From: a virus | Virus genome (UHGV): UHGV-0304279 | Strand: one strand, 5' to 3' | DNA: 53,351 nucleotides | Part shown: positions 1 through 53,351 of the stretch, piece by piece | How the letters are laid out: the number at the start of each line of letters is the position of its first letter | Position numbering within the stretch: position 1 is the first letter of the stretch | Made by a program: the position numbers and the translations under genes | The notes under the pieces: model-generated | The model's database searches: none | What the model saw: the letters and a program-made list of their open reading frames with translations, nothing else | Told to the model about the DNA's origin: nothing

Positions 1-56
1 AATCCATTTTGGTATGATTTAGCGTGATGCAGATCACAAAATTACAAGGTGAGAAA

Positions 57-761
57 ATGCGCAATATACCTACAGAAATGATTATTGATTCCGTCGATGC
101 CGGAGTTGGCGCGGTCATTGACTTGTTCGAACTGGACCTATCGCCACTTGGTGGCGAGGTTATCCGCTTCCATTCCGGTGCAAACGGCTATTACGGCCCT
201 GTTATCTGGAAGGACGTGGCTTACAACAGCTACCCGATCGAGGCTACTGGCTTCGAAATGAAAAACGAAGGCGTTTATTCACGTCCTCAAATGGTTGTAG
301 CCAACATCGGCGGCCTCATTACAGGGATGAATAACGATTTCAACGACCTCAGAGGCATGAAGGTAACGCGCCGCCAGGTGGAGGTAAAATATCTTGACGC
401 CGTTAACTTCCCTAACGGAAACCCCGACGCAGATCCATCTATTGAGGCTGTGTCTTTTTACGTAGTGGAGTCCATGAGCGAAGAAACAGCGGATCAGGTT
501 CAGTATGAACTGTCAACGCCAATTGATGCTGATAAAGCCGTTATCCCTGGTCGCACCATCCTTGCTGACGTTTGCCAGTGGCAATACAGGGGCGATGGTT
601 GCATGTATTCTGGCGGCCCGGTAGCAACGGATAAAGATGTACCGACAAGCGATCCAACGTTAGACAAATGCAGCCACAGATTGAGTGGTTGCCGTTTACG
701 TTTCCCGCGCCCGGCAGCACTGCCTATCTCCTGTTTCCCTGGTTCCAGCAAGGTAGGTTAA
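57..761 (+). CDS. minor tail protein L (lambda gpL-like)
   Basis: Translation aligns by eye with lambda gpL over its length (FLDAVNF, PGR..LA..C.W.YRG..C.YSG, SGC motifs); RBS AAGGTGAG before ATG at 57; the track ORF begins at 24 with a GTG. Confidence 0.85.
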   Translation: MRNIPTEMIIDSVDAGVGAVIDLFELDLSPLGGEVIRFHSGANGYYGPVIWKDVAYNSYPIEATGFEMKNEGVYSRPQMVVANIGGLITGMNNDFNDLRGMKVTRRQVEVKYLDAVNFPNGNPDADPSIEAVSFYVVESMSEETADQVQYELSTPIDADKAVIPGRTILADVCQWQYRGDGCMYSGGPVATDKDVPTSDPTLDKCSHRLSGCRLRFPRPAALPISCFPGSSKVG

Positions 762-763
762 TC

Positions 764-1495
764 ATGGGGATGGAAGACAAAATGTCGCGTTATGCCGCCG
801 CGCATCCGTTTGAGGAAGTTTGCGGGCTTGTAATAGATAACGAGTATTTTTACCCGTGCGCTAACGTATCTGAAACGCCTCACAACAGCTTCAAAATTTC
901 GCAGGACGATTACATCAAAGCGGACGAATTAGGCGTTATAACCGCCGTTTTTCACTCTCACGTTGATGATATTCCGGTATTGTCGGCACGGGATCGACAA
1001 CAGCAGGTTATTTCAGGGCTACCCTGGCTTTTGTATTCAGGCGGCAGGATCAGGAAATTCCGTCCGGTGGCGCACCTGTTAGGCCGTAAATTTGTACACG
1101 GAACGACAGATTGTTATGCGCTTTTTCGCGACGCCTATCACCTTTGCGGCGTGGACCTGCCGGACTTCGAGCGCCTTGATGGCTGGTGGCTTCGCGGTGA
1201 AAACCTGTATCTAAAAAACCTTCCATTGAACGGGTTTTATCAGGTTGATGCGCAAAGAATACAGCCTGGTGATGTGATCATTCGCCAGCCGTTTAAAGGT
1301 GCTGATCCATGTCACGCGATGGTTTACCTGGGCGATAACACAGTTTTACATCATGACCATGCCGGACTATTAAGCCGCCGCGAGCAAATGCGGCCCGCGT
1401 ATGTTCGACAGACTCATTCAATATGGAGATCTGATAAATGCTCAAATTTAGATTTACGGGCAATCTTCGAAGATATTACAGCAAAGTGTGTTTAA
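764..1495 (+). CDS. tail tip assembly protein K (lambda gpK-like, JAB/MPN plus NlpC/P60-type)
   Basis: Position after L and the HSH-containing segment typical of gpK; internal ATG at 764 directly follows the L stop, within track ORF 668-1495. Confidence 0.8.
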   Translation: MGMEDKMSRYAAAHPFEEVCGLVIDNEYFYPCANVSETPHNSFKISQDDYIKADELGVITAVFHSHVDDIPVLSARDRQQQVISGLPWLLYSGGRIRKFRPVAHLLGRKFVHGTTDCYALFRDAYHLCGVDLPDFERLDGWWLRGENLYLKNLPLNGFYQVDAQRIQPGDVIIRQPFKGADPCHAMVYLGDNTVLHHDHAGLLSRREQMRPAYVRQTHSIWRSDKCSNLDLRAIFEDITAKCV

Positions 1496-1968
1496 ACGTT
1501 GAAACGCCAGCGCAAGGACTTCGCTTATTGACCGCGCAGAATCAGGAATTCAAGAAGGCGTTTTTAAATACTCCTTTGCGTTTACGAATTGCCGGGAAAG
1601 ATTACAACGAAAAGACAGCGCCAGCGGCGGTTAATAGCAAATATCCAGATGGAACTACGGTAATTATTGCGCCAATAGTGGAAGGTGGTATTGCAGGGAT
1701 CGGTGTGGTCGGCTGGATTATGATTGGACTATCAGTTGTTAGTGTCGCTTTTTCTATTTTTATGTCTCGCAACATGAAAGTAAAAACATCATCAGAAAGC
1801 GCACAGGACAATACAATCACAAATAACACCTATACCAGCGTAGAAAACAAGGTAGGCCAGGGTAGACCAGTGCCGATTCTGCTTGGCGAAATGAAAGTAG
1901 GTTCAAACGTCGGATCGTTAGGCATAGACACGACAAATAATAAAGACGCCTTAGACGTTGTAAGTTAA
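1438..1968 (+). CDS. tail assembly protein I (lambda gpI-like)
   Basis: Position between K and J, overlaps the K 3' end as in lambda; hydrophobic glycine-rich central segment; start uncertain. Confidence 0.65.
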   Translation: MLKFRFTGNLRRYYSKVCLNVETPAQGLRLLTAQNQEFKKAFLNTPLRLRIAGKDYNEKTAPAAVNSKYPDGTTVIIAPIVEGGIAGIGVVGWIMIGLSVVSVAFSIFMSRNMKVKTSSESAQDNTITNNTYTSVENKVGQGRPVPILLGEMKVGSNVGSLGIDTTNNKDALDVVS

Positions 1969-1982
1969 CAGGAGAATTAACC

Positions 1983-4900
1983 ATGAGTAGCGGCGGCGGC
2001 AAAGCAAAAACACCGACTTTAATTAACGATAATCTATATCACAAACAGTTTTATCGTGTACTCGACATTATTTCAGAAGGTCCGATTTATGGTCCTGTTA
2101 ATACCAATGCGCCATTAAACAGCGTAATGCTTAATGACACTCCTGTAACTGACGCGAACGGTAATACCAGCATTCCAGGTGTTAGCGTTGCGTGGCGCAA
2201 TGGTACTGCCGACCAGTCACCGATCAACGGCTTTAATGCCATTGAATCCACGGTGATGGTTAACGCGCAGGTGAAACACGACACGCCACTGGTAAGGACG
2301 GTATCAGATCCGAACGTGACGCGAGTCCGGTTAAATATTGGTGTGGATTCACTGGTGGAAAGCGATAGCCAATCAAACCAGAAAGAAACATCTGTCATTA
2401 TGGCGATCGACGTTAAACCGTCCTCATCTTCCACATGGTCGTCTATCAAGGCCGTGCAAATAGGTCCAGGTAAAATCAGCGGAGAATACCTTGAAGCGCA
2501 TATTATCAATGCGCCAGATGAAAAGCCGTTTGATATTCGCGTTCGCCGTGTAACCGCTGATAGCACAAGCGATCTATTGCAGAATGATACGCGGTGGAAT
2601 AGCTACAGCGAAATAATCGACGATAATTTATCTTATCCTCACACCGCTGTAGCAGGCGCGGTTATTGACCACGATCAGTACACTGACACGCCTACCCGCA
2701 CCTATCACCTGCGTGGGCTTATTGTTGACGTGCCTGATAACTACGACCCGGAAACGCGCACTTATTCCGGTTTATGGCTTGGCGGGATGAAACAGGCGTA
2801 CACAAATAACCCTGCATGGATATTCCGCTACCTGGTTAAAAACGAGCGTTTCGGCCTTGCCCGTCATGCTGGCTACATTGACGTTGACGACGGCGCACTA
2901 TATACGCTATCCCAATACTGCGACCAGTTGGTCGATGATGGTTACGGTGGTCTTGAGCCGCGCGTTACGCTTAATGCTTACATTACGGAGCAAATGAGCG
3001 CACGCGACTTACTGGATAACATCGCCGGGATGTTCCGGGGGATCGCGTTATGGGACGGGCAACGCCTTACCGTGATGATTGATGCACCACAAGATCCAAT
3101 CGCCACCATTACGAATGCAAACGTTGTTGATGGCGCGTTTACTCGTTCAAGTATTTCCCGTGCGGAATGCTACAACGCCGTGATCGTATCCTGGACTGAC
3201 CCGGAAAACGGCTGGGAACAATCAAAAGAGTATGTAGCAGATGATGAATTAATCGCCCGTGACGGTTACAACGAAACCACGATGGAGGCGTTTGGCTGTA
3301 CGTCACGCGGGCAAGCGTACCGCGCTGGCAAATGGCTGATAGAAACAGCAAAACGCGAGCCGTCAAAATTCACATTTAAAATGGCCCGTGACGCGATTCA
3401 CTTTACGCCAGGGGATATTATCGAGATCCTCGACAATAACCGCGCAGGTGCGCGTTTAGGTGGTCGTATCGTGGCGAATAATGGGAACGTGATAACAGTT
3501 GATAAGGTTGACAGCGAGTACATCACGGCAGGCGACACTATCAGCCTGCTTGATAGCGATGGCAAATTTAAAAAACATCAGATCACTGGTATCAGCGGGA
3601 ACAAAATCACACTGGCTGCGGCCCCTGCATGGATTAGAAACGGTACTGTTTTTGCTGTATCAACCGAAGCAGCAAAACCCGTTTTATGCAGAATCACCAG
3701 TGTAGCCGAAACCGAAAATAATAGCGTGTATACCATCGAAGCCGCGCAACATGACCCTAACAAACAAGCAGTAGTCGATGAAGGCGCGATATTTGAAATC
3801 AACAACGACACGCTTAATCACTTCCGTGTACCGAATATTGAAAATCTGAAAGTGGTAAACATCGGATCTGAAACGGTTCAATGCCGCGCAACATGGGAAA
3901 CACAGACAACTACGCATCGCATGACATTCGAGATCCGCATATACAATACCGATGGTGCGGTGGTTAAAAGCTACGAAACAACGAAATACAGTTATGATTT
4001 TTACGGCATTGACGCTGGCGCGTATTCGTTAGGCGTTCGTGGAAGAAACGATACTGGCATGAAAGGTGCTGAAAGTATTGTCGATCTTGTTATTGGTGCT
4101 CCAGCCGCGCCAGTTGGCGTAAATTGGGTTCCCGGCGTATTCCAGGCGACCGTGTACCCGATAAGCAAAACCACGCTTACTACCGATACGTCATATGAAT
4201 TCTACTATGCTGGGGAAAACCAGATCACAGATCCTGCAATAATAACCACATCGGCACAGTTTACCGGGCGCGGGTATCAATGGACGTTCGGCGGCATGAA
4301 TACGGGCCATACTTATTACGTTTATGTGCGCACTCGCAATGCTTTTGGTGTGTCTGATTTCGTCGAGGCATCAGGTAAGCCGACAGAGGATTTTGACGAA
4401 ATTACTGATTACGTTACAAAGGATGTAATGGAGTCAGAGCAATTTAAGGAGATGATTAGCGACATTAAAGATCTTGGCGATCGCACTGACATTGTAGAAG
4501 GAGCTACCGAAGACCTTAAAATAGCTACAGAGGATCTTAAAGCTGACACAGATACACTTAAAAAAGACACCGAAGACCTTTATAAGAAAGTCGAAGAAAA
4601 CGCCGATGAAATAGGCAAACATGAGGTAAGAATAGACTCATTAGAGGTATCAAGCGAAAACGTTAATAACGAACTGGCACAGACAAAAGCAAGTTTACAA
4701 AACGCTTCGCTTGCTCTGATCAACAACTCGCTTGCTCAAACTAACACGCGGGTTACTCTTACCGCTCAATATAAGAAAGGTCGCAACGAAACAAAGGCAC
4801 AGATTGACCGCATTGACAACGTTATCGCAGAGGAGAAAAAAGCGACAGCGGAATCACTGGAAACCATCACAGCCGAAATAAGCACGATGGACTCAAACAT

Positions 4901-6035
4901 CAAAGGAGAGATAGCACGCGTAGACAAAGCAATAGCAACAGAAACGCAGGCAAGAAGCGACGCAATAACAGAAGTTAAAGCTGATCTTACAACGCTTGAA
5001 AGTAATACAAATGCCAGTGTTAGCCGTCTCGATCAGGCCATCGCTGATGAGTCAAGCGCCCGCGCCCAGGCAATATCAGGAATCAGTGCGGAGCTTGGTC
5101 TTGTTGAAAATGAGGTTGATAAAAACAGCGACGAAATAGATCAGGCGAAAGCAAGTCTACAAAACGCTTCACTTGCTCTGATCAACAACTCAATAGCGCA
5201 AAGCAAAATGAGCACTGTTATTGAGGCAAAATACAGGAAAGGCCAGACAAAAACAAAAGCGGAAATAGCAAGGATCGACACCGCAATAGCAGACGAAACC
5301 CAGGCCCGCGCGGAGGCTATAGCATCGCTTGAGGCAAATATTAATGAAAACATTTCAGCAAAAATAACAGATATATCAACGGCGCTTGCAACTCACGAGG
5401 AATCAAGTGCTGAAAAATTTGTTCAAATATCGGCATCTTTCGACGATGTAAACTCAAGCATCACGGAATGGTCACAGGCTATGGCAACGGCAGACGAGGC
5501 ATTATCAACCAAAATTGATCAGCTAACAGTTACCGTTAACGGGAACACAACAGCTATCGAGACGACATCGAAAGCATTAACTGATTTCAAAGGTGACGTT
5601 AACGCATCATATTCAATCAAGATTGCCACTGATAACAACGGCATGAAATATGCCACTGGCATGTCGCTTGGCCTGACTGGTAGCGGGACTAACGTTCAAT
5701 CGCAGTGCATTTTCCTCGTTGACCGCTTCGTGTTAATGACCGCCGCAAACGGCACATATACAACGCCTTTCTATGTCACTGGCGGCGCAATGTATGTACG
5801 TGAAGCGTTTATTAAGGACGCATCAATCACTAACGCGAAAATAGGTTCTTACATCCAATCAAATAACTATGTTTCCGGCAGCACAGGCTGGAAACTTGAT
5901 AAATCCGGTACATTCGAAAACTACGGATCAGTAAGCGGTGAAGGGGCGATGAAGTGGACGAATACAACGATCTCTGTCAGAGATGGAAATAGCGTGTTAC
6001 GCGTCCAGATTGGGCGAATTACCGGATCATGGTAG
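1983..6035 (+). CDS. tail tip / host specificity protein J (central tail fibre), with long C-terminal coiled-coil extension
   Basis: N-terminal two thirds resemble lambda gpJ throughout (N-terminus, NPAW, YCDQ.V.DG.GG.EPR.T.NAY, FGCTSRGQA.RAG.WL motifs); 1350 aa; C-terminal part is heptad-rich with an internal duplication. Confidence 0.9.
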   Translation: MSSGGGKAKTPTLINDNLYHKQFYRVLDIISEGPIYGPVNTNAPLNSVMLNDTPVTDANGNTSIPGVSVAWRNGTADQSPINGFNAIESTVMVNAQVKHDTPLVRTVSDPNVTRVRLNIGVDSLVESDSQSNQKETSVIMAIDVKPSSSSTWSSIKAVQIGPGKISGEYLEAHIINAPDEKPFDIRVRRVTADSTSDLLQNDTRWNSYSEIIDDNLSYPHTAVAGAVIDHDQYTDTPTRTYHLRGLIVDVPDNYDPETRTYSGLWLGGMKQAYTNNPAWIFRYLVKNERFGLARHAGYIDVDDGALYTLSQYCDQLVDDGYGGLEPRVTLNAYITEQMSARDLLDNIAGMFRGIALWDGQRLTVMIDAPQDPIATITNANVVDGAFTRSSISRAECYNAVIVSWTDPENGWEQSKEYVADDELIARDGYNETTMEAFGCTSRGQAYRAGKWLIETAKREPSKFTFKMARDAIHFTPGDIIEILDNNRAGARLGGRIVANNGNVITVDKVDSEYITAGDTISLLDSDGKFKKHQITGISGNKITLAAAPAWIRNGTVFAVSTEAAKPVLCRITSVAETENNSVYTIEAAQHDPNKQAVVDEGAIFEINNDTLNHFRVPNIENLKVVNIGSETVQCRATWETQTTTHRMTFEIRIYNTDGAVVKSYETTKYSYDFYGIDAGAYSLGVRGRNDTGMKGAESIVDLVIGAPAAPVGVNWVPGVFQATVYPISKTTLTTDTSYEFYYAGENQITDPAIITTSAQFTGRGYQWTFGGMNTGHTYYVYVRTRNAFGVSDFVEASGKPTEDFDEITDYVTKDVMESEQFKEMISDIKDLGDRTDIVEGATEDLKIATEDLKADTDTLKKDTEDLYKKVEENADEIGKHEVRIDSLEVSSENVNNELAQTKASLQNASLALINNSLAQTNTRVTLTAQYKKGRNETKAQIDRIDNVIAEEKKATAESLETITAEISTMDSNIKGEIARVDKAIATETQARSDAITEVKADLTTLESNTNASVSRLDQAIADESSARAQAISGISAELGLVENEVDKNSDEIDQAKASLQNASLALINNSIAQSKMSTVIEAKYRKGQTKTKAEIARIDTAIADETQARAEAIASLEANINENISAKITDISTALATHEESSAEKFVQISASFDDVNSSITEWSQAMATADEALSTKIDQLTVTVNGNTTAIETTSKALTDFKGDVNASYSIKIATDNNGMKYATGMSLGLTGSGTNVQSQCIFLVDRFVLMTAANGTYTTPFYVTGGAMYVREAFIKDASITNAKIGSYIQSNNYVSGSTGWKLDKSGTFENYGSVSGEGAMKWTNTTISVRDGNSVLRVQIGRITGSW
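4686..5213 (+). repeat. internal direct duplication inside J coiled-coil region (copies about 4686-4729 and 5170-5213)
   Basis: Near-identical about 44 nt segments encoding KASLQNASLALINNS(L/I)AQ, each followed by a similar about 50 aa block. Confidence 0.7.
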
Positions 6036-6085
6036 AATTAAGGGGCCGACTTGTTCGGCCTCAGTTTTATTATGGAGGTGTAATA

Positions 6086-6397
6086 ATGGCTACTTTCGGC
6101 GTAGCGACCTGGGACGCCAATGGCAATCCTAATAACTACGGTATCAAACCTTCCGTCGTAGTTGGCTATATTTCCTTGTCTTCCGGGCAAGTATCCGGAA
6201 CATATTCTTTTACCGTTCCAACCGGGTGCAAATTATCTTATGGCGTGGCGCTTGATTATGGTACAACATCGTCAACGCGCAGAAAGATCAGCATTTCCGG
6301 CGGCACTGTTTCCATTTCCTCCGCAGGGGATACGGTAGGGGCTGATATATGGCCTGCGTCACAATGTGACCTGATTATTTTTACGGAGATTGCATAA
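6086..6397 (+). CDS. hypothetical protein, MATFG paralogue 1
   Basis: ATG at 6086 with RBS GGAGGT; shares the N-terminal MATFG..(L/W)..NGN motif with the next gene. Confidence 0.5.
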   Translation: MATFGVATWDANGNPNNYGIKPSVVVGYISLSSGQVSGTYSFTVPTGCKLSYGVALDYGTTSSTRRKISISGGTVSISSAGDTVGADIWPASQCDLIIFTEIA

Positions 6398-6996
6398 TGG
6401 CTACTTTTGGCGCTTATTTACGCCTAGATAATGGCAATATTTTTGTAACGCCGGATTCTACCCCGATGTGCTTATATTCGCGGGTGGCATTAAATTCCAG
6501 CCAACAACAAACGATCGCTGTACCCAACGGTAAGCCTGTAATGGTATTCATCAAAAACACCGACGACACCGCTACTGGGCTTGCCTATCGCGCATCATCA
6601 TCTACGGTAGTGATCCCGCCTGGCAACGGGTATGCGTATATATTCAGCATCTTCCCGCCATCGCTGCCGAAATGGGGGATGGCTATCTGGAACGCTTCCG
6701 GGGAACTGGTACTGACCAACGAATCAAAAATATTAACCGACCTTGTTACAGTAGGCACGGCGGGATCGAGCGGGGGGATTTATATCGATCAAACATTATC
6801 AGGATCTTATGCGGTAGTGCCTCAGATATTGGGGGCCGCTGTAGGTATGGGTTCCGCAACAATATATACAGAATCATACTACAACGGCAGCAATACACGA
6901 ATTCGCGGGAAGATGGTTGGTAGCTTGCAACAGATTTACGGTTACATTAATCACGGGAACGCTATCACCGCCATTAAAACCGACGCCTATGATTAA
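6397..6996 (+). CDS. hypothetical protein, MATFG paralogue 2
   Basis: Start overlaps the stop of the previous gene (TAATG); N-terminal paralogy; glycine/serine-rich. Confidence 0.5.
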   Translation: MATFGAYLRLDNGNIFVTPDSTPMCLYSRVALNSSQQQTIAVPNGKPVMVFIKNTDDTATGLAYRASSSTVVIPPGNGYAYIFSIFPPSLPKWGMAIWNASGELVLTNESKILTDLVTVGTAGSSGGIYIDQTLSGSYAVVPQILGAAVGMGSATIYTESYYNGSNTRIRGKMVGSLQQIYGYINHGNAITAIKTDAYD

Positions 6997-7232
6997 TTCA
7001 GTTCCGGGCAATCCGTTTTCTTGAAGTGGTCAACGCTTACCCATTGGAAGTTAAACGGATACCCGGCCTTAACCATTTTATGACCGCCAACATCCGCGAC
7101 ACCGAAGACTGCAACCGCATATTCATTACCTCCAGCCTGATAAGTTGCCGTGCATTCACGTTTCGGCATATCAGCGCAACCAACCATACCAGCGACCATT
7201 GCAGCTATAGCGATATTTTTAAAGCCTTTCAT
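6993..7232 (-). CDS. small lipoprotein (moron), candidate superinfection-exclusion factor
   Basis: Minus-strand ORF inside the tail operon; signal peptide with lipobox-like VGC (MKGFKNIAIAAMVAGMVGCAD); RBS GGAGG upstream. Confidence 0.5.
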   Translation of the reverse strand: MKGFKNIAIAAMVAGMVGCADMPKRECTATYQAGGNEYAVAVFGVADVGGHKMVKAGYPFNFQWVSVDHFKKTDCPELN

Positions 7233-7307
7233 TGTCTTATCCTCCATTGTTCCGTCGGTTGTAGTATCCATAAACATCGTTTTCTCAACATTGATATAAA
7301 TCAATAA

Positions 7308-7362
7308 ATACATTTTGTATAAGCCAGAAATGTAACGCAGATCACAAAATGGTAAAATTACC
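7308..7362 (+). promoter_or_regulatory. restart promoter-like region upstream of the tail fibre gene
   Basis: Contains ATACATTTTGTATA and GATCACAAAATGG motif copies plus extended -10-like TGgTAAAAT at 7350-7358. Confidence 0.4.
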
Positions 7363-7391
7363 AGGTTAATTAACATAATGGAGTCATTGCG

Positions 7392-9170
7392 ATGATTTAC
7401 ACAACAGGCACGATAGCCGTTAGCGGAAACACAGTTACCGGAAAGGGGACTGAATTCAACGCCGCATTATCTCTGATCAGAGTTGGTTGCACTCTTATTG
7501 CCATTAGCGATCCGGTGCAAATTTTTTCAATCACAGAGGTAAAAAGCGCAACAAGTTTGTCGGTAACTCCGGCGGCAAGCCCGTCTATTCCGGCTGGGAC
7601 TAAATTTAGCATCCTGCTTTCAGATTCGATCTCTGTGGATGGTCTTGCTCAGGATGTCGCCGAAACACTACGTTACTATCAGGGCAAGGAATCAGAAATA
7701 GCTGACGCCGTAGAATTTTTTAGCGACAACAAGGATGTAATTTCAGCCTCAAAATTAGCGTCAGAATCGGCTACCACTGCAACTAACGCAGCAACAACAG
7801 CGACAACCGCCGCCAATTCAGCAAAGACATACAGAGACGAGGCCCACGAATACGCCAATCAGACGGCGCAGCCTTACGCGTATGTTTTGCAGCCGCTGCC
7901 GGACGTATGGATACCGTTTAATGATTCACTTGATATGCTCACTGGCTACGGCCCTGGCACTAAAAAAGTAACCATTGATGGTGAAGAAAAAACAATATCA
8001 TCAGATAAGGTTGTTTCTTTCTCACGCGCAAGCACTGCGACCTATATCAATAAATCCGGTGTACTCACCACTGCTGATATTGACGAGCCACGTTTCGAAC
8101 GCGAAGGATTATTAATCGAAGGTACGCGCACGAATTACCTGCGCAATTCTAACAATCCAGCATCGTGGCCTATTCATAGCCAATTAACTAAAGAAACGGG
8201 CGCAGACGAAAACGGGTTTAACTATGCGACAGTAACAGTAAGCGACGATCTTGTAGGGACGACAGGCGGTTACACTGTGCATGGCGTAGTTACAGCTGAT
8301 AGATTTGCATTAGCCGCTGGCGAGAGCCTCACACTTTCCGCTCTTTGCCGTGGTACTAATGCACGCTGCCGGGCGCGTATATCAATTATTGTTGATGGAA
8401 CTGATACATTTTCTGCTGACTCTTATTTAAATTTAAATACAGGTGAAGCGTTAGTGTCTGGTGATACTACGCTAATCACTACGAAATCAGAGCAACGTGG
8501 CGATTGGTATTACTTTGAAACAACATACACAGCAAAGGTTGATATAGATGCTGTTAATTGTTCTTTTTATATATCTAACCTGGTAAATGATAGCTTTTAT
8601 TCCGATTCTTCTATGGCATTAGCAACTCCGCAAATCGAGTTAGGTTCTTGCGCATCATCGTTTATTGTATCAGGTGACACTCCAACCACACGAGCAAGCG
8701 ACATGGTAAGCATACCTACTAAGAATAACCTGTTTAAGCCACCATTCAGTTTTTTACTTGAATTACACAAGGAATGGACAACAGCACCAAACGCAGCGCC
8801 TAGAGTATTTGACATTGCAAACGCAAACACAGGGCAAAGTGTTATAGCTGCTATTAACAGAGGTAGCAGTAAATTTTACGTTTCCTTGTCTAACAGTTCT
8901 GGTACTTACATCAATTCTGCCGCTGATTCCGTATTGCCAAGTAAAGCCATTGTTGGTGCGGTAGTTAAAGGTGATGATACTTTTCACGCGATCATGGATG
9001 GTGTGGCGGTTGCAGATACAACATGTTCCTACGGTGGAGTAACTCAAGACAAAAACATCAGATTCGGCGGCCAGGTAGCAGACGGAGCGCGTCACTTGTT
9101 CGGACATATAAGAAATTTTCGTATCTGGCACAAAGCATTAACTGATTCTCAATTAAGCGAAATTGTTTAA
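7392..9170 (+). CDS. side tail fibre protein with C-terminal lectin-like (LamG/ConA-like) domain
   Basis: 592 aa; Ala/Thr-rich fibre-like segment (SESATTATNAATTATTAANSAKTY); C-terminal domain resembles a concanavalin-like lectin fold. Confidence 0.7.
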   Translation: MIYTTGTIAVSGNTVTGKGTEFNAALSLIRVGCTLIAISDPVQIFSITEVKSATSLSVTPAASPSIPAGTKFSILLSDSISVDGLAQDVAETLRYYQGKESEIADAVEFFSDNKDVISASKLASESATTATNAATTATTAANSAKTYRDEAHEYANQTAQPYAYVLQPLPDVWIPFNDSLDMLTGYGPGTKKVTIDGEEKTISSDKVVSFSRASTATYINKSGVLTTADIDEPRFEREGLLIEGTRTNYLRNSNNPASWPIHSQLTKETGADENGFNYATVTVSDDLVGTTGGYTVHGVVTADRFALAAGESLTLSALCRGTNARCRARISIIVDGTDTFSADSYLNLNTGEALVSGDTTLITTKSEQRGDWYYFETTYTAKVDIDAVNCSFYISNLVNDSFYSDSSMALATPQIELGSCASSFIVSGDTPTTRASDMVSIPTKNNLFKPPFSFLLELHKEWTTAPNAAPRVFDIANANTGQSVIAAINRGSSKFYVSLSNSSGTYINSAADSVLPSKAIVGAVVKGDDTFHAIMDGVAVADTTCSYGGVTQDKNIRFGGQVADGARHLFGHIRNFRIWHKALTDSQLSEIV

Positions 9171-9180
9171 GGTGGTTAGC

Positions 9181-9447
9181 ATGAAAGACGTTAGCTTGCA
9201 ATTTACTGATAAACAGCAATACAACGACATTGTGATTAACAGCGGCTGGCTGGACGAAAATCAGCAAACCGTGTTTATTGATGATATTGGTTTTGTTCTT
9301 GTATTCGATGATCCAGAAAGCGAGACGCCTGTACTGATTGAGAAAAAAGGCTATTACGTCAACATGCGCATTACTGGTGACGATATTGATTTGTCGCCGC
9401 TGGAAAAATTCACCATTCCAGATCCCGGCGTCCGCGCATGGGCTTGA
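9181..9447 (+). CDS. hypothetical protein (possible fibre-associated)
   Basis: ORF coupled to the tail fibre gene; start and function uncertain. Confidence 0.35.
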   Translation: MKDVSLQFTDKQQYNDIVINSGWLDENQQTVFIDDIGFVLVFDDPESETPVLIEKKGYYVNMRITGDDIDLSPLEKFTIPDPGVRAWA

Positions 9448-9490
9448 TGGTGCAATAGTAACAGCATGGTGATGTTAAAGACATCGCCGC

Positions 9491-9520
9491 GAAACGAGGC
9501 TAACGCCTCGTTTCTTTTTG
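9491..9520 (+). terminator. rho-independent terminator ending the tail operon
   Basis: Hairpin GAAACGAGGC-taac-GCCTCGTTTC followed by TTTTTG. Confidence 0.7.
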
Positions 9521-9781
9521 TGTACCAAATAGTGACCAAATATCAAAAACCAAAATCAAAAACAACATAACATTCTGTTTTATAAATGATTATTCGTTAC
9601 GCTAACCATTCCAGACAGGACCAGTGCGCTCTGTTTAAAGGTGTTTAACTCCGTTCAATCACGTCAATAAAATCACTTAAAAATCATACAGTTGCAACCA
9701 AAACCAGGCATCACGTTTCTAATTCAGTACAATACTGTTAATATCCGTACAACAAAAACTGTGTACCAAAACGTGACCAAA
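9519..9781 (+). other. putative attP region flanked by direct repeats (candidate integrase arm-type sites)
   Basis: TGTGTACCAAATAGTGACCAAA at 9519-9540 and TGTGTACCAAAACGTGACCAAA at 9760-9781 bracket an AT-rich stretch immediately upstream of int. Confidence 0.4.
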
Positions 9782-9797
9782 AATGGGGGGGTGCAAC

Positions 9798-10988
9798 ATG
9801 CTTACGGACACCAGGTTAAGGACCATCGCCAACAAGCCATACGACGGCCCAGGCGAGATAGCTGATCGTGATGGCCTGTCAGCCAGGATAAGCCCAAAAG
9901 GGAAAATTACTTTCCAGTACCGTTACAGATTCAACGGTAAGCCAGTGCGAATGAAGATCGGCGAGTACGGGAAAATGAGTCTGAAAGACGCCCGCTACGC
10001 GGTGGCTGAATACAGGGAGTTGCTTACGAAAGGGAAGAATCCGGCACTGTGCGTAAAGCAGGCCATAGCCTTTGAGCAGGGCAAGCGATCTATATCCGAC
10101 GTAGTGGAAGACTATCTATCCCTGCCGAACGTCATTAAGCTGGTGGCATATAAAGAAGTCAAAAGCGCATTGATGCGCCACGTAGTCAACAAGTACGGCG
10201 ACTACATAGCTGACGACGTAACGACAAAACAGTGGATGGATATATTTGGCGAGATCACGAAGGCGGGGCACGCCGTTACGGCAGGTTTGATATTGAAGCG
10301 AATGAAAATCATCGTTAACAGCGCAATCAGGCGCGGGATAATGACTAACACAGCGATAAACAATATCCGTGTAGCTGACGTTGGCGAGCATTATGCTGTG
10401 GGTGAACGTTACCTATCATGCGAGGAAATAGGCCACTTCTGGCGTACTGTAGACAGTTCGCAGATCTATCCGCAGAACAAAATAGCCTTAAAGCTATTGT
10501 TGCTCACCGGGTGCAGGGTGGGAGAATTACAGAAAATGAGAAGGGAACACCTGGACCTGGACAACGGTGTGTGGACCGTTCCGGCGGCGGTGGCGAAGAC
10601 AAGAAGTGAAATCAGGCGGGGATTATCTGACTTGTCGATAAAAATGCTCAGGGAGGTGTTAGCCTCCCATGAGTATGATTATGTGTTCCCGCCAGTGATT
10701 AACGGCGGCAACAGGCCAGTAAACGCATCGGTGATAAAGGTTGCTGCAATCTTCGTGCGTAAAAGGATGGGCGGTAAATCATGGTCCTGTCACGACCTCC
10801 GCAGGACGTGCCGGACACACCTTTCGGCTATAGGTGTCCCAGTACATATTGCAGAAAAGATCTTAGGCCATTCATTAAGGGGAATACTGGCGGTGTACGA
10901 CAAATACGATTATCTTGACGAACAAAAGGAGGCACTAAATAAGTTTGCTGATTATGTATTATCTTTAGCTGACGTTAAACCAATCTGA
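9798..10988 (+). CDS. int: tyrosine integrase (P4-like)
   Basis: Catalytic motifs TGCRVGEL (Arg), HDLRRT (His-x-x-Arg), LGHS (His), AVYDKY (Tyr); N-terminal arm-binding-like domain; RBS GGGGG before ATG 9798. Confidence 0.9.
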   Translation: MLTDTRLRTIANKPYDGPGEIADRDGLSARISPKGKITFQYRYRFNGKPVRMKIGEYGKMSLKDARYAVAEYRELLTKGKNPALCVKQAIAFEQGKRSISDVVEDYLSLPNVIKLVAYKEVKSALMRHVVNKYGDYIADDVTTKQWMDIFGEITKAGHAVTAGLILKRMKIIVNSAIRRGIMTNTAINNIRVADVGEHYAVGERYLSCEEIGHFWRTVDSSQIYPQNKIALKLLLLTGCRVGELQKMRREHLDLDNGVWTVPAAVAKTRSEIRRGLSDLSIKMLREVLASHEYDYVFPPVINGGNRPVNASVIKVAAIFVRKRMGGKSWSCHDLRRTCRTHLSAIGVPVHIAEKILGHSLRGILAVYDKYDYLDEQKEALNKFADYVLSLADVKPI

Positions 10989-11182
10989 TCAAAGAACTGC
11001 ATCACGTCCTGATAGCGGTACATAACGCCACGCCCGGTCCCAAGTGCATCAACAGGGGCCGGAAATGGAGTGCCGTTCCGTTCCCACTTTTTACGCCATA
11101 AGTAAAATGTCCCCCTGCTAATTCCACCAAGCATCCGGCAGATGGCAGGGCGACTAAGAAGTATTGTTCCGGTTTTATCCAT
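10952..11182 (-). CDS. xis: excisionase / AlpA-like DNA-binding protein
   Basis: 76 aa, convergent with and overlapping the int 3' end; HTH-like segment ICRMLGGISRGTFYLWRKK; RBS GGGAGGT. Confidence 0.65.
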   Translation of the reverse strand: MDKTGTILLSRPAICRMLGGISRGTFYLWRKKWERNGTPFPAPVDALGTGRGVMYRYQDVMQFFDQIGLTSAKDNT

Positions 11183-11838
11183 TATTTACCTCCCGTGTAT
11201 TCAACGTGTCCGATACATCCATCAATAATAGCTTGCGCCATATTGCGATAATCGCACGAAAACTCATTGTCGCGGTCAAAGCAAATCTCTTTCGCTGCGT
11301 CTTCACCGATAACCTTAGTAGCCAGTGCGAACGCAATTTCAGCCAGTGCTTTTTCTTTCGGATCAACGTATAAAAAATAATTATAAAAACCCCATTCAAT
11401 AGCATTTTCTTTCAGTATGCTGCCTTTTTCAGTGTATACCCCGTATTTATCACCGATAAATTTAAACATTACAATCCCAATGAGATAGCCATCAGGATAA
11501 TAACACTCCAACCACACGCCGCACGGCGGCTTTTCTCCTGGTTTCCATTCCGTTACTTCCGGTTTATCGCAATCATGCCGCTCATCTTCGATTAATTCAT
11601 CAATGATTTCACTTTCTTTATTCATGCCATCATCATCTTTATTAGATAAATTAGCATATTTATCAAACTTCCAGCTTGCCGCCATAACAGAATAAGTGCC
11701 GCCAGTATCAGCGCGAACGCCAAAAAGGAAAGATGATCCATATTGGTATTCGCTGCGGTATGTAGCAACCTCAAAAGAAGGGTAAATTTCTGGATTTGTA
11801 CGATGGCGAATTATGCCAATTGCTTTAAGTTTGTTCAT
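11182..11838 (-). CDS. hypothetical protein (accessory, unknown function)
   Basis: 218 aa, RBS GAGGT; coupled to xis. Confidence 0.5.
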   Translation of the reverse strand: MNKLKAIGIIRHRTNPEIYPSFEVATYRSEYQYGSSFLFGVRADTGGTYSVMAASWKFDKYANLSNKDDDGMNKESEIIDELIEDERHDCDKPEVTEWKPGEKPPCGVWLECYYPDGYLIGIVMFKFIGDKYGVYTEKGSILKENAIEWGFYNYFLYVDPKEKALAEIAFALATKVIGEDAAKEICFDRDNEFSCDYRNMAQAIIDGCIGHVEYTGGK

Positions 11839-12045
11839 TTATTTTACCTCAATAATATTTCCGTTTTTGGTTGGAATAACTTTCCATTCATTAACAGGAA
11901 TAAAATATTCAGGATTATTTTCAATCTCATGTTTTAAATGTGCGTAACATATTCGCCATTCCATAGCCTTGTCGTTCAGGTAATAAACATCGTCACCATC
12001 AATCTGATACAAAATACCAGTAGGTTTTGCTTTATAAAATTTCAT
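11839..12045 (-). CDS. hypothetical protein
   Basis: 68 aa; start overlaps the ninB stop (TAATG). Confidence 0.4.
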   Translation of the reverse strand: MKFYKAKPTGILYQIDGDDVYYLNDKAMEWRICYAHLKHEIENNPEYFIPVNEWKVIPTKNGNIIEVK

Positions 12046-12476
12046 TATTGACCCCAGCGTTTTATGAATTCATCGTTTAATTTCGTGTCACCAGACCACT
12101 GAACACCATGTTCAGCGCCGAACGAATATATCAATTCGATTAGTTCGCTGAATTCTGATTTACTCATTCGACTGGTGGATGTTCCCAATACAACGAAGCC
12201 TGATTTATCCAGGTTGGGGACGACGCCATATTTCTTAAGCCCGGCAGTAAATACCGCTTTCCAGTCTTCCGGCGACAGCTTCTTGCCGTACCAATTAACC
12301 TGATCGCTAACGTCTGTTAGCAGCGCCCAAAACAATGCATTTTGGCTTAGCGAGCGGGTTTTCTCCTGAATGGTAATTATCAGCGGGCTTTTGCTATCAG
12401 GCTGGATCTCCCTTATCTGCCTGATAGCGTTTTCTTTTACTGCGTCGTTTACTATTTCAAATCTTATTTGCCTCAT
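12045..12476 (-). CDS. ninB: recombination protein NinB
   Basis: Resembles lambda NinB throughout (ITIQE..RSL.QN...WA.L.DVS.QV.W.G..L..E.WK.VFTA.LK...VVPNL...GFVV.G.STSRM). Confidence 0.8.
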   Translation of the reverse strand: MRQIRFEIVNDAVKENAIRQIREIQPDSKSPLIITIQEKTRSLSQNALFWALLTDVSDQVNWYGKKLSPEDWKAVFTAGLKKYGVVPNLDKSGFVVLGTSTSRMSKSEFSELIELIYSFGAEHGVQWSGDTKLNDEFIKRWGQ

Positions 12477-12670
12477 GATACACCATTACTATTTTTCCAT
12501 TGCGCCCGCGCATACATGATCGCCCATAAAGAAATTAGTCTTGAACTAGACATAAAATCGTTTTTAAGTTTTTTCATATCAATGACGACAGGGCGATCAG
12601 GATCATCTCCGCGCATGTATTCCGCAATCGTGCTCAGGTCTTCAACAGTTAAATCAAGTTCTTTATCCAT
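12473..12670 (-). CDS. hypothetical protein
   Basis: 65 aa; RBS GAGGTGAG; stop overlaps the ninB start. Confidence 0.4.
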   Translation of the reverse strand: MDKELDLTVEDLSTIAEYMRGDDPDRPVVIDMKKLKNDFMSSSRLISLWAIMYARAQWKNSNGVS

Positions 12671-12678
12671 AACTCACC

Positions 12679-12885
12679 TCACACAATGCGCATTGTGTTT
12701 CGTAATTCACCGCGCAGCGCCTGTAACGCTTCACGAATTGGAACAAAAACCCGTTTAAATTTTACGTGTCTGTACTTGCGCATAAGTGGAGGTGTATAAA
12801 CCATCGCGCCGCGAGAATCGCACGGGAAACGGAAATGTGATTCATCAATGAATGTTTCAACTGAATAAAAGATTACCCGTCTCAT
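12679..12885 (-). CDS. hypothetical protein
   Basis: 68 aa; coupled to the upstream gene. Confidence 0.35.
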   Translation of the reverse strand: MRRVIFYSVETFIDESHFRFPCDSRGAMVYTPPLMRKYRHVKFKRVFVPIREALQALRGELRNTMRIV

Positions 12886-13439
12886 AATTCTAACCCCGTT
12901 TCGCTGTTAAGTTTTTCGATTTCAAATACTGGTTTATCCGGCAGCAGGCCGTTTTTTCTCCGGTATTCGTTAAGGCGGCTGTCAAAATCAAACGCAAGAT
13001 CATTAGCGTGACCGAAGCGCCCAGGCTTAAACAGTGAGTAAAAATTAAGTCCGTGTTTATTGGTATCAATGCAAAGCGTTTCATCAAGGACCATTAAACG
13101 CAGAGTGCGAGAAAGATAATTCCACGGGATACCAGTTTCAGCGCTAATGTCACGCATACGTTTTTTGACGCTGTAGTCACTAAATAACGCCGCCACACGA
13201 TCACGACGTTGTGCATACAAATATTTAATCCGATACCCAAGCAAGCGGCGGCGCGGTCCGAAATATGTATAGACGCGCTCTACAATACCGCTATCTATTA
13301 AGTGTTTAATTGTCTCAGGCAAGCATCCTGCTTCGTCATATTCCGCTGATAATCCTGTTTTCTGGCGTAACTGCTGCATTGTGTCGATGCCATCCAGTTC
13401 AAGGATGTTGATAATTTTTGTTTCAAGTTCAATGCTCAT
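12882..13439 (-). CDS. hypothetical protein
   Basis: 185 aa from ATG 13439 with RBS GAGG; the track ORF extends to a GTG at 13475. Confidence 0.45.
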   Translation of the reverse strand: MSIELETKIINILELDGIDTMQQLRQKTGLSAEYDEAGCLPETIKHLIDSGIVERVYTYFGPRRRLLGYRIKYLYAQRRDRVAALFSDYSVKKRMRDISAETGIPWNYLSRTLRLMVLDETLCIDTNKHGLNFYSLFKPGRFGHANDLAFDFDSRLNEYRRKNGLLPDKPVFEIEKLNSETGLEL

Positions 13440-13518
13440 TGTTTTTAGCCTCAATTTAAGCGCGAAAACAGCCACCAGAAAGCGGTAAACTTTCCGGTAA
13501 GCCGTTTGCTCAAGTTAA

Positions 13519-14940
13519 TTAAAAAGATGCTTTATTCTGGTTGTTTCGTGGCGAGAATCGGCTTACCGCCGGACGTTGTTGCATTGACTGGATGCAAGCT
13601 GACGCCGCGCGGGCCTGGTCACACGGTAATATGTTGCCGTTGTCGTCAAAACGCTGGTAAACAGTCCCGGTTTTTCCGTGACGGTTTTTTGAAACGATAA
13701 TCTCCATGTATTCGCGTGCAACAGATTGTTCGTTGTAGTAGCCGTCGCGGTATACCATGATGATCCGGTCTGCGTCCTGTTCAAGATTGCCGGAATCGCG
13801 CAGATCAGAATTGTTCGGTCGCTTGTTCGGTCGTTCCTCGACGCGGCGGGATAATTGCGCCAGCGCCGCCACTGGTACGCGCAATTCTTTCGCCATCATT
13901 TTCAACGACCATGATAATTGCCCTACAGCGAGATCATGACGTTCGGCCTTAGCCAGCTTCATTAACCCGATGTAGTCAATCATTACCATACCCAGGTTAG
14001 GGTGATCCTGTTTCATTCGTTCGGCGGTGGCGCGTATTTCCTCGACCGTTAACTGTGATGCGTCAACAATCCATACTTCAAGATCAGCAAGTGCGCTCAT
14101 ACCCTGGGCTACGTGCGCCCATCCTTCATCATCAAGTTTTACCGGGTTACGCAGGCAATCAGTTGATAAGTTCCCAGCGCCAGCTATAGCGCGTTCGGTC
14201 ATTTGATCAAGCGACATTTCAAGCGTAAAGAGCAAAACACCGACCCGCTGGCCTTCGCCGCCAGGGTAGGGGCGTTCAGCCGCCGAGCGGGCTATTGCTA
14301 ACGCTAACGCTGATTTGCCAGACCCAGGACGTCCGGCGATAAGCACAAGATCAGTGGCGTTAATGCCGCCTAACATTTCGTCGAGTGGTTCTATCCCTGT
14401 TTTTATGTTGTCAGAATTGACACCGCATTCCATGCGCTTACTTAAAACTTCCGTGTACTCCTGTACTGCGTCGCGCAACAGTACCGGAAGGATCTTGTCT
14501 TTCGTTACCTTTAATTTTGAATACCGGGAATCAAAATCCTTCATCGTCTCCTTGACAACCTCAAGCGTCCCCGTTTCCAGCTTGTAGCGAACGTCTTCCA
14601 TTAGCTCCAGCATTTGCCGCCGCTGGTGTTCTTCCTGTAGTAGCTGCGCGTACCCTTTCAGGTTGGCAGCAGAAGGACACGATCGCGCCGTTTGCATTAG
14701 CGGTATGAAATTTTCGTTACCGATTTCATCACCAACCAATAACGCGTCGATAAGATTTCTGTTTCTGGCTTGCGCCCTGATGATTTCGAACGCGCGCCTG
14801 TACAGAGGAATAGTGAATACATCAGGATCGAGTGTAGCAAGAACATCTTGCGCGTTAGGAGTAAGCCCGCCTAACAGGAGGCCACCTATAACAGCCGCTT
14901 CGCGCTCCTGCCGCAATGAGTTTACTTGCTCAGTTATCAT
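13519..14940 (-). CDS. replicative DNA helicase (DnaB family)
   Basis: Walker A GRPGSGKS, DnaB-like N-terminal domain, RecA-like core; RBS GAGGT. Confidence 0.9.
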   Translation of the reverse strand: MITEQVNSLRQEREAAVIGGLLLGGLTPNAQDVLATLDPDVFTIPLYRRAFEIIRAQARNRNLIDALLVGDEIGNENFIPLMQTARSCPSAANLKGYAQLLQEEHQRRQMLELMEDVRYKLETGTLEVVKETMKDFDSRYSKLKVTKDKILPVLLRDAVQEYTEVLSKRMECGVNSDNIKTGIEPLDEMLGGINATDLVLIAGRPGSGKSALALAIARSAAERPYPGGEGQRVGVLLFTLEMSLDQMTERAIAGAGNLSTDCLRNPVKLDDEGWAHVAQGMSALADLEVWIVDASQLTVEEIRATAERMKQDHPNLGMVMIDYIGLMKLAKAERHDLAVGQLSWSLKMMAKELRVPVAALAQLSRRVEERPNKRPNNSDLRDSGNLEQDADRIIMVYRDGYYNEQSVAREYMEIIVSKNRHGKTGTVYQRFDDNGNILPCDQARAASACIQSMQQRPAVSRFSPRNNQNKASF

Positions 14941-14958
14941 TATGGCATTACCTCATGT

Positions 14959-16077
14959 TTACAAAATGGAATATTCAGGGTAATAAACAAAGCGCCCAAT
15001 TTCTCCATGAGCCGGGCTGTAAATAATCACCGCCGCCAGCCGCCGTGAACGCCAGCCGCCATTCGTCGAGTAAGCATCTTTGCCAGCTAACGTTCCGTGA
15101 TACTCGACAACGCCTAACGATGATTCAATCAGCCGCTGGTGATGCCAGTGTCCGCAATGAGCGTAAACCGACGACGATTTACCGAAATCCTCCCGCCAGT
15201 CAGAAACACAGGCAGCAAGTAAGGTTTCTGGTTTTTTGATGGTGTGTCCGTGGTGGTAAGCAAGGAATGTTTTTCCGTATTGTGTGTGGTGGACGATAGC
15301 AGGGGACACATCAACCGTTACGCGCGGTTCATCTTCGTAAAAAGCCGCCAGCGCCGCACGTAGCCAAATCATCCCCGACTGATCGTGATTGCCGGATAAC
15401 ACCTGGATCTCGACGCCCTTATGGTTTAACAACATTTTCCCCACCGCACGCCGGACCGACCGGATCGCCACATAAACAAGTTTTGCGTAGCGTGAATCGC
15501 AATCTAAGACGTGATTACTTGATGGCGTCACTGGTAATAGCCCGTCCGTGTGAAGCACATCACCGCCGAGAAGCAATACAGCTTTTTCAGACGTTGGTGC
15601 AGCGCCTACAGCGTAGTCAAAGAAGTCATTTAACACGCGTTCAGCGATCCCGGTGTCGTAGCTTTCTCCGCATTCAGCTTTATGCGCAAGCGCCCCGATA
15701 TGCAGATCGAATACCGGATAAAGGGCCAGGCTTTTCTGAAAATCAATTTCCGGCACTGGCACGGCTTCCGCGCGCGGCATTTCTTCCGTAAATGCGTCAC
15801 AAGCTGCCTGCATTAGCCTTTCCATTTCCTCACGGTCACGGGCCGTTTTAATCCAGCGCATGATTACATTGCCATCTTTATCAACGAGCAATGATTCACC
15901 ATTGACACCAAAACCCGGCGCGCGGCGCGTGGATATTAAACCGCGTTTCGCCAGCCGTGCGCCCAGGCGCTCGACGTTGCGTTTTGCCATGCCGTACTTC
16001 TCAGCGATCTGTTTATACGTCAGGCCGCTGTTATGTTCAGCGATTAATTCCTCATCGCTGATCTTTCTTTGTGACAT
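14959..16077 (-). CDS. HTH domain fused to calcineurin-like metallophosphoesterase (SbcD/Mre11-type motifs)
   Basis: N-terminal LTYKQIAEKYGMAKRNVERL HTH; phosphoesterase motifs DLHIG, GGDVLH, GNHD, GHWHH; ATG at 16077 with RBS GAGGA. Confidence 0.6.
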   Translation of the reverse strand: MSQRKISDEELIAEHNSGLTYKQIAEKYGMAKRNVERLGARLAKRGLISTRRAPGFGVNGESLLVDKDGNVIMRWIKTARDREEMERLMQAACDAFTEEMPRAEAVPVPEIDFQKSLALYPVFDLHIGALAHKAECGESYDTGIAERVLNDFFDYAVGAAPTSEKAVLLLGGDVLHTDGLLPVTPSSNHVLDCDSRYAKLVYVAIRSVRRAVGKMLLNHKGVEIQVLSGNHDQSGMIWLRAALAAFYEDEPRVTVDVSPAIVHHTQYGKTFLAYHHGHTIKKPETLLAACVSDWREDFGKSSSVYAHCGHWHHQRLIESSLGVVEYHGTLAGKDAYSTNGGWRSRRLAAVIIYSPAHGEIGRFVYYPEYSIL

Positions 16078-16206
16078 AACGTTATTCCTCATGTTTACAG
16101 AATGTATATTTATTTTCCGTAAAACGCGCTACAACGCAAAATCCCACCGCGTAACCCACTTGTAAGAGTGCAGTGTCTTTCTTGCGTCAGAGGCGCTATC
16201 AGGTGG

Positions 16207-16440
16207 CTATTTTTTGATTTTTAAGATGACATAAACGTTAGCTTGTTGGCGTCCATGCAATTTACTCCTGCAAATGGCTATTACTCCGGCCTGTTCCAGA
16301 GATCGGATCGCTAGCTTAACACTTTGCCGACTCACTCCCAACCTGTCAGCAAGCATGATAAGTGATATTTGATAACCTCCCGTCCGGCAATGCACAGCCA
16401 GCAGATCGTAAACTTTACGCTCAGTTTTGGTTAATTTCAT
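16207..16440 (-). CDS. small winged-helix DNA-binding protein
   Basis: 77 aa with HTH-like segment LADRLGVSRQSVKLAIRSLEQAGVI. Confidence 0.45.
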   Translation of the reverse strand: MKLTKTERKVYDLLAVHCRTGGYQISLIMLADRLGVSRQSVKLAIRSLEQAGVIAICRSKLHGRQQANVYVILKIKK

Positions 16441-16567
16441 GAAAAGCCCTTAAACGCTCTATAACGAAGAAAACGCATTAAGCCAAGCAAGTCTAGCACT
16501 TGATATGTTTTATCGCGTTAGTGGCGCGTTTAAGTGGGTTATTTGGGGTTTTTGTGAAGCTTGGTAG

Positions 16568-17560
16568 TCAAAGAGCGCCAGCGCGGGTGTCGCGTAGCGT
16601 TTTTGGTTTTAGTAAGAAATCTAGTGTCGCAGTGAAGCCATTGCCGAAGTAAAAATCTGAGGCCGTATTTTTGAACGCTTCGAAGTAGCTGATAAAGCCT
16701 TTGATGCTTTTATCTTTCAGGTAGTCAGAGAACGCATAAATTTTACGTTCCAGATCCCGATCAAGTTCAGCAGGTGGTAACAGGCCATCAAACGTGCTGT
16801 TAAATGCTTCCACTACGTCGGCGGCGTTTACAGTAGCTGATAGCTTGCGCCATTGTTCAGCATCAGCCAGATACCCATCGAATTTAGTTACCCGGCAAAT
16901 GTTAATAGGCTTAGGCACTCCACCACGACTACGCCATTGAGTCAAAGCCCATTCAATTACTAATGTGATCTCATCCTCCGTATATGCCTTACGTGTTTTT
17001 GTTTCTGTCAGTAGTTCGATAAATGGTTTTGCGTCACGACATTTGCATCCTGCCTTGTCGTTGTAGAAGGCTAGGCAACGCAATGCTGCCAAATTAGCCG
17101 CCTGATCTTCTTCGCTAATAGGCCCGTCTTTTTCCAATACACGGAGTGTATTGTTTTTAATGTTCTCTTTACTGGTTATATATGACTGATTAGGGTGTCT
17201 CTCTGACACTACCCCCGGTGTCACAGTGACACTACCCTGGTGTCTCTCTGACACTACCCCCGGTGTCTCTCTGACACTACCCTGTAATGATGGTAAGACG
17301 ATTACATAGAAGTTACTTGTTTGCTCTTTTCCTCCTATTAGATATCGAGGTTGCTTAATCAATAACCCTTTCTCACAAAGAGCATCAATAGCCCGCATAG
17401 CTGTGCTTTTGCCTATTTCGCATTGCTTTGCTATGTGCTGGTAAGAAGGGTAACATTCGCCGTTATCGTTAGCGTTATCAGCCAACTTTAACAGCACAAG
17501 TTTGTGCATTGGGTTGCCGACTTCAGTATGAAAGACTTCAACCATTAGCCGCATACTCAT
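16568..17560 (-). CDS. replication initiator (lambda O-like) with internal origin
   Basis: N-terminal winged-helix segment (YPSYQHIAKQCEIGKSTAMRAIDALCEKGLL); iterons embedded in the coding sequence as in lambda ori; ATG 17560 with RBS GGAGG. Confidence 0.7.
   Translation of the reverse strand: MSMRLMVEVFHTEVGNPMHKLVLLKLADNANDNGECYPSYQHIAKQCEIGKSTAMRAIDALCEKGLLIKQPRYLIGGKEQTSNFYVIVLPSLQGSVRETPGVVSERHQGSVTVTPGVVSERHPNQSYITSKENIKNNTLRVLEKDGPISEEDQAANLAALRCLAFYNDKAGCKCRDAKPFIELLTETKTRKAYTEDEITLVIEWALTQWRSRGGVPKPINICRVTKFDGYLADAEQWRKLSATVNAADVVEAFNSTFDGLLPPAELDRDLERKIYAFSDYLKDKSIKGFISYFEAFKNTASDFYFGNGFTATLDFLLKPKTLRDTRAGAL
17194..17283 (+). repeat. origin of replication iterons (four copies of about 22 bp)
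   Basis: Four tandem copies of GGTGTC(TCTCT/ACAGT)GACACTACCC(C/T), each with inverted repeat GTGTC..GACAC, inside the initiator gene. Confidence 0.75.
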
Positions 17561-17782
17561 AAACATTGGCCTCCTATGGTTAAAATGAACGCGCGGGCGG
17601 GTATCCAATTAGCATTAGATAGCGGTGAGTGACCGCTTAACAGATCCCGCCGTTGCGTGATATTTGTCTTTCGCTTCGCAGCGACACCGGATTTTTAAAG
17701 AGCATGAGGTATGCGCCTTTTTGTGCTATTCCGTTATCTTTTTTCTTGCGTCTTTGCAACTATGGCCTTACCTTGTCTGCAA

Positions 17783-17840
17783 GTTTACAGAATGGAGTTT
17801 TTAGATCAAGACTTGAAAAATACATTTTGTGACTTGTATC
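17783..17840 (+). promoter_or_regulatory. candidate promoter/operator region upstream of the repressor gene
   Basis: Motif copies GTTTACAGAATGG (17783) and TACATTTTGTGAC (17821); -35-like TTGAAA (17811-17816) and -10-like TATCAA (17835-17840). Confidence 0.35.
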
Positions 17841-17868
17841 AAACTTTTTGAGGTTATAGGGTAGCGAC

Positions 17869-18516
17869 ATGAAAACAAAATGGTATGACTTAGCAAAGCA
17901 GCTCATGCGAGCGCAAGGCATGAGCCAGGATTCACTCGCGGATCTCATGGGGATAACTAAAGGCGGCCTGTCACACTGGCTTAACGGTCGCCGCGAGCCA
18001 AATCTTGAAGATATTGCGCGGATTATGCGGGCACTTGGTCGTCGGCAGTTCACTGTTACCCATGATGGAATGGTCATTGATGATTCTGTTTCTAACACGT
18101 TACCGGGAGCGCCGCAGCGTGATTTAGGCAGTTACCCGGTTGTTGACTGGAAGGACACAGTAAACAATATGGAAGATACAAGGCGATCAACATTACCACA
18201 CGTTACGACTAGCGTTATTTGTTCAGATGATAGTTACTGGCTGGTTGCTAAAGGTGAATCAATGAACGCGCCGCAGGGGTTGAGCATCCCTGCCGGGACG
18301 ATGATACTTGTTGACCCACACGCGCCAGCTATCGATGGAAAGCTGGTTATAGCACAGCTTGAGGAAGGGCAAATACCGACGTTTAAACAGTTGATTATTG
18401 ATGGAGGTCAAAGGCTTTTACGTTCGCTTAACCCGCTGTATCCACCAATCCCCATGAATCCTGAATCGAAAATCATAGGCGTGGTGGTGGACGCGAAGAT
18501 CGTAAACCTGCCATAA
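17869..18516 (+). CDS. CI-like repressor (HTH XRE plus S24 LexA-like peptidase domain)
   Basis: N-terminal HTH (SQDSLADLMGITKGGLSHWLNGRR); C-terminal S24-like segment with GESM and a later Lys; 215 aa. Confidence 0.8.
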   Translation: MKTKWYDLAKQLMRAQGMSQDSLADLMGITKGGLSHWLNGRREPNLEDIARIMRALGRRQFTVTHDGMVIDDSVSNTLPGAPQRDLGSYPVVDWKDTVNNMEDTRRSTLPHVTTSVICSDDSYWLVAKGESMNAPQGLSIPAGTMILVDPHAPAIDGKLVIAQLEEGQIPTFKQLIIDGGQRLLRSLNPLYPPIPMNPESKIIGVVVDAKIVNLP

Positions 18517-18522
18517 AAAATT

Positions 18523-18547
18523 AGCCGCCGAATGGCGGCTTTTCTTT
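18523..18547 (+). terminator. rho-independent terminator after the repressor gene
   Basis: AGCCGCC-gaat-GGCGGCT followed by TTTCTTT. Confidence 0.7.
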
Positions 18548-18626
18548 GCCCTGAAAACACCAAAACGTAAACATAAAACGTGTTTTATTATTTAAATATC
18601 AATGACATATAAAATATTTTAAAAAA

Positions 18627-18669
18627 GTATACAAAATGGATTGACTCGGTGTATCACGGGGCGTATATT
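18627..18669 (+). promoter_or_regulatory. candidate sigma70 promoter of the rightward operon with upstream motif copy
   Basis: -35 TTGACT (18641-18646), 17 bp spacer, -10 TATATT (18664-18669); motif GTATACAAAATGG immediately upstream. Confidence 0.5.
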
Positions 18670-18804
18670 TCGAGGCAAAGGAGGTAGCAAGGCAGGGGAA
18701 AGAAGGTTACTTGCTCTTTAACAATCTGGTCAGCCGCTGGAAGTGCGGCAATTAATGAAGATGATTTTTATTAAGTATCATCATGGATATAAGGAGATCA
18801 GATT

Positions 18805-19095
18805 ATGACCGTAACAATTATGTATGGCAAATGTGATAGCAAAATAAATGCCAGGGAACGCAGAAGAATAAAAAGAGAAAACGAAAGAAAATCATCACCT
18901 GCAATCAATAAAACTGACAATGTTGATAAAGCTATTCGTTTTGCAAACGTAGAAAGATGCAAACCGAATGGCATTAAAGAGCATCGCAAAGGTGCGGCAA
19001 AATGGTATGCGGAAAACGAAAGCGGCAATTACTACCACGCAACACAACCGCGTAGTCTAGGGGAAAAACCCCTGGATAAAGTACGCTACAGATAA
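18805..19095 (+). CDS. hypothetical basic protein
   Basis: RBS AAGGAG 8 nt before ATG; first gene of the rightward operon. Confidence 0.45.
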   Translation: MTVTIMYGKCDSKINARERRRIKRENERKSSPAINKTDNVDKAIRFANVERCKPNGIKEHRKGAAKWYAENESGNYYHATQPRSLGEKPLDKVRYR

Positions 19096-19244
19096 TACAA
19101 AATGTAAACTTTCAAAGGTGACATTATGGTTGTTCAGGCGCTTCAATTCAAACTGGCTGTAGCGGAAATGCTTCACGATGCCGAAATGTGGAGCACCGCG
19201 AATAAAGCTTTATATGTAGTGTTAACAGCGAGGGAGATTAAAGG

Positions 19245-19886
19245 GTGAAAACAGAATTACATAAAAAGCTGTGGACTATTCAGCAGACGCTGAATGCGCC
19301 GAAAAGTCAGCGCAATAATTTTGGCGGTTATAATTATCGTTCGGCCGAAGATATTTTAGAGGCAGTTAAACCACTGCTTCAAAATATCACTCTGACGGTA
19401 AGTGATGAAATCGTCTTAATTGGCGAACGCTATTACGTGAAAGCTACGGCGACACTAAGTGACGGTGAGGACGCGATAGCGGTAACTGCTTACGCAAGGG
19501 AGGAAGAGAATAAGAAGGGAATGGATGCAAGCCAGCTAACAGGAGCAACATCAAGTTACGCGCGGAAATATGCTTTGAACGGTTTATTCTGCATAGACGA
19601 TGCAAAAGACGCGGATACTGATGCTTACAGTAAGCAGACAGGCCAGCAGCCTAGACAGCAGAAAAACCAGCCAAAACAACAACAGCAGAAGCAGAAAGCG
19701 CCGCCAAATCCTGATGAAGTGTTAGCGCGTTTCTGTGATGCAGCAGCGAAAGCGCCGGACGCTAACAAGTTGCGTGAAATATTCGGTAAATGCTGGAAAT
19801 TACTGCCGGAAGGATCGGAGCATCGAGTTAAAGCAAAAGATGTTTATGACATCCGGATCGCAGAGCTTAATGGGGAGATGAGCTAA
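19245..19886 (+). CDS. erf: single-strand annealing recombinase Erf (P22 Erf-like)
   Basis: Strong resemblance to P22 Erf (NAPK, Y.YRS.EDILE.VKPLL, ISDEIVLIG.RYYVKATAT, AREEENKKGMDA.Q.TGATSSYARKY.LNGLF.IDDAKDAD); GTG start with RBS GAGGGAG. Confidence 0.85.
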   Translation: MKTELHKKLWTIQQTLNAPKSQRNNFGGYNYRSAEDILEAVKPLLQNITLTVSDEIVLIGERYYVKATATLSDGEDAIAVTAYAREEENKKGMDASQLTGATSSYARKYALNGLFCIDDAKDADTDAYSKQTGQQPRQQKNQPKQQQQKQKAPPNPDEVLARFCDAAAKAPDANKLREIFGKCWKLLPEGSEHRVKAKDVYDIRIAELNGEMS

Positions 19887-20290
19887 TGAGTTTAAATTCA
19901 ATCACGCTTGGCGGGAATATCGGAAACGACATGGAAGTACGCTATACGCAAAACGGGAAGTCGATTGGTAGTTTTCCGTTAGCTGTAACGAATGGCTACG
20001 GCGATAATAAGCGGACGATGTGGATCACTTGCCTGGTATTCGGTGAGCGAGCGGAAAAATTAGCGCCGCATATCCGCAAGGGTGGAAAGATAGTGGTAAG
20101 CGGTCGCCTGGATGTTCGGCAATATGACCGGAACGATGGCACGAAGGGTACGGCGGTAGAAGTGGCGGTTAACGAATTCGAATTCATGAACGTTAACCAG
20201 CAAGGCCAGCAGCAGAAAGCGCCACCGCCGCAGCAGAATAACAACGGGAATAATCCTCCGATGGACTTTGACGACGACATCCCGTTTTGA
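19886..20290 (+). CDS. ssb: single-stranded DNA-binding protein
   Basis: OB-fold-like N-terminus, Gln/Gly-rich linker, acidic C-terminal tail DFDDDIPF. Confidence 0.9.
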   Translation: MSLNSITLGGNIGNDMEVRYTQNGKSIGSFPLAVTNGYGDNKRTMWITCLVFGERAEKLAPHIRKGGKIVVSGRLDVRQYDRNDGTKGTAVEVAVNEFEFMNVNQQGQQQKAPPPQQNNNGNNPPMDFDDDIPF

Positions 20291-20305
20291 ATCAATAGGT
20301 TAGTA

Positions 20306-20584
20306 ATGGGCGATTATTTAAAAGCGCCGCCGCCACCACGAACAAAAGAGCAAGTATTAAAAGAAGCCCGCGATCAAATCGATCGGGGGCTTTTTTTATG
20401 CGGCACGGCAGCGGAACGAATGACGAAAAGATTTAGTGACCTGTACGCGAAGCAAATCTGGTTTGACAACTGGCGAGCGAGTTCTTACCCGCTACAGAAA
20501 ACTGATGATATGCAGTGGCCTGAATATGTTGATCCACGAATGCGCAAATATCGCGGGCGTATGGGCCAGGTTATTAACGATTAA
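20306..20584 (+). CDS. hypothetical protein
   Basis: ORF in operon context. Confidence 0.4.
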   Translation: MGDYLKAPPPPRTKEQVLKEARDQIDRGLFLCGTAAERMTKRFSDLYAKQIWFDNWRASSYPLQKTDDMQWPEYVDPRMRKYRGRMGQVIND

Positions 20585-20596
20585 TGAGGTATTACC

Positions 20597-20848
20597 ATGA
20601 CAGCTACAACATTAAGCGAAAATAACGGGCGCGGTTTTCAGGGGACTGCGGAAACCTCAGACGATGGTGATGTATTTGTCGAATTCGGTGGCGGTAACTA
20701 TGAATTCGAAACGTCGGCGGGCTGGCACGATAAATGGCCTTTCCCGACGCGCAAGGAATTAAGCGATCGAAAAACATTTGGCGAAGATGCCGAACGCCTG
20801 GCGAATAATAAATGGATGGATAAATTTATTGCGGAGGCTGAAAAATGA
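20597..20848 (+). CDS. hypothetical protein
   Basis: ORF in operon context. Confidence 0.4.
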   Translation: MTATTLSENNGRGFQGTAETSDDGDVFVEFGGGNYEFETSAGWHDKWPFPTRKELSDRKTFGEDAERLANNKWMDKFIAEAEK

Positions 20849-20958
20849 GTTTTGCAAAAATTGCAGCATTGGCTGCGGCGGTGGCGATCGCGGCGCTATA
20901 TCTTAGCTTATCGCTTTATATTACGGTGGCGATCATCAAGCTGATTACAACTATGTGA
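20845..20958 (+). CDS. small hydrophobic peptide (37 aa)
   Basis: ATGA overlap with the upstream stop; MSFAKIAALAAAVAIAALYLSLSLYITVAIIKLITTM; below the ORF track size cutoff. Confidence 0.35.
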   Translation: MSFAKIAALAAAVAIAALYLSLSLYITVAIIKLITTM

Positions 20959-20965
20959 GGCAATC

Positions 20966-21088
20966 ATGAGAGTCAGTAAGGATATTGTGACGGTCGCGTT
21001 TTGCGTTATTTGTTTCCTGTTTGCGGTTGTGTTTTGTGGCGCACTTGCGGCGGTGATTAGCTTTATTGGTAAGGGGGTGATGTTATGA
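20966..21088 (+). CDS. small hydrophobic peptide (40 aa)
   Basis: MRVSKDIVTVAFCVICFLFAVVFCGALAAVISFIGKGVML; stop overlaps the next start. Confidence 0.35.
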   Translation: MRVSKDIVTVAFCVICFLFAVVFCGALAAVISFIGKGVML

Positions 21089-21357
21089 CTCTGTGGGATG
21101 CAAAAGAAGGTGATCTCGTTGTCTTGCCAGCATATCGTAGTGATCTCGGGCTGGTCGTACTGAATAAAACATGTAGCGACATTCAACGCCCGATCCTGGT
21201 TAGATACTTAGACGGCACGATGATCGAACCGCGTTTCTTCGACAAAGTTGAACTGAAGGCCCGCAATGTTCGCGTTAAGCCTTTCCGGGCTTATGTTGAA
21301 AATCACTGGCGTAAATTGTTCGCCGGACTGAATGGGATGTTTGGCGTATGGCTATAA
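21085..21357 (+). CDS. hypothetical protein
   Basis: ORF in operon context. Confidence 0.4.
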   Translation: MTLWDAKEGDLVVLPAYRSDLGLVVLNKTCSDIQRPILVRYLDGTMIEPRFFDKVELKARNVRVKPFRAYVENHWRKLFAGLNGMFGVWL

Positions 21358-21539
21358 AATTAGTGAAGGTTAAACACCTGAAAGGCGGTGAAAAATTAAT
21401 GTCATGGTGGGGACATGAATTTATTGCTACTGCCTTTCATTTCGGCCCGGGTGGTCAAGTAACAATATTTGATGAAGATTACGACGAGGTGGGGCAATGG
21501 CATCTTGAGCAATATGTCGAGGTGTTAAATGAAAATTAA
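21348..21539 (+). CDS. hypothetical protein
   Basis: ORF in operon context. Confidence 0.35.
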   Translation: MAIKLVKVKHLKGGEKLMSWWGHEFIATAFHFGPGGQVTIFDEDYDEVGQWHLEQYVEVLNEN

Positions 21540-21861
21540 ATTCCACAAAGCGTATGACGCTAATACAAACAAGCTATCACTATTTATCGAATTCGAACGC
21601 CGGATCGTGGTAGCGCCCTGGTCGCGCCGCTTCAATGACGCTGGCGGGCGGCGAAAATTCGCAGTTGATATGCTGTTACGCGGCTGCGGCCTTATGCGCC
21701 CGCTATCTGACTTAAAACGAATGATGCCGGGGTCATTCGGTCAGATTGATGAAATAGAAATAAGCCCGGAAGAACTGAAACGGGAGCGTGATTTATTCCT
21801 TTCAAGCGAAGGAAACCCGTTTAATTCAGAAACTGAAATGAAATGGCATCATCCACTATAA
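21529..21861 (+). CDS. hypothetical protein
   Basis: ORF in operon context. Confidence 0.4.
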   Translation: MKIKFHKAYDANTNKLSLFIEFERRIVVAPWSRRFNDAGGRRKFAVDMLLRGCGLMRPLSDLKRMMPGSFGQIDEIEISPEELKRERDLFLSSEGNPFNSETEMKWHHPL

Positions 21862-21872
21862 GGGTAAATATT

Positions 21873-22493
21873 ATGAACAATATCAAAACGGCTTATTCAC
21901 TCGGCAGCGAAGGCATGTTAATTACTCGCTACACAGAAGACGCGAGCTTTCACGAAGTGGTAACTAAGGACTATCACGAAGTATTAAAAGATATGAACGC
22001 AGGCGCGTATGACGGTGATTTAAACCTGGCGCTACAGGTTGTTGACATTGTGATGGATGCGTCAATCCGCGATTACGTGTCTCTAAATATGGAAGAAAAA
22101 ACATCGGTAGCGCGTTATGTGTTCTGCCTCACTTTCGTAAGACGCATGGAGGAGGAATTCGGACGTGTACCAGTGCCGGAAGAACTGGACCCGCTTGCGT
22201 ATGGTAGTGCGGTAATGGTCCCGCTGGGCGACGGGGTGATGGGTAGTGCTTCATTGCATACAATCCGTGAACTGATGCGAGATAGCCTTGAAGCTGGAGT
22301 GCTTAAGAAAGCGGTAGAAGAAGGGCGCGACGCGGAAGAAGTGAAAAAATTCATGCCTGTTATTTATGGTGATATGGTCGGCGATAATATGCGGGCTAAT
22401 GATTTTGGCGTCCAGTGTTTTCTGGCGATGCTGAATGATGCCAGAAAACGTGCACAGCCAATGCCGAAACAGGAAAAACGTGTACTACATTAA
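21873..22493 (+). CDS. hypothetical protein
   Basis: ATG 21873 with RBS AAGGG; the track ORF starts at 21843. Confidence 0.45.
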   Translation: MNNIKTAYSLGSEGMLITRYTEDASFHEVVTKDYHEVLKDMNAGAYDGDLNLALQVVDIVMDASIRDYVSLNMEEKTSVARYVFCLTFVRRMEEEFGRVPVPEELDPLAYGSAVMVPLGDGVMGSASLHTIRELMRDSLEAGVLKKAVEEGRDAEEVKKFMPVIYGDMVGDNMRANDFGVQCFLAMLNDARKRAQPMPKQEKRVLH

Positions 22494-22515
22494 CAGGGTG
22501 ATCGCGAACACATAA

Positions 22516-22555
22516 ATATACATTTTGTATTGTGGTCGCATATCCGTTTTGTAAG
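22516..22555 (+). promoter_or_regulatory. intergenic motif pair
   Basis: ATATACATTTTGTAT (22516-22530) and CCGTTTTGTAAG (22544-22555). Confidence 0.35.
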
Positions 22556-22591
22556 AAGAAATCGAAAGGTTTACGGCGCGGAGAAAACAAG

Positions 22592-22810
22592 ATGGAGCGC
22601 GAATTGATGCTCTACTGTGTAGAAGGTGGTGTAGGTCACGATGCCTACGTCGCCGGGAAAAGCTATCCAGCCGATGAAGTGCTTTTTAATATGCACTTGA
22701 GAGAAAACGAATACCAGATATCCGTGTGGAAGCGATGCGTTGATGGTGTTGAAGTTGTTAGCCTTGAAAGATATTTAGGTAAATTCGACTACGGATTAAT
22801 TGAGGCTTAA
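22592..22810 (+). CDS. hypothetical protein
   Basis: ATG 22592 with RBS GGAG. Confidence 0.4.
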   Translation: MERELMLYCVEGGVGHDAYVAGKSYPADEVLFNMHLRENEYQISVWKRCVDGVEVVSLERYLGKFDYGLIEA

Positions 22811-22812
22811 CT

Positions 22813-22905
22813 ATGGACTACACATTGCTATTTATGTGTATTTGCTGGGGGGTTATTGCTTTATGTTTATTTGTCAGATGGTTTATTGAATACCATATGA
22901 GGTGA
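22813..22905 (+). CDS. small hydrophobic peptide (30 aa)
   Basis: MDYTLLFMCICWGVIALCLFVRWFIEYHMR. Confidence 0.3.
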   Translation: MDYTLLFMCICWGVIALCLFVRWFIEYHMR

Positions 22906-22908
22906 TAT

Positions 22909-23103
22909 ATGAAACAAGTTGGAGGGTACAAGTTACCGGATAACGCAAAACTTGCAGGTATAGGTTTTAGTGGTTGTTTTTATTATAACAACATTGGTGA
23001 TATTTATATCGTTAGATATATAGATGGCGAACAACATTTTCGCAAACTGCCAGATGTTGAATTAAACAAACTTATAAGAGAGGTATCATTACATGCGGTT
23101 TAA
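22909..23103 (+). CDS. hypothetical protein
   Basis: ORF in operon context. Confidence 0.4.
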   Translation: MKQVGGYKLPDNAKLAGIGFSGCFYYNNIGDIYIVRYIDGEQHFRKLPDVELNKLIREVSLHAV

Positions 23104-23296
23104 AAATTACAGAGAATGGAAAATTCCAGCAGAAGCAACAAAGGCGGCACCTGGTGATTTTTCTGGTGTTTACTTCTATATGGATGGCAAATGGTATTTC
23201 GGCAGCAGGCCTGAACACTATTACCAGGAAATATGCAAGCCTCACGTGTGGGATATTAAGGAGCGCGTGAGAGACGGAGTAATTGAGGACGTTTAA
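23093..23296 (+). CDS. hypothetical protein
   Basis: ORF in operon context. Confidence 0.4.
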   Translation: MRFKNYREWKIPAEATKAAPGDFSGVYFYMDGKWYFGSRPEHYYQEICKPHVWDIKERVRDGVIEDV

Positions 23297-23297
23297 A

Positions 23298-23534
23298 ATG
23301 TTCAAGAGCTTTTTAAACTGGTTGGGAGCGTGGCTTTTAGCCACGCTTTTTGTTTTCCTGGCGGCAGCGGCTGTTATCGTCGTTATTATGCTGGGGGCGA
23401 TTTTTATTACGTGGTCGCTGCCTGAATTTAACGACATTGGGAATATTCTTTTTGTCGCCCGCGCTTTATTGGCGGTTAGCGCATTTGTCGGGTTTTGCTG
23501 GACTGCCGCGCCAGATTGGGATGATCCGTTTTAG
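23298..23534 (+). CDS. small membrane protein (two predicted TM helices)
   Basis: Hydrophobic segments LGAWLLATLFVFLAAAAVIVVIMLGAIFI and ARALLAVSAFVGF. Confidence 0.4.
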   Translation: MFKSFLNWLGAWLLATLFVFLAAAAVIVVIMLGAIFITWSLPEFNDIGNILFVARALLAVSAFVGFCWTAAPDWDDPF

Positions 23535-23536
23535 TT

Positions 23537-23770
23537 ATGGCTTTATTCAACCTGTCAGAGCCGCAATTTAATGCCGTTAAAACTGCCGCGCGGGCGGCGC
23601 TTTCTGCCTGCAAGACAGAGGTGGAAAGAAACGGATATAGCGATAAAGCCACGCGGCTGATACTCGACAAGCATTATCGCAAGGTCGCCCCGCTAATCAG
23701 CATTGAGCGGTTTGTGTGGTTGGTGGGGTATCTGAATAACCGCTGGGGGACGGAGCAGGATTATTTCTAA
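23537..23770 (+). CDS. hypothetical protein
   Basis: ORF in operon context. Confidence 0.4.
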   Translation: MALFNLSEPQFNAVKTAARAALSACKTEVERNGYSDKATRLILDKHYRKVAPLISIERFVWLVGYLNNRWGTEQDYF

Positions 23771-23779
23771 GGGGGCGCA

Positions 23780-24313
23780 ATGAAAAATGATTACGGCGGC
23801 AGTCATACGCCGAAAGAAATAAAAGACCTATGGCAGACGCCGAAACCTGTTTTTAGAGGAATGGATCGGGAATTCGAATTCGTCGCGGACGTGGCGGCAA
23901 ACAAGGCAAATGCATTAGTTCCGCGATATATAACCGAAGAAATGAACACGCTCCATTATCCGTGGGGAGCGGTGGCGATGCCTGGTGATTATGTCTGGAT
24001 GAATCCACCATATTCTAATCCGGGGCCATTCGTTGATAAGGCGGCGCTTGAACACCACCGAAATCATATTGGCTGTGTAATGTTATTACCCGCCGACACT
24101 TCTGTTAGCTGGTTTATGAATGGCGTGGAAACGGCAAACGAATGTCGTTTAATCACGCGCGGGCGACTGGCGTTTATCAATGCTGCGACTGGTAAGCCAG
24201 TGAGCGGGAATAACAAGGGGAGCTTGTTTCTGATCTGGCATCCACGATGCAGACATGAATGTATTTTCACGCAAATAACACGTAAAGAGCTATATGCAAG
24301 AGGTGCGGAATAA
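23780..24313 (+). CDS. phage-type DNA N6-adenine methyltransferase (Dam-like)
   Basis: Catalytic NPPY motif (VWMNPPYSN) and overall resemblance to small phage N6A methyltransferases. Confidence 0.75.
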   Translation: MKNDYGGSHTPKEIKDLWQTPKPVFRGMDREFEFVADVAANKANALVPRYITEEMNTLHYPWGAVAMPGDYVWMNPPYSNPGPFVDKAALEHHRNHIGCVMLLPADTSVSWFMNGVETANECRLITRGRLAFINAATGKPVSGNNKGSLFLIWHPRCRHECIFTQITRKELYARGAE

Positions 24314-24804
24314 TGACTAAGGCAGCAGATTTATTAAGACTTGCAGCGGAAACCATAGAACAAAGAGGTAAGCAAAACGGCTACGATAAAAAAGAGGAAA
24401 AATCAGCGCCAAAAATAGCCACTATTTACAACGCTAAGAAGGGGGCCGATTTAACCCCGCTTGATGTATGGGATCTGCTAATTTGTCTCAAGGAGGCGCG
24501 TTTAGAGGCCATTTTGAGCAATGGGACAGATCCTACTGACACGCTAGTTGATTTGATTAGCTACAGCGCACTAAAAGCGGAGCAAATACTAACGGAGCGG
24601 GAGGGAGAACAAAGAAAGAAAAAGGCTGTTTTTGATATGCCGTTAAATTGCGGCTGTAAGAATGCCTCAATACCAGGCGACTTGATCGCCAGCAGCAAGG
24701 TGACGCTAAATGGTGTCCTTTCAAAAAGGCTTGATGTGAAGTGCGATAACGAATCACTACTACGCGCGGCGGGGTATCATAAAAATGAAAAGGGTGACGA
24801 TTGA
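24313..24804 (+). CDS. hypothetical protein
   Basis: Translationally coupled (ATG overlaps the upstream stop). Confidence 0.45.
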   Translation: MTKAADLLRLAAETIEQRGKQNGYDKKEEKSAPKIATIYNAKKGADLTPLDVWDLLICLKEARLEAILSNGTDPTDTLVDLISYSALKAEQILTEREGEQRKKKAVFDMPLNCGCKNASIPGDLIASSKVTLNGVLSKRLDVKCDNESLLRAAGYHKNEKGDD

Positions 24805-25288
24805 CAGGTTATTGGCCTGCGTTTATGTCGCCGTTTTCGTGATCATTAATCTTATTGTTAGCCACTGCGGCCCGTGGGTAATTCCAGTCACCACGGTAGC
24901 CGCCGTGTGCGTCAATATGATGATCCGTGACTTCCTGTTATATGACGGCGGCCTGAAATGGTCTGCTACAACATGCGCCGCCGCTGGCGCAATCACGGTG
25001 CTGATAAACTACGATGCCGGGATGGTAGCAATCGCGTCATTCGTCGCGGTTGTTTCCGGTGCGCTTATTTCTGGCGGTGTTTACCGGATTTTACCGGGTG
25101 ATTTCGATTCAAAACGCTGGCCTGCAAATATAGCATCCGCTATTGGCGATGCGTTAATTTTCCCAACGCTATCGTTTATGGCATTCATGCCGGAAATATC
25201 AGCTATGCAATTCATCTCAAAAATGGCGGCGGTAACGGTGATCACTATCATCATGCGCCGCTACTTTACGTTCGAGGGTAGGAAATGA
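24785..25288 (+). CDS. integral membrane protein (multi-pass)
   Basis: Several hydrophobic helices; overlaps neighbours on both sides. Confidence 0.5.
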   Translation: MKRVTIDRLLACVYVAVFVIINLIVSHCGPWVIPVTTVAAVCVNMMIRDFLLYDGGLKWSATTCAAAGAITVLINYDAGMVAIASFVAVVSGALISGGVYRILPGDFDSKRWPANIASAIGDALIFPTLSFMAFMPEISAMQFISKMAAVTVITIIMRRYFTFEGRK

Positions 25289-26049
25289 GTGGGCTTAGAA
25301 ATTGGGTGGTGTGGTCGCTGTACGACGGCAGCGGATACGCCGTTAAAGATTGGGCCGACGCTGGTTATAAATGCTATTGCTTCAACTATGATGGCGCTAA
25401 TCACGGCGATTATGAAGGCGTCAAAATCATTCATCCGAACATTGAGTATGTCAACGTATGGATTGACAGCCATTTCCTGGCAATGTTCTCCCCTGAATTG
25501 TCTGTTTATCCAGATCCTGACATTATCCTGGGCTTTCCTCCGTGCGACGATCTTGCGGTGTCCGGCGCTCGCTGGTTTGCTGATAAGCGGAAAAAAGATC
25601 CTTACTTCCAGCAGAAGGCGGCATACAACGCAAAACTGGTAGAAACGCTTGCTGATATGTACCACGTCCCGTGGATGGTGGAAAATCCGGTGGGCGCACT
25701 GTCAACGTTATGGCGTAAACCGGATTTTATCTTTAATCCGTGCGCTTACGGTGGCTACCTGCCGGAAGATGATAAGCATCCAGCTTTCCCGGAATACATC
25801 GCCGACCGCGACGCCTACACGAAGAAAACTTGTATCTGGTGCGGGAATGGATTTAAGCAGCCGCTATTCCGGCCTGTACCTATGCCGGATGAATGGGAAG
25901 ACAGTAAACAGCACGCGAAGTTAGGCGGAAAGTCGAAGCGCACTAAGATGATCCGCTCACTAACGCCGCGTGGCTTCGCGCGTGCTGTATTCCTGGCTAA
26001 CGACCGGGCAATCACACGAACTACGCTTAACCGCGTTTTGCCGGACTGA
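25285..26049 (+). CDS. C5-methyltransferase-like protein (short, non-canonical PCD motif)
   Basis: Motif I-like LYDGSG, motif IV-like GFPPCDD (PCD in place of PCQ), motif VI ENV (MVENPVG). Confidence 0.5.
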   Translation: MSGLRNWVVWSLYDGSGYAVKDWADAGYKCYCFNYDGANHGDYEGVKIIHPNIEYVNVWIDSHFLAMFSPELSVYPDPDIILGFPPCDDLAVSGARWFADKRKKDPYFQQKAAYNAKLVETLADMYHVPWMVENPVGALSTLWRKPDFIFNPCAYGGYLPEDDKHPAFPEYIADRDAYTKKTCIWCGNGFKQPLFRPVPMPDEWEDSKQHAKLGGKSKRTKMIRSLTPRGFARAVFLANDRAITRTTLNRVLPD

Positions 26050-26050
26050 A

Positions 26051-26131
26051 GTTTACAAAATGGCGTCATTGTGTGATGAGGATCACATAATGGCGCTTTG
26101 CACCTTGTTTGCGTGTATCCGTTTTGTATAC
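26051..26131 (+). promoter_or_regulatory. intergenic regulatory region with motif copies and a CRP-like palindrome
   Basis: GTTTACAAAATGGC (26051-26064); TGTGA-N6-TCACA (26072-26087); CCGTTTTGTATAC (26119-26131) with -35-like TTGTTT and -10-like TATACT. Confidence 0.4.
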
Positions 26132-26208
26132 TTCAAACAAACAAAATGCTCTTTAAAAATCCGGTAACGCTGAAATGCGTAGAAATCACCTGAAAAGGAG
26201 AGAGCATT

Positions 26209-26385
26209 ATGTCTTTTGATAATTACCAATGGCATGACGACTACGAACGGGAAAGCGTCATGCGCGCAATGTGCAATGTATGCAGCACGAAGAAAGGAGA
26301 ATGTAACGAGTGCAACGAATGCGTAGATCGCTTGCTAAGGGCCGGACACGCCGAAAGGCTGAACGAAACAGAGAATCAAAAATAA
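26209..26385 (+). CDS. ninF: NinF-like small cysteine-rich protein
   Basis: 58 aa with CxxC pairs; position just upstream of ninG as in lambda; RBS AAAGGAGAG. Confidence 0.5.
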   Translation: MSFDNYQWHDDYERESVMRAMCNVCSTKKGECNECNECVDRLLRAGHAERLNETENQK

Positions 26386-26399
26386 TCGGGGTGGTTTTT

Positions 26400-27005
26400 A
26401 TGCAAAACCCTAAGAAACCAATAAGACGCCGTTGCAAATGCTGCGGCGTTTTTTTTGAGCCTAAATATCACAATCAGACGTGGTGCAGCGACGAATGTCT
26501 GGAAGAACTGAAATTTGACCAGCTATGCCGCGACCGTGAAAAGGCTATGAAGGCGATGGAACGGAAGAAACGCCGTGACAGCCAGCGTGAGGAACGCAAC
26601 CGGAAACGGAAGCAGTTAAATCCGCGTAGCTACTGGCTGAAACAGGCGCAAGCGGTATTCAATGCCTATATCCGCGAACGTGACGCGCGGTTGCCGTGTA
26701 TATCCTGCGGTACTTACTACGGTGAGCAATGCGGGTGGGATGCGGGCCACTATAGAACGGTTGCCGCCGCCGGACACCTTCGCTTCAACGAGGATAATTG
26801 TCACAAACAATGCAGGCACTGCAACCAGACACTAGACGGCAACATCGGAGGGTACCGCCCGGCGCTGATTCGAAAAATTGGCCTCGCCAGGGTGGTAGCG
26901 CTGGAGAACAACAACGATACACATAAATGGACGATTGCAGAATGTAAGGAGCTAATAGACATCTATCAGGCGAAATTGGACGCCTTAAGGAGAAAGGCAG
27001 CATGA
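26400..27005 (+). CDS. ninG: NinG (Rap) recombination endonuclease
   Basis: Strong resemblance to lambda NinG (RRRCK, W.SDEC, PRSYW.KQAQ.A.NA.IRERD..LPCISCGT, WDAGHYRT.AAA..LRFNE.N.HKQC..CNQ, RWTI.ECK). Confidence 0.8.
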   Translation: MQNPKKPIRRRCKCCGVFFEPKYHNQTWCSDECLEELKFDQLCRDREKAMKAMERKKRRDSQREERNRKRKQLNPRSYWLKQAQAVFNAYIRERDARLPCISCGTYYGEQCGWDAGHYRTVAAAGHLRFNEDNCHKQCRHCNQTLDGNIGGYRPALIRKIGLARVVALENNNDTHKWTIAECKELIDIYQAKLDALRRKAA

Positions 27006-27421
27006 ATGAATATACTTTTAGCCTGCCTTACCCGCCATCGAATAATAGATATTACCGACATTCTCGCGGTTTTCACTATATCAGCAAGGTTGGGAAAGAA
27101 TACCGGGAACAGGTAAGAGACATCATCGAGCTATTAAATTTAAACATCAATCTATCTTGCCGACTGGCAATCATCATTTGTGCTGCGCCGCCTGATAACC
27201 GAACCAGAGATCTTGATAATATCCCGAAATGCCTTTTTGACAGCCTTACTTATGCCGAATTCTGGAATGACGACGGGCAAATCGACTCAATAAAAATTGT
27301 TCGCTGCCGGAAGGTAAAAGGCGGGAGACTATTTATCAAGGTACGCGAACGCGGCGACCTGTTACCAGATATTGATGAATACTCGACTAATATGTGGGGT
27401 GACAATGAAAAACGAAATTAA
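27002..27421 (+). CDS. rusA: Holliday junction resolvase RusA
   Basis: N-terminal LPYPPSNNRYYR motif and size typical of RusA. Confidence 0.8.
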   Translation: MNEYTFSLPYPPSNNRYYRHSRGFHYISKVGKEYREQVRDIIELLNLNINLSCRLAIIICAAPPDNRTRDLDNIPKCLFDSLTYAEFWNDDGQIDSIKIVRCRKVKGGRLFIKVRERGDLLPDIDEYSTNMWGDNEKRN

Positions 27422-27587
27422 AGATCTGCAAATAGATATTCAGCGCGCCGAGCGTGATTTAGAGACAGTCAGACAAATCCAGGCTTTTCACATGCGAGAA
27501 TTACTTGCGCTGAAAGAGCTTGAAAGAAAACTGGTGCAATCAATTTCTGATCGTAAACGACTGGCGGCGCGTTACTGGAGCAAATAA
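27405..27587 (+). CDS. hypothetical coiled-coil protein
   Basis: ATG 27405 with RBS GGGGTGA. Confidence 0.4.
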   Translation: MKNEIKDLQIDIQRAERDLETVRQIQAFHMRELLALKELERKLVQSISDRKRLAARYWSK

Positions 27588-28309
27588 TGAATTTAGAATC
27601 AATTCTAAAATTCCACTTTCCCAAATCACCGCGATTATCAGACGAAAGCCGGGGAACATCACCTGACGCACTTAATACTACGGATGCGCTTACCGCCGCT
27701 GGTATGGCGCAATCGCGCGTAGCGCTTGGTTACAGCGCTTTTTTGGGGAAGATGGAGCTATCGCAAGCAGAAAAACACAGGGCCGTAGTTTTGCTTACAG
27801 AGCGTTTAAGAGCTATGGCAAAAGATTACGAATACGTCATGGAACTGGAGGAGAGCCAGCGCAATGATTTTATTATTCTTGTTGCCGTTTTCGCGTTTCG
27901 GGATTATTGCCAAAGCGCCGCGACGGAAAAAACTTGTATGGAGTGCGGCGGATATAAATTTACGTTTGACGAATACGGAGAAAAACACCTTTGCAAAAAA
28001 TGCAAGGGGCACGGGAAAGTTCGCAATCATTGTAAACAATGCAAGGGGCGCGGCGAGATACCGGATAAAACAGCCAGCAATGCGGCAGAAATGCCAGTCT
28101 TCAAAACGTGCCGGCACTGTGGCGGGCGCGGGTACTCGCGTTTCCCGGTAGATCTCGTCCGGCAGGCTGTTAACCAGCTTGTTTTCCCGGTAAGCCGATC
28201 AACATGGTGGAAGAAATACAGGGTTTTCTATGAGGACGCCATAGCGGAGCTATTCAAAGAAGAAGCCCGCGCAGAAAGCGAAATCAAGCGAGTGACACGG
28301 GGTGAATAA
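27587..28309 (+). CDS. putative antitermination protein Q-like / DnaJ-type zinc-finger protein
   Basis: Four CxxCxGxG repeats (CMECGGYK, CKKCKGHG, CKQCKGRG, CRHCGGRG); follows the nin/rusA genes where lambdoid Q lies. Confidence 0.45.
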   Translation: MNLESILKFHFPKSPRLSDESRGTSPDALNTTDALTAAGMAQSRVALGYSAFLGKMELSQAEKHRAVVLLTERLRAMAKDYEYVMELEESQRNDFIILVAVFAFRDYCQSAATEKTCMECGGYKFTFDEYGEKHLCKKCKGHGKVRNHCKQCKGRGEIPDKTASNAAEMPVFKTCRHCGGRGYSRFPVDLVRQAVNQLVFPVSRSTWWKKYRVFYEDAIAELFKEEARAESEIKRVTRGE

Positions 28310-28509
28310 TGGATAAGCTGGAAATAAACGATCAGTTCGCTGTTATCTTATTTGAAGACAAAACAGGCGGCGCATGGTGTAAGAAAGTTACTGGTGCGGA
28401 AGCGCGTTTAATATTAGGTATGGCAAGCGCGTTAAATGAAGGCGAATTGCCTGCCATTCCTGTTAAGCCAGTGCATATCTATAAGCGGGGCGATGATGAA
28501 AATAATTAA
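28309..28509 (+). CDS. hypothetical protein
   Basis: Coupled ORF. Confidence 0.4.
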   Translation: MDKLEINDQFAVILFEDKTGGAWCKKVTGAEARLILGMASALNEGELPAIPVKPVHIYKRGDDENN

Positions 28510-28843
28510 TATCGGGTGGTTATATTGCGAAAACTGCTACGAAGACGGCATGGTCGTTAAGACTGAAAAAGGTTGTGGCCTCTTTCTGTATCAAGGCGAT
28601 AAGTTTGTTTGTCCGCGATGCGGTGGTAGTGGTGAGATAGAAATTATTGAAGATAACGCCGCCGCGCCAGAACCAGAGCGCATTGTCCTTGACGAAAAAA
28701 TAAAAATTCATCCTGATTTATTACAGCAAATTATCGATCACGTATCGGCAGCAGCAATCTACAGCAATAACAATTATCAGCGTGAAATTAACGTCAAACG
28801 TGCGATTGAGCAGTATTTCGAGGGTGATGATAATGAAGCCTAA
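28493..28843 (+). CDS. hypothetical protein with zinc-ribbon-like CxxC pairs
   Basis: CENC...CPRC. Confidence 0.4.
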   Translation: MMKIINIGWLYCENCYEDGMVVKTEKGCGLFLYQGDKFVCPRCGGSGEIEIIEDNAAAPEPERIVLDEKIKIHPDLLQQIIDHVSAAAIYSNNNYQREINVKRAIEQYFEGDDNEA

Positions 28844-29105
28844 ATTAAAAGAACATATTTACCGCCAGTTGGTTAACGAGCTTGCGGATATAGCACGATA
28901 TTACGCCGGGACACAACAGCTACGCGGGCGGCTATCTTCGGTTGTTAACCGCTATATTGATGCCGGATGCCATCGCAAAGGTGAAATTACGATGGATGAA
29001 GCCATCAAGCGCCGGACGGCTGAATGGTCAGTTAGTAACACCGGATTGACCGGATACATTGAAGGCTATAACGACTGTTTACAGGATCATAGCGATGGCA
29101 AGTAA
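28833..29105 (+). CDS. hypothetical protein
   Basis: RBS GAGGGTG. Confidence 0.4.
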   Translation: MKPKLKEHIYRQLVNELADIARYYAGTQQLRGRLSSVVNRYIDAGCHRKGEITMDEAIKRRTAEWSVSNTGLTGYIEGYNDCLQDHSDGK

Positions 29106-29403
29106 AGATCTACATTTAAACCTGAAAGGAGAATACTTTTACGCTATCCGGGCGGGAAAGAAGGTGGAGGAATACCGACTTTATAATGACTACTGGCGTA
29201 AACGCCTGGAAGGGCGGGAATATGAACGCCTGATCATTAAGCTGGGCTATCCAGCCAGCCACGAAACACACCGGATCATAAACCTGCCTTATTTCGGGTA
29301 TGAAGTGAAAACTATCACACATCCATTGTTCGGCCCTGATCCTGTAAAGGTATTCGCAATTAAGTGTGATGTGAATTGGATGTTAAGGTGGGGTGAGCAA
29401 TGA
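29095..29403 (+). CDS. hypothetical protein (possible ASCH/PUA-like)
   Basis: ORF; weak resemblance only. Confidence 0.35.
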   Translation: MASKDLHLNLKGEYFYAIRAGKKVEEYRLYNDYWRKRLEGREYERLIIKLGYPASHETHRIINLPYFGYEVKTITHPLFGPDPVKVFAIKCDVNWMLRWGEQ

Positions 29404-29615
29404 AAAAAGCTGGCCTGTCAATTAACCGCGTATTGTGCGGCGACGAAAACGAGATCCGCATAGAAATTAAATTTAGCACAGGTAAAGAGATAATCCTTTA
29501 CACGACACCTGAAAACCTGACGCTGGCACTTACTGGTAAATCTGAAACGCCGTGCGACGTCAGGTTACGCAATATTGAAATCAAGGAATTAAGGAAGGGT
29601 AAAAATGAAAAGTAA
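29400..29615 (+). CDS. hypothetical protein
   Basis: RBS GGTGAG. Confidence 0.4.
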   Translation: MKKAGLSINRVLCGDENEIRIEIKFSTGKEIILYTTPENLTLALTGKSETPCDVRLRNIEIKELRKGKNEK

Positions 29616-29823
29616 CCGTAAACGCCTGGTAAGGGCGTACGATAAAGCATTAAAGGCTTTTGACGACCTGCGACACAATAAGCGACAGCGCCGTAAATGG
29701 GCGCGAATGCTTGTTCATGAATGGCATTATCCTGATGCTGCCTTGATAGAAGGCGCACCGCCATTTACACAGGAACAAGCCGACGAAGTAGCTAACGATA
29801 ACGTTTATTACATGATGTGGTGA
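29605..29823 (+). CDS. hypothetical protein
   Basis: RBS AAGGAAGGG. Confidence 0.4.
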   Translation: MKSNRKRLVRAYDKALKAFDDLRHNKRQRRKWARMLVHEWHYPDAALIEGAPPFTQEQADEVANDNVYYMMW

Positions 29824-29827
29824 CAAT

Positions 29828-30193
29828 ATGCAAATTATCATTGATTACCTTTGCCATATATTCAATACGATTTTCGGCTTTTATCAACAACCATTCCTTA
29901 AAGAGTGGGATGATATGCTAAACGACATCCTCGACAGAGGATTAATAATGGAGGTTGACGATCTTACAATCAAATTTAATTACGAAGGTGAAATTTATCT
30001 AATTTGGGTAGGTAATAGATGGTATTCATACGCGAATCTTTATTCGCTAAATGGAAAACTTATCCCTAGCAGACAAGAATTCCGACCGCGCTTCCGCACA
30101 ATGCGCCGACTACATGACCTGCATATGAATCTATTTGAAGACCAGGAAGCACGGGAACTATTCAAGATCTACGGAGATAAATCATGGAGCTAA
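29828..30193 (+). CDS. hypothetical protein
   Basis: ORF in operon context. Confidence 0.4.
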   Translation: MQIIIDYLCHIFNTIFGFYQQPFLKEWDDMLNDILDRGLIMEVDDLTIKFNYEGEIYLIWVGNRWYSYANLYSLNGKLIPSRQEFRPRFRTMRRLHDLHMNLFEDQEARELFKIYGDKSWS

Positions 30194-30414
30194 AGATCTG
30201 GCAGGCTATCGACGTAGTTGATAATGAATTAACAATGTTTGCCACTGATGGAAAGCGCGTGGTGATCGCTACATGGACGCATAACCATGATGATATTGTT
30301 TTTCGTCGTGAAGCTGCGGAGTGGCTTTTCTCTGATGAAGGCTACACGATGAACATCGCCCAGCTTGCCAGAATGAAGGATGAAAAGCTGGTAGATAGTT
30401 ACACGACTGCATAG
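30184..30414 (+). CDS. hypothetical protein
   Basis: RBS GGAG. Confidence 0.4.
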   Translation: MELKIWQAIDVVDNELTMFATDGKRVVIATWTHNHDDIVFRREAAEWLFSDEGYTMNIAQLARMKDEKLVDSYTTA

Positions 30415-30424
30415 CGGGGTAAAT

Positions 30425-30655
30425 ATGCGTATCTATGAACACAAGCGGGATAAAACCCGCTTTTTTGTTCGTGCTGGCGTAGCGTACCAGTATCACGAAT
30501 GCGGATATATTGAGGCGCTTGCTTACGACCTGGATTTCGAACAAGAAAAGGAATGGTTTGACTTTAAGATTTACCGTAAGCGCAAACCGACGCGCGACGA
30601 GCGCCACGCTATACGTGACTTTCTAATCAGCATTGACCGCTGGGAGGCAGAATAA
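30425..30655 (+). CDS. hypothetical protein
   Basis: ORF in operon context. Confidence 0.4.
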   Translation: MRIYEHKRDKTRFFVRAGVAYQYHECGYIEALAYDLDFEQEKEWFDFKIYRKRKPTRDERHAIRDFLISIDRWEAE

Positions 30656-30948
30656 TGAAAGCGAAGAAAAAGGCAGATCAGAAAGCGTTAGTTATCGCCA
30701 CAACGGACGTATCGTTATTCACGAAGGGCGAAGAAATAGATCTTAAATTGCTTTTCGGTATGTTTGAGCCACACGAAAAGCCGTGGTTTGTTCATGAAGA
30801 CAAACAAGGCAATATGCGCGTTGTAGTGCCGGACAAAAACAGCGACATATTTTTTGCTATTCCAGACCCGTTACATGACGGGGAAATGCTGGCGGTATTG
30901 TTGATTGCTGACGCTGTTACTTACAAGGGAAAGAAATATGAAAGTTAA
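30655..30948 (+). CDS. hypothetical protein
   Basis: RBS GGGAGG. Confidence 0.4.
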   Translation: MKAKKKADQKALVIATTDVSLFTKGEEIDLKLLFGMFEPHEKPWFVHEDKQGNMRVVVPDKNSDIFFAIPDPLHDGEMLAVLLIADAVTYKGKKYES

Positions 30949-31165
30949 ATTCTTGCACGATCACGGCTACCCGTCATTAAAACGCGTAGTAGGGGAAGTG
31001 GTAGACGTTGTTCACTCTGATGATGTGACCTGCGTCATTATGGGTAAAGACCTCATTACTCACGGTGCTGACGATCACTACATTAACCCTGCCTGGTCGT
31101 ATACGTTTAGCCTGGGCGATTTTGTAGGGGATAAGGGGCGCGGACTGCAAGTAGTCGAGGGTTAA
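30938..31165 (+). CDS. hypothetical protein
   Basis: RBS AAGGGAAAG. Confidence 0.4.
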   Translation: MKVKFLHDHGYPSLKRVVGEVVDVVHSDDVTCVIMGKDLITHGADDHYINPAWSYTFSLGDFVGDKGRGLQVVEG

Positions 31166-31169
31166 TATC

Positions 31170-31385
31170 ATGGACGTTTACGAGGATTTATACCTCCAGA
31201 CAAATAGCCGCACTTTTTATTTTCTGAAAAACGGCGTCGTATATCGCAGCGACGACGGGGTGATAATGAAGGAGTGGCTATTTAAGCGTAAAGACCTGCT
31301 TGATGATCTGGTTTTCGCCGGGATATTCCGTAAACATCCGGCTAACCTGGAAGAAGAAATGCTGATCGACGAGGTATTGAAATGA
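31170..31385 (+). CDS. hypothetical protein
   Basis: RBS GAGGG. Confidence 0.4.
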   Translation: MDVYEDLYLQTNSRTFYFLKNGVVYRSDDGVIMKEWLFKRKDLLDDLVFAGIFRKHPANLEEEMLIDEVLK

Positions 31386-31633
31386 AAATGAAAGTTAATT
31401 ATTTCAGGGCGAAAGATAAGGTGACAGGAAAGCGTGTGGCTATCCTGGTTAACGATGCGCAATATATGTTTGTCCTCCAGCCGTGGTGCATGGCTGACTA
31501 TAACGATGATTATCGCCGTCACGCTGCGCGGCGGGCGGTTGGGATGAAAGGTTGGCAACCGCGCGACATGCTTAATTATTGCGACTGGAATCTGATAGCA
31601 AAATACACGGTCGATTATAAAGGGGTTTTCTGA
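31382..31633 (+). CDS. hypothetical protein
   Basis: RBS GAGGT. Confidence 0.4.
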   Translation: MKMKVNYFRAKDKVTGKRVAILVNDAQYMFVLQPWCMADYNDDYRRHAARRAVGMKGWQPRDMLNYCDWNLIAKYTVDYKGVF

Positions 31634-31845
31634 TGCAAGTTAAATGTTCATACTCAAGCAACGACAGCGTTTTCACGATTGGACGTATTTATGACATTCA
31701 CATCGTTTATGGCAACGAAAATCACACAATGAATAACTGCCTTGCCTTGATTGACAATCAAGATGAGATCTGGATATTCAGGCCGAGCTACAGTGGCGGT
31801 GAAATATCCGGCGTGGGTTTTGCTGCCAGCTTTGAACGTTATTAA
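31633..31845 (+). CDS. hypothetical protein
   Basis: RBS AAAGGGG. Confidence 0.4.
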   Translation: MQVKCSYSSNDSVFTIGRIYDIHIVYGNENHTMNNCLALIDNQDEIWIFRPSYSGGEISGVGFAASFERY

Positions 31846-31855
31846 AGGGGTAAGC

Positions 31856-32107
31856 ATGAAACATTTATATTTTGAGGTAGTGCAGACGCGTGACCGCGAT
31901 ATATTCGATGAGGGGAAAGTTTATTGCGGCGTTCAACTCCACGGCGCACCGGGCGGTGAGGCGATGGCGATAACTGGTGATGATGATAAGGTTTATTTTG
32001 CTTATGTCACACGCTTTCCACACACTGACGAGGTTTATTATCGCATCGTGTATGACTTCCAGGGCGTAGCTGTATTTTGTGAACGTGAAGGCAGTAAACC
32101 GGAATAG
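31856..32107 (+). CDS. hypothetical protein
   Basis: RBS AAAGGGG. Confidence 0.4.
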   Translation: MKHLYFEVVQTRDRDIFDEGKVYCGVQLHGAPGGEAMAITGDDDKVYFAYVTRFPHTDEVYYRIVYDFQGVAVFCEREGSKPE

Positions 32108-32116
32108 GTGATGGTT

Positions 32117-32356
32117 ATGAGTCGGAAACATAGATACCAGTGCACATACTCACGATGCAGCGCGTTTTTTAAGAATGGCAAGATCTACGAGGTTGGCGCG
32201 GCACTGGTTGACGCAAAGGATCAGGAATATATTCACGCCATTACTGACGACCAGGGCCAGCTATGGCGATTTTATAAGATGGGGTGTGGCACGGCGCTTG
32301 TTTATGCGCGTGCTGGTGGTGGTGCTTTTGCTGCATTTTCGTATGTGGGGGCGTAA
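32117..32356 (+). CDS. hypothetical protein
   Basis: Start uncertain (GTG 32108, ATG 32111 or ATG 32117). Confidence 0.35.
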   Translation: MSRKHRYQCTYSRCSAFFKNGKIYEVGAALVDAKDQEYIHAITDDQGQLWRFYKMGCGTALVYARAGGGAFAAFSYVGA

Positions 32357-32358
32357 AA

Positions 32359-32577
32359 ATGATTTTAACGTGTAACGAGTCGGAATTAGGTTGTTTTGAG
32401 GAAGGCGCACAGTATACGGCTGAAAAACCGATGGGATTGTCGCCTAAGTTTCCGTTTATCGTCGTGACTGACACTTACGGTCACTTATGGTATGCAGAGC
32501 CGCTATGCGGTATTGGTCGTTATGTTATCCGTAGTTCTGACGGGGCGAAGAAGGTAACTCTTACGGAAGAAACATAA
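32359..32577 (+). CDS. hypothetical protein
   Basis: RBS GGGGG. Confidence 0.4.
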   Translation: MILTCNESELGCFEEGAQYTAEKPMGLSPKFPFIVVTDTYGHLWYAEPLCGIGRYVIRSSDGAKKVTLTEET

Positions 32578-32596
32578 ATGTGATCTACTTCTCAAA

Positions 32597-32640
32597 GTAT
32601 ACAAAATGGCATTGTTCCTGCAGTGCCGTTTTGTTATATA
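32597..32640 (+). promoter_or_regulatory. intergenic motif pair with promoter-like hexamers
   Basis: GTATACAAAATGGC (32597-32610), -35-like TTGTTC, CCGTTTTGTTATATA (32626-32640). Confidence 0.4.
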
Positions 32641-32674
32641 TAAGTCGAGGAAAGACGGAAGGGGAGACAAGAAA

Positions 32675-32950
32675 ATGAAACGCTGGATTAAAAAAGAAGT
32701 TGAATCTCGCTTAAACGCATTTTGGGATATGGTGGAAAAAGAAGACCCCGCGCACGCAGCAAGCCCTTATCTGAACAACATTGAATATCACTACATTGCA
32801 GCAAACAACGCGGAGTTCGAGGAAGAAGGTGGAGCAGACAAGTTCGCCCAAAGCAACGCATTCGATAACGCAAACGAAATGATGATGGCAGTAATCGCAC
32901 AGGCAGAGGAAGACTGGAGCGAAAAAACATTGGAATGGGCGCGCAAATAA
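32675..32950 (+). CDS. hypothetical protein
   Basis: RBS AAGGGGAG; an in-frame upstream ATG at 32606 lies in the motif region. Confidence 0.4.
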   Translation: MKRWIKKEVESRLNAFWDMVEKEDPAHAASPYLNNIEYHYIAANNAEFEEEGGADKFAQSNAFDNANEMMMAVIAQAEEDWSEKTLEWARK

Positions 32951-32961
32951 GAGGTGGATTT

Positions 32962-33102
32962 ATGAACGCTAACGCCAAATATCCTGCATGGGTTTTCGAA
33001 CTGTATGCACGCTACTTCGAATTACTGGCACCAGGTGAAGAAGCATTGAGCATTGACGAATACGCGGAGTGTTTAGGATTTAAAGGAGACGAAGAAGAAT
33101 AA
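32962..33102 (+). CDS. hypothetical small protein (46 aa)
   Basis: RBS GAGGTGG; below the ORF track cutoff. Confidence 0.35.
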   Translation: MNANAKYPAWVFELYARYFELLAPGEEALSIDEYAECLGFKGDEEE

Positions 33103-33145
33103 AACATGGGGCCGGATGGCCCCATTAAATCAGAAGGGTTTAATT

Positions 33146-33430
33146 ATGAAAAGTGCTAAATTTATTGCTTGCTGTTTTGTTGAAGTACCTAACGATGATG
33201 TTTTCTGTAACTACGAATTTAAAGACAGTGCCGGAACTGTTCATACCATAGTAGGCAAGCGTGGTGACTGGTTATATATCACTGATAGAGACAGAATATT
33301 GACGGTTAACCAACTTATTTACATTAAACGTGGTTACGATGATTATGATCTTTTAAACAAAATAGCAAATGATGTTTTTAATAGCAGTTGCGTAGAAACG
33401 GCAAGATCTCTACCTGGTGCGGAGTTTTAA
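33146..33430 (+). CDS. hypothetical protein
   Basis: RBS GAAGGG. Confidence 0.4.
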   Translation: MKSAKFIACCFVEVPNDDVFCNYEFKDSAGTVHTIVGKRGDWLYITDRDRILTVNQLIYIKRGYDDYDLLNKIANDVFNSSCVETARSLPGAEF

Positions 33431-33432
33431 TT

Positions 33433-33687
33433 ATGGAAATAATCAAAATATGGCGCGGCAATAGTAAGGCTGATGGTGAGTTTTGCCGCGTCGTTCAATT
33501 CGTCAATTATGGTAGGTTTTATGAGCTACCTTATGACAAAAGGAAGGATGATTTTTATTTAAGCGAATCAATCCCGGTGCACAGAAAAATGAAGGCGCTT
33601 AGAGGATTATTGCGAAGTGGTTTTTATTCTTGCCCTAACCCATTAAACAATCCTGAACTGGTAGCTGTTTTTTACGAAGGAAAATAA
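33433..33687 (+). CDS. hypothetical protein
   Basis: RBS GGAG. Confidence 0.4.
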   Translation: MEIIKIWRGNSKADGEFCRVVQFVNYGRFYELPYDKRKDDFYLSESIPVHRKMKALRGLLRSGFYSCPNPLNNPELVAVFYEGK

Positions 33688-33690
33688 ACA

Positions 33691-34014
33691 ATGTCTAAAT
33701 TTATCAGCGTTAAAGTTTTCCGTGGCACTATTCCAGAAGGTGAGAAATACGGCCAATTCGGTGGAATGCCAGGTGCATGTTTCCGTGTAGCCACGGAAGA
33801 CGACGACCATGTTAAATGCTTCCATGTATCGGAGCCGCCTTTTAATCCAGAGCATCTTGAAAACCCGAATAAAATTAAAATGTTCGTTTTCGCTTTACTG
33901 ATGCTTAATCCTTTCCCTGATGTTGAAATGGAATTAGTTGGCGCGGAAGTGGTCGCGGAATACAAAATAACCCCGGCAGAAAACGGAGATTCTAAAATTG
34001 AGCGCATCAAATAA
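33691..34014 (+). CDS. hypothetical protein
   Basis: ORF in operon context. Confidence 0.4.
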   Translation: MSKFISVKVFRGTIPEGEKYGQFGGMPGACFRVATEDDDHVKCFHVSEPPFNPEHLENPNKIKMFVFALLMLNPFPDVEMELVGAEVVAEYKITPAENGDSKIERIK

Positions 34015-34252
34015 ACCTTACAAGATCCGGTGCAAAGGTGAATACCCTGGATTCACTACTGGACTCGAATACCTGGGCCATATGGGGTATGGCCCGTTCG
34101 GCGAGTTAGGAATGAATACGATTGACGACGACGGCGACAACAGGACGCTTGATCTTGATAGCGATGATTTCGAATACATCCCGCCAGTCACTTACCGCGC
34201 CGTCGATGAATTCCTGGCAGAACAAGAAGACGAGGAAGATGAAGATGATTGA
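33998..34252 (+). CDS. hypothetical acidic protein
   Basis: Probable TTG start with RBS GGAG; acidic C-terminus. Confidence 0.3.
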   Translation: MSASNKPYKIRCKGEYPGFTTGLEYLGHMGYGPFGELGMNTIDDDGDNRTLDLDSDDFEYIPPVTYRAVDEFLAEQEDEEDEDD

Positions 34253-34448
34253 ATTACTTATCCTTGCGGTAGTTCTCCTTTATCTGGCTGGCGTCATTTT
34301 AATGGGCGCTTTCCAACAAGCGGTAGATAGTGACGGCATTGTTTGGTTTGAGCTAGTTTTCTGGCCTTTCATTACAATATACGCTTTCGCTGATGCTATG
34401 CGTATTAACATCATGCGAGCTATCAAGGAGCACAAAAATGGGAAATAG
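34239..34448 (+). CDS. small membrane protein
   Basis: Two hydrophobic helices; RBS GAGGAAG. Confidence 0.4.
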   Translation: MKMIELLILAVVLLYLAGVILMGAFQQAVDSDGIVWFELVFWPFITIYAFADAMRINIMRAIKEHKNGK

Positions 34449-34602
34449 CGACCATGAATATGACGGCGTTTATCAGTCACTGGCTACACGCGCTTATTAC
34501 CGCCTTGAGGGTGAAAACGTTTTGATGCGCCTGGGTAGTCTTGATAAATGGCATGAGCCGTTTTTTACCCATGACAGCAAAAGAGATTATTACGATGGTT
34601 AA
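34438..34602 (+). CDS. hypothetical protein
   Basis: RBS AAGGAG. Confidence 0.4.
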   Translation: MGNSDHEYDGVYQSLATRAYYRLEGENVLMRLGSLDKWHEPFFTHDSKRDYYDG

Positions 34603-34699
34603 CCACGGATACTGGCGCAAGGTTGGTGATTTGTAACCATAATCGCACATAAAAAACAAATAGATTAAAATATTTCCTAACAATGCGAAATTGTAATTA

Positions 34700-34721
34700 C
34701 CCGGCCACGTGCCGGGTTTTT
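34700..34721 (+). terminator. terminator-like hairpin immediately upstream of the lysis cassette (candidate tR'-like element)
   Basis: CCCGGC-cacgt-GCCGGG followed by TTTTT. Confidence 0.55.
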
Positions 34722-34740
34722 GCTTGTTGGAGGTAAATCT

Positions 34741-34941
34741 ATGTTCGACAAAATACGGGAGGCGTGCGCGTATGCAGTAGGGGCCGTAACGGCCTTTTTC
34801 GGTGCGATAACCATCAATGATGTTGCTGTCTTTGTGGGTATCTTATCAACCGCAGGTACATTTGCCGTTAACTATTACTTCAAATCACAGGAGAACAAGC
34901 GAGCGCAAGAGGAACACGACGCGCGAATGGGGAATAAGTAA
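34741..34941 (+). CDS. holin (small, two TM helices; likely pinholin partner of the SAR endolysin)
   Basis: 66 aa with two hydrophobic helices and a charged C-terminus; RBS GGAGGT; directly upstream of the endolysin. Confidence 0.65.
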   Translation: MFDKIREACAYAVGAVTAFFGAITINDVAVFVGILSTAGTFAVNYYFKSQENKRAQEEHDARMGNK

Positions 34942-35433
34942 ATGATTAGCCAATCGCTGAAGAACAAGATTATTGCTGCGGCGGCTGGTGGGGCGATCGC
35001 TATTGCGGCTGTGATGGTTAAACCATTAGAAGGCGTGGAGTACGATCCGTATCGTGATGTTATCGGTGTATGGACTGTATGTTATGGTCATACCGGAAAA
35101 GACATCATGCTTGGTAAGACTTACACGCAATCAGAATGCGATGCTTTGTTAAATAAAGATCTCCACAAAACCGCAAAAGCGATCGACCCCTATATTAAAG
35201 TCGAAATATCAGATTTTACCCGCGCGGCGCTTTATTCATTCGCCTATAACGTAGGCGCTACCAACTTTAAAACATCAACATTATTGAAGCTACTCAATGA
35301 CGGCAAGAAATCGGAAGCGTGCGCACAGCTTAAACGCTGGATCTATGCTGGTGGTAAGCAGTGGCAAGGGTTAATTAACCGTCGTGATATTGAATATGCC
35401 GTTTGCGAATGGGGTGAAACATGGACAAGGTAA
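34942..35433 (+). CDS. SAR endolysin (T4-lysozyme-like, GH24) with N-terminal signal-anchor-release domain
   Basis: Catalytic-region motifs (EG..YDPY.D..G.WT.CYGHTG) preceded by a Gly/Ala-rich weakly hydrophobic N-terminal helix ([18 protein letters not shown]). Confidence 0.8.
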
Positions 35434-36005
35434 AGGCGTTAGTTATTGCCGTTGTTGTTTGCATTATTGCCGGACTAACTGCCGTTACATGTTATTACCA
35501 GGGTGAGGCGGCAAGGTTACAGGAAGAAGTCACGGTGACGCAAGGCGCACTAAAAACAGCAAGTAACACCATTCAGCAGATGAAGGAGCGAAACGCCGAA
35601 CTGTCAAAACTTGATAAGAGGTATCACGATGAGATTAAAGCTATCAGATCTGACATTGCCGATCTGCGCACTGGCATTGATAGCGGCGCTATCAGGTTGC
35701 ACGTCAACGCCGAGCCAGTGCGATTGCTCGACAATACCGGAGCCGCCAGCCGCATTGATGGAGCCACCTGTAGACTCACTCCCGACGCTGAATCGGCTTA
35801 TCTATCCCTCAGAGAACAACTAAAAGAGAAAGACGCGAAGATCACCGGATTGCAGGACTACATCAAAACGCAGTGCTTACGCAAAGAACAACAGCGCGTG
35901 GACGTGTCGCCGTTTCCGCCAGCCAGCCATAACCGGGCCAATCCTTCCCGCGAGCGACGGCGGAATAGTCAAAAACACGTAATGCCGGAACATCCATCCC
36001 ATTAA
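35421..36005 (+). CDS. i-spanin Rz (with unusually long C-terminal extension)
   Basis: N-terminal TM helix followed by coiled coil; contains the embedded Rz1 frame. Confidence 0.65.
35629..35823 (+). CDS. o-spanin Rz1 (lipoprotein, embedded in Rz in the +1 frame)
   Basis: Lipobox LSGC within a signal peptide, Pro-rich mature part; RBS AAGAGG. Confidence 0.65.
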   Translation: MRLKLSDLTLPICALALIAALSGCTSTPSQCDCSTIPEPPAALMEPPVDSLPTLNRLIYPSENN

Positions 36006-36169
36006 CAGGTCCGGCGCTACCTGGGCAGAAGAAAGCGCCATTCTCAAGTTTATAAAATTCTGGAAACGGTACTGATGAAGCGCCGTTCTCAGTGTTTTAT
36101 AGCTGTTTTCACTCCCTGCGGTGTCGAGTTTTGCGGGGGTTATATTTTTCAGGATAGAGGAATATTCTG

Positions 36170-36712
36170 ATGGCTAAGGCTAAAGGCATTAAGTTGCCTC
36201 ACTTCAAGATCCCGCTCTTTGAGCATACCACTGTTTTCTTTTGCCCGACCCGCGAGATGTTCTATGAATTTTGCGAAAAGGCAGGAATTCCAATTGAACC
36301 TGATTTCGAACTGGCAGGCGGCCTGACACTCACTTGCACTGGTGAGAAAGGCGGTAACTTCTACGTGATCGCAGTGTTCGACAATGAGTTAGGAACGCTG
36401 GTGCATGAAGCGGCGCACACTACGTTTCACGTATTAAGTGATGTAGGTGTCGTGGCTACCACGGATCCTACCCATCCGGCGAATGAGACTTACGCTTACA
36501 TGGTAGGCCGTATCTTCGATGTATTTTTCCCTATCCTGACAGAATCAAACGAAGCACAGGTTGCAGAAATGCAGGCAGCAGAAGTCGTCGATCAGGCACT
36601 GGAGCAAACAGAACAGCCGAAGGAAGAAGAAAAACCCGCGAAGAAAGGCAAACGTAAGCCGAAGTCAAAAGAGGCATATGTACCGCGTGTAATGAGCTTT
36701 AAGCGAGGCTGA
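36170..36712 (+). CDS. hypothetical protein with HExxH zinc-metallopeptidase-like motif
   Basis: LVHEAAHTTFH with a downstream Glu (NETYAYM); Lys-rich C-terminal tail. Confidence 0.45.
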   Translation: MAKAKGIKLPHFKIPLFEHTTVFFCPTREMFYEFCEKAGIPIEPDFELAGGLTLTCTGEKGGNFYVIAVFDNELGTLVHEAAHTTFHVLSDVGVVATTDPTHPANETYAYMVGRIFDVFFPILTESNEAQVAEMQAAEVVDQALEQTEQPKEEEKPAKKGKRKPKSKEAYVPRVMSFKRG

Positions 36713-36714
36713 TT

Positions 36715-36810
36715 ATGGATGAATGCATCATCGCCGGATTAATTGGTATTTCTGTATTTCTGGTGAGTTTTATTATTGCCGTGCTGATAACCGTAAAGAG
36801 TAAATTATGA
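36715..36810 (+). CDS. mini-gene 1 of tandem array: hydrophobic peptide (31 aa)
   Basis: MDECIIAGLIGISVFLVSFIIAVLITVKSKL; RBS GAGG. Confidence 0.45.
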   Translation: MDECIIAGLIGISVFLVSFIIAVLITVKSKL

Positions 36811-36881
36811 ACACATACGATCTCATCTGGTTATTGGTGCTCATCGTAGGTATTTGTGTGAACATTTACAGGCTATGGTGA
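36807..36881 (+). CDS. mini-gene 2: hydrophobic peptide (24 aa)
   Basis: MNTYDLIWLLVLIVGICVNIYRLW; ATGA overlap with the upstream stop. Confidence 0.45.
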   Translation: MNTYDLIWLLVLIVGICVNIYRLW

Positions 36882-36885
36882 AAAT

Positions 36886-36960
36886 ATGATTGACCCGCTT
36901 ATTATCCTTTCTGCCTGCGTCGCTGTATGGCTGGCGATCATGATATTCATTGAAAGCTAA
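36886..36960 (+). CDS. mini-gene 3: hydrophobic peptide (24 aa)
   Basis: MIDPLIILSACVAVWLAIMIFIES; RBS GGTGA. Confidence 0.45.
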   Translation: MIDPLIILSACVAVWLAIMIFIES

Positions 36961-36970
36961 AGGCATCAAC

Positions 36971-37045
36971 ATGAATATTTACGATCTCATCTGGTGGTCA
37001 TTGGTCGCCGTCATTATCTATTTCTGGTGGAAGAATGTTGTATAG
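36971..37045 (+). CDS. mini-gene 4: hydrophobic peptide (24 aa)
   Basis: MNIYDLIWWSLVAVIIYFWWKNVV; RBS AAGG. Confidence 0.45.
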   Translation: MNIYDLIWWSLVAVIIYFWWKNVV

Positions 37046-37053
37046 GTGAAAGC

Positions 37054-37134
37054 ATGAACGCATACGAAATGCTATTGCTGGTGGCTGTAGTTGTAGTTAT
37101 TGCCGTGGATGTATACCGGGAGATTAAAAAATGA
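37054..37134 (+). CDS. mini-gene 5: hydrophobic peptide (26 aa)
   Basis: MNAYEMLLLVAVVVVIAVDVYREIKK; RBS GGTGA. Confidence 0.45.
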   Translation: MNAYEMLLLVAVVVVIAVDVYREIKK

Positions 37135-37199
37135 AATGGCTTGATTTCTTTTTCCTGATCGTTGCGATTGTTATTACCATGACTGCGCTAACTCAATAG
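37131..37199 (+). CDS. mini-gene 6: hydrophobic peptide (22 aa)
   Basis: MKWLDFFFLIVAIVITMTALTQ; ATGA overlap. Confidence 0.45.
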   Translation: MKWLDFFFLIVAIVITMTALTQ

Positions 37200-37207
37200 G
37201 TGAGCGA

Positions 37208-37282
37208 ATGAACGCTATTGATATTATGTTGATCGTGTGTACCGTTGCGTTATTTATTGTCGGAGTGATTATCAATGTCTGA
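37208..37282 (+). CDS. mini-gene 7: hydrophobic peptide (24 aa)
   Basis: MNAIDIMLIVCTVALFIVGVIINV; RBS GGTGAG. Confidence 0.45.
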   Translation: MNAIDIMLIVCTVALFIVGVIINV

Positions 37283-37343
37283 CAGCGATTTTTTAATCAT
37301 GGCTACATGCACGTTGTTAGTAGTTATCGTTTTCTTCGCATAA
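37275..37343 (+). CDS. mini-gene 8: hydrophobic peptide (22 aa)
   Basis: MSDSDFLIMATCTLLVVIVFFA; RBS GGAG. Confidence 0.45.
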   Translation: MSDSDFLIMATCTLLVVIVFFA

Positions 37344-37353
37344 AGGTTAAGCA

Positions 37354-37437
37354 ATGAAAGAGCTATTTGACTGGTTGGAAGTATTAACATACTGCGCAAG
37401 TTTTGTTGCTTGCGTATATATCATCAATAAATATTGA
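37354..37437 (+). CDS. mini-gene 9: hydrophobic peptide (27 aa)
   Basis: MKELFDWLEVLTYCASFVACVYIINKY; RBS AAGG. Confidence 0.45.
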   Translation: MKELFDWLEVLTYCASFVACVYIINKY

Positions 37438-37447
37438 GAGGTGAATT

Positions 37448-37933
37448 ATGGCCCGCACTAAAAATGCAAAAGCTGACGACAAAAAGCCAGCCGCTAAAAA
37501 GGTGGGCCGTCCGCATGGTTATACCGAAGAAAAAGCGTTAGAGATCTGCGAACTGGTAGCGGACGGTCAGAGCGTTAATAAAATATCGAAAATGCCCGGT
37601 ATGCCTACCCGCACCACGATCTTAAAATGGTTTCGTGATGTGCCTGAATTTTCTGTCATGTACGCGCGCGCGAAAGAAATCGGCTTTGAGGTATTGGCTG
37701 ATGAAATCATCGACATAGCTGATGATGCTAAAAACGCTGATAAAGACCAATTGCGCCGACACCAACTGATGATTGAAACCCGCAAGTGGCTACTGGCAAA
37801 ACTCCAGCCGCGCAAATACGGCGAACGCGTTACACAGGAGATTGTAGGTAACAAGGAAGAAGCACCAGTACAGGTTGCAGTCACAAAAGAGGAGATTGCT
37901 CGCATCGTCCAGGAAGTAGAAGACGAGGTGTGA
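37448..37933 (+). CDS. terminase small subunit
   Basis: HTH-containing N-terminus (GRPHGYTEEKALEICELVADGQSVNKI), position directly upstream of the large terminase; RBS GAGAGGTG. Confidence 0.75.
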   Translation: MARTKNAKADDKKPAAKKVGRPHGYTEEKALEICELVADGQSVNKISKMPGMPTRTTILKWFRDVPEFSVMYARAKEIGFEVLADEIIDIADDAKNADKDQLRRHQLMIETRKWLLAKLQPRKYGERVTQEIVGNKEEAPVQVAVTKEEIARIVQEVEDEV

Positions 37934-37935
37934 TT

Positions 37936-39414
37936 ATGTTGTCAATCAAAGAAAGGGTTATTCAATCCAAATGCGAAAACGATGGCCTGTTCTTCAACCG
38001 TTATTTCTATAAGCAGGCAAACGGCACGAAGATGCTGATATCGGGCCATCACATAGCCATACGCGATGCGCTACAACGCGTTATCAATGGTGAGATTACC
38101 CGCCTCATCATTAACATTCCCCCAGGGTACGGTAAAACCATGATCGCAACCATCAACATGATGGCCCGGTCCCTCGCAATAAATCCCCGCACACGCTTCC
38201 TTCATGTTTCCTATTCCGACAATCTTGCGTTACTCAATTCCTCGACAGTCAGAAGCATGGTTTGTTCGCAGGAATACCAGAAGCTATGGCCCATGAAGAT
38301 CCGCAACGATGCCAACTCTAAATCAATGTGGTGGACGGAACAGGGCGGCGGGATATATGCCGCGTCGTCACACGGTCAGATTACGGGTTTTCGTGCTGGT
38401 TACATGGAGCCGGGCTTCAACGGCGCGATGATTATCGACGACCCATTAAAGCCCGCTGACGCTTACTCTGATGTGATGCGGGATAAGGTAAAGAACAACT
38501 ACAACGACACGCTTGCTTCACGTCTGGCAGTGCAAACAACGCCAGTGATCGTCATTATGCAGCGTATCCACTACGATGATTTGTCCGGCTATCTGCTACG
38601 CGGTGGCAGTGGTGAGAAATGGTATCACCTTAACCTGCCAGTGAAGATTGATAACAGCATCGACTATTGGGATCTGTACCCGGAAAACGAATTCGCTATC
38701 CCTATTGCTCACAACCTGCCGGACGGCTGGCTATGGCCTAAGAAGCACAATGACAGCCATGAAGCTGGACTAAAGGCACACCGCAGGTCATTTGAAGCCC
38801 AATATATGCAGCGCCCGCGTAAATTCGACGAAGAAGGCGCATTGTGGACGGAAGCGATGATTACCGCCGCGCACCGGATGCAGATAACTCAGGATAAGGT
38901 CCGCACGGTAATAGCCATCGACCCGGCGACAACATCATCTGATGAATCTGACGAAACCGGGATCATGGCATGTTCCGCTTATGGTGGCGGCAAGTACGCA
39001 CAGTATTCAGTAGATGGTGACTACTCAGGCCGAATGTCTCCTAACGATTGGGCGCAAGCCTCAATTAACGCTTACAACATCCATGAAGCTGACGCGATAG
39101 TTATCGAAACCAACCAGGGCGGCGAAATGGCAGAGGCCACGTTGCGTAATGCCGGATTCAAAGGCCGCATTGTTAAGGTGCACGCAAGCAAAGGTAAATT
39201 CGCCCGCGCCGAGCCAATATCGGCACTGTATGCACAGGGAAGAGTAGCCCACACTGGCAGCCTGTACACGCTGGAAAATCAAATGATGGAATACGTGCCA
39301 GCTACCGCTAAAAAATCACCTGACCGCCTCGACGCGATGGTATGGGGTATCACTGAATTAAGCCAGCCACAGGCTGTGGGCCTCATGTTACCTAAGCGCC
39401 TGCGCGGATTTTAA
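37936..39414 (+). CDS. terminase large subunit
   Basis: Walker A-like PPGYGKT, ATPase plus RNaseH-like nuclease architecture; size and position. Confidence 0.85.
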   Translation: MLSIKERVIQSKCENDGLFFNRYFYKQANGTKMLISGHHIAIRDALQRVINGEITRLIINIPPGYGKTMIATINMMARSLAINPRTRFLHVSYSDNLALLNSSTVRSMVCSQEYQKLWPMKIRNDANSKSMWWTEQGGGIYAASSHGQITGFRAGYMEPGFNGAMIIDDPLKPADAYSDVMRDKVKNNYNDTLASRLAVQTTPVIVIMQRIHYDDLSGYLLRGGSGEKWYHLNLPVKIDNSIDYWDLYPENEFAIPIAHNLPDGWLWPKKHNDSHEAGLKAHRRSFEAQYMQRPRKFDEEGALWTEAMITAAHRMQITQDKVRTVIAIDPATTSSDESDETGIMACSAYGGGKYAQYSVDGDYSGRMSPNDWAQASINAYNIHEADAIVIETNQGGEMAEATLRNAGFKGRIVKVHASKGKFARAEPISALYAQGRVAHTGSLYTLENQMMEYVPATAKKSPDRLDAMVWGITELSQPQAVGLMLPKRLRGF

Positions 39415-39492
39415 AAACCATCTCACAATCCCCCATAAGTTTTTCCATTTTTCGCGTAGCAACGCGTAAACATGTATTCAGGAGTAAACATT

Positions 39493-40866
39493 ATGCCATC
39501 CAATTTAGAATTGGCGGTTAATGCTGCCTTGTCACAACGCCAGGCGGCCTTTGCCCGCTATGCAGCCGCTAACCCATTCTCAATGGGTATTGATGCAAAA
39601 CGTGATGCTGCGTGGAGTGAATACGGATTCAAAGAAGAAATCACCTATGACGATTTATACAAACTGTATCGTCGCGGTGGTATCGCTCACGGTGCTATTG
39701 AGAAGATCATCACTACGTGCTGGCGCACCAGGCCAACGCTGATCGAAGGTACGGAAGACGAGAAAGCAGAAAAGGAAACGCCGTGGGAAAGAGAAATCAA
39801 AAAACGATTTGATAATCGTTTCTGGCGCGTCATAGCTGAATGCGATCGCCGCCGCCTCATTGGTCGTTATGCTGGCCTGTTAATTCACGTCAGGGATAAC
39901 CAGTCGTGGGATCAGCCAGTGACGAAAGGTGTAGGCATTGCCAAATTTACCCCTGTATGGGCTGGTGCTCTTACACCGAAGGACTTCGAAGAAAACCCGG
40001 ATAATGAAAACTATGGCCTGCCGACATGGTGGGAATACAAGGAGCGCATTAACAGTAAGACCATAGCAAGAAAGATACATCCCGATCGCATATTTATCTT
40101 CGGTGATTATTCTGATGATGCCATCGCTTTCCTTGAGCCGTCCTATAACGCATTCGTTTCGCTGGAGAAAGTGGAAGGCGGTAGCGGTGAGTCATTCCTG
40201 AAAAACGCCGCGCGTCAACTGGCTATCTCGTTCGATAAAGAAATTGATTTCCGTTCCCTGGCTGCAACATACGGTTGCGACGTTACAGAGCTACGCGAAA
40301 AATTCAATGAGGCGGCAGAGGATATAAACAAGGGCAATGATGTGATGATGGCATTGCAGGGAGCTACCGTTAGCCCGCTGGTCACTGCCGTAGCCGATCC
40401 GTCCGCTACCTATGACGTCAACCTGCAAACCGCCGCCGCTGGCATCGACATTCCAACGCGTATCCTAGTTGGGAATCAGCAGGGTGAGCGTGCATCAACC
40501 GAAGACCTCCGCTACTTCAACAACCGCTGTATGACCCGCCGGGAGGAAATCGGAGGCGAGCTTGAGGAGTTATTCCGCAAGATGGCAGACCTTCGCCTTA
40601 TCAGTATGCCAGTCGATGTGTCGGTACTGTGGGACGACCTTAACGCCATGACGAAAGCCGAGCTACTCGACGCGGCATACAAAATGGCACAAATCAATCA
40701 GGCATGTCTCGCTACTGGTGAACAGGTATTTGACGGTGACGAGATCCGCGAAGCTGCCGGATATGAAGGGCCAACGCAGGAAGTAGAACTGGACGACGAG
40801 GAAAACGATAATGAAGGTGAAGAAAATAATCAGGCGAATACCTCCAGCCGCGATAATGCCATCTAA
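39493..40866 (+). CDS. portal protein
   Basis: About 458 aa directly after the large terminase, acidic C-terminus; RBS AGGAG. Confidence 0.75.
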   Translation: MPSNLELAVNAALSQRQAAFARYAAANPFSMGIDAKRDAAWSEYGFKEEITYDDLYKLYRRGGIAHGAIEKIITTCWRTRPTLIEGTEDEKAEKETPWEREIKKRFDNRFWRVIAECDRRRLIGRYAGLLIHVRDNQSWDQPVTKGVGIAKFTPVWAGALTPKDFEENPDNENYGLPTWWEYKERINSKTIARKIHPDRIFIFGDYSDDAIAFLEPSYNAFVSLEKVEGGSGESFLKNAARQLAISFDKEIDFRSLAATYGCDVTELREKFNEAAEDINKGNDVMMALQGATVSPLVTAVADPSATYDVNLQTAAAGIDIPTRILVGNQQGERASTEDLRYFNNRCMTRREEIGGELEELFRKMADLRLISMPVDVSVLWDDLNAMTKAELLDAAYKMAQINQACLATGEQVFDGDEIREAAGYEGPTQEVELDDEENDNEGEENNQANTSSRDNAI

Positions 40867-41752
40867 CACCGAAGATCCGACCATGACAGGGAAGTTACGA
40901 TCGGGGGCTATTAAGCGTTTCAAATCCTGCCTGAATAAAATAGCCGATCCATATCTCGCCATACTTGACAGAATACAATATAGCCTGGCTGTTAATAAGA
41001 AATACACCTTTCAGATTTACATGGATGAACTGCATGACATGCTGGAGGACGCCAGCGACATGATTGATGAGATATTCGAACTGACAGACCCGGAAAACTT
41101 CTGGTTTTGGCAGAATTACGTGAAGGTGGCTTATCAGCGCGGCACGGCACAGGAATATGCCAACCTCGCTAACCAGTCTGTCACGTACTCAAGCGCCTAT
41201 CCTGATGTGTCTGCCGTGCTATCCAGCACAACTTACCGCACACGCCTTGCCCTTGTCCGTACCCGTGTATTTGAGGAAATGCGCGGGCTGACCGCACAGA
41301 TCAAAAAGGATATGGCCCGGCGATTAACCGAAGGTATGGCCCGTGGTTTAAATCCACTGGAAATAGCGCGCACATTGAATCAGGAAACGCAATTACCTCT
41401 ATACAGATGCAAACGTATTGCCCGAACTGAAATATGCACAGCGTTACGCACAGCGCGTATGGATGAGGCAGAAGCGGCGACAGAGGAATTTAATCTCCGC
41501 ACTATGCAAATGCACATTTCGGCATTATCACCGACTACCAGGCTGTCACACGCTCAGAGGCACGGGAAAACATACACCATAGATGAGCAGCGAGAATGGT
41601 GGAGTAGATCCCCTAATTCTATTAACTGCAAATGCACCACGATTACCGTATTAGTTGACGAAGACGGTAATATATTAAACGAACGAATATTAGATCGGGC
41701 GCAAGAAAACTATAAGGTTGCGCACTCTAAATATGGCGAAGATTGGGAGTAA
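40811..41752 (+). CDS. head morphogenesis protein (Mu F / SPP1 gp7-like minor head protein)
   Basis: Conserved central region typical of the family; start uncertain (40811 with RBS GAGGAA, overlapping the portal 3' end). Confidence 0.65.
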   Translation: MKVKKIIRRIPPAAIMPSNTEDPTMTGKLRSGAIKRFKSCLNKIADPYLAILDRIQYSLAVNKKYTFQIYMDELHDMLEDASDMIDEIFELTDPENFWFWQNYVKVAYQRGTAQEYANLANQSVTYSSAYPDVSAVLSSTTYRTRLALVRTRVFEEMRGLTAQIKKDMARRLTEGMARGLNPLEIARTLNQETQLPLYRCKRIARTEICTALRTARMDEAEAATEEFNLRTMQMHISALSPTTRLSHAQRHGKTYTIDEQREWWSRSPNSINCKCTTITVLVDEDGNILNERILDRAQENYKVAHSKYGEDWE

Positions 41753-41757
41753 AAACC

Positions 41758-43026
41758 GTGAGTAAAGAATTAATTCAGGTTAATACCAAATTAACCGCTA
41801 ATACCATACGCCGGGAAACTTATAACGGACGCGAGCACATTGTTGTGCCATCATATACGCTGCCATTCAATATCGTTATGAATCGTGAGTATTACCCGGA
41901 AGCTGAAATTATTGCTAATTATCAGTCGCTGGAGGGTACACTTGCCCCGCTGGGCCATCCAACCGTAGACGGTAAGTTTGTTTCCGCATTTAGCCCGGAA
42001 GGATTGAACACCGGGTTTTGTGGAGCGTGGAACAGAAACGTTGAATTACGCGGCAATCGTGTTTATGTGGAAAAATGGGTGGATATTGAAACAGCCAGCC
42101 ATTCAGAACAGGGGCGCGAATTATTAACCCGACTGGAAGCACTGGAGAAAGGAGAAAGCAAAGATCCTATCTGGTCGTCCGTCGCTGTATATCGCCAGCG
42201 TATGCCAGCCACCGAAGAAATGAAAGCCCAGGGCGCTGACCATGTAGTGAAAATCATGTCGATCGACCATGATGCTATTTTGCTGCATGAGCCACCAGCC
42301 GCATCACCGGAACAAGGTGTAGGCCTGATGGTTAATACTGATCAGGCCAAGCCGTTAATGGCGGTGGCAATGAAAGAAAACAGCTACCGCACGCTTGAGA
42401 AACAATTAACCGACGCGGCGCGGGAATTATTCCCTGACGCTGATTATGTGTATGTGGTGGACTTCACTGATAAAGAAGTGACGATCGCCACTAATACCGA
42501 AAGTGCTCAAGTTTGCGCATATGAAAAACAGGCTGATAAAATTATTCTCAATAATGGCGAGCTTACAACCAACGAGGAAAGTAAATCCTGGTTTACTCAG
42601 TTCGCTGAACACCTTTCTAATCTTTTCTCACTGAATGAAAAAATTAAGGCCAATAAATCGGAGGACGATCCCATGCCTTTGACCAAAGAAGAACGCGCCG
42701 AACTGGTAAAAGAAATTAACGAAGGCTTATCCGCCAATATCGCTAATGCAGTAGCAGAGGCATTAAAACCAGTGCAGGCAAGCGTGGAAGAATTACAGAC
42801 CAACCAGAAAGCAATTAAAGAAGAAATTGCAGCAAACGCAAATAAAGAAGAAGCAGAAAAACGCGCCGCAGTTGCGAAAGTACACGGCGAAATTGTTGCT
42901 AACGCATTAAGCGGTGATGCGCTCGATGCAATGTTTAAATCCCTGGGCAAAGCAGCGCCGATGGCTACCAACGCAGCAAACGAAGGTAAAAAAGGCGAAG
43001 TCCCGGACTTTAACACCTATTTCTAA
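41758..43026 (+). CDS. putative capsid scaffolding/maturation protein
   Basis: Between morphogenesis and capsid genes; Ala/Glu/Lys-rich helical C-terminal half; GTG start with RBS GGGAG. Confidence 0.5.
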   Translation: MSKELIQVNTKLTANTIRRETYNGREHIVVPSYTLPFNIVMNREYYPEAEIIANYQSLEGTLAPLGHPTVDGKFVSAFSPEGLNTGFCGAWNRNVELRGNRVYVEKWVDIETASHSEQGRELLTRLEALEKGESKDPIWSSVAVYRQRMPATEEMKAQGADHVVKIMSIDHDAILLHEPPAASPEQGVGLMVNTDQAKPLMAVAMKENSYRTLEKQLTDAARELFPDADYVYVVDFTDKEVTIATNTESAQVCAYEKQADKIILNNGELTTNEESKSWFTQFAEHLSNLFSLNEKIKANKSEDDPMPLTKEERAELVKEINEGLSANIANAVAEALKPVQASVEELQTNQKAIKEEIAANANKEEAEKRAAVAKVHGEIVANALSGDALDAMFKSLGKAAPMATNAANEGKKGEVPDFNTYF

Positions 43027-43042
43027 TTAAAAGGGGATCACA

Positions 43043-43423
43043 ATGTTTCGTTTTCGTCGTGTAAATATTGATGGTAAATCCATTACCGAAACCCGCCTCG
43101 CTGGTGCTGAATTAAAACCCGGCGAACTGGTGAAACTGGAAGGTGGCAAGTTTGTGAAGGCGGTGGATGGTGATGCTGGGGTTGCTCGCTTGTATATCGT
43201 TAACCCTGCATTCCATGAAGGCAAAACCATTGCCGATGCAATCGCGCAAGGTGAAACCGTTGTTGCTGACTACGTGGAAGAAGGTCGCGAGTTTGCTTAT
43301 CGCGCGGCGGCGGCTACCTACACCAAAGACCAGGCCATCAAGCTGGGTGAAGTAACCGTTGCATACTGCCAGGAAGATGTAACCCTGGACGCAGAAGACT
43401 TTATTCGCGTTCGCGTCGCTTAA
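43043..43423 (+). CDS. putative head decoration / structural protein
   Basis: 126 aa directly upstream of the major capsid gene; RBS AAAGGGG. Confidence 0.5.
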   Translation: MFRFRRVNIDGKSITETRLAGAELKPGELVKLEGGKFVKAVDGDAGVARLYIVNPAFHEGKTIADAIAQGETVVADYVEEGREFAYRAAAATYTKDQAIKLGEVTVAYCQEDVTLDAEDFIRVRVA

Positions 43424-43440
43424 TTTAAAAGGGGAATAAC

Positions 43441-44493
43441 ATGTACTTTACAAAACAAAATTTAGCCACAAACAGCCGGATGCAGGCGCACTGGAACGAA
43501 CTGTGGGCGCAACGCAACATCTTCAACGATCAGCATGACGCTATGATTGCAGCAAACAAGGCAAACATGACCGCTGAAATGTTGGCCTGTAACGCCGTTG
43601 GCGGCTTCGCAAAAGAATTCTGGAAAGAAATTGATAACCAGATCATCGAACTGAACACCGAAGAAATCGGTATCGAGATCGTAAACGACCTGATGGGTGT
43701 GCAGACCGTATTACCAATCGGTAAAACGCTGAAAATGTACAACGTATCTGGCGACATCAACGATGAGGTCGTAATGTCTATGGATGGTCAAGCGCCACAC
43801 GGCTTTGATCACACCGAATACGGCAGCGATGGCGACCCGATCCCGATGTTCGCGGCTGGTTATGGTGTGAACTGGCGTTTAGCTCAAGGCCTGAACACTG
43901 TAGGCATCGACCTTGCCCTGGATAGCCAGCGCCTGAAACTGAAACAATTCAACAAGGCGCGCGTTAAATTCTATCTGAACGGTAATGAAAACATCGTGGT
44001 AGATGGTCACAAAGCTATGGGTATTAAAAACCATAAAAACACTCAGCAGCTTACCCTCACCACCGACCTGACTACCGCAAAATTTGATGCGCTTATCGAC
44101 TTCTTTACCATTGGTGAGTTCGGCGTACTGGCCCGCAATAACTTCGTTGCAAAATATGATGTTATGTGGGTGTCTCCTGAAATTATGGCTAACCTGGCAC
44201 GTCCGCACATCGTTAACGGTGCTGTGGTTGGTAGCGTACTGCAAACTGTTATGCCGTTCGCCCCGGTTGGTGAAATTCGTCAGACCTTCGCACTGAAAGG
44301 TAATGAAATTATTGCTTATCAGCGCCGCCGTGACGTAATTTCCCCTCTGGTTGGTATGACTACTGGTGTAGTACCTCTGCCGCGCTTCATGCCGACTGAC
44401 AACTACAACTTCCGTATCATGTCCGCAGAAGGTTTACAGATCACCTGCGACATGTTAGGCCGTTCCGGTGTCGTTTACGGTAAAAAATCTTAA
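43441..44493 (+). CDS. major capsid protein
   Basis: 350 aa, position and composition; strong terminator downstream; RBS AAAGGGG. Confidence 0.75.
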   Translation: MYFTKQNLATNSRMQAHWNELWAQRNIFNDQHDAMIAANKANMTAEMLACNAVGGFAKEFWKEIDNQIIELNTEEIGIEIVNDLMGVQTVLPIGKTLKMYNVSGDINDEVVMSMDGQAPHGFDHTEYGSDGDPIPMFAAGYGVNWRLAQGLNTVGIDLALDSQRLKLKQFNKARVKFYLNGNENIVVDGHKAMGIKNHKNTQQLTLTTDLTTAKFDALIDFFTIGEFGVLARNNFVAKYDVMWVSPEIMANLARPHIVNGAVVGSVLQTVMPFAPVGEIRQTFALKGNEIIAYQRRRDVISPLVGMTTGVVPLPRFMPTDNYNFRIMSAEGLQITCDMLGRSGVVYGKKS

Positions 44494-44513
44494 TTAGAAA
44501 ATTTCCTGTAACT

Positions 44514-44541
44514 CCCCGGCGCAATGCCGGGGATTTTTTTT
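44514..44541 (+). terminator. rho-independent terminator after the capsid gene
   Basis: CCCCGGC-gcaat-GCCGGGG followed by a T-run. Confidence 0.8.
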
Positions 44542-44559
44542 GTATGTGGAGCAAACAAA

Positions 44560-44946
44560 ATGGTCACTACAGAACAGGCGCGGGAATATCTTGAAAGCCA
44601 GGGTATTGACCTGCCAGACATTATCTTATCTTTGCTGGTGGAGCAGGCAAACAGCGTTAATGAATGCCTTGATGCCAATTATCCGGCCTCCACTGCAACA
44701 TTAATTCAGCTTTATCTCATTGGCCTGTTAGGGCTAACCCAGGCTGATAAATACATTTCCTCACAGACAGGGCCGAACGGCGCAAGCCAGTCTTACCGCT
44801 ATGTCGATTTTAATAAAAGATGGAAGGCAGCTTGTTCTCTGCTTCGCTCAATTGATAAACATAATTGCACAGCCGAACTAATCCCGGCGGATCCCGAAGC
44901 CACCGCGCACGTCGGGCTGTGGATTGGTAAGAGCAGGAGGATGTAA
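44560..44946 (+). CDS. putative head-tail connector/adaptor protein
   Basis: Position only; RBS GTGGAG. Confidence 0.45.
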   Translation: MVTTEQAREYLESQGIDLPDIILSLLVEQANSVNECLDANYPASTATLIQLYLIGLLGLTQADKYISSQTGPNGASQSYRYVDFNKRWKAACSLLRSIDKHNCTAELIPADPEATAHVGLWIGKSRRM

Positions 44947-44948
44947 CA

Positions 44949-45134
44949 ATGTGGAACGACCTGACACTACCAAATCCAGTATTGCCGAAACTGTTTACCC
45001 GTGTGTGGGTAAAAACGGATACCGGACGCCAGGTGGCGGCCTACCTCAATGATGCTGGTGAATGGGTAATTCTTTGCCCGCGCGTGGCGAAAACACATCC
45101 CAAAATCATTAGCTGGAGTTACGGCTATGAGTAA
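44949..45134 (+). CDS. hypothetical structural protein
   Basis: RBS AGGAGG. Confidence 0.4.
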   Translation: MWNDLTLPNPVLPKLFTRVWVKTDTGRQVAAYLNDAGEWVILCPRVAKTHPKIISWSYGYE

Positions 45135-45495
45135 GATTACGCGATTCAGTTACAAGGCATTAGCCACCATCTACCCCGTAACGCATGACGACTGGACAAA
45201 CGCCGACGTATACGGTGCGCCATACCTGATTAATTGTGCGTGGGAGCGCACCGACGGCACGGCAACAGACACAAACGGCAATGAGGTTAGCAATACAATA
45301 ACCGTATTTACCGAACTGCTTCATAATATGCAGCCAGTGCAGCGCCCGGAAAAAGGTTGGATGATTGCCACTGGCGACACTACTGATATTTCCGACCCGC
45401 TGGCGGCTGGGGCCAACGTTATTATCGGGATCGTTGAATGGGATATGAGCATGTTTAACGACACGCCGGATTATAAGATCGTGACAGGGGGTTAA
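45127..45495 (+). CDS. putative head-tail joining protein
   Basis: Position only. Confidence 0.4.
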   Translation: MSKITRFSYKALATIYPVTHDDWTNADVYGAPYLINCAWERTDGTATDTNGNEVSNTITVFTELLHNMQPVQRPEKGWMIATGDTTDISDPLAAGANVIIGIVEWDMSMFNDTPDYKIVTGG

Positions 45496-45497
45496 TC

Positions 45498-45962
45498 ATG
45501 CCTATCAGGGGAGTTAAACGCGTCCGTGAGAGATTAAAGCAGGAGCTAAAGGAAATCACCGATAAAAAGACGCACGAAGTTTTATGGCGCGTCGGTATGC
45601 TGGCTGGTGGCTTTGCGGCGAACATGACCCCGGTCGATACGGGTTTTTTAATTAACAGTCAATTCCAGTACATAGGAAAGACGGCAGATGGCTTACAATT
45701 ACGCCTGGGATATACGGCCCGCTATGCTGAATGGGTGCACAATATGCCAGGTACATTAAAGGGCCAGCCTCGCGAACATTTCGGCAAAACTAATAACCTG
45801 TCTGAATTCGGCCCTAAACAGGTAATTGAATTCGGCGGCGGTACTGGTAAGGGTAAATATTGGGACCCAAACGCGGAGCCGGAATTCTTGCGCAAGGCAT
45901 TCGAAGACCCTAACCACGCAGATGATATTTACAAAGAAATTGTAGAAGGTTACAAGGTATGA
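45498..45962 (+). CDS. HK97 gp10-like head-tail joining protein
   Basis: Position and weak family resemblance. Confidence 0.5.
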   Translation: MPIRGVKRVRERLKQELKEITDKKTHEVLWRVGMLAGGFAANMTPVDTGFLINSQFQYIGKTADGLQLRLGYTARYAEWVHNMPGTLKGQPREHFGKTNNLSEFGPKQVIEFGGGTGKGKYWDPNAEPEFLRKAFEDPNHADDIYKEIVEGYKV

Positions 45963-46345
45963 AACGCAGCGAAGTTTACGACGAAATAAGGGATTGGATT
46001 CAATCCCACGGATACGATGAAGGCTATATTTTGCAGGCCCGTTTCTGGAATGAGCGAAGCAATTCGAATAATGACAGATACATCGTGATCCAGCAAAACG
46101 GCGGCGCGGCTGGTGAGGAAGCAATAACCCGTGATTATTTCCGCATCCTGGTTATTTCAGCGCGTAATGATGCAAATATCAGTGAGGTGGAAGACCTTGC
46201 CGACGCCATCCGCCAAAGTATGTTAACAGAATATAAAACTGATAAAATTACACACATGAAGCCAGTTGGCGCTATTCCTGCAATGCAAACAAGAGAAGGG
46301 CGCTTTATTTTTACCGTAGCCTTTCAAACCATCATATCAAGATAA
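45959..46345 (+). CDS. tail terminator/completion protein
   Basis: Position immediately upstream of the major tail protein. Confidence 0.5.
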   Translation: MKRSEVYDEIRDWIQSHGYDEGYILQARFWNERSNSNNDRYIVIQQNGGAAGEEAITRDYFRILVISARNDANISEVEDLADAIRQSMLTEYKTDKITHMKPVGAIPAMQTREGRFIFTVAFQTIISR

Positions 46346-46358
46346 GAGGTAAATTAAC

Positions 46359-46835
46359 ATGTCTCAGACTTGCGAAAAGGGCACGTTTACAGGCCGTGAC
46401 GTTGCTGTATTCTTCGCTATCGCTTGTCCAAATGCGAAGCCGGAAGCTGAAGTGTACAAAGCGTTAGGCATGATGCGTGGTAAAACACTTTCCGTTGAAT
46501 GGGAAACCGCTGACGCCACCGCCGATAAATCAGCCGATTACACGAAAGAATCAATGGTTACTTACAAATCCGTTTCTTTCTCCGGCGACGGTGTGTCCCG
46601 CACTGAAGAAATCCATAATCAGAAAGCGCTGAAACGCCACGTAATTACACCAGGTGAAACCACTGGATCACAACCTTATGTATGGCTAAAGATCGTTTCT
46701 CCTGTAGACGTAACCGAAGGCCCATTCCTTTGCACTTCCTTTAAAGAAGAAGATCCGCACGATGATGTTTCTACCTGGTCTATTGAGTGCGAAAGCGCTG
46801 GACAGGTAACGGTAGGCGATATCCCATCGGAATAA
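46359..46835 (+). CDS. major tail protein
   Basis: 158 aa, position upstream of chaperone and tape measure; terminator downstream; RBS AAGAGG. Confidence 0.7.
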   Translation: MSQTCEKGTFTGRDVAVFFAIACPNAKPEAEVYKALGMMRGKTLSVEWETADATADKSADYTKESMVTYKSVSFSGDGVSRTEEIHNQKALKRHVITPGETTGSQPYVWLKIVSPVDVTEGPFLCTSFKEEDPHDDVSTWSIECESAGQVTVGDIPSE

Positions 46836-46853
46836 CAACTCAGATTAACAATC

Positions 46854-46877
46854 GGGGCCATTTGGCCCCTTTCTTTT
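46854..46877 (+). terminator. rho-independent terminator after the major tail gene
   Basis: GGGGCC-attt-GGCCCC followed by TTTCTTTT. Confidence 0.75.
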
Positions 46878-46889
46878 AGGGTGATAACT

Positions 46890-47567
46890 ATGATTCATGT
46901 TCGGACCGGGCAATTTGCGGCGGTGGTAGACGGTAGGCGGTATGTGTTTAATCCCTGCTTCGCCGCGATGGCAAAAATAGGCAGTGACAGAGAACTGGTC
47001 GAATATTTCGCAACAATCCACGGCGGCAAATATCCATCACGCTTGCCAGCAGACCCAGACTTACGCAATCGCATTCTGGCGCGGTGTTATGGTGAAATAG
47101 TGCAGACATCAATGCACATCCTGAAATGTTGCTCAGACGATGAAATAGGCCCGTTATTGGGCGAGTGTAGGTTTACTCCTTCGGGCAAGTTGCGACTAAA
47201 ACCAGGCTTGATGCCTACTGACGACGTTATCACGCTGGCGCAGCATTGCGTGTACCACGGCTTAATCGGTGATGGGCCGGAAGAAGATGCCGGAGAAATC
47301 CCGGAAGGGGAATATAAACCGACTTTTAACGTCCTTGAATTCGTCTATTCTGCCGTTGCTCACCTGGGCTTGTCAGAATCGGAAGCATGGAATATGACAA
47401 TGACCGGATATAGGGCCACTGTACGCGCTAAAACGCCGCCAGACGAAAGAAGCGAAAGAAGTAAGCCAAACGTTCACATAAATAAACGTGCTTATGACGA
47501 GCAAATGGAGGCCGCTAAAAAGGCGCTAAAAAGAATGGAAAATCGCAAGCAAGAAAAAGCCCGGTAG
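46890..47567 (+). CDS. tail assembly chaperone (gpG-like)
   Basis: Position immediately upstream of the tape measure region; acidic segment; Lys-rich C-terminus; no frameshift partner found. Confidence 0.55.
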   Translation: MIHVRTGQFAAVVDGRRYVFNPCFAAMAKIGSDRELVEYFATIHGGKYPSRLPADPDLRNRILARCYGEIVQTSMHILKCCSDDEIGPLLGECRFTPSGKLRLKPGLMPTDDVITLAQHCVYHGLIGDGPEEDAGEIPEGEYKPTFNVLEFVYSAVAHLGLSESEAWNMTMTGYRATVRAKTPPDERSERSKPNVHINKRAYDEQMEAAKKALKRMENRKQEKAR

Positions 47568-47582
47568 ATCCGGGCGTTTGTC

Positions 47583-47996
47583 TTATTTGATTCTAACAAT
47601 ATCAATAAAACCGTTACCTAAATCGACAATTGCGTGATTTTTTGCGCCAGCGCCGCCTTCATTAAAAATTCTTTCAGCGAAAGCAACTTTATTTGCTTTA
47701 CACTCGTTAGCTATCCTGTTTTTTATTTCGCTATTGTTTTCAAAGACTACGCTTACAGCAGCCTCGTTTACAAGGCCATAATTAAACCAACGAGCATAAA
47801 CTGGTTTACCTTCAAAATTTTTATCAATTGCCTTAAAAAGAATTGTGGGTGCGACTGGTTCTTTTTTGATCATGTCGTGATATGCGGCTACATGGTTTGC
47901 CACTTCTTCACAGTTAATGTTTATGGCCTCGTTAGCGTTCGCGTTAAATGCCAGTGCAGCAATCACAGCAAGTACCATTTTTGCTAACCGTTTCAT
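47583..47996 (-). CDS. secreted protein (moron) with N-terminal signal peptide
   Basis: MKRLAKMVLAVIAALAFNANA signal peptide; antisense to the tail operon; bidirectional hairpin at 47555-47582. Confidence 0.55.
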   Translation of the reverse strand: MKRLAKMVLAVIAALAFNANANEAININCEEVANHVAAYHDMIKKEPVAPTILFKAIDKNFEGKPVYARWFNYGLVNEAAVSVVFENNSEIKNRIANECKANKVAFAERIFNEGGAGAKNHAIVDLGNGFIDIVRIK

Positions 47997-48247
47997 AATT
48001 AACCCCTGTAATTATTCTGATTTGCTAAATGCTTCCTTTAACTTAGTTATACACGCATATTGTTTATTTTTTAAGTGCTTTTAACATTTCTTCGATAAGG
48101 TCCGCATAGCGTTCATATTCGTTGGGACGGTAGTTTACGTTTCTCATTTTCTTATCCTCTTTCACTTCCTCCGGGACATCCGGCCTTCCTGCATCTCTTC
48201 TATCTTTCTCTACATCATCTATACAAAACGGTATCGTTAAAATAAAG

Positions 48248-48288
48248 ACATTTTGTATAAAATAGATACATAGATCACATTTTGCATG
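48248..48288 (+). promoter_or_regulatory. restart promoter-like region upstream of the tape measure gene
   Basis: ACATTTTGTATAA with -10-like TATAAA, then GATCACATTTTGCATG; RBS GAGG before ATG 48299. Confidence 0.4.
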
Positions 48289-48298
48289 AGGTTAAATC

Positions 48299-50638
48299 AT
48301 GGCTACCAGTGTAGGTACAATTTATTACGAAGTTGACGCAAAAACAGGACAACTTCTTGTAGCACAACGACAGGCAGACCAAGCCTTTGACCGTATAGAG
48401 CGCGGTGCTAAACAGGCCGATCGCCAGGTAAACACACTGAAAACATCAATCAAAGCACTGACCAGGGTTATCCATCTGCTAATTGCTGCCGAGGCCGTTA
48501 GACAGTTTATGGAAATGGCAGAGCAGGCCAAAATGCTACGCGTCAAAATCAAAATGCTGACAGGCAACGCGGAATCTGCCGGGCGGGTTTTTGATGGTCT
48601 GAAAGAAATATCCAGGGAGACGGGGCAGAGCCTGAAAGATACTGGCGAATTATGGCAAGGCCTGGCTATCTCACTAAAAAACACCTCCGCTACGGAAGGG
48701 CAATTGCTTAACCTGGTTGGCACCATTCAGAAGATGGGCGCGTTAGGGGGCGCGTCAGCAGAGCAAATGTCAAACTCTATGCGCCAGTTCCGACAGTCTA
48801 TTGACGGCGGCGTACTTCGCGCAGAAGAATTCAACAGCTTGCTTGAAAATACGCCGACCATCGTACAAACAATGGCCCGCAAGATGGGATTATCAATGGG
48901 CCAGTTCCGCGCCGAAATGCTGGACGGCAAGATCACGGCAGAGAGGATGGTTAACGCAATCCAGGCGGCTACGCAGGAAACAAACGAGCAGTTCGCACAG
49001 TTGCCGCGCACATCCGGCATGGCTATCAATGAACTAAAAGTCGAGGTAATGGGTCTGGTGGAACAACTGGACGATCTTTTCGGTGTATCAGATGGCGTAG
49101 TCTCAGCTATCGACTTGATCACAAAAGGAGTTAATGGGCTAGGTGAGGGCGCTAAATTCGCTAAAACCTGCTTTGATACGCTCAAAACGGCTGGTAGCGA
49201 ATTCATCGACATGTTTGATGATGTGGCTGTGAAGGCTGGCGAGGTGGCAGAGAAGATCATCGCAATGGTGACGCCAATCAAGGCGCTAATGGATGGCTAT
49301 AAATGGATGAAAGAGATTGTCGATGAACGCAAGGAAGAACTAAACAGCAACAACGAGAAAAAATTTGGCCCTACCATCGGTAAATTCATGACGTTTAAAA
49401 ACGACATTGAAAAGGCGACCGCCGCTTATGACGAGCTTATGCAGAAACAGGCAGAAGCCAACGACGGAGCTATTACCGGATTCGATAAGCCAGTTGATAA
49501 GCCGAAAAAACAGAAAAAAGAGAAGAAATCGGAAGCTGATCGGCTTGGAGACAAGGGCATAAGCGTTTCTGATCAGTACAACAAAGACGCCGCCGCCATG
49601 CGCAAAGCGTTAGAGAACGGCAAGGCCATTGATGCTGCGTTCGCCCAGGGTAAAATCACACTCCTTGAGTACCGCGCCGCGCAAAAAGGGATCGGCAAGG
49701 AACTGAAAGAAGAATTAGCGCAGATCCCGGTAGATGAATTGCGTGATAAATGGTCGCAAATAGTTAGCCCAATGGACCAGCTAAAAGGCGAAGTTGACCC
49801 TATCCAGCAGGCGCAAAATGAATGGGCCGTCCGTAAGCAAATGCTTATCGACCTGGGCGCTACAGAAGCACAACAGAAACAGGAATTATTAGCCTATGAG
49901 CAGCAGATCCGCGATCTGAAGTGGGAACAGTGGCAGGCGCAAAGCCAGACAAACGGCCTGATCGGTGATTGCGTTAATGGCCTTAAAGGTGGCATGAGCA
50001 ATGCGCTTGTTGGCCTGCTTAACGGTACTCAATCATTGAGCGATGTTTTTGCTAACTTAGGCAGCAATATACTTGGGAATATCGGTAACAGACTTTCGGA
50101 CATAGCTGCCAACTGGATAGCAGATCAAATCATGATGGAGACACAAAGCAAAGCCACGCAGGCCAGCACAACGGCAAGCGCGGTTGCCGCTCAGGGAAGC
50201 ATTGCGGCGGCGGCGGCCCCGGCGGCGGCAGCGACAGCGGCATCAACTGGCGGTAGCTGGGCGGCGGCTGGCTCGGCGGCGCTTACTGCGATCATGTCGC
50301 TGGCAACATCCATTTTCGGCGGCGGGCGCTTTAATGGTGGTAGCGTAATTGGTGGCAATATGTACCGCGTCGGGGAACATAACAGGCCGGAGCTATTCCA
50401 GACGTCTAACGGCAACCAATACATGATCCCCGGCGAGAATGGCAGGGTTATCCCGGGGCGTGATATTGGCGGCGGCGGCGGTATCAGTATGCCTGTTTAC
50501 ATCGACATTCAAACCACAAACGGATTTAGTGACGAAGACAGCCGCAGACTTGAACAGACAATGGAACGTGTAGCCATGAAAATGATAACAAGGGAATCGC
50601 AAAGACCTGGCGGGATGTTGCAACCGCGCCGCAAATAA
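48299..50638 (+). CDS. tail tape measure protein
   Basis: 779 aa, helical N-terminal two thirds, Gly/Ala-rich C-terminal region; position. Confidence 0.85.
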   Translation: MATSVGTIYYEVDAKTGQLLVAQRQADQAFDRIERGAKQADRQVNTLKTSIKALTRVIHLLIAAEAVRQFMEMAEQAKMLRVKIKMLTGNAESAGRVFDGLKEISRETGQSLKDTGELWQGLAISLKNTSATEGQLLNLVGTIQKMGALGGASAEQMSNSMRQFRQSIDGGVLRAEEFNSLLENTPTIVQTMARKMGLSMGQFRAEMLDGKITAERMVNAIQAATQETNEQFAQLPRTSGMAINELKVEVMGLVEQLDDLFGVSDGVVSAIDLITKGVNGLGEGAKFAKTCFDTLKTAGSEFIDMFDDVAVKAGEVAEKIIAMVTPIKALMDGYKWMKEIVDERKEELNSNNEKKFGPTIGKFMTFKNDIEKATAAYDELMQKQAEANDGAITGFDKPVDKPKKQKKEKKSEADRLGDKGISVSDQYNKDAAAMRKALENGKAIDAAFAQGKITLLEYRAAQKGIGKELKEELAQIPVDELRDKWSQIVSPMDQLKGEVDPIQQAQNEWAVRKQMLIDLGATEAQQKQELLAYEQQIRDLKWEQWQAQSQTNGLIGDCVNGLKGGMSNALVGLLNGTQSLSDVFANLGSNILGNIGNRLSDIAANWIADQIMMETQSKATQASTTASAVAAQGSIAAAAAPAAAATAASTGGSWAAAGSAALTAIMSLATSIFGGGRFNGGSVIGGNMYRVGEHNRPELFQTSNGNQYMIPGENGRVIPGRDIGGGGGISMPVYIDIQTTNGFSDEDSRRLEQTMERVAMKMITRESQRPGGMLQPRRK

Positions 50639-50644
50639 CACTAA

Positions 50645-50670
50645 GGCCGCTATAAGCGGCCTTTATTTTA
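50645..50670 (+). terminator. bidirectional terminator between the tape measure gene and the antisense cassette
   Basis: GGCCGC-tataa-GCGGCC followed by TTTATTTT. Confidence 0.65.
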
Positions 50671-50955
50671 CATGGTAAGGATATAAATTAAACAGCACAG
50701 GAATGCGGGCGCGGCGAAGTCGCAAACGCTAGCCATATTCCATGCTTTTGGTAAAAAACCACCATACCACGGCATTCTTTCTCGTTTCCCTCCGCAAAAT
50801 TCCGCTATGTAACGATATTCAGCCTGTGTGTGTTCCCGTGCAAAAAAGAATGTACATCCAATCAGGCCGCCAGTGAGATAATCACCAGTAAGCAGGCCGA
50901 TAACAACCTGTATAGTCGCCGCAGCCAGTGCGTGACCAATAACGGTTAAATCCAT
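50668..50955 (-). CDS. small membrane protein (moron)
   Basis: Two or three hydrophobic segments; RBS GGGAGG. Confidence 0.5.
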   Translation of the reverse strand: MDLTVIGHALAAATIQVVIGLLTGDYLTGGLIGCTFFFAREHTQAEYRYIAEFCGGKRERMPWYGGFLPKAWNMASVCDFAAPAFLCCLIYILTM

Positions 50956-50957
50956 CG

Positions 50958-51143
50958 TTAATCCTCCCGATCGTTCTCAAATGTGCCATCTACAAATTTT
51001 TGCAGCCCGGCGATAAGTTGTGTTGCCTGCGATTTTTCAATTACTATGGTTTCAGTCCCCATAAGTTCGGTTATCCACAGCCGACCATCCTCATCAAGAT
51101 CTAACCTAACTCCGTAACATAACTCTGTTTCGTCAATAATCAT
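50958..51143 (-). CDS. hypothetical acidic protein (moron)
   Basis: 61 aa ORF coupled to the downstream membrane protein gene. Confidence 0.4.
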   Translation of the reverse strand: MIIDETELCYGVRLDLDEDGRLWITELMGTETIVIEKSQATQLIAGLQKFVDGTFENDRED

Positions 51144-51253
51144 TTTTCATCCTATAATCTTCCGTTACGTGCGACGTAACCCCCTGCCGAACATCACTAA
51201 CCAGATGTTCCAGATCTCCCGCTAGGTATATTTCTCCTCCTCCATATTCCACC

Positions 51254-51508
51254 TCACTTATGAGCGCCTTTCACTCCGCAATGACGGTTGTATTCCAGGT
51301 GATCGATAATTAACCAAATATTCAAATCTTCACTGAACAGCCGCCAGTCAGGATTGATATCGAATTTAAAGCCATAACCATCACGTAATTTTTTGGGGCG
51401 GGCTTCTTTTTTCAGGAAGGCGTTAAGCAACTTCTTGCCTTTCTTGATTACCCGTTCCTGTGCATTCTTTTGTGCTTTCAGGTTTTTTTCGATAGTTACC
51501 AGTTTCAT
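51254..51508 (-). CDS. hypothetical basic protein (moron), possible toxin-like partner
   Basis: 84 aa, Lys-rich N-terminus; RBS GGGGTGAG; lies 17 nt downstream of a 51 aa ORF. Confidence 0.45.
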   Translation of the reverse strand: MKLVTIEKNLKAQKNAQERVIKKGKKLLNAFLKKEARPKKLRDGYGFKFDINPDWRLFSEDLNIWLIIDHLEYNRHCGVKGAHK

Positions 51509-51525
51509 AACTCACCCCATCGTCC

Positions 51526-51681
51526 TTAGTTAAGCGCCCTCAGGAAGAAATCCCGGTATTCATCATCCTTCGCGTTCATCATGAATTGACCGTATTTGAA
51601 TGCGTCGTCGAAACCCTTAACAATTGCTACTTCCACTTGCTCGAATGCGTTGTTTAGCATCACTACTACATAGCTACTCAT
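51526..51681 (-). CDS. hypothetical small protein (51 aa), first gene of the antisense cassette
   Basis: MSSYVVVMLNNAFEQVEVAIVKGFDDAFKYGQFMMNAKDDEYRDFFLRALN; RBS GTGAGG. Confidence 0.4.
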   Translation of the reverse strand: MSSYVVVMLNNAFEQVEVAIVKGFDDAFKYGQFMMNAKDDEYRDFFLRALN

Positions 51682-51754
51682 TTTTGGGCCTCACTTGCTG
51701 GTACCGCTTTTCTTCTTGCTTCCTGTATACGGCTTGTTGCTTCATGTGTGAATA

Positions 51755-51837
51755 CATATTGTAAACTAGCTATAATTCTTGTGACGAATATCTCATTTTT
51801 CGCGTAGAAGCGCGTAAAGATATATACAAAATGTAAC
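51755..51837 (+). promoter_or_regulatory. restart promoter-like region upstream of the gpM-like gene
   Basis: ATACATATTGTAAAC (51755-51769), perfect -10 TATAAT (51771-51776), ATATACAAAATGTAAC (51822-51837). Confidence 0.45.
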
Positions 51838-51851
51838 TTACAGGAGGGGGT

Positions 51852-52205
51852 ATGCCGGAAGTGTTCAGATGGACACCACAGAGAAGCTACAGCGTAAACA
51901 GTGAGCCTAACGTGTCCGTTATCAAGCTGGGCGATGGCTATGAACAGCGCCAGACAAAAGGGATTAATCCACTACTTGACAGCTATACGCTGGTCTTTAA
52001 AGGTACGAGCGCCGGATGCGGTGACGCCGGAAACGTGGCGCTCCAGGTTGACGCATTTTTAAGAGCACGTTGCGCGGTCGAGGCGTTTTACTGGACGCCA
52101 TCTACAGACGGAGTGAAAAGGCTTTTTGTATGCCGAAAGTGGAGCATGGCGAAAGACGGCCCGGTATGCACTCTGAATGCAACGTTTGAACAAGTTATCA
52201 ATTAA
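51852..52205 (+). CDS. minor tail protein M (lambda gpM-like)
   Basis: Resembles lambda gpM end to end (FRW.P, GDGY.QR, FLWTP, C.KWS, F.AEFEQV.N); RBS AGGAGGGGG. Confidence 0.8.
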   Translation: MPEVFRWTPQRSYSVNSEPNVSVIKLGDGYEQRQTKGINPLLDSYTLVFKGTSAGCGDAGNVALQVDAFLRARCAVEAFYWTPSTDGVKRLFVCRKWSMAKDGPVCTLNATFEQVIN

Positions 52206-52218
52206 TGGAGAAGTCAAT

Positions 52219-52404
52219 ATGTATGCTATTTGTGTAGTTGACCGCACGGGCGCTTTTACATTATTTGACGACTATGAAATCAAAGATCTTACCGTAAAGG
52301 CTGACAATGGCGAGATCTGGTATCTTCATGACGTTGGTGACGGGTATGTTGGGTGCAGGTCGAGAGAGGGAAGGGAAGTTTTATTTTTGGTTGATAGCGT
52401 ATAA
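52219..52404 (+). CDS. hypothetical protein
   Basis: RBS GGAGAAG. Confidence 0.4.
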   Translation: MYAICVVDRTGAFTLFDDYEIKDLTVKADNGEIWYLHDVGDGYVGCRSREGREVLFLVDSV

Positions 52405-52504
52405 ACACGACCCCGCGCGAAGCGGGGTTTATAGTGTCGATAGCAGAATGCATAACAATCCAATAATGATAATAATCATCTCCAGAACGTAATGTTCGCA
52501 CATC

Positions 52505-52753
52505 TCATAACGCCCCCTTCAAATATGTCAATCCCTTATCAGTGACGAATGAATGGTTTACCTGGTTTTCATCCGTCATGATGATGAATAACTTTTCCTG
52601 TAGGTATTTCGCTTTTGGGTACAGCGTTAAACAGACCTGGTACAAAACCCCGCGCTCAATCAGCAAATCAATAAATTCGTGCTCATGATAACCGATAAGG
52701 CGGGCGGCCTGTTTCAACGTGTACACATAGCCACCGTGATTGCGCCGCGTCAT
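52505..52753 (-). CDS. hypothetical protein (moron; possible HTH)
   Basis: RBS AAGGTGG. Confidence 0.45.
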   Translation of the reverse strand: MTRRNHGGYVYTLKQAARLIGYHEHEFIDLLIERGVLYQVCLTLYPKAKYLQEKLFIIMTDENQVNHSFVTDKGLTYLKGAL

Positions 52754-52762
52754 ATTGCCACC

Positions 52763-53113
52763 TTATTTGCCGAACGCTCCCAGGTTGTCGATACAGAAAT
52801 CTTTTGCCGCTTTTTCGTATTCACGTTTTGCTTGCGGATCATCTGCCGGGAAACCTTTTGCGTGTATTTCACCAGGACAAGCCTGATCCATAGAGTTGGC
52901 AAAATTAACATTGAAGTTAACATTAATATCTTTCGGGTTCATATCTTCCACCTCATCTGGTATTTGCACCGGAACAACCACAAAATCACGCGCACTAGAC
53001 CAACAACGCAGCAATTCACGACCATCATCACGCGCGGCGTTGTATGTATCGAATAACCCTATGCGCTCCCATTCGCATTTATCAGTGAACACCTCTAATC
53101 TGTATTTTTGCAT
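52763..53113 (-). CDS. hypothetical protein (moron)
   Basis: ATG 53113 with RBS AAGGGTAG. Confidence 0.4.
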   Translation of the reverse strand: MQKYRLEVFTDKCEWERIGLFDTYNAARDDGRELLRCWSSARDFVVVPVQIPDEVEDMNPKDINVNFNVNFANSMDQACPGEIHAKGFPADDPQAKREYEKAAKDFCIDNLGAFGK

Positions 53114-53117
53114 AATG

Positions 53118-53297
53118 CTACCCTTCATTTATTGGCCTGATCCGGTAGCCGATAATGCGGCTATCTTTCTCCATAAGTTCAAAAGCCGTATCTATAGCAT
53201 CATCAGGATTATCGAAATCAGACGTTATGTTTTCATTTCCAGTCATGAAAACCGTAAGCCTCCATAACTTACCGCCGCCATTGCTGCATCGCGCCAT
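53118..53297 (-). CDS. hypothetical protein (moron)
   Basis: ATG 53297 with RBS GGAGGT. Confidence 0.4.
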   Translation of the reverse strand: MARCSNGGGKLWRLTVFMTGNENITSDFDNPDDAIDTAFELMEKDSRIIGYRIRPINEG

Positions 53298-53351
53298 TTT
53301 GTTTACCTCCATTCGTTTGAGTAAAATATACATATTGTAAAAACCGCGATC
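53293..53351 (+). promoter_or_regulatory. motif-containing region at the window end, continuous with positions 1-56 upstream of the gpL-like gene
   Basis: GCCATTTTGTTTAC and ATATACATATTGTAAAA here; CCATTTTGGTATG and GATCACAAAATT at 4-43. Confidence 0.35.

Follow-up and report, generated by a model that had tools for sequence, protein, structure and literature searches.

How does a lambda-like tail operon come to hold four sets of genes on the opposite strand, and from which promoters would these genes and the tail genes be transcribed? The question is raised by the stretch of 53,351 nucleotides analysed here (the window), which is a temperate phage of E. coli, member of the published mEpimmI (mEp021) group. 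The answer that we favour, and think rather probable, is a modular layout proper to the whole group, in which divergent promoters would be co-regulated through a common motif, the tail genes being served both by Q-dependent read-through and by internal promoters.

Minus-strand cassettes in the tail operon

Judged from the genomes compared, antisense gene sets at four fixed places of the tail operon are a layout common to the whole phage group. These slots lie between the chaperone-position gene and the tape measure protein gene (TMP; slot 1), TMP and M (slot 2), M and L (slot 3), and the J region and the tail fibre (slot 4); each minus-strand cassette is followed by some 100-170 nt of non-coding DNA before the next tail gene. 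A sequence-only reading had placed the four cassettes, and their coordinates are confirmed (Table 1). It also saw a preserved lambda-like order, which holds by PHROG family for TMP, M, L, J and fibre (K, I and J follow L and reach 6035, J being phrog_31), while the chaperone, named 'DUF6246 family protein' in RefSeq relatives, would be one by its position only.

Table 1. Coordinates of tail genes, cassettes, control regions and motif-bearing modules in the window (SD, Shine-Dalgarno)
Feature	Position	Strand	Details
Tail-chaperone-position gene	46890..47567	+	225 aa; DUF6246; phrog_791, function unknown; last gene before slot 1
Terminator-like bidirectional hairpin, chaperone-position gene/cassette 1	47559..47575	both scored	GCCCGGTAGATCCGGGC, T-rich tails
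Cassette 1 gene	47583..47996	-	137-aa secreted-looking orphan protein
27-aa ORF, promoter-proximal in cassette 1	48064..48147	-	strong RBS AAGAGGA; read from sequence
R1	48148..48298		between cassette 1 and TMP start; SD GAGG before TMP
R1 leftward motif copy + -10-like TATAGA	48218-48231
R1 rightward copy ACATTTTG + TATAAA	48246-48261
R1 half-site GATCACA	48273-48279
TMP	48299..50638	+	phrog_1538, E 6e-152
Terminator-like bidirectional hairpin, TMP/cassette 2	50643..50663	both scored	AAGGCCGCTATAAGCGGCCTT
Cassette 2	50668..51681	-	four genes of 51, 84, 61, 95 aa
95-aa membrane protein	50668-50955	-	PHROG match
61-aa protein	50958-51143	-	PHROG match
ParE-like toxin-domain protein, 84 aa	51254-51508	-	PF24732 ParE_like, 9e-11; 42 bits (cut-off 24.4)
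51-aa protein	51526-51681	-	PHROG match
R2	51682..51851		between cassette 2 and M; SD GGAGG
R2 leftward -10-like TATACA	51724-51729
R2 motif ATACATATTGTAAACT	51752-51767
R2 invariant TATAAT	51771-51776		GTGAAK 17 nt upstream
R2 CRP-like TGTGACGAATATCTCA	51780-51795
R2 direct repeat CGCGTAGAAG/CGCGTAAAGA	51801-51820
R2 second motif copy	51823-51836
Minor tail protein M	51852-52205	+	phrog_14
61-aa gene downstream of M	52219-52404	+	phrog_3249
Terminator-like hairpin, M unit/cassette 3	52410..52428	scored on -
Cassette 3	52429..53297 (genes 52505-53297)	-	three genes of 59, 121, 82 aa + possible fourth ORF
Possible 24-aa hydrophobic ORF	52429-52503	-	
KilAC-domain protein, 82 aa	52505-52753	-	PF03374 ANT/KilAC, 4.5e-6; 27.4 bits (cut-off 25.3)
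121-aa protein	52763-53128	-	PHROG match
59-aa protein	53118-53297	-	PHROG match
R3, first part	53298..53351		runs on across window junction into 1-56
R3 promoter-like TTGATC-17-TATATT, leftward	-10 at 53330..53325	-
R3 motif ATACATATTGTAAA	53328-53341
R3, second part	1..56		SD AAGGTGAG before L
R3 CCATTTTGG + TATGAT	4-18		extended -10
R3 CRP-like CGTGATGCAGATCACA	23-38
Minor tail protein L	57..761	+	phrog_18
Cassette 4, Cor superinfection-exclusion lipoprotein, 79 aa	6993..7232	-	NCBIfam NF047972 (equivalog), 55.8 bits (cut-off 31); phrog_1119, 5e-23
R4	7233..7391		between cassette 4 and tail fibre; SD GGAG
R4 palindromic motif ATACATTTTGTATA	7308-7321
R4 CRP-like TGTAACGCAGATCACA	7331-7346
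R4 extended -10 TGGTAAAAT	7350-7358
Tail fibre / tail tip protein	7392..9170	+	phrog_1419, 1e-166
nutL boxA	~17690-17704		inverted repeat I1
Motif, PL / repressor-upstream region (17784..17843)	17784-17797	-	over -10-like TAAACT of candidate PL
Motif, same region	17820-17833
CRP-like TGTGACTTGTATCAAA, same region	17828-17843
PR region	18626..18669		leftward motif 18628-18641 abuts TTGACT-17-TATATT
Module before nutR2	26050..26132		leftward motif 26054-26063
Perfect TGTGATGAGGATCACA, same module	26072-26087
Rightward CCGTTTTG + TATACT, same module	26119-26132
Q antiterminator, lambda Q family	27587..28309	+	PF03589, 1e-28
Module between Q and lysis genes	32579..32640		TGTGATCTACTTCTCA; leftward motif 32600-32609; rightward CCGTTTTGT + TATATA
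Candidate late promoter cassette	34666..34717	+	just before holin gene start at 34742; -10 TAAAAT 34666-34671; -10-like AACAAT 34679-34684; hairpin terminator 34699-34717

Could these reading frames have arisen by chance or through faulty annotation, and could the motif be a product of composition? That most cassette proteins are of unknown function would fit, and yet we give this view hardly any credence: every family lies on the minus strand, with pN/pS of 0.07-0.34 in all cassette families across ~45 related loci, curated families match Cor, ParE-like and KilAC proteins, and slot 4 lipoproteins have been tested experimentally (PMC11893012). The pN/pS values, the Cor equivalog match and the enrichment of the motif over dinucleotide-preserving shuffles refute it.

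The 137-aa protein of cassette 1 matched no family in Pfam, PHROG, PADLOC or NCBIfam, and its homologues are only hypothetical proteins of E. coli; its AF2 model is helical (pLDDT 83), with no fold match in the PDB, and its gene has a pN/pS of 0.17. The start region of the 27-aa ORF is kept in relatives. In cassette 2 (phrog_29810, phrog_1525, phrog_13627 and phrog_1443; pN/pS 0.07-0.22) the promoter-proximal pair coding for the 51-aa and 84-aa proteins is conserved while the distal genes vary. This slot 2 core, like that of slot 3 (KilAC with proteins of 116-150 and 57-80 aa; in the window phrog_29559, phrog_38567 and phrog_5689, pN/pS 0.12-0.28), is found in most close relatives examined, variable extras being added to both; slot 1 holds at least 7 alternative gene sets. 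The label of moron, first given to all four cassettes, thus suits slot 1, with its allelic alternatives at the HK97 gp15 position, and slot 4, with Cor, but not the cores of slots 2 and 3, which are kept across the group and are therefore neither classic morons nor recent add-ons.

Minus-strand genes occupy the slots in MagusPhagus, mEp021, mEp554 and three E. coli prophages, and the slots recur in all of ~45 IMG/VR relatives, though not with constant content. In a sister clade (chaperone ~40% identical, M and L 61-71%) the genes from chaperone through TMP and M to L are contiguous. The operon being uninterrupted there, we can therefore understand the layout as modular, without four recent insertions. 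Of the two origins envisaged by the sequence-only reading, modular design is borne out by close relatives that all have the same slots filled with differing cargo, and repeated acquisition, taken as four recent or chance events, is contradicted by slots fixed in every one of them.

That reading was silent on the hairpins, terminator-like in sequence, found at three of the four convergent junctions. At the site matching the third, mEp021 has terminators annotated on both strands. Hairpin terminators are also present in the sister clade at the chaperone/TMP and M/L junctions, with a hairpin and T-run immediately before L, and one of its members (L058) carries an insertion at these junctions.

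Control regions and late transcription

In the mechanism that we favour, each slot would be a leftward-transcribed accessory operon inside the tail operon. Its 3' end meets the tail gene upstream, with a putative two-way intrinsic terminator there in three slots of the four; between its 5' end and the following tail gene lie 100-170 nt of conserved non-coding DNA, shared by both. One outward sigma-70-type -10 would drive the cassette; a second, 38-39 bp away in R1-R3, would face the tail gene, itself provided with a strong RBS. A lineage-specific element (CCATTTTGTAWA / ATACA-TTT-TGTAT), in most cases with a CRP-like palindrome, would act from immediately upstream of the -10 or over it. R1-R4 are best read as back-to-back divergent promoter regions. 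The motif, -10-like hexamer and Shine-Dalgarno earlier ascribed to them are there, strongly conserved and promoter-like in appearance; as for their supposed role in restarting tail transcription, they would be at least as much promoters of the leftward cassettes.

Conservation supports this reading. Over the 100 nt that precede TMP, M and L, pairwise difference is 0.09-0.18, against a pS of ~0.40 in those genes; compared with neighbouring synonymous sites, the control regions change 2-4 times more slowly. The R1 blocks TTTATACAAAAT, CATTTTGTATAAAATAGA, GATCACA and ATGAGGTTAAATCATG show no or hardly any variation among 32 unique relatives. In R2, compared across 36 unique relatives, the motif sits inside the spacer of the invariant TATAAT, and about one-third of relatives have a CRP-like site with a degenerate right half; in R3 the CRP-like half-sites are invariant and their spacer variable. 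R4 is conserved with mEp021 from the motif through the fibre start despite a differing cassette. Hexamers are invariant and spacers variable in TATAAT before M, TGGTATGAT before L and the leftward TTGATC-17-TATATT of R3 (both hexamers invariant in 31 unique relatives). The latter scores 12.8 as a sigma-70 site, second-best in the window, a value similar to what shuffles reach; by generic sigma-70 scoring, these candidate sites are indistinguishable from shuffled sequence.

A single read-through late message, named beforehand as what would speak against the sequence-only reading, may exist, as the phage encodes a Q of the lambda family. PF03589 is assigned to that family, under whose action RNA polymerase disregards terminators for tens of kb (PMC9388147); with a Q so processive, the tail genes could in principle do without internal promoters. 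It follows that the tail genes could also be expressed by read-through, presumably from the candidate promoter-pause-terminator cassette that precedes the lysis genes. This cassette is conserved in mEp021, where its terminator is annotated as TERM_5, at the position of the experimentally shown t5 (PMC11893012). One may go further and suppose that R1-R4 serve the leftward cassettes only, the tail genes depending solely on one Q-antiterminated transcript that reads through terminators and antisense cassettes, and 'restart' being an illusion created by a promoter adjoining an RBS. The hairpins within the uninterrupted operon of the sister clade, which would make read-through ancestral, favour this proposal, as does the leftward orientation of the clearest sigma-70 match of the tail region. 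We hold it rather unlikely, however, since the rightward -10s (TATAAT, TGGTATGAT and TGGTARAAT at the fibre gene) show no change among 30-37 unique relatives, although bases close by do, conservation is unbroken from the motif to the start of each tail gene, and R3 persists in a relative (L052) from which cassette 3 is deleted. During lytic growth, two sources would probably supply tail-gene transcripts: the internal promoters, and a late promoter before the lysis genes acting by Q-antiterminated read-through.

A motif shared with the early control regions

The motif had been seen as a mark of the restart regions; it is instead genome-wide, with ~20 copies of CCATTTTGTAWA at intergenic control regions, including the PL region, beside PR, before nutR2 and at other early junctions, often beside CRP-like palindromes. 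Measured against dinucleotide-preserving shuffles, ATACATWTTGTAWA has 15 matches for 2.6 expected (a count reached by 0 of 100 shuffles) and CCATTTTGTA has 19 for 5.7. The clade carries the motif at 5.8 per 10 kb, sister and distant clades at 0.5-0.7, and only mEpimmI contigs have multiple copies. The PL-region copies are conserved in 26 unique relatives; at PR, the window's best sigma-70 match, variation is seen in the spacer but none in motif, -35 or -10; mEp021 has the same module before nutR2. Six intergenic modules hold CRP-like sites that depart from the palindrome by no more than one mismatch, their half-sites conserved and their spacers variable.

As the promoters carry this shared motif, they are probably controlled together. 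A DNA-binding protein would probably do so, with the CI-like repressor Rep as leading candidate and host CRP as a possible partner. The motif might indeed be the operator of Rep, ~20 dispersed sites silencing PL, the internal tail promoters and others in the lysogen, a proposal compatible with our favoured explanation, of which it specifies the regulator, and which we consider conceivable though doubtful. The 5-3-5 palindromic core, ATACA-TTT-TGTAT, suits a dimeric HTH protein; around the repressor gene the motif predominates among repeats, and it alone is common to both sides of rep (17784, 17820, 17874, 18628); group members share one immunity (PMC11893012), a Rep 92-100% identical and the motif, absent from the tail regions of the sister clade; and we found no description of Rep's operators in the literature. 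Against this, many copies are asymmetric (CCATTTTGTAWACTT), and cassette promoters expected to be active in the lysogen (Cor) carry the motif too. At PR, which a repressor must silence, it lies only beside the -35 (centre ~-42) without core overlap, a place typical of activation over repression. This position at PR also weighs against the mechanism that we favour, as do other features of the motif: its distance from the best -10 differs between regions; the copies at 14958, 16094 and 51823 are so close to a Shine-Dalgarno (2-10 nt) that a promoter there would be of no use to the gene that follows; and those facing left within the rightward early operon (18628, 26054, 32600) point to no gene that they would evidently drive.

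Exchange of cargo and comparison with known phages

Cargo would be exchanged by recombination between conserved flanks. This might be taken as the main purpose of control regions and terminator flanks, then mere linkers for cassette swapping without regulatory role: in slot 1 alleles replace one another within conserved flanks, the cargo is highly mosaic, and in one relative (L007) similarity to the window starts exactly at the motif, the sequence to its left being unrelated. We deem this very unlikely, because similarity would suffice for such linkers, invariant hexamers with variable spacers being unneeded, while the motif also stands at unswapped places (PL, nutR2) and conservation is far above that of flanking coding DNA.

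Two slots may be set beside known systems. At slot 4, the lipoproteins of mEp021 and mEp010 exclude phages experimentally (PMC11893012). Slot 1 has the position of the classic gp15 moron of HK97, which lies between tail chaperone and TMP (PMC3594210).

Antisense cassettes and their genes

The four minus-strand cassettes that the sequence-only reading had placed inside the tail operon are borne out by ORF lists and translations. They occupy slots 1 to 4, respectively between the chaperone-position gene and the tape measure gene (TMP), TMP and M, M and L, and the J region and the tail fibre gene. The lambda-like order proposed for the tail genes also stands, with TMP (phrog_1538), M (phrog_14), L (phrog_18), J (phrog_31) and fibre (phrog_1419) all recognized, save that 'chaperone' is a name given by position only, the product being a DUF6246 protein (phrog_791). 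All cassette families keep to the minus strand and have pN/pS values of 0.07-0.34 over some 45 related loci, and we can therefore understand them as protein-coding genes. Three of the four cassettes end in a predicted hairpin terminator; at the 3' junction of cor, the gene of cassette 4, no hairpin was found, and there the gene shares 4 nt with its upstream neighbour.

The cargo is heterogeneous. The 137-aa protein of cassette 1 is an orphan, its homologues being hypothetical proteins only, and its AF2 model, predicted with confidence to be helical, has no fold match in the PDB. Cassette 2 encodes a protein with a ParE-like toxin domain (PF24732, 42 bits for a cut-off of 24.4), whose relatives in RefSeq carry the name 'ParE family toxin-like protein'; directly upstream, in the same operon, lies a conserved 51-aa gene that family searches matched to no known antitoxin family. 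The last gene of cassette 3 specifies a small protein with a KilAC domain (PF03374). LexA boxes are absent, and the idea that this cassette might be a Gifsy-type antirepressor module under SOS control was therefore rejected. The remaining genes of the cassettes belong to PHROG families of unknown function, and PADLOC identified no defence-system protein among the cassette genes. Cassette 4 is Cor (NF047972 equivalog, 55.8 bits for a cut-off of 31; phrog_1119, 5e-23). Its N-terminus, MKGFKNIAIAAMVAGMVGC, has the cysteine and the hydrophobic region, and the methionine at -3 departs from the lipobox pattern [LVI][ASTVI][GAS]C applied to the group (PMC11893012); the slot-4 lipoproteins of mEp021 and mEp010 exclude superinfecting phages experimentally (PMC11893012). 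Downstream of J, a hairpin terminator (6042-6062) is followed by two plus-strand genes (window 6042-6996), of families phrog_557 ('outer membrane protein') and phrog_425 ('membrane associated protein, moron'), so that the interval from J to fibre has same-strand accessory genes besides the antisense cor.

The CI-like repressor Rep and the N-like antiterminator Gp17 are 98% and 94% identical to their mEp021 counterparts, which places the window in the mEpimmI (mEp021) group published by Negrete-Mendez et al. 2025 (PMC11893012); gene order and three boxA/nut regions are common to the group and the window. That article treats the repressor operators of the group as unknown, and a text search of it finds no mention of antisense cassettes, morons, internal control regions or promoters, or the motif discussed below. 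DNA identity in the tail region is 81-87% to Escherichia phage MagusPhagus, mEp554, mEp044, mEp010, mEp021 and mEp515, and 79% to mEp013 over a short stretch only; MagusPhagus and the mEp phages have the gene order of the window. Among 5426 complete E. coli genomes, 35 contain prophages with up to 95% identity to this tail region. The early-left operon is not the same as in mEp021: the window has a 77-aa winged-helix protein (16207-16440) in the place of a 495-aa zinc-ribbon repeat protein, and it is missing the HTH gene gp14 (window 16207-16440 compared with mEp021 7737-9224 and 10615-10860).

Features of the window, with elements invariant among relatives (positions in nt)
Feature	Position	Strand	Remark
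Cassette 1	47583-47996	minus	
Cassette 2	50668-51681	minus	four genes
Cassette 3	52505-53297	minus	three genes
Cassette 4 (cor)	6993-7232	minus	
Added ORF, 27 aa	48064-48147	minus	strong RBS
Possible hydrophobic ORF, 24 aa	52429-52503	minus	
Bidirectional hairpin terminators	47559-75, 50643-63, 52410-28		three convergent junctions
Invariant element before TMP			TATAAA
Invariant element before M			TATAAT, with GTGAAK 17 nt upstream
Invariant element before L			TGGTATGAT
Invariant leftward element towards cassette 3		minus	TTGATC-17-TATATT
Motif copy	17784		over -10-like TAAACT of candidate PL
Motif copy	17820		just upstream of rep
Motif copy	18628		adjoining -35 of PR
Motif copy	19094		after N-like gene
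Motif copies	22517/22544		
Motif copies	26054/26119		either side of a perfect TGTGATGAGGATCACA, before nutR2
Motif copies	32600/32624		
Motif copies	14958-14971, 16094-16107	minus	before PL-operon helicase gene and 372-aa gene
Candidate promoter/pause/terminator cassette	34666-34717		TAAAAT, -10-like AACAAT 7 nt later, strong hairpin; directly before holin gene (window 34666-34742)

Slots and control regions among relatives

Searching IMG/VR with the protein at the chaperone position yielded 75 loci, those with a chaperone at least 80% identical forming the close clade. Every locus of this clade but one has gene-filled gaps at chaperone-TMP (650-2540 nt), TMP-M (685-1570 nt) and M-L (1200-1890 nt). 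The exception (IMGVR_UViG_3300045988_076424, 13235-13367) is a natural deletion of the whole M-L cassette, of a small gene after M and of the terminator, which puts the stop codon of M 132 nt from L and leaves the control region before L intact. In the sister clade, by contrast, where identity is about 40% for the chaperone and 61-71% for M and L, the chaperone, TMP, M and L genes are contiguous, with hairpin and T-run terminators at chaperone-TMP and directly before L, and an insertion at those junctions in one member. We may therefore see the slots as terminator-proximal junctions that have become permanently occupied in the mEpimmI lineage. Of the two explanations that had been offered for the interruptions, repeated acquisition and modular design, the second is favoured over four recent independent acquisitions, since the same slots are filled throughout the close clade while the operon of the sister clade is contiguous.

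The same comparison answers which cassettes vary. Slot 1 takes at least seven alternative gene sets, including one with a TagO-like protein in many relatives, whereas slots 2 and 3 combine a stable core, found in most relatives, with variable extras: in slot 2 the promoter-proximal pair (51-aa and ParE-like genes) is conserved and the distal genes vary, and in slot 3 KilAC, a 116-150-aa protein and a 57-80-aa protein are conserved and the extras optional. Slot 4, which holds cor in the window, has a different lipoprotein gene and gp80 in mEp021, both on the minus strand. The latter, a 311-aa gene (with gp81 at 5842-6995 of the mEp021 locus L203), is annotated as a virion structural protein and, given that annotation, not all the cargo of the antisense slots is non-structural. 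The slots thus contain what defines a moron in the first place, extra DNA between genes that are adjacent in related phages, as witnessed by the contiguous sister clade and the gene-filled gaps of the close clade. The sporadic distribution and exchange also expected of morons are seen for slot 1, slot 4 and the distal genes of slots 2 and 3, but the cores of these last two slots do not show them.

The control regions that precede TMP (R1), M (R2), L (R3, across the junction) and the fibre gene (R4) are conserved in their own right. Pairwise difference in the 100 nt that precede TMP, M and L is 0.15, 0.18 and 0.09, respectively, as against about 0.40 at synonymous sites of the adjacent genes; conservation starts at the motif even beside an unrelated cassette (as in the relative L007, and in slot 4 of mEp021), and the hexamers listed in the table are invariant across 31-37 unique sequences, with nearby bases variable. 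Before the fibre gene, TGGTARAAT is common to the window and to mEp021, the sole relative compared there. Read directly from the sequence, outward-facing pairs of -10-like hexamers stand 38-39 bp apart in R1 (48218/48256), R2 (51724/51762) and R3 (53325/53364), a spacing that recurs at PR (18626/18664) and at 32596/32635, and the leftward -35/-10 candidates of the cassettes are conserved. Regions of this type would be back-to-back divergent promoter regions, the leftward promoter serving the cassette and the rightward one the next tail gene. Generic sigma-70 and terminator scans and a custom PWM found no enrichment of promoter-like matches, shuffled sequence scoring equally well, so that the promoter calls rest on conservation and not on score. 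The leader before M also contains a tandem 10-nt direct repeat, CGCGTAGAAG / CGCGTAAAGA (51801-51820). Of 36 unique relatives nearly all retain this repeat, and the changes that occur are restricted to the final 3-4 bases of its first unit; it might form a small hairpin or be bound by another protein. An Rfam search of the whole window returned no known RNA family.

A motif of the whole genome and its candidate binders

The motif of the control regions, a short repeated element, is far from confined to the tail genes. Searched as ATACATWTTGTAWA with up to two mismatches it has 15 matches where 2.6 are expected, and as CCATTTTGTA with up to one mismatch 19 where 5.7 are expected. All but a few of the matches are intergenic, and many of the approximately 20 intergenic copies are outside the tail region. 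The sequence-only reading had taken it as the signature of a transcriptional restart after each cassette, a view that has to be abandoned as copies occur genome-wide, including at PL, PR, nutR2 and sites of the early region. The same motif modules exist at homologous places in mEp021; the head-tail loci of the close clade have a motif density of 5.8 per 10 kb, those of the sister and distant clades 0.5-0.7, and in IMG/VR several exact copies per contig are met with only in mEpimmI contigs. By its distribution, the motif is a lineage-specific, putatively regulatory element of the whole genome. That it should be a general feature of host promoters is unlikely, with multi-copy contigs limited to mEpimmI and a density below expectation in the sister clade.

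The core of the motif (ATACA-TTT-TGTAT) is a 5-3-5 palindrome, to which many copies add an asymmetric extension, CCATTTTGTAWACTT. The copies face both ways, including against local transcription (18628, 26054 and 32600), and this suggests recognition at the level of DNA. An action at the RNA level, by way of start-stop mini-ORFs or of an element near the ribosome-binding site, is for the same reason not favoured. The two copies at 14958-14971 and 16094-16107 are directly followed by CATGAGG, a Shine-Dalgarno sequence, and this proximity means that they cannot be promoters for the helicase and 372-aa genes; a TAA within the first of them is the stop codon of the upstream gene.

Several local arrangements deserve mention. 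On the minus strand of 18520-18631, a leftward motif with a good -10-like TATACT (18631..18626) faces a two-way terminator (18523-18540) located after rep, so that the stretch between PR and rep would yield a non-coding RNA some 95 nt long; the motif at 18628 and the adjoining A-run are invariant in 33 unique relatives. At 32607-32622, between two inverted copies, TGGCATTGTTCCTGCA resembles the -24/-12 element of sigma-54 promoters (TGGCAC-N5-TTGCA) and is probably a by-product of the inverted repeat. Sequences resembling boxA (GCTCTTTAA...) are found at 17690-17704 (minus), 18712-18730 and about 26148-26160, matching nutL, nutR1 and nutR2 of mEp021. All three are downstream of a motif-bearing module and, with such a module upstream of its boxA, nutR2 may own a promoter.

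A second element accompanies the motif. TGTGA-N6-TCACA, with at most one mismatch, is present at six intergenic sites beside it, one of them perfect, where roughly 0.1 would be expected in about 4 kb of intergenic DNA; the whole-window total is not enriched (25 against 19). Among relatives the half-sites are conserved and the spacers variable, the right half being degenerate in about one-third of them in R2, and the extended form, GTGAT....ATCACA, resembles the CRP consensus. If transcription starts about 7 nt downstream of each predicted -10, the predicted leftward starts of cassette 3 and cor would have such sites some 61.5 and 41.5 bp upstream of them, respectively, which are the classic positions for activation by CRP. 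CRP activation of both units, as predicted from these positions, is a lead, not a result.

As for the protein that would bind the motif, Rep is the leading candidate: the core is palindromic, the motif predominates among the repeats on either side of rep, and one immunity is common to the group. Against Rep, the PR copy is beside the -35 rather than over the promoter core, the motif is also found at cassette promoters that one would expect to work in a lysogen, and some copies are too near a Shine-Dalgarno sequence to be promoters. No other conserved DNA-binding regulator was found, the small winged-helix proteins being accessory. The winged-helix protein at 16207-16440, missing from mEp021, was rejected on this account, and so was mEp021 gp14, missing from the window. 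A late activator was sought among the 20 ORFs between Q and the lysis genes, which are all of unknown function. Binding by Q is unlikely, as the motif is not in the core of the candidate late promoter and yet is at early promoters. The CRP-like palindrome was considered in turn as the operator of Rep, and rejected, there being none at PR and one weak copy near PL.

We may go one step further, with a proposal that we hold to be rather unlikely as a whole. In mEpimmI, the single lambda-style late operon would have been replaced by a distributed regulon, in which a lineage-specific element of 13-16 nt marks some 20 promoters (PL, internal tail promoters and those of the embedded antisense operons) and is bound by the CI-like repressor, with CRP sites tying the accessory operons to the carbon status of the host. 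If true, this would provide an enterobacterial siphovirus in which genome-wide repressor sites directly control structural genes, and the operators of the mEp021 repressor would be defined.

Late transcription and likeness to known systems

The window encodes a Q antiterminator (PF03589, 1e-28) of the Q-lambda family, known for its effect on processivity (PMC9388147). Some 6.4 kb downstream of its gene, and not adjoining it, the arrangement before the holin gene (34666-34742) resembles lambda PR', although a conserved -35 and a Q-binding stretch are absent. This cassette is conserved in mEp021, where similarity begins only 12 nt upstream of the -10 and where the annotation calls the hairpin TERM_5, at the place of t5, a terminator demonstrated experimentally according to PMC11893012. 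Polymerase modified by Q should pass the hairpins and antisense cassettes within the operon, as presumably happens at the hairpins of the sister clade, so that tail genes can be expressed by read-through. The conserved rightward promoters would probably add to this supply, for example by offsetting head-on conflict with cassette transcription; the shares of read-through and internal promoters cannot be apportioned from sequence alone. Just upstream of the small terminase gene, some 740 nt (36712-37448) have no ORF of 70 aa or more and are possibly the cos/packaging region.

Accessory transcription units inside tail operons are textbook matter under the name of morons, and the phage group itself is published. 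To judge by the accessible literature, neither the fourfold antisense layout with its shared control regions nor the genome-wide motif has been described before. These four slots of like build illustrate that an essential operon can hold dedicated docking sites for accessory genes, kept by a phage lineage, and the uninterrupted operon of the sister clade allows the states before and after to be compared cleanly. As the phage group is common in the human gut, new functions in exclusion, toxicity or anti-repression may well be sought in these slots, and the motif is a concrete candidate for the mEp021 repressor operator. The architecture also prompts one to ask how the tail genes come to be expressed when convergent transcription units lie among them.

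A close precedent is HK97 gp15, the first moron to be named, which is located between the tail chaperone and tape measure genes, has an exclusion-type function and is expressed from the prophage (Juhala et al. 2000; Cumby et al. 2012, PMC3594210). Its position is that of slot 1. The window differs in having four slots in one operon, all antisense, each with a conserved shared control region and three with a two-way terminator; moreover, what slots 2 and 3 contain is conserved throughout the group and not sporadic. Genes for cor exclusion lipoproteins are known in the lambdoid phages phi80, N15, HK022 and mEp167. The cor of the window is likewise among the distal tail genes, but it belongs to a set of four antisense units of similar build, and its promoter region bears the group-specific motif with a CRP-like site. 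With the lambda late operon, the window shares the Q family, the order of tail genes and a candidate promoter/pause/terminator before the lysis genes; it departs from lambda in the distance between Q and that candidate promoter, and in a tail operon with convergent units, internal terminators and candidate internal promoters.

In the late regulons of P2 (Ogr) and Mu (C), morphogenetic genes form several units, each preceded by a similar element and all answering to one regulator. The resemblance is in logic only: no activator of the Ogr, C or Lpa type was found in the window, and its element, which also marks early promoters, is at or beside the -10, whereas those of P2 and Mu are at -55 or -30 to -55. 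In mycobacteriophage L5, stoperators are asymmetric, are oriented with transcription and are bound by the gp71 repressor. The motif differs from them in its palindromic core and in the two orientations of its copies, and Rep is a candidate binder only; what is common to both is a multitude of short sites dispersed through the genome in short intergenic regions, including those of structural genes, which might bind the immunity repressor.

Follow-up and report, generated by a model that had tools for sequence, protein, structure and literature searches.

A reverse-oriented two-gene cassette with a predicted exported product in the tail gene cluster of a temperate Escherichia coli siphophage

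The virus genome UHGV-0304279 (53,351 nucleotides, referred to below as the window) contains, between a DUF6246 gene and the tape-measure protein gene, a cassette of two genes that lies in reverse orientation, is bounded by a terminator of its own, is low in G+C, is exchangeable and has a second product that is predicted to be exported. This description of the anatomy is well supported. The reading of its function that we favour, and hold tentatively, is that the cassette is a moron expressed from the prophage, the product of which acts at the envelope and interferes with phage entry. The exclusion step taken by itself, which was reached by analogy with other phages, is more doubtful.

The phage and its tail region

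The 1.6 kb around the cassette is 90% identical to Escherichia phage MagusPhagus, and also matches phages mEp554, mEp013 and mEp515. From the similarity and synteny of the tail region, the only part compared for this assignment, the window belongs to a temperate siphophage of E. coli, a member of the mEpimmI group, the archetype of which is mEp021. In mEp021, too, the genes follow one another as tail tube, DUF6246, minus-strand cargo and tape measure. The mEpimmI phages are temperate, Nus-dependent, non-lambdoid coliphages (PMC11893012). The following features define the neighbourhood of the cassette:

45959-46345: tail terminator gene
46359-46835: tail tube gene
46881-47567, plus strand: DUF6246 gene, left flank, in the tail-assembly-chaperone position downstream of the tail tube gene (Pfam DUF6246, E = 1.4e-54; phrog_791)
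47559-47575, both strands: bidirectional intrinsic-terminator hairpin GCCCGG-N5-CCGGGC, identified by folding, with the minus-strand U-tract at 47551-47558
47583-47996, minus strand: 137-aa precursor gene, second gene of the cassette (ORF call)
48064-48147, minus strand: small ORF of 27 aa (MRNVNYRPNEYERYADLIEEMLKALKK), first gene of the cassette (conservation, in-frame indel)
48299-50638, plus strand: tape-measure protein gene, right flank (Pfam TMP_3, E = 1e-49)

The small ORF and the 137-aa gene both run opposite to the tail genes on either side. The G+C content is 0.36-0.39 over positions 47450-48350 and 0.45-0.52 in the flanking tail genes. The region and the window contain no Rfam families, and no tRNA was found.

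At its downstream end the cassette has its own terminator. On the minus strand, where UUUUUCUU comes after it, the hairpin has a folding energy of -17.3 kcal/mol (z = -4.9); on the plus strand, where it overlaps the stop and the last codons of the DUF6246 gene, the energy is -18.2 kcal/mol and the U-tract that follows (GUUUGUCUU) is weaker. The initial annotation had proposed a bidirectional hairpin at 47555-47582, and this interval brackets the stem. Since the phage group encodes a Q-like late regulator, late transcription is expected to read through the hairpin. The same annotation had described the locus as a secreted-protein moron antisense to the tail operon; low G+C, inverted orientation, own terminator, variable junction and Sec signal peptide all agree with that description.

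The counterpart of the 137-aa gene in mEp021 is gp63, which encodes 138 aa and is annotated as hypothetical. The family is already present in the databases as 'hypothetical protein', and the phage group has been published. It had escaped notice in the initial annotation that the locus is one allele of a polymorphic cassette in a phage group already described.

The two genes of the cassette

The 137-aa gene is preceded by a ribosome binding site, and its product starts with a predicted signal peptide:

48003-48007, minus strand: RBS AGGGG, 6 nt before the ATG of the 137-aa gene (read from the sequence)
47934-47996, minus strand: coding sequence of the Sec signal peptide MKRLAKMVLAVIAALAFNANA, predicted cleavage before N22 (rule-based n/h/c analysis)

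By rule-based analysis the n-region is MKRLAK (charge +3), the h-region is MVLAVIAALAF (11 residues, mean Kyte-Doolittle hydropathy 2.95) and the c-region is NANA, with Ala at -3 and -1 and an SPase I site at ANA|N. A lipobox is absent according to the rule-based check. The pattern is kept in 15 of 15 family members despite drift of the h-region sequence. The signal peptide, which the initial annotation had noted in this minus-strand protein, is therefore predicted as a canonical Sec/SPase I one. The predicted mature protein has 116 aa, a mass of 12.9 kDa and a pI of 6.3, and contains no hydrophobic stretch (maximum 19-residue hydropathy 0.70).

Homology and structure searches had also been proposed. 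The first gave 17 homologues among 5.8 billion clustered proteins, all from E. coli or its phages; a match to a known family or fold was not obtained. The homologues form two subgroups, with 92-97% and 70-74% identity. In the family alignment 65 columns are invariant, including Cys29 and Cys99. Pfam, PHROGs and PADLOC searches with the 137-aa protein returned no matches, NCBIfam only sub-threshold chance matches, and the PDB sequence search nothing meaningful. No plasmid copies of the gene were found. An AF2 model of the mature part (pLDDT 85.6, pTM 0.80) predicts a five-helix bundle packed on a three-stranded sheet, which is made up of an N-terminal strand and a C-terminal hairpin. Foldseek comparison with viral models gave a best E of at least 0.77, and comparison of the re-modelled mature domain with the PDB gave E values of at least 1.5. 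Ipe, the haemolysis-inducing protein of mEp021, was considered as a possible identity and ruled out on size (72-83 aa).

A profile search against 1.84 billion representative proteins returned the family itself and, besides it, only two repetitive eukaryotic EF-hand proteins. The family profile matches eukaryotic EF-hand repeat proteins over residues 39-75 (P0020 is an EF-hand repeat protein by Pfam), and this match is where the likeness to the EF-hand helix-loop-helix lies. Profile-profile comparison (hhalign) gave a probability of 62% and an E of 7.5e-5 over 53 columns. EF-hand domains have a 12-residue loop with ligands at positions 1, 3, 5 and 12, the last being Glu. The 137-aa protein differs: its EF-hand-like loop lacks the canonical calcium ligands, position 3 being variable, position 8 Pro and position 12 Arg, Thr or Lys instead of Glu. 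The Pfam EF-hand models did not match the protein even at E up to 1, and EF-hand proteins were not returned by the structure searches. Membership in the EF-hand domain family was rejected, given the lack of a Pfam match and the lack of conserved ligands at loop positions 3 and 12. Because the loop has no calcium ligands we treat the likeness, which is suggestive at the level of sequence profiles, as a remote resemblance only.

Upstream of the 137-aa gene lies the small ORF. Its ATG is at 48147-48145 and its stop codon ends at 48064; the GTG start further upstream that the ORF tool had suggested is specific to the window and is not conserved. The small ORF has its own RBS:

48155-48159, minus strand: RBS GAGGA, 7 nt before the ATG of the small ORF (sequence and conservation)

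The GGA core of this RBS is kept in every locus that has the small ORF (mostly as GAGGA, in one as GGGGA). The initial annotation had listed this ORF with the same RBS as a possible gene of 26 aa at about 48069-48146. The RBS and the reality of the gene stood up to the comparison with relatives; the length and the coordinates had to be corrected. The small ORF is found in 35 of 48 related loci; these hold 20 distinct DNA versions of it, with products of 27-29 residues. The numbers of variable columns at codon positions 1, 2 and 3 are 7/2/15, and one lineage has a 3-nt in-frame indel (a deletion converting NVNY to NYY). The peptide is hydrophilic (mean hydropathy -1.16, pI 8.1) and has no signal peptide; its C-terminal half is amphipathic as judged from the helical moment.

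By tblastn the small ORF was found in mEpimmI phages only. Degenerate patterns of the small ORF and of the inverted repeat described below, run against genome species representatives, gave no match for either. Family searches with the small ORF found nothing in Pfam, PHROGs or PADLOC, and only sub-threshold chance matches in NCBIfam. The gene is not annotated in any of the public records examined, mEp021 included, and we consider this conserved 27-29-aa gene a new element.

Two observations could suggest that one or both ORFs are chance frames in an intergenic spacer: the region is AT-rich, and public records call plus-strand ORFs here instead (mEp554_92, mEp554_93 and MagusPhagus CDS0038). 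The substitution patterns already refute this explanation, to which we assign next to no probability. In the small ORF pN/pS is 0.068, compared with 0.22-2.2 in the other five frames. In the 137-aa gene (14 distinct alleles) the sense frame has the lowest value of all six frames, 0.20; the next lowest is 0.31 and the others are 1.3-1.7. The RBSs are conserved and the indel is in frame. Moreover, the ATG of the plus-strand ORF lies opposite a His codon within the small ORF; the window has Tyr at this position, so the antisense ATG is lost, and no plus-strand ORF of this kind is listed in the window. Comparison of the alleles thus shows that both ORFs are genuine genes under purifying selection.

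Exchange of cargo and the upstream region

We collected 48 loci containing both flanking genes, with 37 distinct slot sequences. Most of these were retrieved by searching for an 18-nt pattern taken out of the regulatory region, which biases the conservation of the pattern and not that of the small ORF. Among 5,426 complete E. coli genomes 22 match the 1-kb region, and five carry the allele studied here. A moron, as Juhala/Hendrix and Cumby et al. define it, is additional DNA separating genes that adjoin each other in related phages. The slot between the DUF6246 and the tape-measure genes is filled in all 48 loci (643-1319 nt), without a single empty site, and its contents differ completely between relatives. 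In complete genomes and viral contigs at least seven types of cargo occupy the slot, all on the minus strand:

Type A, minus strand: the 137/138-aa Sec-exported protein studied here
Type B, minus strand: Sec-exported proteins of 116-119 aa
Type C, minus strand: 165-aa Sec-exported protein
Type D, minus strand: 219-aa lipoprotein of the VasI/TagO family (Pfam PF11319, E = 1.2e-15)
Type E, minus strand: 124-aa lipoprotein
Type F, minus strand: 106-aa protein
Type G, minus strand: 35-aa membrane peptide and a 100-aa protein whose hydrophobic segments probably span the membrane

The combinations A+E, B+G, D+E and D+F also occur. No homology links the mature domains of A, B and C (hhalign, all probabilities below 1%), and yet several cargo types have a near-identical signal peptide. 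When the DNA of A2 was compared with that of B3, the first 66 nt of the signal-peptide gene segment were 91-94% identical and the next 66 nt 41-44%. From this drop we place the exchange junction at the predicted cleavage site. On the other side, no more than a few nt separate the stop codon of each cargo type from the terminator stem GCCCGG. The comparison shows, at the level of sequence, a polymorphic locus in which unrelated predicted envelope proteins replace one another while the borders stay the same. One border is made up of the regulatory region, the small ORF and, in many cases, the signal peptide; the other is the terminator. This slot, polymorphic inside constant borders, and the signal peptide common to unrelated mature domains are new elements of this locus.

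It would be possible to go further and regard the locus as a plug-in platform for expression and export. Recombination exactly at the signal-peptidase cleavage site would join unrelated mature domains to a fixed front consisting of a promoter-leader, the gene of the conserved 27-29-aa peptide and a signal peptide, which would let the lineage shuffle periplasmic or lipoprotein effectors; the peptide would then be new, either as a sequence-specific regulator of how the cargo is expressed or as a small phage effector. We regard this extended version as improbable.

The position of the small ORF suggests another role for it, that of a cis-acting leader whose translation or nascent peptide sets the translation of the downstream cargo, without being a free-standing effector. 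Where present, the small ORF is always the first ORF, whatever the cargo. In the other cargo types its stop codon lies 9-13 nt (mostly 12 nt) before the cargo ATG, beside the cargo RBS, and this is the arrangement in most loci. In the 13 loci that lack the small ORF the cargo is fused directly to the 5' leader, so the small ORF is dispensable for the cargo as such. Several points do not fit a leader. A pN/pS of 0.068 exceeds what simple coupling needs, though nascent-peptide leaders are also conserved; no known arrest motif was apparent in the peptide; and the window allele has, between the small ORF and the cargo, a 67-nt spacer with a good promoter candidate. On balance a leader function is possible and somewhat doubtful.

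The region upstream of the small ORF contains the following elements and candidate promoters:

48272-48280, minus strand: box ATGTGATCT, within which TGTGAT is invariant in 31 of 31 distinct regulatory sequences
48218-48261: inverted repeat TTTATACAAAATG-N18-CGTTTTGTATAGA, arms invariant in relatives, spacer variable
48218-48246, minus strand: candidate weak sigma-70 promoter for the small ORF and the 137-aa gene (position-weight-matrix score 6.05, top 0.3% of window positions)
48046-48074, minus strand: candidate internal sigma-70 promoter for the 137-aa gene alone (position-weight-matrix score 9.8, top 0.011%)

TGTGAT together with the right arm of the inverted repeat (TTTTGTATA) is invariant in 31 distinct sequences, and the 18-nt spacer varies; the left arm was part of the fetch pattern for most loci, so that only the right arm and the BLAST-derived loci give an unbiased measure of this conservation. 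An operator, an UP-like element and an RNA hairpin are candidate roles of the inverted repeat. The ATGTGATCT box matches the left half of the CRP consensus, the right half being poor in the window. CRP-core-like sites (at least 9 of 10 core positions) were observed nine times against 1.6 expected, and a 13-mer of the regulatory region occurs 11 times with up to two mismatches against 3.2 expected. Readings of the conserved upstream region by eye as a CRP-dependent promoter, an UP element or a sigma-S promoter were tried, and none was convincing.

A consensus scan of the minus strand upstream of the small ORF found no sigma-70 promoter. Position-weight-matrix candidates in this region are weak (scores 6-7, compared with 13.9 for the phage early promoter). 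The weak candidate listed above consists of a -35 element TTTATT (48246-48241), a 17-nt spacer and a -10 element TATAGA (48223-48218). The internal candidate has a -35 element TTAAAA and a -10 element TATAAC separated by 17 nt, and sits in the 67-nt spacer, which is found in this allele type only.

The upstream arrangement of about 100 nt recurs as a paralogue at 32568-32683, in front of a 91-aa ORF. In the paralogous arrangement the order is AAATGTGATCTA, TATACAAAATG, CCGTTTTGTATA, a purine-rich leader and AAGAAAATGA; a promoter-like pair is present at the equivalent positions (32612-32640). Part of the arrangement also precedes a candidate exclusion lipoprotein gene (6993-7232, minus strand). 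The motif TATACAAAATG, which in the paralogue precedes the gene block upstream of the lysis genes (32675), also occurs just before the minor tail gene at 51852 and abuts the -35 element of the phage early promoter. The motif is thus specific to neither accessory nor late genes. We consider the recurring regulatory module a new element.

Some of these observations would suit a cassette that serves the lytic cycle, in which the two genes would be under late or middle phage control and the periplasmic protein would modulate the envelope before lysis or protect progeny from re-adsorption to debris. T5 Llp probably acts in the latter way. The paralogue of the upstream region stands ahead of genes that precede the lysis cassette, TATACAAAATG stands just before a minor tail gene, neither scan found a strong sigma-70 promoter, and a Q-like late regulator is encoded in the group. 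The orientation of the cassette, opposite to that of the late operon, argues against such a role. Its own terminator, low G+C and exchangeable cargo are typical of morons expressed in lysogens, and the occurrence of the same motif before the candidate exclusion lipoprotein gene and at the early promoter speaks against late-specific control. We consider a lytic role unlikely.

Possible roles of the cassette

The reading that we favour, prophage expression of an envelope factor interfering with phage entry, would work as follows. The cassette would be transcribed leftwards, independently of the late operon, from the weak promoter next to the start of the tape-measure gene, and in this allele possibly also from the internal promoter; its products would therefore be made in lysogens. 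The terminator would keep the transcript from running antisense into the tail genes. The 12.9-kDa mature protein would be a soluble protein of the periplasm, in which the two invariant cysteines may form a disulfide bond, and it would protect the lysogen at the envelope, most likely by blocking genome delivery by incoming phages (superinfection exclusion). The 27-aa peptide would stay in the cytoplasm, either as a small effector or as a sequence-dependent leader for the cargo that follows.

An envelope factor acting on phage entry is our best guess because the HK97 gene 15 moron is found at this very junction. Gene 15, the original moron, separates the tail assembly chaperone gene of HK97 from the tape-measure gene; the prophage expresses its product, which blocks genome injection in a manner dependent on the tail of the incoming phage (PMC3594210). 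The window cassette resembles it as a putative accessory transcription unit located exactly between the chaperone-position and the tape-measure genes, with regulatory signals of its own (a terminator and candidate promoters) and a product predicted to go to the cell envelope. A secreted-protein moron at this junction is of a known kind. The differences are considerable. HK97 gp15 is a small protein of the inner membrane and has YebO relatives in bacteria, whereas the 137-aa protein is predicted to be soluble and Sec-exported and has no relatives outside the mEpimmI group. Unlike HK97 gene 15, the window cassette has the upstream 27-aa gene and belongs to a polymorphic slot with at least seven cargo types.

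A second line of analogy is provided by the mEpimmI phages themselves, which encode, inside the structural gene cluster, lipoproteins with experimentally shown exclusion; Lpp021 and Lpp010 exclude phages when expressed (PMC11893012). The candidate lipoprotein gene of the window (6993-7232) shares leader motifs with the cassette, and lies at a different locus from the 137-aa gene. Cor/Llp-type proteins and the mEpimmI Lpp lipoproteins resemble the 137-aa protein in being small, envelope-targeted and encoded in the tail or structural cluster of temperate coliphages. The 137-aa protein has a predicted SPase I site in place of a lipobox, and no sequence similarity to these lipoproteins. The PADLOC defence models gave no match.

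Four observations point against the favoured reading: no convincing promoter was found, the upstream motif also precedes structural genes, the protein is predicted to be soluble, and A-type cargo occurs across receptors. On the last point, mEp021 uses OmpA and mEp010 uses LamB (PMC11893012), and both phages carry A-type cargo. The idea that cargo type tracks receptor type was therefore dropped; the two data points that bear on it disagree.

The lack of such tracking would be expected of a host-benefit factor unrelated to exclusion, such as a periplasmic protein that confers immunity to bacteriocins, lysozymes or type VI effectors or neutralises them, or a factor in colonisation or stress. Small disulfide-bonded periplasmic proteins encoded at polymorphic loci are typical of immunity proteins. 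The alternative cargo includes the VasI/TagO-family lipoprotein, which is type VI secretion-associated, and a BamE-like lipoprotein. The 137-aa protein, however, has no sequence or fold similarity to known immunity or inhibitor families, its family is confined to this slot of the mEpimmI group, and there is no partner toxin nearby. A host benefit of this kind seems to us rather improbable, even a little more so than the lytic role.

The layout of the cassette also invites comparison with modular loci. Polymorphic toxin or immunity loci have a constant 5' part with swapped 3' modules. The window cassette appears similar to them in its constant 5' module, in the swapping of 3' modules at a sharp junction and in its constant 3' boundary; it differs in having no toxin domain and no partner gene, and in that the junction falls at the predicted signal-peptidase site.

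No major concept is changed by these findings: the locus is a well-defined accessory locus and a fairly ordinary moron. Should the 137-aa protein act in the periplasm to block phage entry, the short list of exclusion mechanisms would gain a soluble periplasmic member, and the idea of the chaperone/tape-measure junction as a preferred home for exclusion genes would be strengthened. Independently of this, every public mEpimmI annotation examined either overlooks a strongly conserved gene of 27-29 aa or places an ORF on the wrong strand there. The locus also indicates that phages can hold the promoter, leader and signal peptide constant and swap the exported domain, and a constant export front combined with a swapped domain may be a simple route to envelope-effector diversity in the prophages of gut E. 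coli.

Coding strand and contents of the slot

In public annotations, plus-strand 'hypothetical protein' coding sequences are placed over the slot, the junction between the DUF6246 and tape-measure genes that holds the cassette: 3784-4335 in mEp554 (locus L002) and 4312-4416 in MagusPhagus (locus L001). Substitution patterns in the slot point to the minus strand as the coding one, and the plus-strand calls across it in mEp554 and MagusPhagus are therefore probably wrong.

Several related loci (L005, L006, L007, L009, L012, L016, L038, L041 and L048) carry alternative cargo in the slot. The alternatives comprise a lipoprotein of the VasI/TagO family, a BamE-like lipoprotein of 124 aa, a membrane pair (35 aa and 100 aa) and two more families of Sec-exported proteins, which have no known relatives. 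In L038 the place of the small ORF is occupied by a 74-aa ORF. Among otherwise near-identical alleles, the number of Asn-Ala units at the signal-peptide cleavage region of the 137-aa protein varies, and with it the length of this region: NANA, NANANA and NANANANA all occur (window 47934-47951; proteins P0003 and P0004; locus L045). This pattern suggests slippage in the AACGCN repeat.

The DUF6246 gene (46881-47567, plus strand) occupies the usual position of the siphophage tail assembly chaperone, and its stop codon falls within the terminator hairpin of the cassette. Within and after the gene, the alternative frames contain no ORF of more than 42 aa. Another GC-rich hairpin, at 46854-46869 in the gap that separates the tail tube gene from the DUF6246 gene, has the form GGGGCC-N4-GGCCCC with TTTCTTTT after it. 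This hairpin may act as an attenuator of expression beyond the gene for the abundant tube protein.

Leader paralogues and CRP-core-like sites

Paralogues of the cassette's leader region occur at further sites of the same genome:

32568-32683, plus strand, leader paralogue
7225-7362, minus strand, leader paralogue
51780-51833, plus strand, leader paralogue
18626-18638, plus strand, leader paralogue
19092-19104, plus strand, leader paralogue

The fullest paralogue extends over about 100 nt upstream of a 91-aa ORF (32675-32950), and its inverted repeat is predicted to fold strongly into a hairpin, with an energy of -22.3 kcal/mol and a z of -5.9. The leader core TATACAAAATG was also found ahead of the lipoprotein gene, ahead of the minor tail gene, and immediately upstream of the -35 element of the early promoter (TTGACT-17-TATATT). 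Downstream of the early promoter come a boxA-like TGCTCTTTAACAA and a hairpin, and then the gene for an arginine-rich protein of 96 aa (18641-18740 and 18805-19095, plus strand), an arrangement that matches the N-like Gp17/nutR1 system described for mEp021.

When at least 9 of the 10 positions of TGTGA-N6-TCACA had to be matched, the window contained nine CRP-core-like sites, against 1.6 expected from shuffles: 23-38, 7331-7346, 17828-17843, 26072-26087, 29304-29319, 32579-32594, 51780-51795 and two more. At least five of them (7331, 17828, 26072, 32579 and 51780) are intergenic, upstream of genes, and the site at 26072-26087 is a perfect match. These elements could be binding sites for CRP or, alternatively, operators at which a phage regulator acts.

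Other reverse-oriented accessory units

Four minus-strand units of this kind are present in the window, if the lipoprotein gene near 7000 is counted. Those outside the slot, with the toxin gene of the second block, are:

6993-7232, minus strand, 79-aa lipoprotein (MKGFKNIAIAAMVAGMVGC followed by A), downstream of the large tail-tip gene
50668-51681, minus strand, second block, directly after the tape-measure gene
51254-51508, minus strand, ParE-like toxin within the second block (Pfam E 9e-11)
52505-53333, minus strand, third block, interrupting the tail genes

In the second block, a 51-aa ORF stands upstream of the toxin gene and is a possible gene for its antitoxin; the block further holds a 61-aa ORF and encodes a 95-aa protein whose long hydrophobic stretches are possibly those of a membrane protein. 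In the third block, a protein of 82 aa carries a KilAC antirepressor domain, and there are also ORFs of 121 aa and 71 aa.

The lipoprotein gene, unlike the other units, lies 3' of the large tail-tip gene and not between core tail genes; the 127-aa ORF reported by the ORF tool is the same frame extended upstream. The Lpp exclusion lipoproteins described for the group are probably represented in this phage by the 79-aa lipoprotein.

Follow-up and report, generated by a model that had tools for sequence, protein, structure and literature searches.

Morons, in the sense of Juhala and Hendrix (definition in PMC3594210), are pieces of extra DNA lying where related phages have the two neighbouring genes side by side or a different filling; they have a G+C content unlike that of their flanks, a promoter and terminator of their own, and expression in the repressed prophage. 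An example is gene 15 of phage HK97, which separates the tape measure gene from the gene for the tail chaperone (PMC3594210).

Three further systems bear comparison with the locus described here. The parDE, relBE and paaA2-parE2 toxin-antitoxin operons have a small acidic gene upstream of a basic gene encoding a toxin fold, tightly spaced within one operon. The Pfam family PF24732 (ParE_like) is related through its profile and through a RelE/ParE fold, and no member of it appears to have been studied. Finally, phage 21 encodes CPT_21_24, a 'putative membrane protein' that belongs to the family phrog_1443.

The stretch of DNA analysed, referred to as the window, is 53,351 nucleotides long and is the complete genome of an mEp021-like (mEpimmI) temperate coliphage, a siphophage that is 85-88% identical to MagusPhagus, mEp010 and mEp021. 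Between its tape measure gene and M, and antisense to the late tail operon, lies a cassette of four minus-strand genes (Table 1). The paper on the mEpimmI group (PMC11893012) contains no discussion of the cassette at this site.

Table 1. Coordinates of the cassette genes, their flanks and the associated signals in the window
Feature	Position	Strand	Description
Tape measure gene	48299-50638	+	Named so in relatives; flanks the cassette on the 50638 side
Bidirectional intrinsic terminator	50643-50663	both	9-bp stem; common to the tape measure gene and the cassette
g95	50668..50955	-	95-aa membrane protein (phrog_1443); independent cargo gene
g61	50958..51143	-	61-aa very acidic protein; independent cargo gene
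Palindrome GTTACGT-cgc-ACGTAAC	51164..51180		Within the 3' end of the p30 remnant
p30 remnant	51165..51245	-	30-aa ORF directly after g84, broken by TAG at codon 8
g84	51254..51508	-	84-aa basic RelE/ParE-superfamily protein (Pfam ParE_like); constant cassette gene
g51	51526..51681	-	51-aa acidic protein; usually accompanies g84 but is dispensable
Candidate sigma-70 promoter for the cassette	51758..51787	-	TCGTCA / GTCACA ... TACAAT; 9/12 consensus matches
25-nt motif TTTACGCG-NNNC-TACGCGAAAAATG	51794..51818		Small hairpin in the cassette-M intergenic region
M gene	51852-52205	+	Pfam Phage_min_tail, E 2e-28; flanks the cassette on the 51852 side

A probable modular moron operon among the tail genes

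The initial annotation had described four minus-strand reading frames, of 51, 84, 61 and 95 codons, as a compact, antisense and separately terminated cassette, and this description is borne out, coordinates included. Shine-Dalgarno-like sequences (GTGAGG, GGGGTGAG, AGGA and GGGAGGA, as read from the sequence) stand 2-7 nt before all four starts. The bidirectional terminator was called on both strands in a terminator scan, with a folding energy of -15 kcal/mol and z-scores of -4.4 and -4.2, and a terminator is annotated at the equivalent site in the mEp021 and mEp010 records.

Among close relatives the cassette ranges from 2 to 5 genes, with breakpoints that fall at gene boundaries. E. coli 2017C-4173W12 and WCHEC025970 have only two genes each, STEC308 has three, the window and PAR have four, and mEp021 and mEp010 carry different cargo. 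Homology to relatives with other cargo stops at about 51150-51250, in the spacer between g84 and g61, and in mEp021 the break lies at the ribosome-binding site of g61. The G+C content of the cassette is 0.42-0.48; that of M is 0.49-0.52, and the tape measure gene has 0.50-0.63 in its closing part. The locus is extra DNA, differently filled in related phages and unlike its flanks in composition, and is probably a quite ordinary modular operon of the moron type. As with HK97 gene 15, extra DNA of deviating G+C is lodged between tail genes and includes a terminator as well as a gene for a small membrane protein, but the cassette of the window differs from morons of that type in being antisense, in holding several genes and in combining a fixed head with a variable tail.

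The explanation that we prefer, and which we put at slightly better than an even chance, is that of an accessory 'moron' operon, antisense to the late tail genes, with a fixed head of g51 and g84, a swappable tail and, at its end, the strong bidirectional terminator. The head would be promoter-proximal and the tail promoter-distal, the latter consisting in the window of a decayed 30-aa ORF, g61 and g95. The genes would be expressed in the prophage state or in the early phase of infection, ahead of the late transcription that crosses the cassette. The g84 protein may be a growth-inhibiting or host-manipulating effector that acts on the translation machinery or on gyrase, with g51 as its usual binding or modulating partner, whilst g95 could be an inner-membrane protein of the lysogenic-conversion or superinfection-exclusion type. 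Although the finding is mostly ordinary, four 'hypothetical' genes of a gut-prevalent group of coliphages hereby gain a better-founded annotation.

The ParE_like protein g84 and its small neighbours

The g84 protein (pI 9.95, charge +9.8) scores 42 bits against PF24732, where membership is defined by a score above the curated gathering threshold of 24.4 bits over most of the profile; the match pairs its residues 19-75 with positions 2-67 of the 67-position profile. The ParE_like domain is likewise precomputed for all of the close homologues. PF24732 is the 'ParE-like toxin domain' of the RelE/ParE superfamily, with the PGAP name 'ParE family toxin-like protein'. Structure prediction gave a confident model with the small alpha/beta fold of the superfamily, in which N-terminal helices typically support a three-stranded antiparallel sheet. 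In structure comparisons this predicted fold matched HigB, YafQ, RelE, YoeB and ParE as well as jumbo-phage ParE-like proteins. Within the RelE/ParE toxin superfamily, g84 is a member specific to phages, and the initial annotation, which recognised no family, is superseded for this gene.

The predicted N-terminus consists of a beta-hairpin and one helix, an arrangement nearer to RelE, HigB and YafQ than to the two-helix hairpin of ParE. Toxins of the superfamily are marked either by catalytic RNase residues (RelE, YoeB and YafQ types) or by a C-terminus that poisons gyrase (ParE type). Residues K40, L41, G46, R56 and N74 are invariant down to homologues of 24-31% identity, and W65, H70 and Y73 are nearly so; the conserved R56, H70, Y73 and N74 are reminiscent of the Arg ... 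His/Arg ... Tyr arrangement found in RNases of the RelE type. Comparison by hhalign of the g84 alignment with single sequences of E. coli RelE, YafQ and RK2 ParE was not significant, and no subfamily is therefore assigned. A search of solved structures with g84, both as a single sequence and as a profile, returned nothing meaningful.

A HMMER search of 1.84 billion representatives yielded 8 matches to g84 in all, no relatives were found in the species-representative bacterial genomes scanned, and at the level of sequence the family is either small or fast-evolving. Distant ParE_like homologues lie among the small genes of virulent phages (T7-like, jumbo and Sortsne), where their neighbours are unrelated. 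They include members of arrays of small unannotated genes in Sortsne, Klebsiella phiKp_21, RaK2 and Yersinia fHe-Yen9-04, and one is followed, three genes further downstream, by a homologue of T7 gene 0.4. Contigs of 140 kb from phages carry consecutive homologues of a 33-aa ORF of the window (48064-48165), of p30 and of a 56-58-aa cargo ORF of mEp021-like cassettes, and a g84 homologue is found 2.5 kb beyond these three small ORFs. A full-text literature search for the accession PF24732 found no paper, and keyword searches on phage-encoded ParE/RelE proteins gave nothing useful. A ParE_like family common to temperate and virulent phages is a lead, albeit not a surprising one for phage biology.

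The homologues in virulent phages count against the moron explanation to the extent that the main role of the family could lie in lytic infection and not in lysogens. Together with the gene arrays, the three small ORFs of the 140-kb phages and the fact that g84 is tolerated without g51, they have a natural place in a scheme where g84, along with the small ORFs beside it, would supply early lytic factors, for host takeover or anti-defence, that are common to virulent phages as well and are not toxins expressed by the lysogen. No neutralisation would then be needed because g84 would be silent in the prophage. This scheme is nonetheless unlikely, as the antisense placement, the separate terminator and the low G+C content fit prophage-expressed morons (definition in PMC3594210), and the g95 family came almost entirely from temperate phages and prophages in the searches run. 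Furthermore, a search near the cassette for operator-like repeats of the 17194-17278 type found none, and hence gave no sign of repressor control.

The g51 protein has a pI of 4.5, and its gene has the same orientation as g84 and stops 17 nt short of it. The head of the cassette thus shares with the parDE, relBE and paaA2-parE2 operons a small acidic upstream gene and a basic toxin-fold downstream gene, of opposite charge and tightly spaced within one operon, a layout from which the initial annotation had suggested a toxin-antitoxin module. As a classical type II pair of the ParDE/RelBE kind, serving addiction or abortive infection, g51 would bind g84 directly and so neutralise it, until prophage loss or phage attack freed the toxin. 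Such a function would be in keeping with the ParE_like domain and RelE/ParE fold of g84, with the joint presence of g51 and g84 in 44 of the 46 related contigs, and with purifying selection on both genes (dN/dS of 0.03-0.17 between diverged relatives). The g84 gene is intact in 45 of the 46 relatives, and its frameshifting or truncation in some prophages (for example PAR; proteins P0098 and P0099) points the same way.

In three cases, however, g51 is cleanly missing although g84 is intact and the leader unchanged: UMNK88, which is a living E. coli isolate, and the IMG/VR contigs L023 and L032. The two contigs differ from each other, and the arrangement that lacks g51 has therefore persisted. 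The rule that an intact toxin gene is never kept without its antitoxin is broken by all three, and the precise absence of g51 beside an intact g84 in UMNK88 and a second diverged contig leaves a classical toxin-antitoxin pair unsupported. Moreover, g51 matches no antitoxin family or fold and no DNA-binding family, and falls into none of the recognisable antitoxin classes (RHH, HTH, Phd/YefM, AbrB), and distant g84 homologues stand beside genes that are non-homologous. No family of the PADLOC-DB defence models matched any of the four proteins at E values up to 1, a result that gives no support to the earlier suggestion of an abortive-infection or exclusion module. A classical pair is accordingly doubtful. 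The g51 protein is not an indispensable antitoxin, and the head has the layout of a toxin-antitoxin operon but is not a classical addiction module. That a textbook-looking gene pair is not obligate in nature calls for caution in labelling such pairs by layout alone.

Directly downstream of g84 lies a remnant of a further ORF, p30, that had been overlooked in the initial annotation. Its translation in the window is MEEEKYT*REIWNIWLVMFGRGLRRT*, where the intact p30 of relatives reads MDDDKFTWREIWNIWQVMFARSYIARNGRL. Across the 46 relatives p30 is intact in 24, absent in 19 and stop-containing in 2. A 39-aa ORF with a GTG start (51133-51252) was rejected as a gene in this region because a 1-nt deletion in strain PAR brings in a stop in its frame and because the frame conserved in relatives is that of p30.

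The p30 protein could itself neutralise g84, either alone or redundantly with g51, in a toxin-first order like that of higBA. Both lineages without g51 keep an intact p30 right after g84, the ribosome-binding site of p30 overlaps the g84 stop codon, and every contig surveyed in which g84 is intact also carries at least one of g51 and p30. Against these stand the 19 of 46 contigs in which g84 is intact and p30 absent, the broken copy in the window, and the distance of 2.5 kb between the p30 and g84 homologues of the 140-kb phages, which together make the proposal quite improbable. There is also a modest chance, on a par with that of the classical pair, that PF24732 proteins like g84 constitute a phage-specific RelE/ParE branch that works without a dedicated antitoxin. 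They may then be small effectors, aimed at gyrase or at the translation apparatus of the host or else at rival phages, in users of widely differing lifestyle (T7-like, jumbo, rV5-like, Sortsne-like and mEp021-like phages), and in the temperate phages g51 or p30 may tune g84 and not neutralise it.

The cargo genes g61 and g95

The g61 protein (pI 4.05, charge -10.5) has a weak match to phrog_13627. In mEp010, mEp044, mEp515 and numerous IMG/VR contigs without g95, the cassette ends with a homologue of g61 that is 47-53% identical. The g95 protein belongs to phrog_1443 (E 2.6e-36), which is its only match, there being none in Pfam, NCBIfam or PADLOC at E values up to 1. It is hydrophobic at both ends according to its hydropathy profile (GRAVY +0.61), and a conserved charged loop, AREHTQAEYR...MPW(W/Y)GGF, separates the two hydrophobic terminal segments; the annotation of its homologue in phage 21 gives 2 transmembrane domains. 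These features fit a predicted small inner-membrane protein of a temperate phage, encoded outside the essential genes, as are superinfection-exclusion proteins such as HK97 gp15, P22 SieA and T4 Imm. That g95 matches no known exclusion or defence family, as searched in Pfam and PADLOC, counts against a role of this kind.

Homologues of g95 occur in lambdoid, P2-like, P22-like and mEp021-like phages and prophages, with two partial matches in Aeromonas phages. In the other phage types they are 53-61% identical to g95 (53% for CPT_21_24 of phage 21, 61% for a P2-like and 53% for a P22-like protein), and the gene directly before them encodes a receptor-binding protein in phage 21, in a P2-like prophage of Enterobacter and in a P22-like prophage. 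In the window, by contrast, the tail fibre gene lies elsewhere (7392-9170), and g95 is part of the tape measure-M cassette. The C-terminus of the window's Stf is 67% identical to that of phage 21. This C-terminal domain is present in 205 phage records, mostly of virulent phages without g95, and g95 also follows the unrelated receptor-binding proteins of the P2-like and P22-like elements. No specific link is therefore shown, and a tie of g95 to one tail-fibre type was rejected. A small membrane protein family that travels with receptor-binding-protein genes, and that may be an exclusion or conversion factor, is a second lead, equally unsurprising for phage biology.

The initial annotation had also treated the acidic and membrane proteins as a pair, in the sense of a two-gene toxin-antitoxin or abortive-infection module. 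The two genes are indeed adjacent, with the g61 stop codon 2 nt before the g95 start, they occur together in 5 IMG/VR contigs and the PAR prophage, and the g95 homologue of phage 21 likewise follows a gene for a small acidic protein. That protein, of 92 aa, has no similarity to g61, however, and relatives of g61 are found without g95 in about 17 contigs, whereas lambdoid, P2-like and P22-like phages have relatives of g95 but none of g61, in some cases immediately behind a tail fibre or tailspike gene. L016, which is the closest relative, has a frameshift in g95 and an intact g61. A joint module is largely refuted by this gene distribution and has very little probability left; g61 and g95 are unrelated, separately mobile cargo genes.

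Signals around the cassette

A scan of positions 47400-53351 against Rfam matched no RNA family. The promoter at 51758-51787 is a candidate only, since the 4 sigma-70-like sites found in the cassette region do not exceed the 3.6 expected from shuffled sequences and its -10 element is TACAAA in most relatives; so weak a consensus match, at a frequency not above chance, weighs against the preferred account of the cassette. The inverted repeat that had been pointed out between the second and third genes is present, but no significance attaches to it and it is a chance feature. Perfect inverted repeats with arms of 7 bp number 63 in the window, compared with 31-47 in shuffled sequences, the hairpin folds no better than shuffled sequence (z -0.8), and the repeat is not conserved among the aligned relatives, so that it was rejected as an operator or terminator. 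The 25-nt motif between the cassette and M is near-invariant across 7 aligned relatives. It occurs exactly twice in the window, where 0 copies are expected by chance, and its second copy lies at 39446-39470, between the terminase and portal genes.

Setting and gene content of the cassette

The DNA of the window is 85–88% identical to that of the Escherichia phages MagusPhagus, mEp010, mEp044 and mEp021, members of the Nus-dependent non-lambdoid 'mEpimmI' group (PMC11893012), in the description of which the cassette is not discussed. Related DNA is present in 32 of 5426 complete E. coli genomes, in every case on the chromosome as a prophage. The four minus-strand open reading frames described in the initial annotation, here called g51, g84, g61 and g95 after their length in amino acids, are confirmed, and calculation of pI, charge and hydropathy bears out its view of g84 as basic, g61 as acidic and g95 as membrane-like. 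The good ribosome-binding sites are likewise upheld, with a Shine-Dalgarno-like sequence before all four start codons, as is the bidirectional terminator, whose hairpin scores on both strands and folds far better than shuffled sequence (-15 kcal/mol, z about -4.3). The G+C content of the cassette is below that of its flanks, and the promoter candidate is only a weak match to the consensus. A terminator-like hairpin with a T-run also lies inside g61 and, if functional, would act on late-gene transcripts that run through the cassette.

Coordinates of the cassette, its flanks and other features of the window
Feature	Position	Strand	Description
Island	6993-7376	-	Before side tail fibre gene
Side tail fibre gene	7392-9170
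94-aa ORF	9163-9447		Follows and overlaps side tail fibre gene; no family match
Tandem repeats	17194-17278		Four 17-bp palindromic sites
25-nt motif copy	39446-39470	-	Between large terminase and portal genes
Island	47583-48165	-	Tail chaperone/tape measure gap; 137-aa and 33-aa ORFs
33-aa ORF	48064-48165
Tape measure gene	48299-50638	+	Flanks cassette
Terminator hairpin	50643-50663	both	Bidirectional, intrinsic; terminator scan
g95	50668-50955	-	95 aa, both ends hydrophobic
g61	50958-51143	-	61 aa, pI 4.05
Hairpin with T-run	51009-51027	+ (late-gene)	Inside g61
Palindrome	51164-51180		In 3' end of p30
p30 remnant	51165-51245		30-aa ORF, interrupted by TAG at codon 8
g84	51254-51508	-	84 aa, pI 9.95, charge +9.8
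g51	51526-51681	-	51 aa, pI 4.5
25-nt motif copy	51794-51818	-	Between cassette and M; nearly invariant in relatives
M-type minor tail protein gene	51852-52205	+	Pfam Phage_min_tail, E 2e-28; flanks cassette
Island	52505-53333	-	After M to window end; between M and L in relatives
AATAAAnACATTTTGTATAA motif	7303-7322, 48241-48260, 53323-53342		Inverted copy near 51821-51836

Sequence comparison shows that all four are genuine coding genes, since g51 and g84 have dN/dS values of 0.03–0.17 among relatives that are nearly saturated at synonymous sites, and diverged homologues exist both of g95 (53–61% identical, in quite different phages) and of g61 (47–53% identical, in many relatives). The inverted repeat that had been singled out between g84 and g61 is rejected as a feature, because comparable repeats are abundant (the window has 63 perfect ones with arms of 7 bp and a spacer length of 0–10, shuffles have 31–47), its hairpin reaches a z of only -0.8 against shuffled sequence, and the site is non-palindromic in mEp021, mEp010 and E. 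coli prophages. It falls within p30, a short ORF of sequence MDDDKFTWREIWNIWQVMFARSYIARNGRL found directly behind g84 in 24 of the 46 related contigs.

The ParE-like protein g84 and its partner

No family had been recognised for any of these proteins, a statement that fails for g84, which matches the Pfam 'ParE-like toxin domain' PF24732 with 42 bits against a cut-off of 24.4 bits and whose homologues are already named 'ParE family toxin-like protein' by the NCBI pipeline. Structure prediction, proposed earlier alongside homology searching, gives a confident AlphaFold model (pLDDT 88.6, built on 19 sequences) of beta-beta-alpha-beta-beta-beta-alpha topology, which Foldseek matches among viral models to 'ParE-like toxin domain' proteins of the jumbo phages fHe-Yen9-04 and RaK2. 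Residues K40, L41, G46, R56 and N74 are invariant, and W65, H70 and Y73 nearly so, even in homologues of only 24–31% identity, a pattern that may resemble the Arg ... His/Arg ... Tyr residues typical of RelE-type RNases. The g84 profile has no significant match to single RelE, YafQ or ParE sequences, and sequence searches of the PDB are empty. The protein is shown to belong to the RelE/ParE superfamily, as a Pfam-catalogued, experimentally unstudied member of PF24732 with this fold.

Searches of Pfam, NCBIfam, PADLOC and PHROG match g51 to one small PHROG of unknown function and to nothing else, and its predicted structure, at pLDDT 87.6, forms one compact unit of beta-beta-alpha-beta order. 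The layout of g51 and g84, their opposite charge, their joint presence in 44 of 46 contigs and the degraded g84 genes of some prophages (a frameshift in E. coli PAR, the truncated forms P0098 and P0099) all fit a toxin–antitoxin pair, as first proposed, but g51 has no antitoxin-type domain and the toxin-like g84 is kept without it. An intact 84-aa gene lies directly behind the conserved leader, with g51 cleanly missing, in E. coli UMNK88 (NC_017641.1, 1659386-1659640, translated from the same leader) and in the IMG/VR contigs L032 and L023, and since the latter two differ in sequence this arrangement has been stable. The toxin-like fold thus survives from the original proposal, whereas obligate pairing does not. 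Redundant neutralisation of g84, by either g51 or p30, is possible, as both g51-less lineages keep p30 and none of the surveyed contigs has g84 with neither; however, p30 is absent from 19 contigs with intact g84 and is broken in the window. The preferred reading is that g51 is a usual but dispensable partner of g84. In PAR, one of the closest relatives that share the four-gene layout, the ParE_like gene has lost 1 nt, which leads PGAP to call a 53-aa piece only.

A constant head and mobile cargo

The head of the cassette is constant in relatives, with a conserved leader, usually g51 and always g84. The tail differs between relatives: it is empty in E. coli 2017C-4173W12 and WCHEC025970 and a single gene in STEC308, comprises p30, a 58-aa gene and a relative of g61 in many contigs, and holds a zinc-ribbon protein gene with one other gene in mEp021, an HNH endonuclease gene in one contig, and g61 with g95 in the window, PAR and five IMG/VR contigs. 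Homology to mEp021 stops precisely where the first cargo gene has its ribosome-binding site. With its variable gene content, this break at a gene boundary, low G+C and a terminator, the cassette matches the definition of a moron (PMC3594210). It is a genuine though unremarkable moron operon of modular build, with a putative promoter, in which a RelE/ParE-fold protein and its dispensable partner are followed by unrelated mobile cargo.

The acidic and membrane proteins had also been proposed as a module. In about 17 contigs a relative of g61 is the last cassette gene and g95 is missing, and in the closest relative, which has the same four-gene layout (IMG/VR 2541047752_000007), g95 is frameshifted beside an intact g61. 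Relatives of g95 occur directly after receptor-binding-protein genes in three other settings: behind Stf plus an unrelated acidic protein of 92 aa (phage 21 and many lambdoid phages), behind the tail fibre gene (a P2-like Enterobacter prophage) and behind the tailspike gene (a P22-like prophage). This separate occurrence, together with the frameshift, makes a functional pair very unlikely. The spot behind receptor-binding-protein genes is a common home of temperate-phage conversion and exclusion genes, and g95 may be such a protein, the whole basis being its position elsewhere, its membrane character and a strongly conserved loop (AREHTQAEYR ... MPWWGGF). A specific link between g95 and Stf type was considered and is not supported. 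Over its C-terminal 183 residues, the side tail fibre of the window shares 67% identity with phage 21 Stf; this domain is present in 205 phage records, those of T5-like, rV5-like and Dhillonvirus phages among them.

Related small genes and other antisense islands

An exhaustive HMMER search finds only eight representatives of the g84 family. Distant homologues, found by HMMER, tblastn and structure matches, sit within arrays of small, unannotated genes in virulent phages (Sortsne-like siphophages, Klebsiella jumbo phages and 140-kb phage contigs); in one contig a homologue of T7 gene 0.4 lies three genes downstream. Their upstream neighbours are homologous neither to g51 nor, across phage groups, to each other. 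The 140-kb contigs carry a homologue of the window's 33-aa ORF directly before consecutive homologues of p30 and of the 56–58-aa cargo ORF that is common in mEp021-like cassettes, with a g84 homologue 2.5 kb beyond. Judged from such similarities, the small accessory genes form a pool common to temperate and large, presumably virulent phages. It is therefore possible that g84 and its small neighbours act early in infection and not in the lysogen, homologues of g84, p30 and the cargo being found among the small genes of these phages.

Besides the moron cassette, three further antisense islands of lower G+C break the tail operon, and that at the window end encodes an 82-aa KilAC/ANT-like protein (Pfam ANT, E 4.5e-6). 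Each antisense island of the tail region has the motif AATAAAnACATTTTGTATAA at its promoter-side boundary, where it may serve as a common promoter or regulatory element. Elsewhere, four tandem sites of the form GGTGTC-N4-TGACACT, about 22 bp apart, look like operators or iterons, and no copy lies near the cassette. A 25-nt motif forming a small hairpin, TTTACGCG-NNNC-TACGCGAAAAATG, has exactly two copies in the window, where none is expected by chance, each preceding a plus-strand late gene by a few tens of nucleotides.

Follow-up and report, generated by a model that had tools for sequence, protein, structure and literature searches.

A conserved three-gene accessory operon between tail genes M and L of an mEpimmI-type phage ends in a gene for a free KilAC domain

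Tail genes M and L of an mEpimmI-type coliphage are separated by an autonomous, conserved three-gene accessory operon, and the last of the three genes encodes a free KilAC domain. The operon lies on the minus strand of the window, the whole 53,351-nt stretch of DNA that we analyzed (UHGV virus genome UHGV-0304279), and we call its genes A, B and C. Our preferred reading, to which we give a probability of just under 0.4, is that C is an effector of the Kil/antirepressor kind that acts on the host and that B, together with A, binds and controls.

The cassette and its distribution

The window represents, in circularly permuted form, a complete phage genome. The phage is a temperate siphophage of E. 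coli, mEpimmI-type (mEp021-like), and belongs to a group described in 2025 (PMC11893012). Its late region shares ∼85–88% nucleotide identity with Escherichia phages MagusPhagus, mEp010, mEp044, mEp554 and mEp021. The MagusPhagus sequence continues unbroken through the junction 53351|1, so the first and last letters of the window are neighbors in the real molecule. The window opens with tail genes L (57–761, PF05100), K, I and J and closes with the tape-measure gene (48299–50638) followed by M (51852–52205, PF05939). M and L are adjacent in lambda. Here they flank the cassette, just where a preliminary description of this DNA had placed it.

All three genes are on the minus strand. Gene A (53118..53297) encodes 59 aa with a pI of 4.6 and matches phrog_29559 (PHROG E 1.2e-8); gene B (52763..53113) encodes 116 aa with a pI of 4.7 and matches phrog_38567 (PHROG E 2e-42); gene C (52505..52753), which also matches a PHROG family, encodes 82 aa with a pI of 8.7, a stand-alone ANT/KilAC domain. 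Each gene has a ribosome-binding site: GGAGGT for A (53305–53310, 7 nt before the ATG at 53297), AAGGGTAG for B (53118–53125, overlapping the A stop codon) and AAGGTGG for C (52758–52764, overlapping the B stop codon). With intergenic gaps of 4 nt (A–B) and 9 nt (B–C), the layout looks like that of a typical coupled operon. The reading frames, ribosome-binding sites, starts and antisense orientation given in the preliminary description agree with our direct reading of the sequence and with the conservation of the starts.

The list of open reading frames also offers longer starts, which would give an A of 71 aa from 53333 and a B of 121 aa from 53128. The shorter starts are better supported. 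For B this is because the homologues start with MQKY; for A it is because the ATGGCG start is kept in 10 closer loci and because the ATG at 53333 falls within the predicted −10 region of the cassette promoter. Compared with relatives, substitutions at codon positions 1/2/3 numbered 12/6/37, 13/5/35 and 14/10/41 in B and 3/1/7, 2/1/10 and 4/3/14 in C; those in A numbered 6/3/15. This third-position bias and the PHROG matches support A, B and C as real coding genes under purifying selection. The reading frames of the cassette are intact and syntenic in more than 40 genomes.

Orthologous cassettes lie between M and L, on the opposite strand, in mEp021 (genes 71–74), mEp010, mEp013, mEp044, mEp515, mEp554 and MagusPhagus. 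The cassettes of this group share the promoter region and the terminator, and their C and B proteins are 89–96% and 78–84% identical to those of the window. The window differs from them in its A, which has 38–39% protein identity to theirs, and it is without the additional gene, of 75 aa, that separates B from C in mEp021. Such additions recur in some relatives, either as one gene inserted between B and C or as a small ORF past C; the extra genes inside the relatives' cassettes gave no family matches. The genes are already annotated in related records as hypothetical proteins and as a "putative antirepressor," and an "antirepressor KilAC-like" protein is listed among the core proteins that manual analysis found in mEpimmI phages (PMC11893012).

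B and C are present in all sequenced mEpimmI phages (7/7), and C adjoins L in 34 of the 35 complete E. coli genomes that carry a window-type L gene. In E. coli MS 21-1, an apparently complete prophage has L 124 bp after M and the cassette is cleanly missing: the deletion begins just past the stop codon of M, reaches the 5′ leader of A and spares the divergent promoter region described below. The cassette is thus accessory, and dispensable for an intact-looking prophage, though it is near-universal in the lineage. Its GC content is 44.5%, compared with ∼51% in M and L.

Morons of lambdoid phages, a concept of Hendrix and Juhala, offer a general frame for such a unit. The cassette is like a moron in that it adds DNA between two genes that lambda has side by side, has a lower GC content, is absent from one prophage relative with the same M and L flanks, and has what appear, by pattern and conservation together, to be its own promoter and terminator. 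It is unlike a typical moron in being near-universal in its lineage and in consisting of three coupled genes, and its expression from the prophage is putative. The accessory character implied in the earlier description is well supported by the conserved promoter and terminator, the lower GC content and the MS 21-1 prophage.

Promoter, regulatory motifs and terminator

When the window ends were rejoined, a sigma-70-type promoter, TTGATC-17-TATATT, was predicted on the minus strand upstream of A. The −10 element TATATT lies at 53325..53330 and the −35 element TTGATC runs from 2 back to 53348 (1..2 plus 53348..53351), across the junction. The earlier statement that the cassette spans the window junction holds for this promoter region, which crosses 53351|1, and not for the three coding regions. 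None of 14 related loci departs from TTGAT, the 17-nt spacing or TATATT, even where the adjacent coding sequence of A is unalignable; the L genes of these loci are 77–96% identical to that of the window (mean 87%). Because the hexamer pattern alone is at chance level (7 promoter-like sites in the region versus 6.3 expected), it is this conservation that argues for the predicted promoter. The −35 region has 13 nt in common with a PL-like promoter. A search of the cassette and junction region for a LexA box (CTGT-N8-ACAG, with up to 1 mismatch) found none.

The 110-bp intergenic region between A and L holds, besides the promoter, two other motifs. The first is a palindrome, TACATATTGTA (53329..53339), a candidate operator that overlaps the promoter spacer and the −10 element and is conserved in 11 of the 14 loci. 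The TACAWWWTGTA pattern has 6 exact copies in the window versus 0.2 expected; it is degenerate in the L015 lineage, which retains C. The second is a CRP-like site, CGTGATGCAGATCACA (23..38), which matches TGTGA-N6-TCACA with 1 mismatch, and this pattern has 9 sites in the window versus 1.4 expected. Its half-sites are conserved across lineages while the 6-nt spacer is variable, L015 (the most divergent lineage) has a perfect TGTGA-N6-TCACA, and mEp021 has a CRP-like site at the same position. Class I CRP-dependent promoters are defined here by a TGTGA-N6-TCACA centered near −61.5; the center of the CRP-like site is ∼62–64 nt upstream of the predicted start, or at about −61.5 to −63.5 if the start is put 7 nt after the −10 element, the value varying by lineage.

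The two motifs are found together elsewhere in the genome. Both recur upstream of a neighboring antisense cassette (51254–51681), which consists of an acidic 51-aa gene and a basic ParE-like gene, and upstream of the minus-strand lipoprotein exclusion gene (6993–7232; PMC11893012). Near-copies of both adjoin the CI-like repressor gene (17869–18516), and several of the motif positions are kept in mEp021. In the opposite direction, an extended −10-like TGgTATGAT on the plus strand (10..18), recognized by pattern match only, faces L. Of 10 closer loci, 9 have its TATGAT intact and 8 the TG that precedes it, and it would be a divergent promoter placed back-to-back with the cassette promoter.

At the other end of the cassette, a GC-rich hairpin (52410..52428) is predicted to end both the cassette transcript and the opposite-strand M-orf61 transcript. 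RNA folding gave −19.7 and −22.4 kcal/mol for the two strands (z −3.6 and −4.6); the terminator scan called the hairpin on the minus strand only, and the mEp021 record has TERM_11 and TERM_12 annotated at the same place, on both strands. A conserved plus-strand ORF (52219–52404, phrog_3249) likewise separates M from the cassette; neither this ORF nor the hairpin figures in the preliminary description. An Rfam scan of 50500–53351 returned no RNA family.

The products of the three genes

C matches the Pfam family PF03374 (ANT/KilAC) at 27.4 bits (E 4.5e-6, profile positions 24–102 of 108), a score just above the curated cut-off of 25.3 bits; C is only ∼75% as long as the model. The assignment is consistent with the homologues, which have precomputed PF03374 matches and a corresponding RefSeq name, and with KilAC/antirepressor naming in the mEp021 record. 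C is a stand-alone ANT/KilAC domain protein, and the earlier remark that none of the three products resembled a family familiar to its author needs correcting for the last gene. Among relatives, C is 73–96% identical to the window copy, with a mean pairwise identity of 0.86. More distant matches are to the C-termini only of larger Rha/Ant proteins (Vibrio, Cronobacter). Of the two conserved motifs described for CreP and P1 KilA, TxKG occurs in C as a near-invariant TDKG, and AKxLxL is matched in part by AARLIG.

The structure model of C (pLDDT 77) has its best PDB fold matches, all of them weak, among DNA-bound winged helix-turn-helix (HTH) domains of the MerR-family and Xis type, at E ≥ 0.2. 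The HTH that had been suspected in the last gene is thus plausible from the fold matches and, at such E values, unproven; a winged-HTH fold would fit DNA binding as well as protein targeting. Searches of PDB sequences with C, as a single sequence or as a profile, gave nothing significant and found no solved KilAC structure.

A known counterpart of C is CreP of Acinetobacter baylyi ADP1. Like C, CreP is small (103 aa versus 82 aa) and consists of one KilAC domain without a partner domain N-terminal to it, and the two share the TxKG motif, a likeness known from its description and not from direct sequence comparison. CreP is chromosomal and is repressed by a CRISPR effector through creA, whereas C is phage-borne and follows two small acidic genes. 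AriS of Listeria phage φ10403S, Phi11 Gp07 and P1 KilA each have two domains, AntA/B, BRO-N or KilA-N followed by KilAC, and their genes lie in early regions; unlike them, C is the KilAC part alone and is encoded in the tail module. The classic two-domain antirepressor architecture (P1 Ant1/2, AriS, Rha/BRO-KilAC) is accordingly not that of the 82-aa C.

B comprises a variable β-β-α-β domain (residues 1–52), a linker and a C-terminal tail that is highly conserved (residues 73–116) and has the motif SMDQxCPGEIHxxGFPADDP..K.EYEKAAKDFC. Mean pairwise identity is 0.52 in the N-terminal domain and 0.87 in the tail. AlphaFold pLDDT is ∼94 over residues 1–50 and falls to 43–61 in 10-residue blocks beyond residue 50. 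The family is very narrow: 55 homologue clusters in a set of 5.8 billion sequences, all those with a named source being from E. coli; 11 representatives among 1.84 billion proteins in a HMMER profile search; and, among sequenced phages, only the seven mEpimmI genomes. B homologues P0048, P0049, P0052 and P0071 are frameshifted or truncated. The 11 representatives include a stand-alone 56-aa copy of the tail, encoded among small unannotated genes in an unrelated 58-kb phage contig; its neighbors there have no similarity to A or C.

A has 8 homologue clusters, at 77–100% identity. It aligns with residues 3–50 of B (hhalign, E 5e-5, probability 66%) and is paralogous to the N-terminal domain of B. 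A different lineage encodes, directly upstream of C, a protein of 172–192 aa that joins an A-like domain to B. Among the few loci compared, the type of A changes while the N-terminal type of B stays the same. In a Foldseek search of BFVD, the β-β-α-β unit that A shares with the N-terminus of B matched phage proteins of ∼55 aa (probability 1.00, E 2e-3 to 5e-2, target TM 0.74–0.84 over ∼54 residues), three DUF7336 proteins included. The DUF7336 Pfam profile itself gave no match to A or B at E ≤ 1, and the resemblance to DUF7336-type proteins is one of fold only; the literature searched held nothing published on DUF7336. Matches of the β-β-α-β unit to solved structures are generic. The PDB sequence matches of A and B were designed TIM barrels only, which we treat as an artifact of four weak β-α repeats that sum. 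The sizes of 59 and 116 aa recall a HicA/HicB-like toxin-antitoxin pair, a candidate that we rejected since A is paralogous to the N-terminus of B and HicA/HicB matches are absent.

Possible functions of the cassette

In the reading that we prefer, A-B-C would be expressed as one compact operon with a sigma-70-type promoter of its own; transcription would run opposite to that of the late tail genes and stop at the hairpin. The payload would be C, whose target would be a protein of the host (in RecA/SOS or the division machinery); anti-phage defense would not be its role. The acidic paralogues A and B would bind C and restrain or direct it, B making contact through its conserved, probably disordered C-terminal tail as an acidic antitoxin does on a basic toxin. 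CRP-cAMP would probably assist expression, and a phage regulator may gate the cassette by binding the TACA-N3-TGTA palindrome over the promoter. Late transcription that reads through the terminators would collide with transcription of the cassette and oppose its expression; such read-through is plausible because mEp021 encodes a Q-like late regulator. We infer the target of C, its interaction with A and B and every one of these regulatory steps.

The model draws on the acidic-acidic-basic order of the products and on the pattern of conservation: conservation is about the same in the B tail (0.87) and in C (0.86), whereas the B N-terminus and A vary. It also draws on a tail that is conserved yet poorly resolved by AlphaFold. 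Proteins that fold upon binding are often poorly resolved by AlphaFold. The fusion of an A-like domain to B upstream of C in one lineage, and the neighboring antisense cassette with its acidic and basic ParE-like genes, point the same way. The coupling of B and C is loosened by the extra gene that some relatives have between them. The arrangement is that of type II toxin-antitoxin systems, with adjacent co-directional genes, the short gaps and pI values given above, acidic genes upstream of a basic one, and, in B, a folded N-terminus followed by a conserved, unresolved tail. It is unlike those systems in that A and B are without a recognized DNA-binding domain, and searches of Pfam, NCBIfam and PADLOC for toxin or antitoxin families matched none of the three proteins.

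Free or isolated KilAC domains have activities of the kind that the model would require. In Listeria AriS, the KilAC domain suffices on its own to inhibit SOS induction (PMC9043618). CreP, a free KilAC domain, is bacteriostatic and inhibits division, causing filamentation (bioRxiv 10.1101/2024.01.05.574328). In Phi11 Gp07, the KilA-type C-terminal domain keeps the growth inhibition that the protein exerts in E. coli (PMC5944126).

The mEpimmI phages are reported to be as common as lambdoid phages in human gut E. coli collections. The cassette is among the most conserved non-structural units of their late region, where almost all accessory genes are uncharacterized, and its two or three genes make it a compact natural system for the function and control of a free KilAC domain; the role and control of KilAC are an open question even in classic antirepressors. 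If C dampens SOS or division from the prophage, then induction, lysogen fitness and co-resident prophages would be affected. If its function is routine, the cassette would be an ordinary moron.

Among the other readings, the one that we regard as unlikely but would weigh first is that of the preliminary description, which proposed lysogenic-conversion or defense genes: A-B-C, expressed from the prophage, would exclude or abort other phages or change the host phenotype. The antisense position in the tail module, the own promoter and terminator and the lower GC content fit such a role, and so does the dispensability of the cassette for an intact-looking prophage. A and the N-terminal domain of B are variable, like arms-race proteins, and an upstream pairing of CRP-like site and TACAWWWTGTA is common to the cassette, the lipoprotein exclusion gene and the ParE-like unit (PMC11893012). 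However, scans of A, B, C and five neighbors gave no matches in PADLOC-DB 2.0 (E ≤ 1) and nothing usable in NCBIfam, and Pfam likewise gave no defense matches. A presence in 34/35 prophages and 7/7 phages is unlike that of variable defense islands, and the cassette is without an enzymatic or membrane domain. To our knowledge, KilAC is not a defense effector. The empty PADLOC result, the near-universal occurrence and the KilAC domain itself, which points to antirepressor or Kil-type modulation, count against the defense genes that had been proposed.

An antirepressor operon like that of P22 immI seems to us quite unlikely. C would inactivate the CI-like repressor and thereby trigger or tune induction, and A and B would regulate it. 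Classic antirepressors have KilAC as their C-terminal domain, and relatives of C are annotated as antirepressors. The near-copies of the palindrome and the CRP-like site next to the repressor gene suggest linked control, and the 13 nt that the −35 region has in common with the PL-like promoter would fit such a link. The immI region of P22 is mnt-arc-ant, and its ant operon also lies among late genes. The cassette resembles it in having an antirepressor-type gene with its own promoter among late genes and with small genes preceding. It differs in that A and B are β-β-α-β proteins, not ribbon-helix-helix repressors of the Arc/Mnt type, and in that C is without the rest of the Ant protein; C also lacks the AntA/B, BRO-N, Rha and KilA-N N-terminal domains of known antirepressors. 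The absence of a LexA box near the promoter sets the cassette apart from LexA-controlled antirepressors of the Gifsy or 186 Tum type, and the MS 21-1 prophage looks intact without it. Moreover, it is not established which domain confers antirepressor activity (PMC9043618).

A bolder version of our preferred model, in which C is the effector and A and B its partners, strikes us as very doubtful when taken as a whole. The cassette would be a "Kil and anti-Kil" module, in which C blocks RecA/SOS or division, the DUF7336-like partners neutralize or release it via the B tail, and CRP and a phage regulator exert control. Most mEpimmI phages are reported to be non-UV-inducible (PMC11893012), and expression of such a module from the prophage could help to explain this. 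It would also give a first function to DUF7336-like small phage proteins.

It is highly improbable, in our estimate, that C is instead a small winged-HTH factor that binds the TACA-N3-TGTA palindromes, that of its own promoter included, and co-regulates phage promoters, with A and B as unrelated early proteins. The best PDB matches of the C model, to DNA-bound MerR-family and Xis domains, and the promoter-like positions of the six palindromes, one of them at the cassette promoter, are what such a factor would predict. Yet the fold matches fall short of significance, the L015 lineage retains C although its palindrome is degenerate, and the CI-like repressor, a Cro-like protein or the MarR-like protein (16207–16440) would be equally good binders. 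Finally, the reading of the three frames as decaying or non-functional filler, to which the few frameshifted or truncated B homologues and the one prophage that lost the cassette might lend color, is scarcely credible and already contradicted by the conservation data: substitutions are strongly biased to third codon positions, the frames are intact and syntenic, and the promoter elements are invariant.

Two repeated sites in the phage genome

We found that sites resembling the CRP consensus (TGTGA-N6-TCACA) are overrepresented in the phage genome: with at most one mismatch allowed, the window holds 9 of them, versus 1.4 expected. The repressor gene and all three antisense units of the late region have such sites upstream, and several positions are kept in the related phage mEp021. 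The 9 include those at 23-38, 7331-7346, 17828-17843, 26072-26087 and 51780-51795; the site at 26072 is a perfect match and falls at the position that the mEp021 annotation gives as a terminator. Host CRP is one candidate to bind these sites, and a phage protein of similar specificity is another.

A second repeat, the 11-bp palindrome TACAWWWTGTA, occurs six times in the whole window (0.2 expected), at 7309-7319, 19096-19106, 22519-22529, 51753-51763, 51825-51835 and 53329-53339. Both antisense tail cassettes have it in their promoter regions; further copies were found upstream of a lipoprotein gene, immediately before tail gene M, in the early region and following the N-like gene, and a near-copy stands immediately upstream of the CI-like repressor gene. 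The palindrome is a candidate operator for some phage regulator.

The lipoprotein gene (6993-7232, minus strand) lies downstream of J; its product starts MKGFKNIAIAAMVAGMVGC and carries a lipobox. An Lpp superinfection-exclusion gene has been described in the mEpimmI phage group (PMC11893012), and the gene here is presumably the same one. A CRP-like site and a palindrome are paired upstream of it, as they are at the M-L cassette, the minus-strand genes A, B and C between tail genes M and L.

Promoter-like elements

Back-to-back with the M-L cassette promoter, an extended -10-like element (TGgTATGAT, 10-18, plus strand) faces L. Of the 10 closer loci, 9 keep TATGAT intact and 8 keep the TG upstream of it. 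Judged by its sequence, this element may possibly be a Q-independent promoter for L-K-I-J, and the CRP-like site would overlie the start of this putative promoter. Downstream of the repressor gene, we found a PL-like promoter (CAAAATGGATTGACT-17 nt-TATATT, 18632-18680, plus strand) that matches the M-L cassette promoter over a stretch of 13 nt, in the spacing and in the -10. The 13-nt stretch is not kept in the cassette promoter of mEp021.

Other genes of the tail region

The tape-measure gene and M flank a second antisense cassette (50668-51681, minus strand), and there is a bidirectional terminator at 50643-50663. The first gene of the cassette (51526-51681, minus strand) encodes an acidic protein of 51 aa (pI 4.5); a basic 84-aa protein with a ParE-like toxin domain (51254-51508, minus strand; PF24732, E = 9e-11, pI 9.95) comes next, followed by genes of 61 and 95 aa. 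The cassette looks like a toxin-antitoxin pair with cargo.

Directly 3' of M and before the terminator hairpin at 52410-52428, we found a conserved ORF for an acidic 61-aa protein (52219-52404, plus strand; phrog_3249). Its substitutions, 2/1/12 by codon position, are biased toward the third position. In the prophage of E. coli MS 21-1, its counterpart is missing along with the M-L cassette. This prophage carries another antisense gene immediately upstream of the tape-measure gene (34692-35351 of L021), for which the record gives the name "type VI secretion system-associated protein TagO"; the gene at the portal position is named "anti-CBASS protein Acb1 family protein".

Relatives of genes A and B

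Homologues of gene A are present in three RefSeq E. coli prophages (L005, 2083-2250; L006, 2309-2497; L007, 2591-2746). They encode soluble, acidic proteins of 52-62 aa, and the RefSeq name "transporter" appears to be a misannotation. P0072, a 56-aa protein encoded on a 58-kb ENA metagenome contig (L008, 6001-6171), consists solely of the conserved C-terminal tail of B. The surrounding genes, from an unrelated phage, are small and carry no annotation, and this setting suggests that the tail is an independent module.
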